DNA from: Lingula anatina
Taxonomy: Eukaryota; Animalia; Brachiopoda
NCBI GenBank assembly: GCA_051362555.1
Contig: CM120646.1
Span: forward strand, 22,134,001-22,198,000
DNA length: 64,000 nt
Reading direction: 5' to 3'
Part shown: positions 1 through 64,000 of the stretch, in pieces
Position numbering within the stretch: position 1 is the first letter of the stretch
Layout: the number at the start of each line of letters is the position of its first letter
Translations under genes and position numbers: made by a program
The notes under the pieces: model-generated
The model's database searches: none
The model's input: the letters and a program-made list of their open reading frames with translations, nothing else
Told to the model about the DNA's origin: nothing

Positions 1-54
1 ATAGAGGAAATGGGGCTGTCTTAGAATCTACCAATACCACCATGCAGGTGGCAT
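1..54 (+). CDS. 3' end of a C2-type Ig exon (cassette 0 of the V+C2 array), truncated by the window edge
   Basis: Encodes ...RGNGAVLESTNTTMQVA then T|gttagt donor; identical to the end of exon 1455-1775. Confidence 0.85.
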
Positions 55-791
55 GTTAGTATGCTTCTACATATTTAGTGCACACAATTGAATGATGTAG
101 GTCCTACATATGTTTCAGCTTATTTAATTTAAAAAATGTTCCATGGTTTTCTGCTGTCGTAAGTCTTGATTAGGTATATTTGACCAACGCTGTAGTTTCA
201 ACGTACTTTCTGTATAGAATTGAATGCACTTAATGCTTCTCTTTATTTGTTAACTGATAAAATGAAGTTTTGCCTTAAGCACAATATTCGAATTAATAAC
301 AATAGCATAAAAAATGACAACCAGTGAAAATGTGAATGGACATTGATGACACACACGCCTACCTCTTCTCAACATTTATTGGGTTTTCCCTGCATACGTC
401 TGATGATCCAAAAATTCCAAGATATTGAGTGTACTGATATTGTCAGACCAAGATATATTGTTATTTTCAGGATGTCAGGAGGCATTTAGGATTCCACAAT
501 TTTCTTGACCTTATTTATTTAAAATATACTCAAACACATGTATGTAAGGCATGTAAACATTTTTGGCAAATGCTTACAAGTTTAGGTAATTGCAATATTA
601 TGTAGTTTTACATGTATTTTTCCCGTTTGATCATTACAGAATAGAATCTGTAGAAAATGACAATGATGGGAACGATTTAGCAAAATGAGGTTTAATCTCA
701 TAATAAACATATTCCATATCTACCATAGGCATACATATCGATGTCTTTGTTTGAAAAGAAAGACTGTTAACGTTTCTGTCGCTTTTTCCAG

Positions 792-1115
792 ACACCACCT
801 CTGCCATTCCAGTCATTGGTTATGAAGGAGAGGTTATTGAAATGCAGTGCCAATCTGATTCATCAGGAACAATAACCAGTATACAGTGGTACCTGACGGA
901 TCCTGATCCTGACAAGAGAGTAGCCTATTGGACAGGATCAGGTCAGCCTACGTATATTGGACCACTGACCAATGGACGAGCAACTGTGGCGACACCTTCA
1001 GGAAACCTGACAATACATAGTCTGATGGCATCTGATGCTGGAGGATATGAATGTAGAGTGTATGATGAGAGCTATTTCCAAATACTTGTAGTGGAGTACA
1101 TTTTGACAGTATTTG
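792..1115 (+). CDS. V-set Ig exon, cassette 1
   Basis: tttttccag acceptor, G|gtgagt donor, phase 1-1, 324 bp open; C..IQWY..GNLTI..DAGGYEC V-set pattern. Confidence 0.9.
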
Positions 1116-1454
1116 GTGAGTAAATTTGATTATAATGCATGATATTATAAAACATAATACAGTTTCCATTATTATTCATATTAAATCTACCACATGCAAT
1201 TTTGTATACTTGCTGTTTTTTTTCCAGAATGCACCACTGCACCTCCCCCACACACCATTGCATTTAATTTTAAAATATATTTACAAAAGATTGGTGCCAA
1301 TTTGGTGGCCTTTTCATGGCTTCCTTTTTGTTATTACCACAAAGGAATGCAGGTCATTTGCAAAGTCTAAACAATGGTGTTACAGATAATCGTGATATGT
1401 ACATTATTCAAGCTGGGCCAATACCATGAAGAGAAATTCATTTTTTTCTTCCAG

Positions 1455-1775
1455 TGAGGCCCACCAATCTCCAGATAACAGGTCTGAGTGGACTGGTAAC
1501 AGAGGGTGTGTCTACCAGTGTCCAGTGTATCATAGGAAGAATACTTCTACCACCTACAGCTCCATATGACGTCTACTTTAAAGAAGGAGATGATGTTGAG
1601 TACCAAGTGACAAGTCTGTCAACTTCCAGTAATTCTGATGGCACCACGTCTGTCACAGCGACTGCAACTGTCCAGCTTGAGAAGTCAGATAATGGGAAGC
1701 CATTCCAGTGTATTGTGAGGGATAGAGGAAATGGGGCTGTCTTAGAATCTACCAATACCACCATGCAGGTGGCAT
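1455..1775 (+). CDS. C2-type (nephrin/CD80-like) Ig exon, cassette 1
   Basis: ttccag acceptor, T|gttagt donor, phase 1-1, 321 bp; VQC...SDGT...DNGKPFQC. Confidence 0.9.
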
Positions 1776-2509
1776 GTTAGTATGCTTCTACATATTTAGT
1801 GCACACAATTGAATGATGTAGGTCCTACATATGTTTCAGCTTATTTAATTTAAAAAATGTTCCATGGTTTTCTGCTGTCGTAAGTCTTGATTAGGTATAT
1901 TTGACCAACGCTGTAGTTGCAACGTACTTTCTGTATGGAATTGAATGCACTTAATGCTTCTCTTTATTTGTTAACTGATAAAATGAAGTTTTGCCTTAAG
2001 CACAATATTCGAATTAATAACAATAACATAAAAAATGACAACCAGTGAAAATGTGAATGGACATTGATGACACACACGCCTAACTCTTCTCAACATTTAT
2101 TGGGTTTTGCCTGCATACGTCTGATGATCCAAAAATTCCAAGATATTGAGTGTACTGATATTGTCAGACCAAGATATATTGTTATTTTCAGGATGTCAGG
2201 AGGCATTTAGGATTCCACAATTTTCTTGACCTTATTTATTTAAAATATACTCAAACACATGTATGTATGGCATGTAAACATTTTTGGCAAATGCTTACAA
2301 GTTTAGGTAATTACAATATTATGTAGTTTTACATGTATTTTTCCCGTTTGATTACAGAATAGAATCTGTCGAAAATGACAATTATGGGAACGATTTGGCA
2401 AAATGAGGTTTAATCTCATAATAAACATATTCCATATATACCATAGGCATACATATCGATGTCTTTGTTTGAAAAGAAAGACTGTTAACGTTTCTGTCGC
2501 TTTTTCCAG

Positions 2510-2833
2510 ACACCACCTCTGCCAGTCCAGTCATTGGTTATGAAGGAGAGGTTATTGAAATGCAGTGCCGATTTGATTCATCAGGAACAATAACCAGTAT
2601 ACAGTGGTACCTGACGGGTCCTGATCCTGACAAGAGAATAACCTATTGGACAGTATTAGGTCAGCCTACGTATATTGGACCACTGACCAATGGACGAGCA
2701 ACTATGGCGACACCTTCAGGCAACCTGACAATACATAGTCTGATGGCATCTGATGCTGGAGGATATGAATGTAGAGTGTATGATGAGAGATATTTCCAAA
2801 TACTTGTAGTGGAGTACATTTTGACAGTATTTG
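2510..2833 (+). CDS. V-set Ig exon, cassette 2
   Basis: Paralog of 792-1115 with intact frame and splice sites (donor gtgaga). Confidence 0.88.
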
Positions 2834-3179
2834 GTGAGAAAATTGGATTATAATGCATGATATTATAAAATATAATACAGTTTCCATTATTATTCATATT
2901 AAACTTACCACATGCAATTTTGTATACATACTGTTTTTTTTTTTTTTCCAGAATGCACCACTGCACCTCCCCCCCACACCATTGTATTTAATTTTAAAAA
3001 ATATTTACAAAAGATTGGTGCCAATTCGGTGGCCTTTTCATGGCTTCCTTTTTGTTATTACCACAAAGGCATGCAGGTCATTTGCAAAGTCTAAACAATG
3101 GTGTTACAGATAATCGTGATATGTACATTATTCAAGCTTGGCCAATACCATGAAGAGAAATTCATTTTTTTTCTTCCAG

Positions 3180-3500
3180 TGAGGCCCACCAATCTCCAGA
3201 TAACAGGTCTGAGTGGACTGGTAACAGAGGGTGTGTCTACCAGTGTCCAGTGTACCATAGGAAGAATACTTCTACCACATACAGCTCCATATGACGTCTA
3301 CTTTAAAGAAGGAGATGCTGTTGAGTACCAAGTGTCAAGTCTGTCAACTTTTGGTAATTCTGATGGCACCACGTCTCTCATAGCGTCTTCAACTGTCCAG
3401 CTTGATAAGTCAGATAATGGGAAGCCATTCCAGTGTATTGTGAGGGATAGAGGAAATGGGGCTGTCTTAGAATCTACCAATACCACCATGCAGGTGGCAT
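3180..3500 (+). CDS. C2-type Ig exon, cassette 2
   Basis: Paralog of 1455-1775 with intact frame and splice sites. Confidence 0.88.
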
Positions 3501-3679
3501 GTTAGTATGCTTGTACATATTGAGTACACACAATTGAATGATGTAGGTCCTACATATGTTTCAGCTTATTTAATTTAAAAAATGTTCCATGGTTTTCTGC
3601 TGTCGTAAGTCTTGATTAGGTATATTTGATCAACGCTGTAGTTTCAACGTACTTTTCTTATGAAATTGAATGCACTTAA

Positions 3680-6600
3680 GTGTGTGTCCATGATAAGACC
3701 AGTCAGAGGGTGGCAAGGTGGGGGTCAACAGATTTCAACCAAATTCATAATATTGTTGCATATATAGGAGATATTAAGATTGAAGGCAACAATCCCAAAA
3801 GAAATCATTGGATATAATTATAATATGATATTATATGTTTTGGCCATTTTTGGCTTGATTTTCAGCTTCGGTCAATAAAGCCACTTCATAAGCAAATATT
3901 TCAAAACTGATGACTTTTTAAAATTAATTGAAAATTTACCTATTTAAACCAGCCATTTGCCATTGAGAATATTTTACTAAATTTCAGTTTAACCCACAAA
4001 CTAACGAGCCACGCCCATTTTTATGACCCCACCCCCCAAACTCACTTTTCTACCAAGCAATGTTCAAACATTCATATCTCTCTTTTTGCAGGCTTGACAG
4101 CCATAAAATTTTATAGGGATCCTAAGCATATATTGGTCTAATCATACAAAATTCAAAAAGTGTGTTAAACACAACAGAAGACATTGAAAAAGTGCCTCAA
4201 ACTTTAGCAATTTTAGCAGAAAACCAAACGGCCGAAATCAAGATATCAGTACATTTTGAGATAATACCTTCCAATAATCAAATTTAATCAAAGACTCACA
4301 GCCAGGAATTCCAACTATGCTTTGATAAGGGCAAATCTATCCAATTTTTATAAATACAAAATGGCTGCCATCAAATCTGTCCCAAAATACAGTTACCCTA
4401 ATTCCTCAAAATAATCAAGAGGCCCATTTTTGCAGGTTTTTTATTTTGAGATCTGTAATACAGGATTGCTCAAATAATATTCTTTTCAGACAGAGCCATA
4501 CAACTTCTGAATAAATTTAAATTACTAGTGACAAGTTATCCCCCCCCCCCCCCAATTTAATAAGTTATTACTGTGCATATCCAGTGTCATCAGCATTGTG
4601 TATATACCTTATTTTCAGGGAGCAATAGAGAAAAAAATTACAAATGATTTTTCTAAAGGTAAAAGGGAATGACTGTCTTATTTTATCAGTTTTCTCAAGT
4701 GCAACACTAATTAATCTACTTGAAATGATTTATATTGCATTTTTCAACCATTCTTTTTCCTTTCAAATGATTCATAGGCTTTGTAAATACATGTGATATC
4801 TTGATATCTATATTCTTTTTCTATAAAGAAAATTAAAACAGAGTCAGCAACATACAATGACAGGAGGAGTACTTTATTTTCATATCATCAATTGGACAGT
4901 AAAAGAACAAAGCAGTTACTTTTTACAGGAGTGAAATCAAGTTATGAATCTCCAAGGTTCCAATATCACAGTCATCTTTTCCACATACTGAACACAACAG
5001 TGATGGGTAGTGTTCAACAGATTTTAATCTTATAACTGATTGATCCCCAAGTTTCTTCTTCTGGTTGAGAGATCCTGGGTCTCCTACAGTAATATAATTC
5101 AGCAATCTTAGAATAAGTGTGGTAACTTGAAGCAACATGCCACTATAGTTTAGTGTGACTGAACTGTCAATTGTCAATATTTGTCAATTCAATGGCGCCA
5201 ATCCTCCTTTCCTACAAAACTGATTGAGATTGCCAAGCCTAAGATGCATATTTGTTATGGGGGATTGTCCCAAGGTGGCTCTAAGTCCAATAAAGGTTTG
5301 CCAGGATATCCACTACTGCGTCTACCTGAAGATGGCAGGACAGGCTGTCAAAAGAAAATGTATTAAACATATTTTAAACTCATGTTAATTGCTGTATAAG
5401 AACCATTACTAAATAATATTCTGATCAAACATATTGCATAAGTGTAAAAAAGGAAATCAAATATGCATGATTGTAGCTACCAGAATTTCATGATAGAAAA
5501 AGAAACAAATGAAAAAAGGTAAACCTTTTTTCTTCTACGTGGAAGTGTTCCAGGCATTACAAAGTTGGTGCTCACATCTGAATCTGATGAATTTGCCTGT
5601 GCAATTTCAGGAGACTTTTCTATTATTGTCTGTAAGATTGTCCAAGTCAAGGTTCACATACAGGGCTAGGATGTAAAATCTGAAAAATAAACATAATATC
5701 AATAAATGCTTTACAACAACAGAGGCTTACTGTGTTCAGAATAGAAACTATCGTAGCAGGATCAATCTATCTCAGCGGAGTATCACACTCGGGCTCAGTC
5801 GTTGTAATCAGCTTAATTGTCTGGCACGCCCCCTTGCAAAGCAACATGAACAACATAATGGACTGCAAAGTTTTCCTGATTTTACTAAAGTACCTTTAGT
5901 TACAAGTGTCCTGTGTAATATGTAAGTCTTGAAAATTGAAGCACAGTTGTGTTACAAAGTCACATAATTATAGCTAGGCGGTTAACTTCAACTTCATTGT
6001 AAACACACATGAATCTGCATAGTGAATATAAAACTAAAATATAAAAAACTGGCACAAGTTACATCCCCTAAAATGCCAAAACTTGAAACTGAATGTGTGT
6101 TACATACATACATGTTTACCATGAAACAGAAATCAAGTAAAACTCTGTGAATTGAAATATACCAGTATGTTTTTTAAATTTGCTTATATTCTTTATATTA
6201 CTGAATAATATTCAAACTTATTATTTAAACTGGTTTGACTTTTTAGTGTATCTGATTCTAGTATATGTATGCCACCACTGATCACTTACCTTACAACAAA
6301 CATCCAGAGCTAAATCGATGAGATGGATATATTGAGGAACCCAAGCCTGACAACAGTCTGAAGTGGTTCAACCAAAAAATGCACATTCTAAGGACGACCG
6401 GCTGCTATGGTCATTTCTTGTTATATTCTGGTGCACACCAATCATTCTGAGATGTACCTAAGCATCTCTAGTGTGTGTTCTTCATAAATTTAAGAAAGTA
6501 TTATGTTTTAACACTGTGAAGACGATGTGCTTTGCTCTACAGTTGCTCCGGTGATAATCCTAGTACCCGCCATGTTGAATATAGGTCACAGAGTTAGCAT

Positions 6601-7332
6601 CGTTATTTTACATTTAGTTTCTACAACATAAACAAATTTAAAAAATGTATTTTCGCTTCATAAGTTCGTCTGCAGGGCAAACATATTTATTTTAAGGGCT
6701 TCTCACAAACCTATACATGGTTTTGACCTATTAATTTAGTTGAAGAAACAGTTTAGCATTTAAGTAGTATAAAAATTTTCGTTTTTAGGCCCTTTTTAAA
6801 ATTGTTATAGTTCTTATTTTACAAGGTTTAACACAGATTTTATTTTACAAAATTTATTTTTCAACCCTTTTCTATCAGCACATACCAAAATTATATGGAT
6901 ACAACCTGCAAAAAAGAAGTTGTGTGCATTTAAAGAAGGGGAGGGGGTCAAACATACGGAAAACATGCCATATTAGAATCAACCTTGTGTGGTCATGACA
7001 GTGCCTTTTCAAAAAATCTGTACTGGGTATTAAAGGTCTTTCCTTAACCTATCATGTGGCTTACCTAAATAATTCCTTATGATGTACATGATTTTTTAAA
7101 AGAATATTTAAAATTATAACTTTTCAAGAGCTAAAATATGCTATATTTTGGCAAAATTGCCAATAAAAGATCTGCCCCCATATCTCTAAAACTAATGATC
7201 CAAAATAAGAAAGCCAGTGGCTCACAATATCTTTTATGTTGATGGTTTACCACACCAAAAATTATTAAAATCTGCTGACCCCCACCTTGCCGCCTTCTGA
7301 CTGATCTGTCTGGCTTTCTCATGGACACGCTC
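3680..7332. mobile_element. Non-autonomous TIR DNA transposon, Sola3-like (TTAA target site), 3.65 kb
   Basis: TTAA duplicated at 3676-3679 and 7333-7336; ~55 bp imperfect TIRs (GTGTGTGTCCATGATAAG..GGCAAGGTGGGGGTCA versus reverse complement GAGCGTGTCCATGAGAAAG..GGCAAGGTGGGGGTCA); the empty site gcacTTAAtgc is present in the two upstream repeat units. GAG/CTC termini with TTAA fit Sola3; the family call is inference. Confidence 0.8.
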
Positions 7333-8470
7333 TTAATGCCTCTCTTTATTTGTAAACTGATGAAATGAAGTTTTGCCCTAAGCACAGTATTCAAATTGAT
7401 AACAATAGCACTAAAAGTGACAGCCAGTGAAAATGTGGATGGAAATTGATGACACTCACGCCTACCCCTTCTCAGCATTTGGGTTTTGCATGCATAGATA
7501 TTGAGTGTACTGATATTGTCGCACCAAGATATATTGTTATTTTGACGTTTACAAGTAATTCACTGAGAATAATTATCTATTACTACTTATGAATGGTCCA
7601 ATTGGCAAACATTTTAATATGGTAACCCAATGCCAAGTCGTTTATATTCATTAACATCTACTTCCGTGATTCTAAGATAAGTTATTGTGATGACAACTGT
7701 TTGTTTGAGAATCAAGATTACACAGATTGTAAACAACATATAAAAAATATTATAAATTGCGTTTTACGACTTAAACGGCGGTTATTGCAATCAATCTGAA
7801 ATCAGTGGTAGTAAATCGGGCTTTTGATGCACTTATTCCCGTTCATCAAGCAAACCGTTACCAGTGGCGTTGGGGTGTCCCATCCATTCTCACGTTCATT
7901 CGAGACCAAAACAAGAAACTGTCACATAAGGAAGCAGACGTGCGATGCAGTTCTCAGACAGAGCTGTAAGTTGTGAGTAATGATACATTGCGTCACGAAA
8001 TAAAAAGTCCAGTAATACATGTTTTGCATATATTATTCGTTATGTATACTTCGTGTATAATGTGACGCAAATGTCTTGAGGAACGTCTACGTCGTCGGGC
8101 TTTATAAATCCCAAAGTCGAGACGGCCAACTAAATGATAAATCGCGTTAGGATTATTAGCTCAATTCAATAAAGCATAAAGAATAAAGAATACGGAAGAG
8201 AAACCTGCATGATTGGACAGAGTCGCTGAGTGTGGTTACCATCAATCTTCTGTAGCCAGCGGAGAAGTACTCGGTCCCAACACAGTTTTAGGCGGCCATC
8301 ATTAATTACGTACCTTTAGGCGGAAAACCGAACCGGAAAGCGTCCCAACAATAATCTCCGTGACTTTCAGTTGCGGAGAGAGGTTTTTAACACTTGTCCT
8401 ATCAGGTGTGACGACTGTTTTAAGATGTAAGTAAACAGGTCCTCCAACCTGGTACGAACGTTTCAGCAGA

Positions 8471-9240
8471 CACGGATTATTGTTCCTTTTTCATACGAGA
8501 AGTGGCCTTTATAACCAACCAATAGGTTTTGTGCCATGCTCCTTTCTTCTGTTTATCCTTCTTTTGTGTTCAAAAGTTGTTTCTTCGTAGCGACCGGCGC
8601 ATTGACTTGTTAAATTAGAAAAGTCGCGAGGTACTCCTACTCACTTGGCCTTCACCGATGGAAAGGAGGTCAAGCAATTTTCAACACTTCCCCCCGCCTG
8701 ATCATTTAAATGCTAGTATCTCAGTTTAGTGACACACAATAAATGTTACAATTGTTGAATTTTAAATAGTTTTTGTCTATTTGATGTTTGATGTTCTGAA
8801 AAGGGCGTTTTTTTTTTTAAATCATTTTCAACTAAAACCACCTTGTTTGCACGTTTAGTAACACCATTTCGTACTCCAAAACCCTGCAGGCGACACTAAT
8901 AATGTACCAATTTTTTGTGAACATGCCCAAAATATTTCATCTCTATCGGTTAGCGAACGTTTAACTGCGTGCTCGGGGCGTTTGTCTGTGTTTGGACATT
9001 TTTTTCTCACACGTAAGTGTCACAGGTGTGATAATTGTTTTTTTTTTAATAACGCCACCTCCAGTTCAATCATTCAAAGACATTTTATCTGCAGCATCTC
9101 CTTTACGACAAGAAAACAGTTTATGGTAATTGAAATACATGTCATAATATTCTGAAATACGTTTGTATTTTGTCCAAATTTTATATTTTTCATCTTATTT
9201 CTTTCAATATATTATTATTATTACAATTAAGGGTAACTCA
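8471..9240 (+). repeat. Paralogous copy of the gene A intron 18992-19855
   Basis: Colinear similarity from cacggattattgttcc to caattaagggtaa. Confidence 0.85.
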
Positions 9241-9245
9241 AAACA

Positions 9246-9366
9246 ACCCAGCAGGCACATTATGTTGTTTTAACGTTGAAACAACGTTGAAACATAACGT
9301 TAATAAAATGTTGGGATTTAAAAGTTGTGTCAACGTCAGATAACAACGTTGTATCAACCCCAGTTG
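9246..9366. mobile_element. Probable DNA transposon terminus with AACGTT subterminal repeats
   Basis: Begins acccagcaggcac exactly where the intron homology stops, followed by repeated aacgtt/caacgt motifs; other end not found. Confidence 0.4.
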
Positions 9367-9955
9367 ATAGACAATATGTGGGTAGGCCATTACTAGCGGA
9401 AACAACGGCCTACATGTCCTACAACAAAACTGGACCAAATTAGACAGATTTTGACCAATGCCTGGAATATTATTTCAGATTGAACTATAAAAACCCATCC
9501 CACGGAATGCCTTCCCGCTTGAGAGCGCTGGTAGCCCCCAGAAGAGGTCGGGCGTAACAGCGACCGTTGCTGTGACTAGACACTGACATGAGGGTCCTTT
9601 GTGGAGCGTGTAACTTTTTACAGTCGATAATTTGGAAAATATGGAGATCCAAAGTATCTCTTTTAATGGTTGTCGTATGACATACAATAGGCAATGTATA
9701 TTTGTTCGCTTTTCTGGCGAATTCAGTTAATGAACTGATGTCACAATGGCATCAAAGAGATAATTTAAAGTTAATAAAACACGATGTTAATCCTTATTGT
9801 CATTTATCAGTTAGCCAAATAAGAATAAATGATGAATAATAATTTGGAAAAAATCTTTCATGTTAAATGTCAAGGCTGTATAAACAGGGTACATGTGCTT
9901 GTGTTTATCTGAGGCAGAAACGAAAGGGAAAGTCGGGGGCTTGCAGCTTATTTAA

Positions 9956-11450
9956 GGCCGGTGATAGGGTTAAATACGCTTAAAATCATGTTTTTGAGTT
10001 TTTTGTGTGTTTATATTAATCAAAAAAAGTATCTAACGTTGGATGTAATAATTTTTATGAATTTGCATCGCAAAATGTGTCTTTTGATGAGTTTTTCAAC
10101 CGGCACGCGCCCCAGTCAGGCTGACAACTAAGCCACGCCTCTGTTACTAAGGGCCGTTGCCATGAGGGGGTCGGAGCACAGTTAATGAGTTATAAGCCGA
10201 TTACATGTGCGGTAATAGGTCATAAGTCTTACATCAGCTTAGCAGCGAAGAAGTCTAGCTAGTACACTATGGGGAAGAGAAAAGTTCGTGTTAAAAGTCC
10301 ATTTCCAGAGGAAAGAAAGAAAATTTTGAAAGAGAGTAGGGCCTATGCGAGGCGGTTGGGGAACTGATTTCTGTATACCTAATAAATGGGTGAAAGAGTT
10401 AATCGAATCGCCTAAATTAATTGACAAATGAAAGAAAAATCGATAAATAAATTTAAAAAAACGCTAAAAAGGATACTTTTAGCCTAGCTCTTAATTTTTG
10501 CGATATATATCGGCGAGCGTATCTGCGACACGTTACGAAACCGGAAATGATTGTTGGTCGCCGTTTGCAAAAGGTAAATCTAATGTTGACAAAATAAAAT
10601 TTTATTCTCCAAGAAATGATATCATGGAGCTTGAGAGACACGCGAAAAATTGTGATGTGAATGGCCAAACGAGAGAAATCCAAGCAAGGGTTGACAGCAT
10701 GATTAAAACAATAAAAATAAAAACGCATGTTAGCGGCTTTGCATTTTGCGATGTTTGGAGAAAAACAATTTCAAAATCACTGATCAAGCGGGAAGAAAGA
10801 GTTCAAAATGTATCCAAAAATGAAAATCACAAAAAGACCCCGAAAATAGTCAAGACTAGCAGGTAAAAAGCAAATAGGGTCTAAGTGTCATGTGTGTAAA
10901 AATAAAATATTTATTCAAAAGCCTTCTCTCAGTCACTTTTACCGCTGAATCTTGTGCAGCTGAGCGTCTCCCCTTTATCTTAGCTGGCATTTTGAGAGAG
11001 ACCGCTCTGAAGTAATCACTGGATTTTTCCGTTGATCTGACGATTACCAAGTGCCGTGCAAAATAATCCTGCAGCGTTATCCGTCAAAAAACTCTTATTA
11101 ACACAAGTGACGGCCACTTGCTCTCGACAGACAGTTTTATCTGATCACTTTGCCGATAACAGAAAAGGAATCTCTCAGGTAAAATTACTCGTTTGCCGAG
11201 GAAAAGCCATTGAAACGTTCAAATGCAACTTCACACCTCTTAATTGCGGTTAAATGTAATCGCTTTTGTTAGCGCTTCCTTCTACATATCCTTGACACCC
11301 TACTGGGCATCACTAGGCTAGGGCCCTCTCCAGAGCTGTCAATCAAAATGGCGGCACGCTTACAAGCCTAACGAGTGGTCGGAAAATGTAACAAAAGCAC
11401 GATTTTCTGCCCTTTCAAAGCACCCAAACAAAATATTTTTAGATGACAAT
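9956..11450. mobile_element. Possible Kolobok-like transposon remnant with a decayed THAP-like domain
   Basis: TTAA|GGCCGGTGATAGGG start; 10540-10750 reads NDCWSPF..KIKFYSPR..and a frameshifted HVSGLHF resembling the THAP xCSxHF motif; right terminus not found, end coordinate approximate. Confidence 0.35.
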
Positions 11451-14121
11451 GAGCAATGGTTCCACCTGATCGTATAACCGATAACAGGTAAATTTGCCAG
11501 CTAAGCATTTGACTAATAAGCTCTGTTAACCAACCTGTGAACGTTTTTGGCTGTTTAACAGCTTTCTATATTGACGAGATAAGTGAATCGCTGCCAAGTA
11601 TATCTCACTATCTGAGCAACCGATCGTTACAAAAGTTGCACCTATTGTTGTTGGGAATGTGGACTACAGCATGATATCAGGGGTTTAAGAGGAAATTGTT
11701 TGTTTGAAAGTTATCGTCTTTTGAAGTGAATAACCCATTGAAATATGGGGTAATTTAACATAAAAGATGATAAAATCAAAAGTAAATAGTTTAAGACAAT
11801 TCCCTGGTACCGCGCTGAAGTGCTTTCACCCAGCTTTATGAGGCCTTTTGAATCACTTGAATAGCTGTCTTGGTTATAGAGAAAATCCCAATTCCGAAAA
11901 CGGCATTTCCCCCCCAAAATTGGCGCTATAGCGTCATCCGTTGGACACTGTACTTAATCCCCGTCTTTAATTGGCCTTTTGGGAAGTTTGTTTTAATTTT
12001 TTATAAAAAGTTATAAGCCCAGGGCTTTGTTTCTATGACTTTGGTCCTTTTACTATTAGTGGCCTTAAATGTTATATATGCTGCAACAAGTACCTGCAAG
12101 CCTAACTTTCGGAGATTACCGTCTATGTTATATCTGGATGCTCTATATAAAGTGATTTGGTGTTCTGTATGATATGTATCTGAAATAGTTTGGTTGCTTC
12201 CATCCCCTTTTCTTTGGGCACGTGGGCCGTGGACCTCGTCTTCTGCTATGGAGATGGGGTGAGAAGCATTATTTGCCATCTTGACCAACGTGTCTGTATT
12301 CTTAGTTATTTAGAACATTAAAGTAAAACTTATATTACTTTGGTCCACTTATGTAGATTGAACAGCTACATGTACACGCATTACTCGTTTGTAAAATTTA
12401 ATCTTGAGAGCAATTTTATGTGGCCTTGAACTTGTTTACGCAGCACATATTTAGTTATGTCTTCCACGTGATTATCACCTGCTGAAGCCCCAAGGACAAT
12501 GTTATGATCTTAATGCGTAATCCAGATGGAGTATGTACCAAGTTATCTTGGAGTTACTCAGAGCAATAGGGTGACGTTGTGATTAAATAAAGAACACTGT
12601 GTTGCTCTCAGGTGGGTCACCCCGTGTTCTTGTAGTGTATTGGAAATTATATTGACATCTTTTTAATTATTGATTGCAGTATGACCCTTTCTTGTAAAAT
12701 GTACTTTTGAAGATAATTCAATAGATTGAACAACAACATGGGTGTGGTCGCTTGTGAAATGCGCTCTTGAAGACCATGTTATAGAGCGCACGTTATCTGG
12801 CCCTTAACTTGTTTACGTGACCCAGTTTTAGTTTTGACCTAAATAGTGATCATCACCTGCTGAAGTGCAAGGAACAATACTGTGGTCTCTTAATATGTAA
12901 TCAAACTGGACTTTGAAACCGTTGTGCATGGCTTTCGTGATAACTTAACTGCCTTAACATTGTTTTACCTGTGGGAATTGAGTTTGTGGTCTGACGAGTA
13001 TGTCATTGTGCTCTTTGAGAAACACATGGCAGCATGTGGTCATTGTTTCCCCATGTTACTTGCCGAAAATATTAACAATTATATTTAACCAATGATATCA
13101 AAGGCCGAAGTTGAATTTAGTTACACGATTCACTCGAAATGTTACACATAGGCACTGTGGTCGGTTTGTCAGCATACATCTTTATAAACGCTTTGACCGC
13201 AATATCGCCACCTTCACTGTAGTAGAGTGGAGGTGAGACGACTGATACTTGCCATAGCATTTGTTAATACGGTGGTCAAAGAACAGCTTTTCCCTGTCCC
13301 TCATCATCTCGCAATCGATTAACATTGGTTGAAACCGAACCGACATGAACAATAATTTATTGACGCATGCAGAGGTGAAGGCAAATACATGTAGCATCCA
13401 TTATATCAGCTCCCAGCTCTGATCGTGAATCAAAACTCTGAAAGGTTTTAAACAAAATTATTGACATATGCCAATATATCAGCGATCAATTAGTTTGATG
13501 TGACATAAATATGTTCATAATAATCTACCAACATCTTATTTCATGATATTCAAGTGTCATTTTTAATATTAGCCATCGTAACAAGGACTGGATAATTAAA
13601 GTTGCGGTGATTACTTAAAATAACAAACTGAAGATGTTGAACTTTACTTAAAATATATAAAGGATTTCAAGTTCAACTTGTCTAAGGGCAAGTTATACCT
13701 TTGATCATTTTGTGTGGGTTAAGGACTTTGTAATTTGCAAAGCTATTTTGACAAATTAACTGTCAGAAAAGGATGATTAAATGAAAACTCGTTAAGTAGG
13801 AGTGTTGAGCTTTCAAGGGGTACATTTAAAGGAGACTTTGTTCCACTTACTTGGATCATTATGGTCAGTATGTCCTATAAAAAGAAGAAATATAAAAAAA
13901 TGCACGACAAAACATATTCTTTCCAACTGTGCCCAAATAAATAAATTATCATAACAGCCGCCATTGCATCAAGAATAACTGTGTGATTCCAAAACTGCAC
14001 TGCTTATTCTTGATATGCCTCAACATAACTGGCATTGGGGAATGGATGCTTTAAGGGTCAGAAATGTAATTTTCTTTCTCAAACAGGCCGGAAAATTCCA
14101 GAAAGCCATAAGGTCTAATTA

Positions 14122-15507
14122 CACACACTGGACAAAAGAAGTGTCACCCCTACTGAGCCAATACTATGGGGGAGATAAATGACTGTGGAATGATATGCTC
14201 CTAGTATCATTTTATTAACATCAAATTTCACAAAAAATCACAAAATGAGAACAAAATATACATTCTACCAAAATATGTAGTTTCAAGTCCAAAATTAGTA
14301 CTTAGTGGCATAGCCACGTGACCTAATAATAGGTGCCAGTCTACGAAGCAAGGATTCATTTAATTGTCTGATGCGTTCAGGGCTATTGCTGGCCCAAGCA
14401 TGAAACACTGAATATAACAGAGTTTCTCTGCTGGTTAGACGGGCATTTGTAAAAAGTTTTGACATATCATTCCACACGTTTTCTATTATGTTTGTATCCG
14501 GACTCTGGGCAGGCCACATCACCCTGCGAATGTACTGTTGGTCAAACCAATCATTAACTGCTCTGGGCCTGTGACAAGAAGCATTGTCATCCTGGTGAAC
14601 AGATGGATTATTCCTTTCACCAAACATGTTAGTAATAGATGGTAGCAAGCCTGACTCCAAAACATCGATATATTTCTAGTGATTCATGTTTCCATTAACC
14701 ACTATCAATTCGCCCAAGCCATGGATGCTGATGCAGCTCCACACCATGATGAATATGCTGCTCCGGGTTGGAAAATTCAGTGCATGTGGTTCAAATGCTT
14801 TACCAGCAGTTTGCCAGCATAGTACCCGTCTGTCATCAGAGGTCAGACCAAAGCGACACTCATCAGAAAAAATATATAGGACCAATTGTCATGAACTGTC
14901 CAGTTCCAGATCCTGTTGACCCTAGTTTACTCTACGTTGCCTGTTTTGTAACGATTTAAGAGGTTTCAGTCTTGCTACCCTGCTGTACACTCTCTGAGCA
15001 TGTAACCGACGCCTAGCAATTTTCACAGACAAATTCTTATGTGTGAAATTGTTCCACTGTGTTGTCAACTGACAAGCAGTGTCGAACTTTGGCAACCTGG
15101 ACATCAAAATAAGTCGTCGGTCTTCACGGCCAGTATTTTTTCTTGGACGACCCATCAGAGGCAATTTGTCTCTTGATCCAGTGTTTCTATACCGAGACCA
15201 GACCCTCTGCACGGTTCTGACTGAACAATTCAATTGTATCGATATTCTGACATTGCTTATATTCCGCCTCTTCAGGTTAATAACTTGCACCTATAACCGT
15301 TAGATAATTACCTGTATCTTGCCATACTGGAGGAAGACAGGAATAACATTTGCTGTACATGTACAAGACCAACAATACAATTCCTCGGTATAGCGGTTTT
15401 ATACTCATTAGTCACATTATAAGTAGACCAGGCATTATAAGTACCCAAGATCTGCCTACTTTCATTACTCTGAGTTAGGGGGTGACACTTCTTTTGTCCA
15501 GTGTGTG
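14122..15507 (-). mobile_element. Tc1/mariner DNA transposon, full length (1386 bp)
   Basis: TA target duplication; TIRs CACACACTGGACAAAAGAAGTGTCACCCC at both ends; transposase remnant inside. Confidence 0.95.
14295..15325 (-). pseudogene. Tc1-family DD34E transposase, disrupted by stops and frameshifts
   Basis: HTH region (CSVRTVQRV..GRPRK), FSDECRF, QDDNASCH, WPAQSPDTNIIENVW, GYATKY end; 34 residues between the second D and the E; split across three ORFs. Confidence 0.93.
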
Positions 15508-16108
15508 TAATTTTTTCAATATTTTTTATCAAAACATTAAACCGAAAATCCACTTATAACATCCGCCAATTGTTTTTATGTAAAATTAAAATTATTACAA
15601 ATGGATGAAGGCATTCTATGCATCGTACTTTAAAGACAGACATTTCAAATCTCCCTTTACCTGAATGATTTCCTCAGGAAGACAAGGCCCCACATCAATG
15701 TCTACCATATCTCTAAGCAAACATCAATAAATATCCATTGAACAAATCACGAGTGTCGAAACCTCTTTGAAATCATTTGGGATATATCATGTAGTATGAC
15801 CTTGGTTTCATATTCGGATCATTACAGATTTAGGATCATTTTTTTTTACATACCGACTTTTTTTTCTGACTATGGAATAATCTTAACATTGTGTACAGCG
15901 TTTATTGTTGACAGAGCAGGATTGTGGAATAAACTAGTGTGAACTAGAAACAGAATATTCTATTTTGCTTTAGTTAGTCATTAACAGAAGAAAACACCAC
16001 CGATGTTTTTTAAACACTGTAGAAAATTATCTTAGATAACATGAAAGTCAATAAATCAACTACTCAGAAAGAAACCCCGTTTCTTGTTTACTAACATGCA
16101 CATTTTAG

Positions 16109-16186
16109 GATCTCCAACCACCACAGTAATGACAGAAGTCATAAGCACAATAAGTAGTACCAGCACCATGGTGATTAGTACAGTTG
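16109..16186 (+). CDS. Candidate Thr/Ser-rich (mucin-like) micro-exon
   Basis: cattttag acceptor, G|gtgaat donor, phase 1-1, 78 bp; SPTTTVMTEVISTISSTSTMVISTV. Confidence 0.4.
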
Positions 16187-16699
16187 GTGAATATAATAGC
16201 ATCACTACGGTTTGTTCATTCTTGTTTTATATGCCAATTAAAATACCCATTTGTTGTCTCTCGGCCAACCTGGTTTTCATCTACTTATCTAGGGTCTGTC
16301 GGATGAATTTTTTTATTATTCTTAAAGGGTGAAAAGTGCACGTAGACGACGCCAAGCCCAGGTGATAACTTTATGTGCAGACGCATAGGGTATGCAAAAA
16401 GAAACTGGTTTTCAAGTCACCGACTGTGTTGTCTACAGTTTGGGTAATGTATAACTACTGATACTTAATGTATTAACATTTATTACTTTCATGTGACTTC
16501 GATATCTTAAATAAATAACCTTTAAGGGGCAAGATAACGCAGAATGTTTTGGTAGGCATGCTCGCACCAGGTGCAGTCATATTTCAGGTCAGATCACGAA
16601 TCCTAAAGACAAGGAAGACGGGAAATCACAGAGAGTTTAAGCAGAAAGGTATCACATAGTCGGTATTGGATTAAAATAGCTATTCACGGCGTGCTATAC

Positions 16700-16700
<1 letters not shown>

Positions 16701-16752
<52 letters not shown>
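16701..16752. repeat. (TG)n microsatellite
   Basis: Direct observation. Confidence 0.95.
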
Positions 16753-16754
<2 letters not shown>

Positions 16755-17969
16755 GTGCGGGGGCTGAACAAAAGTACTGTGGCTTCCACTTGCTGCGGTG
16801 ACCTTTTAATTGGGCTAGCAGATTTGGCTGCCCGCCAGCTTTTCTTTTGCTGCATAATATGCTGAGTAATTACTGCGGACTGCTATTTGTGTCAATACAA
16901 ATTTCTAACATTTGAGTCGGTCACCTTCAAAAAATGCAGATACATGTACTATGCAGAATTTGAATGTTTTAACTTCACACGCTAACGACCAGCGAAAGAA
17001 GGGGTAAAAGGGAAAGAAATAGCTACATAAACCTCAGAAGCTAATAAGGACCCGACGCTGTTATGTGTGCATGTGACTTTCATTTTACTCAGATTTTTGG
17101 ACGGAATATACATACAGTTATGACCACCTATTGTTTACTACAAAAGGAAATAGTGTCATTTTGATTTAATATTTAAACTCTACGGAAATACCACAGTGAA
17201 ATAGTTGCATAGAGTTTTTTTTATAATTAGAGTAGAAAATAGACAATAAAATTGAAACACACACGCTTATCTTTGGCACGTTATATTGTTCAATTGTGGA
17301 ACTTGGAACTTCGCTGATTTATAACTATCATATACAATGCGATTGCACTATTTATATGCATACGTTTATTTTTTTAAAGACCATCATGGTTTACAGCAAC
17401 AGGAACGTTCATCTTAATTGGGCATGTGTCATGGTGTGGCTTTGCACCAGTATTACCTGTACGCTAAAATGTAAGTATGTCAATGCCGACACACACATGG
17501 ACGTCCACTTACACATAGAAAGATTGCTGGAATTGAAATCTTTCACAATTGTCTTTAAACTTATTTTTATTGAATTATTTATTTAATTATGTTTCAGTTT
17601 TCAGTATACTTCAAACTTTATTTGCCATTTTAAGAGATGTTATTTTCAGGGTGTCGGGGAGGCATAAGGATTCCTCAATTAGTTTGATCTTATTTAACAA
17701 AAATATACTCAAACACATGTATGTATGGCATCTAAACATTTTGGCAAGTGCTTACAAGTTTAGGTAATTACAATATTATGTAGTTGAACATGTATTTTTC
17801 CCGTTTGTTCATTACAGAATAAAATCTGTCGAAAATGACAATTATGGGAACGATTTGGCAAAATGAGGTTTAATCTCATAATAAACGTATCCCATATCTA
17901 CCAAAGGCATACATATCGATGTCTTTGTTTGAAAAGAAATACTGTTAACGTTTCTGTCGCTTTTTCCAG

Positions 17970-34684
<16,715 letters not shown>

Positions 34685-35914
34685 CTGATTGTTGCTAAAG
34701 CAGATTAAGAGGCAATGCATACGTTGAAGTATCTTACCAATTATATTGAATTGAACTCATATACTATTTCAATATTAGATATCTGCAAAAAAAAGACACG
34801 ATATTGCTTGACGGTAGTCTACGTTTTGTTAATGTACTACGGAGTGTTTATGCGTAATATGCGCAAATCTTTATAACGGTAGTATGAAAATATACATATA
34901 CATGTATATTGTACAATTTTGCTATGTTATTCTCCCTGGGTGTGCGAGTGCCATTTTATTCATTTTATTAATTATTTTTACTGCAAAAAAAGTTTTTTAC
35001 TAATTCACATAATTACCATTTTAAGCATAATTTCCAAGGCGTGTCACCTGAATTGGGGTATCAAGTGCGTGTATTTTAGAAAACGGCTCGTGTGAAGACG
35101 GGTAGTGGGGTCGGTCTCTTTTGCAACCCCACAACTGAAATTTCTGCAAAATTATTTGTAAATAATAACTTTTGCTTAATCGTCACATCATAATTTTTAT
35201 TGATGATTTTTATCGATAAGTCTTATTGAAAATTTGATATATACTGTTATCCCTAAGACCATAACATTTAATGCAGGGAAAATTTTGTTACATTGTTATT
35301 ATTGTTAAAATTATTAGGATATTGCCGGTTATATAATAAAGGCGGTCTTGCTTGGCGAAATCTCGAACAATCGATATTCTTTGTTGCCTTCTTTCTTGTC
35401 ATAAATGGGTATTTGAACGTTTGTGGTGCATTGGGATGGAGGAGACATAAATCAGATTCTGTAGGTTTGTCATTCATTCTTTCAAACATTCCACCATGTT
35501 ATGAGACCCAGTAGGTAAAAACAAGTGCAGATGAAGCAGCCAAGGCTATAAACATAATAAGTGAGCTATTGGATGGATGGGTTTTATAACCTAGATTTGT
35601 TTTGTTCAGGTCGACGACAATATCATGTTAAAGAATGTTTAGTGATATATCCCTGTCTGCAACATGAGTTTTAGTCTACCGATTACAATGCATGTATTAT
35701 AAGCAGTGGATTATGTACGTTGTAATGCTGGTTTTACAGCGCAATTTTTTGCACGATGTCTGTTTTGTTACATCAAACAATACGGGCAGACTGCCGGTTT
35801 TGAACATTCTGCTGATCAAATTCATATATTGGTGTTCTTCTCTAACTTATATCTCGAAATGTTTAAGCCACAATCAAGAAGAATGTATGCAAGTTATTGT
35901 GGCTTGCGTGTTTA

Positions 35915-36036
35915 TCTGTCTGTCTGTGTGTGTGTCTGTGTGTGTGTCTGTGTGTGTGCATGTGCGCGTGTTCGAGTGTGTGTGTGTAAGTGTGTGCCTG
36001 TATGTGTGTTTGTGCGTGCGTGCGAGTGTGTATGTG
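35915..36036. repeat. Degenerate (TG)n microsatellite
   Basis: Direct observation. Confidence 0.9.
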
Positions 36037-37134
36037 TTAATGCTCATTTTTTAATGTTTAACTTTAGTAGCATATTTCATAAATTCTACATAACAGACAC
36101 TCGCAGACAGGCAGACAGACAAACATATGCGTGTGTAGACCTGGTGCTGTTTCACCACAATCCAGACCACAGTTTCAAAAAAATTTGGACTGAGATTTTT
36201 TAAAAAAGCAGTATTAGCACTCTAACATTTCTTTTGTACAGAAGCACATCGTCTTGTGAGATACCAGTTTTATTTTAACTGACCGGTTTTACGTTTATAT
36301 TCAGAAATTAAAATACCCGTTCAAATAATGTTGCATATCAAATACTTCGAACTGGATGTACCGTATTATCACATGCATATTCATATTTTTATGATTTCAA
36401 AGTGGATGTGGATATGTTGCAAAAACCGAACAACACGCAACGACTGATCAGCATCCGACGTCTTTATCATGCTAATTACCACCATGGAATGGGAAAGCTT
36501 TTCCAACATATAACAAGTAGTTTTCTCTTTTTCCTTTGCTGATCACAGAGTCGGTAGAACGCAAAAGACTGGTGTGGACAGCCAAGGTAAATGACTTTTT
36601 TTTCTTATTCAAGTTTGTGGATAAAAGTAATGAGCTTATAAACCATTGATAAATACTAATATGATCCATAAAACAGTATCACTTGCTACAGAACTACACA
36701 CTCTAACACTGTCCCAGATGTGAGACAGGTTGCGCCTCCCCCGTCTTTGGTCATTGAAGATCTTTGACCCAAATGTAGATGACCCCCTGTACCCTTCGGT
36801 TGAACCGCAGGGGGTCATGGGGGTCATGGGGTCATGTCCACATTGGTCCAACTGATGGTGTGACCAGATGCTTAAACGTTGATGCGTTTTTCGTTTATTT
36901 AAAGACTGGCGACATTAAGAAAATGGCCGCTAGCTATTTATTCAGTTATTTAAAAAAAAAAAACATTATTCACGTAGGCATTTTTCTGAGACGTTAGGCA
37001 ACATACTCACTTCCTGACAAGTGGCATGTTCTTCTACTCTAGATTGCTTGGGAAATGTGACAGTAACGGAGGTTTAAAATGATATTTTTCAGATTTCAGA
37101 ACTACCATCGTTGTAGAAAGACCTGCACCCAACC

Positions 37135-38310
37135 ATGATGTTCTCCAGTCTATTGATACTGTGTTTGTCACCATGTTGACTGGTGACATTGATTCCTTAA
37201 TGGTTATACGGGATAAAAAGGTATCAAAATTATCTTTGCTGACCTACCAAAATTCACCTTTATGTAATGGAAATATTTCTCGCAAAAGTTATGACAAAGA
37301 AATCGTATTTGTCATTTTTGTTGTTTGGCGGTAGAAAAAAACATACGGTTTGGCTAAACTAATGTTGAATTGTAAGGTCAGTGTTAGCAGTTCAGGTTCA
37401 TGCTTATAATTCATTCAGAAATAGTGATAAGATCCATAAGACAGAACTGCTCTCTACAGAACTGCACACTATAACAATGTGAGCCATAGGCAGTAAACAG
37501 TGATGCTCTCAGCACAGACTACCAAGATACATAAAAACCAAAAACATGTTATTATATTACTATAATTATGACAGACAAAAAGTATCGGGAACATCAATAA
37601 CGGTGAAAAATTGATAGAACCCTAAATCATAAGATGAATGCATGTTTCTCTTACAGGTACATGATGAGCCACCAAGTGATATTTGGGCTGCCAAATGGAG
37701 ATATTTCATAGATATCCTGGACATAAACGGAGATGGAAAGCTGGATAAAAACGAATACGTAAATATGATGGCAGCAAGAGTAGGTGCAATAACGAAGTCT
37801 GCTGAGAAGGAAGAGGAAATAAGAGCTTATTTGCAGACTGCATGGGACAAATGGTGGAAAGAGCTTATGAATGACCAAAACTTAGAAAGCTTAACCGCAA
37901 ACGATGTGAGCAAAAACAAAGCTGAAATCATTGTCAAAATGGTTGAGCGACATAATCTCGACATCGAAGACAATTGGGCTCTTACATTCCTTAAGCTGGT
38001 GGATGCAAACGGGGATGACATTCTCGATGCAAAAGAGTATGACAATTTTCTCAAAATCTTCCACGCTATATTTTCTGCAGACATTTTCTCTGAAGTGGAT
38101 TCCAACAAAAATGGTGCTATTAGCAAAGATGAAATGGTTATAAATCAGTTGCTGTTCGATACAAGTGACACCATGAAAGGGGCAAATTTTTACGGGAAGG
38201 TAGTCTTACCTAATGGCCCTTATATAGTCTCAATAAGTGAACGACTACGAGGTTACGAGTCGAACGACATATTTAACCAGAGTAGGGCCTCATTTGTTAT
38301 TTTTGCTTGA
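37135..38310 (+). CDS. EF-hand protein 1 (sarcoplasmic calcium-binding protein/calexcitin/aequorin-fold); leader exon has a 1-nt frameshift
   Basis: Exons 37135-37220 and 37657-38310; EF loops DINGDGKLDKNE, DANGDDILDAKE, DSNKNGAISKDE, with the second EF site degenerate; in-frame ATG at 37173. Confidence 0.8.
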
Positions 38311-38516
38311 TTATCAAGCTGAACGCAGTGTCGAATGAGCCTAAAACTACACTAAAATGTTTTTAAGTTCAGTTGTATGAGATTATGTAAGAAACTGTTA
38401 TAAACTGTTTTAAAATGTTATAAACTATGACCAAATATATATTCGCAATGTACAATTCTTGTGTTTTGATATACAGGTTCGTCCATAAGAAACCATTTGA
38501 ATTGAGATGGAAAGTA

Positions 38517-38904
38517 AAACAGGTAGTTTTTATGGACCACCCTGTGTATTCAACTGATCTGCTAGTTATTCTGTGAGGGAGTGTAGTACACGGTTGTTTT
38601 GTCAATTTGTGAATCAAGAATCTTTTGTCATTTAATCTGTGCACCACATAAGACACATAACGCCAGAGATGCAACGCCGTGAAGCATTTTACTTGTAAGA
38701 TATAATCAAACAGGTAGTTTTTATGGACCACCCTGTGTATTCAACTGATCTGCTAGTTATTCTGTGAGGGAGTGTAGTACACGGTTGTTTTGTCAATTTG
38801 TGAATCAAGAATCTTTTGTCATTTAATCTGTGCACCACATAAGACACATAACGCCAGAGATGCAACGCCGTGAAGCATTTTACTTGTAAGATATAATCAA
38901 ACAG
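38517..38904. repeat. Two-copy tandem duplication, period 191 bp
   Basis: aggtagtttttatggacc at 38521 and 38712; the copies appear identical. Confidence 0.93.
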
Positions 38905-39949
38905 CCATAAAAGTAATGATGCTTTCATTACATGATATACATGTAAGATACTACATAATCAAACAGCAATGAAAGTAACAGTTCTTTCATAAGTATTGTG
39001 AATTCAATGTATTGTGAAAGTCGAGACATTTGACTGTTCAAGTATTTTCCGTAGCAATCATTTTATTCTGACACCATATGAAAACAGGATGTTTTTGAAC
39101 AGACATGTTATCAAAACAGACAAAAGGCACACACGTGTCGCCGGTCTAGTATCTTTATCATGCTAATGACCCTCATGTGAACAGCCCTACGACAAGGGAT
39201 TACGTATGCAAAAGGGAATAAGAATGCAATACCCATTTATTCCTGTGCTGATCAACGGGATCGGGAGATTGCAAAAGAGCTTTCTGATCAGTAAGGTAAA
39301 TCAAAATATTTTTGTATGTTTTCCAGATTCAATATATTACTATTAGTGACATATATTCTAAGTTTGATTAGTGTTAATTTTCATGACGTATTTTGTCATA
39401 ATTCATGTTTGCCATGAATTTCTACAAAGTTTGTAGCTAAATCCATATTCCATGCGTAGGGTCTCCAGTCACCTATTACTGAGAGCGATGAAATCAATGA
39501 CACGCTTCAATCCAGCCCCGCTTTTGTAGGATCCATTGGATGTCATATAATTTAGTTTTCATCTGTTTTGGATCAAATATATTTTACTTCAGTTTTACAA
39601 ATGACGGTATTTCATTAATTGGTCTCCTGTTGTTTTACATTGTAATCCTTGGCAAACGTACAAGTGTGAACCATTCTAAGGGCTCTCTTTTTCCTTTTAC
39701 TCCGTCTTGTCAAACCCTTCATTTTTTCTGCTGTGTGTCTTTATGCAAGGCATGATTCGATGGATATTAAGGTAGGGATAAGACCTAAGTGTATTCATCA
39801 TTTGCTTCAAGTTAACATTCAGATATTCCAGTATTTATTTTCTATTATAAAGTTCTTTAGTGTCACTTCATTACCACAGTTTGTCTTTAAGATCTGTGAC
39901 TTTTTTTTCTATTTTTTTTTTCTAATTTTTTACAGACCTGCACCGAACC

Positions 39950-40993
39950 ATGATGATCTCTTATTCAATGGTAACCGTTTTTGCTGCCATGTTGATGAGT
40001 GACAGTGTTTCCACGCTAGTTATACAGGATAAAAAGGTACATAGGTCATTATCTATACTGTCACTAAATGGAGTTTACTTTTTTATCTTAGAAGATCTAT
40101 TTTGGTAAACAGTTATTTCAAGTTTTGGTTCGTACGGAAGGGTCATATAAGACAATGGAATTGGTATGTTTCCGGAAAAAGTACATGGGGATCGTTGTAC
40201 AGTGCAACAAAGGGACCGCCGCCAAGTGATTATACCACTTCAAATCCGTAGGAGCTGCAAAAAAATAAAGAAATTAAGAAAAATATTTCAAATACTGTGT
40301 TGACTTTTATCAATGCACTGCGGTATATGTCTATCAACGTTTCGACTTTGATAATTGATTAAAACAGACTAGTAGATTTTAACCATGTACATGTAAGTCT
40401 CATCATTTCCACATATTTCGTACTGATATTTAACACTTACCTTTCAGACGCCTGGCGGTATGGATATTTGGGCATCCAAATGGAGACATGCCTTAGAAGA
40501 CCTCGACGTAAATGGAGATGGAAAGATGGATAAAGACGAATATGTCAACGGGATTGCTGCCAGAGTAAGAGCTATAACAATGTCCACCGAAAAAGAGAAG
40601 GAAACCAAGGCATATTTGAAGGGAATATGGGACAAGTGGTGGAAAGGTCTTATGAATGACGATAATTTAGAAAGTATTTCAGTTGACGACTTTATCTCAG
40701 CCAAGACAGAAATACAAGCGAAAATGGTTGATAACCAATACCTAGACACGGAAGTTAAATGGATTCTTACGTTCTTTGAGCTGGTGGATGCAAACGGAGA
40801 TGGCATTCTATTTAGAAAAGAGTTTGCCAATTTCCTCAAGATTTCCCACACTCCATTTTCTACGGATATTTTCTCTGAAGTAGATACCAATAGCAATGGT
40901 GCTATAAGTAGGAGTGAAATGGTCATAAACCATTTGTCGTTCCTTACAGGCAACAGTATGGAGGGGAAGGATTTGTATGGAAAAATAGAGTAA
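39950..40993 (+). CDS. EF-hand protein 2 (SCP/aequorin-fold) with a predicted signal peptide
   Basis: Exon 39950-40036 MMISYSMVTVFAAMLMSDSVSTLVIQDKK|gt, exon 40448-40993 in phase 0; EF loops DVNGDGKMDKDE, DANGDGILFRKE, DTNSNGAISRSE; probable non-coding first exon ending near 39295. Confidence 0.88.
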
Positions 40994-42349
40994 TCCAGTT
41001 GCAGGGAATAAAGAAAGCGTGAGGGAAGGACCCTATTGCATAACCCTTGTTCTTTTTCAATGACATTTTGAAGATTGAACAATATTATCAGAAAATAACT
41101 CTATTTTGAAATTAGCCGAAACCAAAAGAAAAATTGCCTATTCAAATTTCAACTAACACTGTTCTAACTCTTGGATGCTAACTTAAATTGTCTGTCAAGA
41201 AAGATAGGCACGCCTTAGTACTGAAAATACAATGTCAATCTATTTTCTCCAGAAAAAAACATTTGTGGATTTGATAATAAAGGTGATGTCGCTACAAGTA
41301 AATGTAAAATGGTTACAGATGGTTTGTTGAGGGGTAAATCGATGTTATCTTTTACCTTATAGTTCGAGTTTAAATATAATATCTAAACTCGAACCCACAT
41401 AATAAAAGAAAAAAACCTTGTATAATTTCGCAACCGCTTAAGGTCTAATGAACGCTTTTAAAAATGTGTAAGCCGGAAAACGTGTAAGCCCGAAAATGTG
41501 TTAGCCCTATAATGGCTCATACATGTGTTTTGACCAACACGTTGCTTGCTTTCTTGAAATTCTATTGAACCACCAATAAAGTTAAACACGCTCTCAAACA
41601 GTAACAAAGTTAATAATGTAAAAATAAATATGCAAAATAAAATTTGAAATGGACTATTATGATTTTGTTACTTGAGAAATAAGACCCACTTAAACAGGTG
41701 TTGAACATATATGCTTTACCTTTCTTTACATGACTTACTTACTTATATAATGACTACATGTTAATTTATCAACACATGAATCAGTACTTACAAAGCTTAA
41801 AAGAACAATGATAACCTTTGACTGCTGACACTTTAATTGTTAAAGTATCAATAAATAAAAAAAGCAGAACTGCATGTAATGATATTGCTAACTGAATAAT
41901 TAAGAATGAGAAAATAAAGCGTGTGGCCATTTATACTTATGAATCTCTTTCTTCTGAAGTTCACTTCTCATCTAAATAAACTGTGATTGCGCAGAATGTG
42001 CTAGGTAAGACTGAGTGCGAATTCTAAACATTAAACAACCTATCTTAAACTAGAAAAATAGAATTCTAGCTCCCAAAAGGGCTATGGACTTAGGTGAGAC
42101 GTGATACAAGTTATTCATTTTGATTATCCCCACCAATTAACTGAAAAGTATTCCCTATTTGAAATACTACATAGGACCTCATAATTTTTGTTTGGTGCGG
42201 TTTCTTCATGAAATAGAAATATAACAATGGTGGCATAGAATCTGCTTCACGCACCAGATATATTCGCTTCCAGCACACATAGGCTATCTATGTATATACC
42301 TGGAGACACGCTTTTTAAGAGGTTTGCCTTAATTTATTCTTTCTGAATT

Positions 42350-42350
<1 letters not shown>

Positions 42351-42381
<31 letters not shown>

Positions 42382-42438
42382 AGGATTTATAGCAAAATTT
42401 CAATCGTGTGTGTACATGTGTGTGTGTGTGTGTGTGTA

Positions 42439-42510
<72 letters not shown>
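42351..42510. repeat. poly(T), (TG)n and (AG)n simple repeats
   Basis: Direct observation. Confidence 0.95.
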
Positions 42511-42512
<2 letters not shown>

Positions 42513-43625
42513 TGTGTATTTGTGTGGGGAGTCTATGAGATAAAACATGGATCATATTATCAATTGATCATGTTGTGACCACAATTTTCCAAAATTTGAT
42601 TCGAAATGCGAAAAAAAAATTGAGATAGAGGGTGAAGCATGTACGATTTTAGTTATGAGAGAACCATCACCCAAGCTTCCCTGTGCGTCTTTGGCAAGGG
42701 GGCGGGTCCAGCATTATTTTAAGGGAAGTCCGAAACGACAGGCCTCGGATGCGAAGTGACTCATCATGACTCTTCCCACTAAATAACAGTATTACCCGTT
42801 TGAAATTCTATTTCAGGACCTCATTAGTTGTGTATGGTGTAGCTTTCTTCGTGAAATAGTACTATATGTAGGATGCTTTTTGTTTTGCTTCTTGTTTTGT
42901 CTGCTGTGAGTATGCGTGTGTTTGTGCAATTAATAACCTCTAGTAGACTTAAACGTTAACTATGCTGCAAATTAAAATGATGACTTACATGTGATGTTTC
43001 TTTTAAAAACTGTCGATTTTTAAATCGACTTATATTACCTAATGTCCTAAGTAAAGTAAGGTTGGAATCAGTCTAAAGGTAGGCTGGATTAAGACCATCA
43101 GAAATGACACACGACTAGTGAACTGGAAAGCCACATCTGTGCCAGTGACGTTATATGTGCACAATTTGTTACATGTTACCCTAAGGTATACATGTCCCTT
43201 GTTATCAAAATGAGTAAGCAGGTCAGGTCACCTAAGACTGATCAGGCAGTATAAGGAAGAGGAAGTAAGTACAAGAACAAGTTGAGTAGTTAATCAGAAC
43301 GACGTATTGTGGGTCATGGACCACATTCAGTGTCATAGTCAGTTTACTTTTGCTTGATTTATCTGATATTGCTGTTTACAGTCGACTGAGGGGATGATGA
43401 AGGGGGAAGAAGGAAGCACCTAAGAAGGTTGGAATCGAGCATGTGAAGCCTTTCTTTTTCCACCATTACAGTACGATATTTCAGTGATAAGTGCATCTGG
43501 TTATAACCGTAAGTCACCTTTAACATAACGTCATGAATGTATATCCATTTAACTGCACCGTTCCCTTTCTTGCCAGGGGTGAATTCAAGGGCTACGTGTA
43601 AAAAAGAGAAGAATACTTAGTAACC

Positions 43626-46600
43626 ATGGCGGTACTACCAGTGGTGGTTTGGTTTTATATTTCACTACACGGTAGGTAAGCAAAATCCCTACTTTACAAA
43701 TCAATTCATTTACTGGGAAAGGAAGAGAAAGGATTTTGAGGTCGCTGGGCCAAAGGATAATGACACAGTCGCGTTCAAAATAAACATTTGTCCGATCAAT
43801 CAATAAGGGATTTGCGGAAAGGTTTGTCATTGCATATAAAATGTTCGACCAATAAATAGAGTAGCTTTTGCCACCGTCTCAGTACATGCATTTGGTTGGG
43901 CTTTTCGTCATCACGTATGGATCACTCTTATCACTTACGAAATAACTATTTTAAATATTTTATCAAAACACGATTTGGCCTACCGGGGACTTTTGTGCTT
44001 TATAAACACTTCTTGGTTTTTTTATGTCGGGGAATCGTGTATTCCGTATGCAACACTACCTTGGTATCGGTTTCAGTTTTCTGAAGACAAAGGTGCCGTT
44101 TGTGAAACTTTGCTTACCGTCGTGTTATTATAATTGTTACAGGTATTTCATTAGCCATTACTGTCCGAAAATATGAAGGAGAGGTTGTTAATCTTTTCTG
44201 CCCAGACAACACAGCTAATAATTCTCTAATTTGGCAGAGAGGTGCCGTACAATTCGCGTCATGGGATACATTCAGTAGCACACATATCTTCAATACCATT
44301 CCCTCTCTACAGACACGTGGATCAATGGAGGCACAGACTGGGACATTAACCATTAACAGCCTAGTGGTGACAGATGGTGGGGTTTACTTATGTGAACTTG
44401 TAAACCCTTTATCGGGTTTGATAATTAATACACTGGAAACAACTTTGTCTATAGACGGTAAGTCAGTCAATGGTTATCCCTAAGTAAAAGTCCAGCTATA
44501 TGATTAGGATTATATGTTTAACCTGCGCTAGTAGATTTAGTTTATACAGAAACGAGATTTTTCCCTCCCGACCACTCCCTCCCTCCCACCCCGTCCGAGC
44601 TTCTACCGATTTTTCTGGATAATAAAAACGATACAGTCATTATGTTTGTTTCAATGGGTCAGTTCTTCACTCTTAAAGCTTGTGTTTTAGGATGTTTTAA
44701 TTTTAGAAAGATAAATATCATTGCAAGCTTCATGTATGTTAATCACATGAGTGCATGAACATGTGACAGTCACTGTCTCTTTAATTGTTGAGTATATCCT
44801 TCTTCAAATATAATTTTCAACAATGACTCGTATTTCAGTGAAACCCTCAGGTATGGCAGTTACTGGTTTGGGTAGCCTTATAGTGGAGAGAACATCTACC
44901 CGTGTTCAGTGTACTATAGGAAGGGTGCTTCTATCAGCTCCATATGACGTCTACTTCAAACAAGGAGATGCTACAGAGTACAAATTGACAAGTATATCAA
45001 CCTCCAGTAATTCTGATGGTACCAAGTCTGTCACAGCATCTGCATCTGTCCAGCTTGATAAGTCAGATAATGGGAAGCCATTCCAGTGTATTGTGAGGGA
45101 CAGAGGAGGAGGAGTTATCTTAGGATCTACCAGTGTTACTATGCAGGTAACATGTGCGTATCGGGTTCCAGCGCTCAATGCAGTACAACGTAGATAACAA
45201 ATATGTCTGAGCTACTGGTCAAAATCTATATAGGCTTAAAATATCCATAAACAATATAAACTTTAAAATATTTTATAACGTCATTTCCCCTAAACAGGAA
45301 TGACATCCCGACTTATGTTTCATATGGAATGGGAATTCAGCATGGTGCATTCTGTCACCGTACTGGACTTGAACTAAAAACGGACAAAAGTACAGAAGCT
45401 TATGAAACACATTGTTGTCATCACAATAATGTAATGTCCGTTTGTTCTAATGGTGTGCACACACTATTCAGGCTTACATTAGACAGTAATCAGAAGTAAT
45501 ACTCACTTTATGCTTATTCCAGATCTCCCAACATCAGTATCATTTTCGCTAGTTGGTAAAAGTACATCTGACCCCATCCAAGCAGGTGTCCAGGTTGTAT
45601 TCCAGTGTACAACACCAGATGGTAACCCAGCACCAATACTTCAGATATACAGAGGAAGTACTGCAGTATCTAATATAGGATCCTCACCACTGAGGTACAC
45701 TAGAACCATACTGGACACTGATAACCAAGCTGCATTTACTTGTAAAGCCACTACCACGGGACTTTCTGGAGAAGTAATGTCAAATATACTCAACTTGACT
45801 GAGATACATTGTGAGTTTATATATAATGAATGTATTCTTCTATATATTGTTATTTCATAAAAATGATTCACTATGTGGAAAATGCTGGAAATAGGTAATC
45901 TAAATTTTGTTTCAAATGTTTTATTAATAACTACGAAAATTGATTTAGTATATTTGTCTTTTTTCTCACTTACCAGATGTAAATATATACATATTAAAAT
46001 ATGTTTTTCCGATATATATAATGGGATGGGATAAATGATAATGGGATTGAAGCCACATGTATAATGGTATTAAAATCCTACTATACCTGTATATCTGGTA
46101 AGTGAAAAATATTACAAAATATGTCAAAGACATAAATATATATTTTAATATGTTTTCCCGGTATTTCGGTCTTGTGTGTATGCCTACAATGTACTATGTC
46201 GGGAAAATATGCTTACCCGTGTTATTGCAGCTTTAACATGGCCCAGTACGGTGAATCCTCCTCACTTCCATCAGATGTCCAACTGCCGTAAATATGGTAA
46301 AGATGGACCACTATAGATTGGCAAGTATTAGTTTGTTGTTTTCATTTTTATTGACTTATAGTACTTTTTTTTTTTTTAATAATTTCAGATAAGCCAGCAG
46401 TCGCAGTAACAGTTGAGGGTAATCCGGTGACAGTGGCCGAAGGGGATGACGTCACGTTACAATGTGCTGCACATGGCAACCCTCCTGTATATACGGATTA
46501 TAAGTGGACACATATTACATTTGGTAGTCCGGATACTGAACTAGTGTCCACTGGGAGAGAATTGGTGTTGTCAAGTGTCACATATCTTGACAACGGTGAA

Positions 46601-49600
46601 TACGTTTGTGGTGTTAGAAACAGCGTAGGGCAAGGGTTGGGAAGGAAGAAGCTGGACGTATTGTGTAAGTAATGGGATATAATAGGATATGATATGAATG
46701 CAATATATGGTATCCATATGTGCTGAGAGTGTAAAAAAGTAATGTGAATTTAATTTGAGGTAAAAAAATAACTTAGTTGTGAAATTCATATCTTACATGT
46801 AAATGAATTTTCAATTAAATGTTTAAAAACAGTTAGATATAAGTGATTATTTGATAAAATCATTTCAGATTCACCAAGGATCGCGGTGGAATCACGTATA
46901 GTTGCTGCATCTATCGGCGAACCAGCCACATTGTCTATATCAGTTACAGCTTACCCAGCTAATGCTAAGTTTACCTGGAAGAAGAGTAACGGTGATAAGA
47001 GGCTGTCAGTTGTAGGCGGTATTGTCCTTACTGATCCAAGTTCATTGAAAAGTAAACTATTTATTCCCAGTGTACAAGGAAGTGATTACGGACAGTATGT
47101 GTGTGCAGTGTCACACACAGTGGGTAACCGGGAATTTACTTTTGAAATCAGACCAAAAGGTACATGAAAATAATTATTTGACAGTGTAAATCATAACTTG
47201 CGTGATGTTTGGAATCCGTAAAACGATACAAATATTAATATTGACATATGGATTTTCTTTAATTCATTTATTGGCATTAGAGAATCTAACCATAACATGT
47301 TCGTTTTTAATCTGCATGAACATTTTTCACACGTTGTGTCCGATATCAATGAACACTTTACATTTTAATTAATGCCAGGACCCCCAGAAAGACCCACAGA
47401 TTTCAGAATATCAAGCTGGACGTCAGCACATATTCGTTAAGCAATACTCACATTATATTTTGTGTATGCTGCATTTAATACCCGTGAATGTATTTTTACC
47501 TTTTATTTAACGTCAGGTCCCCCAGAAAGGCCCACATATTTCAGGATATCAAGCTGGACATCGGTTTCCGTCACATTAACCTGGATGTCCGGGTTTAACG
47601 GAGGCAGTAATCAGTCATTTCACATCCAGTACAAGGAGACGTCTAGAACTCGGTGGCAAAAGGATGATCGACTTGTCTTCCCTGATCCTGGTTACCTGAA
47701 AACATCCAAGGCAAAAGTACCCAACCTCAAACCAACCACGTCGTATGATTTTCGTTTGGTTGCTATCAACAAACACCCGTCCACCAATAGCAGTGGCTTT
47801 ACTGGTGCTTTTACACAGAAAACAAAAGGTAGTTTTTGTTGTTTAAACGTTGTCCAAAAGCAAGAATGTGGCTTTGGATAATTTCAGAAACAGTGCCTAA
47901 TTTCGCTATGAACCACACATTAAACTTCCACGTGATTTACAGTTCATACCCCAAATCTATCAAACTATGAGGCAATTAAGAGTGTCTTTACTGCTCTGTA
48001 TTGAAGAAGTTGTAAAATAAAATATCGAGGTATATATGCAAATAAACTCAGTTAAAGGTACATACGAACCGAGCATCGGTGGAGCGTGGATTCCCAGTAA
48101 CACAATAAAACCACTTCTACTAGATTCTTATATGACTCAAATAAATTTGACATGCCAAGGGATAAACTGAATAGATCACTTGATCAGCTATAAAAGACCT
48201 TTAGACTGCTCCTTTCTTTAAATTTTTGGTTGTAAATTTAACCTACTTACGTGACCTACTTTACTGCCCCATTGACATACAGCTTAGAATGCCAGCAGAA
48301 AAATCTGTTCAAACATCATTTTCGGGTAAAATTAAACAATGCCTTTTGCTAATTCTCTTAGTTATACTGCTTGAAACTATATGCTGGCATTTGGTTGGTT
48401 TTTGTGACAAAAAATTGACTTTGTATGCATCTTTAATGACTTAGCAATGCGTCGTATATTCTATGAAATAATGGCTCCTTTTTTTCAGACAGACCTAGCG
48501 TTATAGGCGATAAATTATCCGTCTCCATCACACCCACTGTGGCTACTGTTATTTGGACAATATCAAGTGGAATCGAGGACATCACCAGCTACGTGGTTAA
48601 ATACTGTGAGAGGGACACTGTGGTATGTAACAGGCAGAGAGTGACAAACTGTACAGCAACCTCCACCGTCATAACCCTAGATGAAGGATTCCAAGACTAC
48701 ACGTTCTCACTGCTGATTTATGAAGAAGATGATCTGGTTAAGGTTATAGATCAACCCACATCAGGTGAGAACGGTGTCAAAAACGTTAACTTACTAAAGC
48801 AAAGTGATTGCTTCATGGAAACATGCATATGTCAAATACTTGTTTTAATCCATTGTTTAATAGCCAGCAAGTTGACAATTTAATTTTCTACTTACACACA
48901 AAAACATAACCCTCTTTTTCTGTTGAAAAACTTGATATCTACATGTTCGAAACTGTTATCCGATAGCACAATTATTAAAAGACAATTGCTGTTATATCTA
49001 ATACCTGTTATTTACCAAAACACTTGCATCATGTATGCAGACCCATCCCCAGTCCAACAGCAAGTGGGCGTGATAGTTGGCATTGTGGTTGCTGTACTCG
49101 TGTTGCTCATATTGGCCGTGATAACTGCAATTGTTATTCGTCGCTTCAGAAAGTCGAAAAGTGGAAGTGGTTAGTTTTATTTTCTTTTGTCAACTCAGTA
49201 TAAATAACATATTTTAGTTAAAGAACGAGCGACAGCCTGAGAATATATTGTACCGCAAAATGTCTCAGTTCAGAAAACATTGAAAAAAGCGTCTTATCAC
49301 ATAACTAGAATGGAAGTTGTGTAAGAATTCATGGAAAGATTCATCACATAAAATTCAATTTGACACTTTTAATTTATCCCAAACCATTAGATGTACCTAA
49401 TCGAGAGACAGCAGCGACAGGTGTGATAACTGAGATGAAGGACCTAAATTCTCAACCGCAAGTGGTGAGTAGAATGCGAGTTTTAGTGTTTGAAAACAAG
49501 ATTGTTTTGTGTGTCTCCGTTGTAAGACTGCGTTTCTACAGTCAGTGTCAATGTTTAGATGTTGGTATGATTTTATTTTCTCTCTTGAGTATCTGCTCCA

Positions 49601-49882
49601 AATATGCCACAGTTGTTCATTTCCTTTAAGGTTATATAATGGCTATCCATATCCGTGCTTTTAGCAATCAGTGCCTCGTTGGCCAGATGCAACTGTGGAC
49701 TTGTAGTCATATTTCGTGAGGGTGTGGGTTAGAACTTTCATATCGTAAACAAACATCTGGTCACTAATTTTCAAATTTTTCAGAGGCCCCCGGCCACGGA
49801 AAGCAGTATCTATGATGTTCCTGACCATCAAGCAAGTCAAGCACCAATCTACACAGACCTTCGGCCTCCTAGCGTTATGTGA
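43626..49882 (+). CDS. Gene B: kinase-less type I membrane IgSF receptor (SP-V-C2-C2-I-I-FN3-FN3-TM-short Tyr tail)
   Basis: Exons 43626-43671 (MAVLPVVVWFYISLH), 44143-44457 (V), 44839-45153, 45523-45810, 46389-46664, 46869-47159, 47517-47828, 48489-48764, 49041-49169 (TM), 49391-49464, 49784-49882 (RPPATESSIYDVPDHQASQAPIYTDLRPPSVM*); all GT-AG and in frame; AATAAA signals near 49980-50020. Confidence 0.9.
47379..47440 (+). other. Partial duplicate of the FN3 exon 5' end with an intact acceptor and in-frame stop (candidate alternative terminal exon)
   Basis: gccag|GA CCC CCA GAA.. gives GPPERPTDFRISSWTSAHIR*. Confidence 0.55.
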
Positions 49883-51343
49883 TGGGTCCTGACAAGAAAT
49901 ATCAGAAGCGATAGTGAACATTCCTCAAGTTTGTGAACATTGCTGCCTTTTTACCATGACTTCGAGACACAACAGTATGATAAATAAACCAATAAATAAA
50001 AAAAATAATGAATAAATAAATAAACAACTGAAAATATCTTGATTGATTCCATTCTATGTTCAATTAAATGGCATCTATCATCATATCAATAACTGTATTG
50101 TTGAACGTGCATCACAGATTCACAACATTTAGATTTTATTTATTTATTTCTTTTTTTTTTTTGAAAACAACGATGGTTGAGTGCACTTTGGATAATAGCA
50201 GAATAACTTGTCATGCATGTTTATATTTAGAATTTGTACACTTCCAATAGGATAGAAGTCAATATGCCAATAGCTTTTAAAGCAAACTGATACTCTACTA
50301 GCCAGCACTTTGTCTATTATAAAAAATATATATAATACTAATGTAAAAACCGAGTATGAAAATCGACAACATTGTCCGTGAGATCCAATTGCCATAAATA
50401 ACTACTGATTGTGCACATAAAATAAGAGCATGCTCCACCCTGAGCCTCTCTACATAAAAAACACCCAATGCCCCAATAGCATTTTGGAGATCGGGTATTC
50501 TGAGATTCGGTTAAGTTGCGTTTTCATGTTGACTCATCTTGATGGATTTTACGGAAATGCTTCTTATATAACACTGCATTGTCTTTTTTATTTATTTATT
50601 TATCTATTTATTTATTTTAACACTGTTATTTAAGTCTTGCAAAGTGTAAATGTAGTAGTCGGGTTGTCCTTCAATATACTAGGTCATACCGTGTATATAC
50701 CAGTGCATATCTGTAGGTTAGGGCTGTTGTAACCTCCATGAAACCAAACAATTTTTGAGGGGGGGGGGAGAGAAAAATGCCGGCATCTTTGGAAACATTC
50801 GGTTTCTTTTCGCAATTTAAACGTAAAATTAATTTTATCGAAAACAAAAAACAAGTCTTTTGTGCAAGTCGCAGGAACGGTGTCAAAGGAATGGTAGTCC
50901 TAGTAACACAAGTCTGACTGGACACTAAGCAGGAATGTATGTTCACTAGTAATACAAGTCCCATCTTAAAAAAATAAATAAATAAATAAAAAATTAAAAA
51001 ATTAAAAAAACAGGAATGTGGGTCCCATGAGGACTACCATCGTACCTAGGAACCGACTTGCGTTACTGTTAAAACGGTTTAGTTGAACATGCGTTATTAC
51101 ATACACCGCTGCAAAGAAAAACATAAAACATGTGCTTTGCAATCAATGGAAGGTCACTTTCCCTTGTAGTCATTTCCGTTTCTTTGTTTTGTCTTTTTGG
51201 AAGATAGGGAGCCCCCGTTATGTAATAAGGCATATATTAACCCTACGATTAAAATATATTAAGCTTTATGAGGCCTTATATTGAATGATTTCTCCTATTG
51301 TGAATATACGTGTATATATATGTAAATATAGACACTGGCATAA

Positions 51344-51344
51344 A

Positions 51345-51413
<69 letters not shown>

Positions 51414-51431
51414 AGAGAGTGAGAGAAAGAG
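51344..51431. repeat. (TG)n(AG)n microsatellite
   Basis: Direct observation. Confidence 0.95.
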
Positions 51432-52621
51432 AAAATGGCTACGTTAGGTCAGACTATTATTTTATTTCCAATATGGGAATTAAAATGGTATATATTTTAT
51501 ATTTATTCTAAAAGTAATGGATATTTCCTGCAAAATTCTAAATTTAAAAGTATAATATACACCCCTAGCAAAAAAGTGTCACCACTACCGCAATTATATA
51601 CATTGCTACAAGGGTACGCAAAGTGCCACTATCACTTTACAAATAAACATTGAACTACCTGGTGTTACAAATGAAATACCCCGACACTAAAAGAGGTCAT
51701 GCATGCTCACTAATCTTAAGTGTCACAAAAGTTAAGATATTGCGTGAGTATTAAGGAATTTTAATTAAGGATGGTATTTTAAGGGATCTTCCTATTATTA
51801 GAACATTCCTCTACATCTTACCTATTCTTTCTACGCGGAATAATTGCGCATTTTGTGCCATATAAATATACAAATATACAAATAATATTTTCACACCGAG
51901 GTCTAAGAATGTGCAGTTTATCAGTGAGGTCAATCCACCTGCTTACAACTAAGACGCGGAAGTGGGTCACAGAAAAATATTTTTAGCACTGAAAAAGTTT
52001 CTTTAGGAAGTAGAGGGATGTGTGTATGCGTGTGGTATATAGTGCGCTTGGAAACATTGACCAGTTGTGATTTTGAAGAGGACTAGGTTCCAGATTGTCT
52101 GACTTCCTGTTTCAACATGTAAGTTTATTATCAACACGGCGTTTATAATGAAATGGTGACACCCCATCTCTTCGTTCGGCCAATTATAATTTCGACTAAT
52201 TTATGATTAGTACGACATGGCCAATTATTACACACGGATAGTTTGCTTCATAAATTACAAATTAAATATTGATGCCTCGATGCACTGATTGAAATTCTTG
52301 CTTATGTCTTGCACGTAACCCTAAGAAACATGTATGTTTGCAGAGAACTGCATTTAATTCGCCATCATAGAGACCGCGGAATAAGGTGTGGAGGGGAATC
52401 AGACGCTTATAATTCGCAAGAAAGAGTAATAAAAATATGCTTTGAATAGTTCTTTGGAGTTATCAATAGAAACGCATTTATTAGAAATTAATGTTCCTGC
52501 ATGTATATTGCACTTGTGCACTGATAGGTACTTCGATCTGAATTCATATTGTTTACATGTTAATTCATATTCGATGTAATTTGATTCAACCACCATTTTT
52601 GATGTTACATTTCAGAATAAG

Positions 52622-55600
52622 ATGGTGAAAATCCACCGAAGTCTGACAGCTGAACTTGGAATTTTATGGGTGCTCAGTATTCCGATTCTAACAGGTTACT
52701 TAGAAAAATAATTAACATTTGGAATAATGTCAGAGAAGTTATTAAGTATCACTGGAAATGCATGTTTTTTTTTTTTAACTAACTGTCTACACAGTATTAA
52801 TCTGAAAAACAATCAAAGCACTGTTTCATTTGCGCCAATTTGTCCATAAAATATCAAGTGTGCTGTAGAAAATTATAAACCATCCAAGATGAATTATTTA
52901 GTTTCTATTTAAATGAGCATAATTCATAGAGTTGTGAGGATTCTTTTGTCTATAGCTACTTATATTTGTCTGATCTTACCATCAATATTTCATCTGCTTG
53001 CAGTCAGACTTCATCAGGGAATGAGGTTGTGACAGGTATGACAACCTATCACCCCCTCTGGTGTGCTATTTGGTCAGTCCTCCCCCCTTGCCTGCCCCTG
53101 ATGAAGTCTGACTGCAAGCATATTGGATGGTAAGATCAGACAAATATAAGTAGCTATAGACAAAAGAATCCTCACAATCTATTACAATAACATGGCTAAT
53201 GGAACAGCATAATTCATATTTTTACTCCTGGTATTGTTTGAGTATAAGTTCAACTGGCACCATGCATGGTTCTAATTACAGGTGCAGTGCCATGTGATGA
53301 CGTCATTCAAGTCACCCTGCCCTCATCTCACTTTGTACGCACCGGACAGAATGTCACACTGCAGTGTACATATACTCCTGCTGCAACATCAATTGGTGAT
53401 AGATACCGAGTGAAGTGGCAGAATAATTCACAGGCATATGAACTGGATATTTTACCTGGTATCAGGACAACTGTTCTACAGCCAGCATGGAATGAAAGGT
53501 TGTCGTTCCAGTCTCCAGCCTCACTTGTCATCAGTGGTGTCACTGTCGCAGATTCTGGGGCCTACACATGTGGGGTGATGATACTCATTATAAACCCTGC
53601 AATATGTGACACAGCAAACAGTCGATACTTTACGAAACGGACAACTCTTTCTGTTCTGGGTAAATAAATAGGATTTATTTTAACTCTGTTATTATCACTA
53701 ATGTTTTGCAAATATTACTTATAGTTTATTCATAAAAAGTAAAATGGTCAACCTTTTGACCCTTGTGTTGGGAGGTAGTCTGACTGTGGTCAGATGGTTA
53801 ATAAAATCAGTGCAACTAAGCTTTCTATGTTCAGCATATGATAATGATGTTGTGTAAGGTTAACTATCAGAGGGCTTATAACTGTAAAAGTAACGCTATA
53901 GCTATCCTACATTTTGTGTAAACGTAATCACTATATGCCATTGAGAATCACCCCCTCTCAGCTCCAGTTGGAGGTGTCTCTGTAACCCGTTCACGTGCCA
54001 CAGGACATGATGTGACCATGGGAGACACCGCATATCTGAGTTGCATAACAGCTTCAGGGAAAACACCTATAACATACACATGGCTCCTGAACAATACACC
54101 ATCACAGCAGACTAGCAGGGAGTTGACGATCATCAACATACAACCAAACCAAGCAGGACCATACACGTGTAATGCCAGCAACCCTGTATCATGGCAACAG
54201 TCTGACACGTTCACATTTAATGTATTATGTAAGTGCCACTTTGTATAATGCTGTCAGTACTGTGCCGTCTCAAAAGTACAGGCTACTGGTCAAATTTTTA
54301 TCAAGTTATTTTGTTATCGAGTTGCCAGAGTTTTTCTCTTCTTGTCGGTGTCGGATGTATTTTAGACCAAAATCAAGCACTGTGGACACAGGCATGCTTG
54401 AATGCAGTTTAGTCCCAACTCCGTTTTGAAGTGCACTCACTCGTGAAACAATTGTAGTCAGAGCCATTTATAGACTAACAGCAAGCAGCCATTTGCAGCA
54501 CCTAAACGTTCGTCAGATTGTTCGGACTGACCTTTTTCCACATAATATTCTGTATATCAGTCATTAAAACACCTTGTATTCACTGTTGCTTGTACACTGA
54601 CAGCTACTTAATTGCCTGAATGAATTCCTCGCATGTTGCCTTCGTTTTCTTTTATACATTAAAATATAAACGAAGTGCTGATTGGTTCAAAATGGGAAGT
54701 AGGGGAAATGAACCAATCTTAAACCTAGGTTTCAATTACCTTTGCATTGAGCTTATGCACAGTTATGTGACGTGTAAGAACAGCAAAACTTGTCCTCTTG
54801 TTTATATCGGACGTAAAAATGTGAAAATAATATGGGCTTTTTTCCCTATTTGTGCCATTTTAGGTGGGTGGAGTTTGAGAAACAAATAATCAAAAATATT
54901 CTGCCTGGTACTACTGCTTTTACTGGGGAACTCTAATGATGTTTTCATTTGCTTTTATTATTCATATCCAGATTCCACAGTTACGACACATAAAACTTCA
55001 TTTTATATGTTACTTCTAGACCTTCCAACATCAGCATCATTATCCCTGGTTGGTAAAAGTACATCTGACCCCATCCAAGCAGGTGCCCAGGTTGTATTCC
55101 AATGTACAACGCTAGATGGTAACCCAGCACCAATACTTCAGATATACAGAGGAAGTATTAATGTATCTAATACAGGATCCTCACCACTGAGGTACACTAG
55201 AACCATACTGGACAGGGATAACCAGGCTACATTTACTTGTAAAGCCACTACCACGGGACTTTCTGGAGAAGTAATATCAAATGTACTCAACCTGACTGAG
55301 ATACATTGTGAGTTTATATTTAATGAATGCACTCCTCTATATATTGTTATTTGATAAAGTTGATTCACTATGTGGAAATGCTGGAAATGGGTAATCTAAA
55401 TTTTGCCTTATATTTTGTTTCAAATGATTAATTATTGACCACGAAAATTGATTTGGTATATTTGTCTTTGACATATTTAGTATTTTTTCTCACTCACCAG
55501 ATGTAAATATATAAATATTAAAATATATTTTCCGATATATAATGGGATGGGATAAATGATAATGGGATTGAAGCCACATGTATAATGGTATTAAAATCCT

Positions 55601-58600
55601 ACTATATATCTGGTAAGTGAAAAAATATTACAAAATATGTCTAAGACATAAATATATAATACATTTCGGTCTTGTGTGTACATGTATGCCTACAATGTAC
55701 TGTGTCGGGAAAATATGCTTACCCGTGCTATTGCAGCTTTGACGTGGCCCAGTACGGTGAATCCTCCTCACTTCCATCAGATGTTCAACCGCCGCAAATA
55801 TGGTAAAGATGGACCACTATAGATTAGTATTAGTTTGTTGTTTTCATTATTATTGACTTATAGTACTTTTTTTTAAAAATAATTTCAGATAAGCCAGCAG
55901 TCACAGTAACAGTTGAGGGTAATCCGGTGACAGTGGCCGAAGGGGATGACGTCACGTTACAATGTGATGCACGTGGCAATCCTCCTGTATATACCGATTA
56001 TAAGTGGACATATATTACATTTGGTAGTCCTGAGTCTCAAGTAGTGTCAACTGGGAGAGAGTTGGTGTTGTCACGTGTCACATATCTAGACAACGGCGAA
56101 TACGTTTGCAGTGTTAGAAACAGCGTAGGACAAGGGTTGGGAAGGAAGAAGTTGGACGTATTGTGTAGGTAGACATCATAATTGGATATGATATCGGACA
56201 ATCAAATATTACTGGAGTATATAGTATCCTTATGTGCTACGAGTACATTTAAAAAGCAATGTGAATATAATTTGACAGTAAACGTGGGTTCAATATAAAT
56301 GCATTTTTGAATAAAATGTTAAACAGTTAGATATCAGCGATTATTTGATAAAACTAATTTCAGATTCACCAAGGATCGCGGTGGAATCACGCATAGCTGC
56401 TGCATCTATCGGCGAACCAGCCACATTGTCGATCTCGGTAACGGCAAACCCAGCCAATGCTTCGTTTACCTGGCAGAAGAGAGACGGTGATAAGAGGGTG
56501 TCTGTTGTCTCCGGTATTGTCCTTACTGATCCAAGTTCATTGGAAAGTAAGCTGTTTATTCCCAGTGTACAAGGAAGTGATTACGGCCAGTATGTGTGTG
56601 CAGTTTCACACACAGTGGCTAGACGGGAATTTACTTTTGACATTAGACCAAAAGGTACATGAAAATAATTCTTTGACAATGTCAGTCATATCTAAGCGTG
56701 TTGTTTGGAATCCGTAAAACGATACAAATGAAAATATTGGCATATTGATTTTCTTTGATTCATTTTTTTGGCATTAGAGAATCCAACCAGCACAAGTTCG
56801 CTTTTTTTTTTAATCTAACCATAACATGTTCGTTTTTAATCCGCATGATCATTTTTCACACGCTGTGCTCGATATCCCGAACGCATGACACTTTACCTTT
56901 TACTTAACGTCAGGACCTCCAGAAAGACCTACAGATTTCAGAATATCGAGCTGGACATCGGTATCAGTCACATTAACCTGGGTGTCCGGGTTTAACGGAG
57001 GCAGTAATCAGTCATTTCACATCCAGTACAAGGAGACGTCTAGAACTCGGTGGCAAAAGGATGATCAACTCGTCTTCCCTGATCCTGGTTACATGAAGAC
57101 ATCCAAGGCAAAAGTAACCGACCTCAACCCAACCACGTCGTATGACTTTCGTTTGGTTTCTATCAACAATCACCCGTCCACCAACAGCAGTGGCTTTACT
57201 GGTGCTTTTACACAGAAAACAAAAGGTAGTTTTTGTTGTTTAAACGTTCTCCAAAAACAACAATGTGGCTTCGGATAATTTCAGAAACAGTGCCTAATTT
57301 CGCTATGATCCACGCATTAAACTTTCACGTGATTTATGGGTCATTACTCACATCTATCAAACTTTGAGGCAATTAAGAGTGTACGTTTACTGCTACGTAT
57401 TGAAGAAGTTGTAAAATAAAACATTGAAGCATACATGCAAATATACTTAGTTTTAACTTATTATTAAAATAATTAAGCAATGCGTCGTATATTCCATGAA
57501 ATAATGACTACTTCTTTCAGCTAGACCCAGCGTCCCAGACGATAAATTATCCGTCTCCATCATGCACACTGTGGCCACTGTTGATTGGACAATATCAAGT
57601 GGAATCGAGGACATCACCAGCTACGTGGTTAAATACTGTGAGAGGGACACCGTGGTTTGTAACAGGCAGAGGGTGACAAACCGCACCGCTACCTCCGCCG
57701 TCATAACCCTAGATGAAGGATTCCAGGACTACACGTTCTCACTGCTGGTTTATGAAGAAGATGACCTGGTTAAGGTTTTAGATCAACCCACATCAGGTGA
57801 GAATGGGTTAAAACATCAGCTTACCAAACCAAACTATTTACCCCACATTAAGTGCACGTACTATATAGTCACCTTTATAATAAAGTGAATTTAACTTAAC
57901 CTTTGCCGTCTTATTCAGGAAGATATGCATATGCTATATATGTGACTGCATTGTATTTTCCGAAAGCGATATGTAAGCCATAACCATTTGTATAATTACA
58001 TGTTGAATAACCCGTTATATATGAATGTGTAGGCCGATGCATTATCTACAGTTCTGTGCTTATAGTATCTAATGACTGTTATTTACCCAAATATTTGTAT
58101 CATTTTTACAGATCCAGTCGAAAACCAAGTAGGCATGATAGCTGGTGTCGTTGTTGCTGTTCTCGTGCTTCTTATATTGGCTATCATAACAACGGTGGTA
58201 GCGAGTCGCATTCGAAGGAAGAAAAGTGGAAGAGGTAGGACGCTTTTGTATTTATTATTCAGTGACAAATAATAAGTACACATTATAGTTTTAATAGAAG
58301 TGACACATAGCATTACACATGTTAGTGTAAGCAGGAGTGACTATTTGTAATACGCAATGTGGCGACTTAGTTCAGAATAAGAATTAAAAAAAAAACATGG
58401 AGCTTATATCAAAATAAAGAGAATGGTTAATCACCCAGTACAAAGTACAACTTGATACACCTGAATTATTCTTAACATTTAGATGTACCTGATCGACAGT
58501 CACCAGCGAGAAGTGGGATAACTGAGATGAAGGACCTTAACAGACAAACCCAAGTGGTGAGTTGTATTTATCTGAACTTCATTGTTTGAAAACAAGGTTT

Positions 58601-58801
58601 TATAAGGAAGTATGATTCTTTTATTTCTTTTTCGAGTTTTCGCTCCTATATAACTGGTGGTATATGGATAATAACTTTGTTTGCCAATGTTTCTATTTTT
58701 TTCAGAGTTCGACCGAAACAAGTGTGTATGATGTTCTTGACCAGCAAGGCCGTGAAACAGCAATCTATACTGACCTGCAACCCCATAGTGAAATGCGATA
58801 A
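52622..58801 (+). CDS. Gene C: kinase-less type I membrane IgSF receptor (SP-V-Ig-C2-I-I-FN3-FN3-TM-ITAM-like tail)
   Basis: Exons 52622-52694 (leader), 53282-53659 (V), 53962-54228, 55020-55307, 55889-56164, 56364-56654, 56914-57225, 57521-57796, 58112-58234 (TM), 58483-58556, 58706-58801 (SSTETSVYDVLDQQGRETAIYTDLQPHSEMR*); all GT-AG and in frame. Confidence 0.9.
52932..53177. repeat. Foldback inverted repeat (~85 bp arms) in the gene C leader intron
   Basis: 52932-53019 is the near-perfect reverse complement of 53096-53177. Confidence 0.9.
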
Positions 58802-60405
58802 GTCGCCGAGGATTTGATACTGTATGTAGCTACGGTGCATCGCGATCATTCTTCAAATGTGCGACCATAGCCAGTGTTCTGTTTCATATCCTCCAGACAT
58901 CACCATGAACATAAAGGATATGTACAATTAAATGTGTTATTCATAGATCCAGTATAATGTAAGACTTGGGCTTTAAAATATAGGTGGCACAAGGAAACAG
59001 CACGCCCCAGCGCGTAGTACATGTAGGCATTTATCGTGCACGTGGGGGTCACACGCGCTATTGATATCAATAACTGTATGTAAGTCGCTTTAGAGATACG
59101 TGTATGGATTGACGAAATTAGTTGTACATGTACCTCTCTTTGAGGAATTATATGCATTTTTTTTATTTTAATAGATTAATTCTGTTTCCAAAAGAGCTTA
59201 TTTACAGGGCCCGGGGGTATATTGAAAATTTATTTTGCATTTATAGCAATTAAACATTTTGTATCTGCGATGATACAGCAGCTGATAATTAAAGAACATT
59301 TGATGTTTGTAACAACCCTTGGGTTTTATAAGGTGTACACAACCGTTTGAGCAATGTGTCTTATGTGACTTGATTACCCCTTGTTTTCGATAATGAGATT
59401 TTTGGCAAACTGTACAAAATGAATCGAAGGAAATTAGTTTGGAATAAGCACTAGTCTAATACGATTTTAATTGCCTCGCAATTGAAGCATATTTTTGATT
59501 TAGCTCCCAACAAATAATACTAAAGGCAAAGGAATATAGTTAACACATGTGGTGAATCAAATCACAAGTGATATGTTCTATTAGAGTTAACTATGTCGAT
59601 CAAAGTGCATTTTCACGCCATAGAGAATATGAACTTTTCCGTCATTCGAAATCGTGCTCGGTAGGTTCTTCCAGCAAAGAGTTTTATGCAATTTATATAT
59701 ATAATTACGAATACGCTAGGACCACTGTATGCTAATGAAGTGTCTTTGAATGAGCAATGAAGTGACGCGTTACTTCGATCACAATGTTTATGTAATATTT
59801 AATACTAATTACTCACTGATATATCTAAAGGTTTAACAGTATGATTCAGCATAAATAATAATATTGTGAAGTCCATGTCTCACGGTGACCGATCATTGCG
59901 TTAGCTGACACAGACTGCAACGACCACAACTATCACATCACAGTATATTCCATTAGTGTCACTGCCCAGTACAAATTCGGTATCCTCTTTTATTTCACTC
60001 GGCACATTTAAGGTTAAGGTAAACAATGGCCTGCTACAGTTTTTGGTCCTTCTGTGAACGGTCAAGTTCCTTCTTAACACGAATTCATGCACGTTTTCAT
60101 TTTATACATCAAATATTAAATAAGACTCGTCATGCTAAATATGATGATGTAATGAGTCTGTAAAATCTGGAATTTTCGCGAGTGTTATTAAAAAAGAAAA
60201 TCCAGGCAGTGTACTGTAAGTATCACACCAAGTCCACCGTTGCCGTGGTTGGCTACAGGACATAAGTGAATAAATAGGCCCTATGTGTGCCGTTCAGACA
60301 ATCAAAGCAAGTGTCTCGTCTACCTTTCCCCAGCTATTGGGTTGATGTGCGAGCCAGAAATGGATTGGACATAAGATCCCTTGGCTTTCATCTGTATGTT
60401 TCAAG

Positions 60406-61336
60406 TTTACCTATGATAACCACAGGGTACCTGTGAAACGGAGATCTACAGACATATTTACGGAATGATCGCTCACATAACAGAATAGTTTAATTTTACA
60501 TGGCAAAGGTATGTCTTTGACATCATATGTGAAAGTATGTACTTAGACATGCATGTCTTAATCTTTGAGACAAGCATACATGTATGAATACACTAAACTT
60601 CTTTTGTTAATATATTATTTTCTAAGATTCAGTATTGTTGGTCATTTACTACAGTAAATTATGCGAAATAAGACATCAGTGACCCGCAGACATAAATAAA
60701 AAAAATGTTTGAATATTCCAAATAAATGAAAACGCACACTACAGTGCATAGACTTGACGCACGCTTATTCGAAGACAATATCTTCAGATTCCCAAAAGAT
60801 ATCTAGGCCTATCCAGACACGGCACGGAAGGACCCAAAATACACCGTAGGTCGGATCACGTTACCGGTTTCCAAGGTGTGTATCAGTACGTGCTTCGAAG
60901 TAGCAAAGGCGGCATCCCCGTATCACGTTAACATATTGCGTACCAAGCAAGAGGGTGACGCGACAAGACGTGCAAGATTTCAGATTTCGACCAAGGACTG
61001 GTTTGAAAGCCACCAGTATAAGAGAAAGTCACAAGTACTAAGGGTTTGATTTTTAGAACTATTCTAAATATTTAAAATTTTCTTTTCATTAAACTGTTCA
61101 GCGCCACTGGTTGTAAATTATAAAGCGTAAATACCCCACAAAAAACTAAAATGTTAGTAGTTCGCATTTGGGAAACACGTCAACTACTACACATGTTGTC
61201 TAATACTACATTTTTTCATACAAGGGCCGTTATCCAATCCGCTGGATGTCTCCAGAAGCTCTGTATGATAACATGCATTCCACACAGTGTGATGTCTGGG
61301 TGTATGGTGTACTGATGAGGGCGATTTTCACATTCG
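60406..61336 (+). pseudogene. Decayed tyrosine kinase exons homologous to the gene A kinase
   Basis: ~60406-60508 PMITTGYL*NGDLQTYLRNDRS (cf. PLIITEYFPNGNLLEFLRKDGS); ~60962-61033 DKTCKISDF-frameshift-KDWFESHQYKRKSQ; 61225-61336 [37 protein letters not shown]. Confidence 0.85.
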
Positions 61337-62955
61337 GTAGAGTATTTATGTTTTTCATGCCGATATATAAATATCATTCTCGTACATTGCTATTATTTGA
61401 AGTTTTAACAGAATATTACTGTGCTTGGGGAGATCATGCTTCTGTGGGCACGCTTGTCGTATAGTTTGCAGCAATATTGCAACAAACTTTTCATTTTGCT
61501 GAGGGACATCACTTTGAGGGGCATTCTCAGGTCAATCCCTTGGGGCCAATGGTGAGAAGAAGCATACATCCATTCTCCAAGCAGTCGAAAAAGGGATTGG
61601 TCCAAAGAGTTTGAATAATGAAATTCGGCTTATAAAATGCATAATGCAGAAGGATAGAGTTATTATAAGACAAATGATTCGAAATAATAATTGCATATTA
61701 ATGAAACATTACCAAAAAAGATAAAGTCAATGAATGGACGAGGAATTTGGGGAATTGCTCCTAGACTCTACCCTCTGATAAATATCTTTCAAGTTAACCA
61801 CATGACGCAGTAAGAAGTGCAATGTTTGGTTTCATATAAAATTATTTTCAAATGACTTTGATAAACATCACGGGAAACGCATCTGGGGTGCTCATACTTA
61901 TATGTACCGGTATGTCACCATACAACCACTTGCATATATATTGGATGCTAAAAAAGAGGAAAAATGTTTAAATCAGCTTCCAATTCACAATCCTCTGCCT
62001 TACTTTGTGTGGAATAAGTGAATGTGTTGACCTAAGCTCTATTTTTATACCGATGCATACGACTGTACTATTTGTCACTGAGGTCAGGTCAAGCAACGCG
62101 ACAACAGCCAGGATGAGGAAGTAGGTGACAGCAAGGGATTTTTAAATTACAAGTAGTTTCATGAAAGGAGTACGTCTATATATATGTGATATAACGAGAA
62201 TATCATCTTCAAGTATTGTTCTCGATGAATAATCGACCGGCCTAAGTAGTAGAATTCATGCCTAACTTTTCGTTATTTGTGTCTTGTTTTCAACAGGTAA
62301 GGCTTACATTACGTTCAGTTCGTTCATAAAATACGACATGAATATGGAAGCACATTGTACGTATGCATATTTTGATATTAACATAAGCTTTTGTTTGTAA
62401 ATGCATGTATCCGTAATTACCACCATTTTCACTAGTTTAATTTAGCATTTGGTGGGATATTTGATTAAGACTTAGTAATACATTTGTACAGGGGGTGACA
62501 TTCTCTATAACTGTTGTAACCTTTGTATCAGGCGTGTTTATTCCGATCGTGGGCTTCTTTCTTACGTATACCCCTAAGTCAAGTTGATAAAATTTTGTGG
62601 TTTTGCCAATGGACGGTGATTCTTTTACTGTGTACTTAAATGCTGCCTTAAACATGTAACGCCCTGTGCATCTATTGTAGTTGTCATCAAAGTGCAGATA
62701 AGAAAATTGAAAATGTAATTGGGAAAGTTTATAACGGTCATAACAGTCAGATGGAATAATGGAGAGGTGCATACGTTCTGAAAAATATTTAAGTTGATTA
62801 GATTCATCAACACAGCAGAGATCACGATTAGAAGGAACCTTGCTAACAGGTGCGTGTACTCCTAAGTGAAATTATTATTAATTTTGATAATGACGAATAT
62901 TGTTCGAACATTGGATTGTACACTATAATATATTTTCTTCTTTATTTAGAATGAG

Positions 62956-64000
62956 ATGGCGAAGATCTACAAATATATTGTAGAGAAACTGGGGTTTTTA
63001 TGGATATTTAACATTGCTAGCGTAACAGGTAAAAATAAAGAAAATGTAAAATTGTTTCTAAAAATGTTACTCACCTGTGAGAATGCATGTATTTCATCTG
63101 AGAGCAATCAAAACTAACATTTCATTAACGTTTTTCCTTTCAAATGATAATTATAATATACTGATATGTGCATCAGCAAAAAGACATTGCAATTAAATGG
63201 CGTTTGGTATAGTAGACCTAATAATTCAATTTGTAGATATGTTGTAATTCATTACACGAATAAAAAATATTTTTAGTATAAACTCAGACAAAGTATTAGA
63301 GGAGGAAGCGCTCATTTTGTTTATTTCACATTTTTCATTGTGTATTGTGGTACAGACAATCATTAGATCGATGATGCTATACTGGTAAAGTCGCTCCCCT
63401 TGCTTTCAATTAACAAATACATGTGTACAGATTGTAAAAGCTAAAAACACGTTTTGCTACACTGGATTAGACGAAACAGGAATAGTCCTGTGTCCGTAGT
63501 ATAAGTTTAAGGGAGAAGAAACGTCTGAATGTCTTCGGATACAGATGACTGGTTATAAGCAGTACAACTTTTATCTTAATGTATTGACACGTGTATGTAA
63601 GGCAAAACTCCCTGGGGAAAATAAATCGTCCTATGTTTTCGTACCTAGAATAAATTTATTAATTCAATAGTAAATACGTGTACCCTGTATTATAACCGTA
63701 TTCTTTTCCAGCTTCCTTGCCTAGTTGTGATGACGCCATTAGTGTTACTCTACCTTCGTCTTACTCTGTACGCACGGGACAGAGTGTCACACTGCAGTGT
63801 ACATTTACTCCTCATGCAGCCCAGTACCAAGTGAAGTGGTCGTGGAATTCAGAGGAGTATGAACTAGTTGTAGGCAACTTAACTGGTTCACCTGCAGTAC
63901 GCCCCAATGGTGTTCTACAGCCAGCGTGGAATGGAAGGTTGTCATTCCAGTCTCCAGCCTCACTTGTTATCAGTGGTGTCACTACAGCAGATACTGGGAC
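62956..64000 (+). CDS. Gene D (5' part): IgSF receptor paralog of gene C, leader exon plus V-set exon, truncated by the window edge
   Basis: Leader 62956-63028 MAKIYKYIVEKLGFLWIFNIASVT (73 nt, same length as in C); V exon from 63712 SLPSCDDAISVTLPSSYSVRTGQSVTLQCTFTPHAAQYQVKWSWNSEEYELVVGNLTGSPAVRPNGVLQPAWNGRLSFQSPASLVISGVTTADTG. Confidence 0.88.

Follow-up and report, generated by a model that had tools for sequence, protein, structure and literature searches.

Do neighbouring immunoglobulin (Ig) cassettes diverge because selection diversifies their binding surfaces, or because constraint on them has been lifted? In animals that lack antibodies, self/non-self recognition is ascribed first of all, as a candidate function, to the germline-diversified clusters of V-domain receptors found in non-vertebrates. 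The question is raised here by 64,000 nucleotides of the brachiopod Lingula anatina (assembly GCA_051362555.1, contig CM120646.1, positions 22,134,001 to 22,198,000; hereafter the window), whose start falls within a tandem array in which each unit pairs a V-set Ig exon with a C2-set-like one. An initial annotation, made from the letters alone, had proposed diversifying selection on binding surfaces. In our reading, to which we assign a probability of about one half, these are the last two units of a spliced V+C array that likely derives from the 5′ end of a receptor kinase gene and likely encodes a secreted multi-Ig protein, its terminal copy diverging under relaxed constraint with probable positive selection on a few surface patches.

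Organization of the tandem array

The array enters the window as the end of an earlier C exon at positions 1-54, followed by two head-to-tail units of about 1721 bp each. Unit 1 (1-1721) and unit 2 (1722-3446) are 96.6% identical over an alignment of 1961 bases, and all splice junctions of the V and C exons are of phase 1. Unspliced read-through from C2 would reach a stop codon at 3503-3505, two codons past the end of the exon frame. Table 1 summarizes the features of the array and of the kinase gene behind it, which supplies the outgroup copies V3 and C3.

Table 1. Coordinates of the V–C array, its 3′ flank and the receptor kinase gene (positions in the window)
Feature	Position	Strand	Remarks
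C exon 3′ end, cassette 0	1..54	+	Identical to C1 and C2 exon ends; array extends upstream of window
Intron A (C to V)	55..791	+	11 differences in 734 bases against 1776-2509; homogenised among internal units
V1 exon, V-set Ig domain, phase 1-1, amplified type	792..1115	+	Pfam V-set 50.2 bits; model pLDDT 88.7
Intron B (V to C)	1116..1454	+	13 differences in 339 bases against 2834-3179; exon-level divergence
C1 exon, C2-set-like Ig domain, phase 1-1	1455..1775	+	Pfam C2-set_2 22.2 bits; model pLDDT 85.8
V2 exon, terminal copy	2510..2833	+	Pfam V-set 48.5 bits; 9 of 11 V differences, V3 as outgroup
C2 exon, terminal copy	3180..3500	+	Splice joints at 3179/3180 and 3500
Repeat insertion, 3653 bases	3680..7332	.	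TTAA target duplication (3676-3679, 7333-7336), similar inverted ends; splits intron after C2
Intron copy	8470..9245	+	blastn to 18992-19861 (intron after C3), 84-85%; ends about 50 bases short of next Ig exon
Kinase-gene signal-peptide exon	17386..17470	+	Loose ends of X3 match; translation signal-peptide-like
V3 exon, intron, C3 exon (kinase gene's first two domains)	17970..18958	+	Outgroup; 90-91% identical to units 1 and 2
Remaining receptor tyrosine kinase gene	19915..34687	+	Nine more Ig exons, two FN3 exons, transmembrane exon near 30390, kinase exons 31440-34687

Read evidence for the copies and their splicing

Contigs from several sequencing runs were compared with the window. X1 is a DNA run in which unique flanks were matched without difference; X3 and X6, from two studies and labelled 'DNA?', were taken as RNA solely by their GT..AG joints. 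The X1 contig over V1 (777-1011) shows no differences at a depth of 371, and contigs of unit-1 type or common to the units stand at depths of 371, 358, 383, 233 and 217. A C2-specific contig (3305-3422) also shows no differences, at a depth of 43, while contigs outside the array lie at 42-57 in five of the seven listed and at 80 and 16 in the remaining two. We infer that the unit-1 type is present at about 5-9 doses per terminal copy, contig depth not being a copy number proper. A further V copy in X1 (contig on 808-1016, depth 80) has 14 differences to V1 and is unlike both V2 and V3, which points to a family member outside the window.

One possible source of the differences is the assembly itself: the letters that set V2 apart, or the unit structure as a whole, could be errors or a collapsed mixture of haplotypes. 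This fits a depth that implies more unit-1 copies than the window contains, and in four runs 2584-2706, with the V2 cluster around C′ (codons 36-49), is without a contig. However, contigs lose rare short variants and drop short single-copy bubbles, V2-type residues at codons 20, 65 and 93 are present in other runs (the one at codon 65 also in the further V copy of X1, and in X3 and X9), and errors would not favour replacement changes. The C2-specific contig confirms 10 of the 12 differences between the C exons. Assembly error is an unlikely source of the C2 differences, and we consider an artefact of the V2 letters or of the units very improbable.

Splicing was observed in both directions. The V-to-C joint 1114-3179 (GT..AG) is found in X3 and X6, and in X3 the joint 3500-2511 connects a C1/C2-type exon end to a V1/V2-type start; the cassettes are therefore spliced in tandem. 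The X6 contig is mosaic: in the V exon it is V1-like to codon 70 with the V2 residue at 93, and in the C exon it resembles C2 over codons 66-75 yet lacks the changes at 33, 52, 57 and 58. An X6 contig also runs from C2 into the following intron. Over the cassettes, raw RNA depth stays below about 1 in X18 and, apart from a trace, is zero in both X12 and X15.

Excess of amino-acid-changing substitutions

Our recount of the exons agrees with the counts first reported. V1 and V2 (792-1115 versus 2510-2833) differ by 11 substitutions, ten nonsynonymous and one synonymous, with exactly the ten residue changes originally listed; C1 and C2 (1455-1775 versus 3180-3500) differ by 12, giving 11 residue changes and one silent site. 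The third V copy likewise reads as it had been given.

Pooled over both exons, 21 of the 23 differences in 645 coding bases change an amino acid and two are silent, which corresponds to a dN/dS of 3.7-4.3 (about 4) with an exact 95% interval of 0.97-35. The one-sided binomial probability of this split under neutrality is 0.042, 0.028 or 0.022 at kappa 1, 2 or 3, and 0.033 with the mutation spectrum of the local introns. Tested singly, neither the V exon nor the C exon is significant (P = 0.10-0.18). Against the older copy 3, dN/dS is 0.37-0.68 over the comparisons made, or 0.40-0.51 at the level of the cassette, and it ranges from 0.15 to 0.74 in all ten of the other duplicate-exon pairs tested in the window. 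A codon branch model on the three sequences puts dN/dS at 4.0 for the two recent branches, compared with 0.31 for the one leading to copy 3 (P = 1.3e-4 against a single ratio and P = 0.025 against a recent ratio of 1). Constraint has clearly changed on the recent branches. That dN exceeds dS there is a borderline result (branch model P = 0.025; counts P = 0.02-0.04), for a pair picked post hoc from about 16 exon comparisons and with three full copies in the window.

Exon and intron rates within the array

Selection had first been argued from the exons diverging roughly twice as fast as the intron upstream of the V exon. The count for that intron is accurate (11 substitutions over 734 aligned bases, and an indel of three bases), but the contrast does not extend to the other non-coding parts of the unit. 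Divergence is 3.8% in the V–C intron (13 of 339 bases), 3.4% in the flank behind the C exon (6 of 178) and 3.6% in the exons (23 of 645), so that exons and these 517 non-coding bases cannot be told apart by rate (Fisher P = 0.60). It is the upstream intron that stands out, with 11 of 734 against 36 of 984 for V, V–C intron and C taken together (P = 0.007). The exon-over-intron argument fails because this intron, one of two and the only one used, is a homogenised outlier; homogenisation, which the initial annotation had itself named as a possible source of the contrast, does explain it. Within a tandem array, such a contrast depends on the intron that is picked.

The nonsynonymous rate was also set against the local non-coding rate. 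At 21 changes in 461 sites versus 19 in 517, it is 1.24 times as high (P = 0.30), not significantly above it; with silent sites added to the neutral set the ratio becomes 1.5-fold (P = 0.12). The silent rate is itself unusually low, at 2 in 175 (P = 0.07 versus local non-coding bases). The high dN/dS therefore results largely from scarce silent changes.

Polarised by copy 3, the changes in V, V–C intron and C number 9, 9 and 7 in unit 2 and 2, 4 and 4 in unit 1; one C site is different in all three copies. Where the upstream intron can be aligned, the balance tips the other way, with 1 change in unit 2 and 5 in unit 1. From V2 to the flank behind C2, coding and non-coding bases alike stand about 3.7% away throughout, against 1.1-1.5% between the internal introns. 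Such a contrast would be expected if the terminal copy at the array edge had been left out while unequal crossing over or conversion evened its neighbours. Unequal crossing over may also have amplified the unit-1 type recently to its dose of about 5-9 times the terminal copy, as judged from depth.

Location of the changes on the Ig domains

All three V copies are recognizable V-set domains, V3 scoring 43.6 bits and V1 and V2 more (Table 1) against a Pfam cut-off of 26. The eight V-frame residues G12, C19, W32, R62, L72, D81, Y85 and C87, following the list of Gly, Cys, Trp, Arg, Leu, Asp, Tyr and Cys in the passages of PMC9546547 compared here, are intact in V1-V3, and none of the eight is altered between copies. 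A J-type motif was not found in V1-V3. C1 lies just above its Pfam cut-off of 21 and its model has eight strands; the reading frames of C2 and C3 match no family at E 0.01.

The clustering first described along the sequence proved uneven. It is weak in V, with 4 of the 10 changes gathered within 7 codons (P = 0.06), and stronger in C, with 8 of 11 gathered within 25 (P = 0.008). On the V1 model, five of the ten V changes map to the three CDR-like loops (B-C, C′-C″ and F-G), which together make up 18 residues, and the 36 non-strand residues elsewhere have none (P = 0.003; versus the whole domain, P = 0.012). Taken over its full extent, the front sheet holds 8 of 10 changes in 61 of 107 residues, an enrichment that is not significant (P = 0.11). 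On the C1 model, 7 of the 11 C changes lie within the 23-residue D-E hairpin (P = 0.002). The bins for loops and hairpin were defined after the data had been seen.

Variation in other material touches some of the same positions. Each of the F-G loop codons 92, 93 and 94 varies elsewhere, be it in another copy or in another individual; C codon 66 is found as V, L and I. The V variants in other runs that are absent from V2 and V3 split into five nonsynonymous and five silent (24 V sites, from 40 of 69 rows), which tells against strong, general selection.

The V1 model matches the folds of 2B4, CD2, CD48, nectin-1, TIGIT and amphioxus IgVJ-C2 (5xpv) with TM scores of 0.73-0.83; at 16-24% identity, the V domains of CD2/SLAM, nectin, TIGIT and IgVJ-C2 have the fold in common with V1, not family membership. 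V domains of the CD2/SLAM, nectin and TIGIT families bind through the GFCC′C″ face. In the cassettes the fold is kept, and residues of the CDR-like V loops and of the C D-E hairpin that change at or above the neutral rate would retune binding.

Selection or relaxed constraint

The proposal of diversifying selection on binding surfaces thus survives in part: the branch model (P = 0.025) and the clustering in CDR-like loops speak for it, while its exon-versus-intron basis is gone and the rate is only 1.24-fold that of local non-coding bases. We regard diversifying selection on the cassettes as plausible. Since nonsynonymous changes accumulate at about the local non-coding rate, relaxed constraint explains the data equally well, and it could be the whole explanation. 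The array would then be a partial duplicate that is redundant, little expressed and on its way to becoming a pseudogene, with a true dN/dS of about 1 and clusters arising from chance and short conversion tracts. The dN/dS interval takes in 0.97, the nonsynonymous rate equals that of the surrounding non-coding bases within error, raw RNA depth is very low, and the gene is truncated, with transposon insertions behind it. Additionally, conversion and multi-base mutations inflate tests of this type, according to the parts of PMC8476164 compared, and positions 1626-1628 of the C exon are a three-base change. Yet the 645 coding bases are without stop, frameshift or indel when both introns have indels, spliced contigs come from two studies, and the changes cluster in the V loops and the C hairpin. 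Nor is the three-base mutation the source of the excess, since collapsing 1626-1628 leaves P at 0.01-0.04. Import of the C cluster from an old paralog was rejected as well: the dense C tract has eight nonsynonymous changes to one silent, and a copy of C3 age would be expected to bring a split near 14:17. We hold relaxation alone to be possible, at odds well short of even.

Probable origin of the array from a receptor kinase gene

The gene behind the array encodes an intact receptor tyrosine kinase. Its kinase exons (31440-34687) retain the glycine loop, lysine, HRD and DFG motifs, and one of them matches the kinase structures of CSF1R, Tie2 and FGFR1 at E 2e-6 to 6e-6. Local exon duplication has occurred elsewhere in the gene as well: a second, older tandem duplication of an exon pair lies in the ectodomain at 20336-24262 (dN/dS 0.73 and 0.15), and 33946-34229, like 47357-47424 further downstream, is a partial tandem copy within an intron, of a kinase exon and of an FN3 exon start respectively.

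In X3, contigs connect the letters of the signal exon to a V3-type start in one case and to a V1/V2-type start in another. V3 and C3 therefore open a gene of their own with the array upstream of it, and the idea that the cassettes are simply the first exons of the kinase gene was rejected, as V3 has its own joined signal exon.

Between C2 and this signal exon, the intron copy at 8470-9245 is likely the remnant of a partial duplication, judging by its match to the intron after C3. We infer that the array arose when the 5′ end of the neighbouring kinase gene was duplicated in truncated form, and that the V–C pair of this duplicate was amplified. In tblastn with 20 exon peptides, no remnant of an Ig, FN3 or transmembrane exon was found in 3500-17400. 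A secreted multi-Ig product is likely, though argued from absence: the search downstream gave no anchor exon, and the stop lies directly behind C2. Such an anchor-less protein could serve as a multivalent binder or as a decoy for the kinase's ligand.

The flank contains further elements. The repeat insertion at 3680-7332 has very high depth with loose ends at 3676 and 7336, and an X6 contig passes from 3663 into intron-A sequence; the insertion is likely absent from one allele, the one in X6. A Tc1/mariner-type transposon at 14117-15512 has 34-base perfect inverted ends and a broken transposase, and is of very high copy and transcribed. A Thr/Ser-rich open frame at 16110-16188, with plausible splice sites of phase 1-1, is a possible mucin-like stalk exon of the array gene.

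A different arrangement would make the cassettes alternative 5′ exons of the kinase gene, with C2 spliced to V3 over 14.5 kb and the signal exon skipped, yielding a membrane-bound kinase whose (V-C)n tip varies in copy number; divergence of the copies would widen its range of ligands. All junctions being of phase 1, this splice would be in frame; C-to-V splicing does occur, and no other downstream exon was found. However, the V3 signal exon is contig-joined directly to a V3-type start, the single C-to-V joint goes to a V1/V2-type start, and the 15 joints listed, out of 42, include none from 3500 to 17970. A separate duplicated gene is suggested by the intron remnant at 8470-9245, and we judge the alternative-exon arrangement improbable. 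The locus is very young and still polymorphic, and exon-pair amplification, divergence of the edge copy and mosaic alleles can be traced base by base.

Neighbouring genes and comparison with known systems

Two further genes follow the kinase gene. Genes 2 and 3 (43626-49880 and 53250-58800) are paralogous, combine V, Ig, FN3 and transmembrane exons without a kinase, and end in short tails with two tyrosine motifs each. One motif in the gene 3 tail (58688-58800) fits the ITIM consensus given in the compared passages of PMC9546547. Taken with the kinase gene, which is intact, they resemble a set in which activating and inhibitory members are paired. The array adjoins its likely parent kinase and likely inhibitory paralogs. 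Decayed tyrosine-kinase exons lie behind the gene 3 stop (60410-60484, about 60960-61020 and 61222-61339), which suggests that the tailed genes arose from a kinase gene through loss. A C exon of gene 2 (44840-45155) is 81-87% identical to C1-C3 and stands behind an unrelated V exon, an instance of domain shuffling between genes.

Several known systems share part of this organization. Ig/FN3 receptor tyrosine kinases (Tie, FGFR, CSF1R-like) have the Ig, FN3, transmembrane and kinase parts of the parent gene; here, in contrast, there are eleven Ig exons with a V-set tip, and the neighbours have lost the kinase and bear short tyrosine-motif tails. In mammalian 4Ig B7-H3 (CD276), an IgV-IgC exon pair is tandemly duplicated with copies 96% alike, as described in the compared parts of PMC3172298, and tandem V–C pairs are spliced into one transcript here too, as the V–C and C–V joints demonstrate. 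That protein has two copies and is membrane-bound, whereas the array has at least three, and more by depth, with no anchor found and a probable derivation from a kinase. Neither B7 orthology nor a transmembrane anchor was found for the array, whose likely source is the 5′ end of a kinase gene and whose sequence gives no evidence of B7 kinship.

A parallel in cluster layout is the allorecognition (Alr) gene complex of Hydractinia. Passages of PMC9546547 and PMC8282982 describe clustered genes with an N-terminal V-set domain, more Ig domains, FN3-like and transmembrane parts and tyrosine-motif tails, in which single-domain exons are shuffled by conversion or unequal crossing over and variable residues lie on the C/C′ side of the V domain. 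Exon shuffling is common to both systems, and the combination of Ig, FN3-like, transmembrane and ITAM/ITIM tail is present in genes 2 and 3, not in the array. On the other hand, the V domains of Alr, as presented in those passages, are without the Cys/Trp pin that is intact here, which places the array outside Alr; the Lingula cluster has an intact tyrosine kinase gene; and a tandem (V-C)n array in one gene is absent from the Alr descriptions compared.

Word-index protein searches with V1, a kinase exon and an FN3 exon, which weigh little on this point, gave no relative of greater length among 196, 24 and 189 candidates. Among 1.84 billion representatives, no close protein relative was present in the best 150 of 188 matches at E 0.001, full-length matches being about 21-39% identical; ten that were looked up are multi-Ig proteins, nine from fish and one from a mussel. 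By title and start of abstract, mostly outside the subscription literature, no invertebrate cluster of like make-up was found.

The pattern at this locus is real, and it is one of birth-and-death evolution of Ig receptors in a rapidly changing receptor cluster. A more far-reaching suggestion, which we consider doubtful, is an invertebrate recognition complex in which an activating Ig/FN3 kinase, ITIM-tailed kinase-less paralogs and a secreted (V-C)n decoy from the kinase tip co-evolve, with selection on the V loops. If true, this would be an undescribed paired-receptor system in which a built-in kinase replaces the ITAM adaptor. Between the receptor genes lie two single-reading-frame EF-hand calcium-binding genes (37633-38307 and 40427-40990) that are 73% identical to each other. 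At the far end, 62953-64000 holds the signal and V exons of a fourth gene, its V exon 64% identical to that of gene 3, and the cluster extends past the window.
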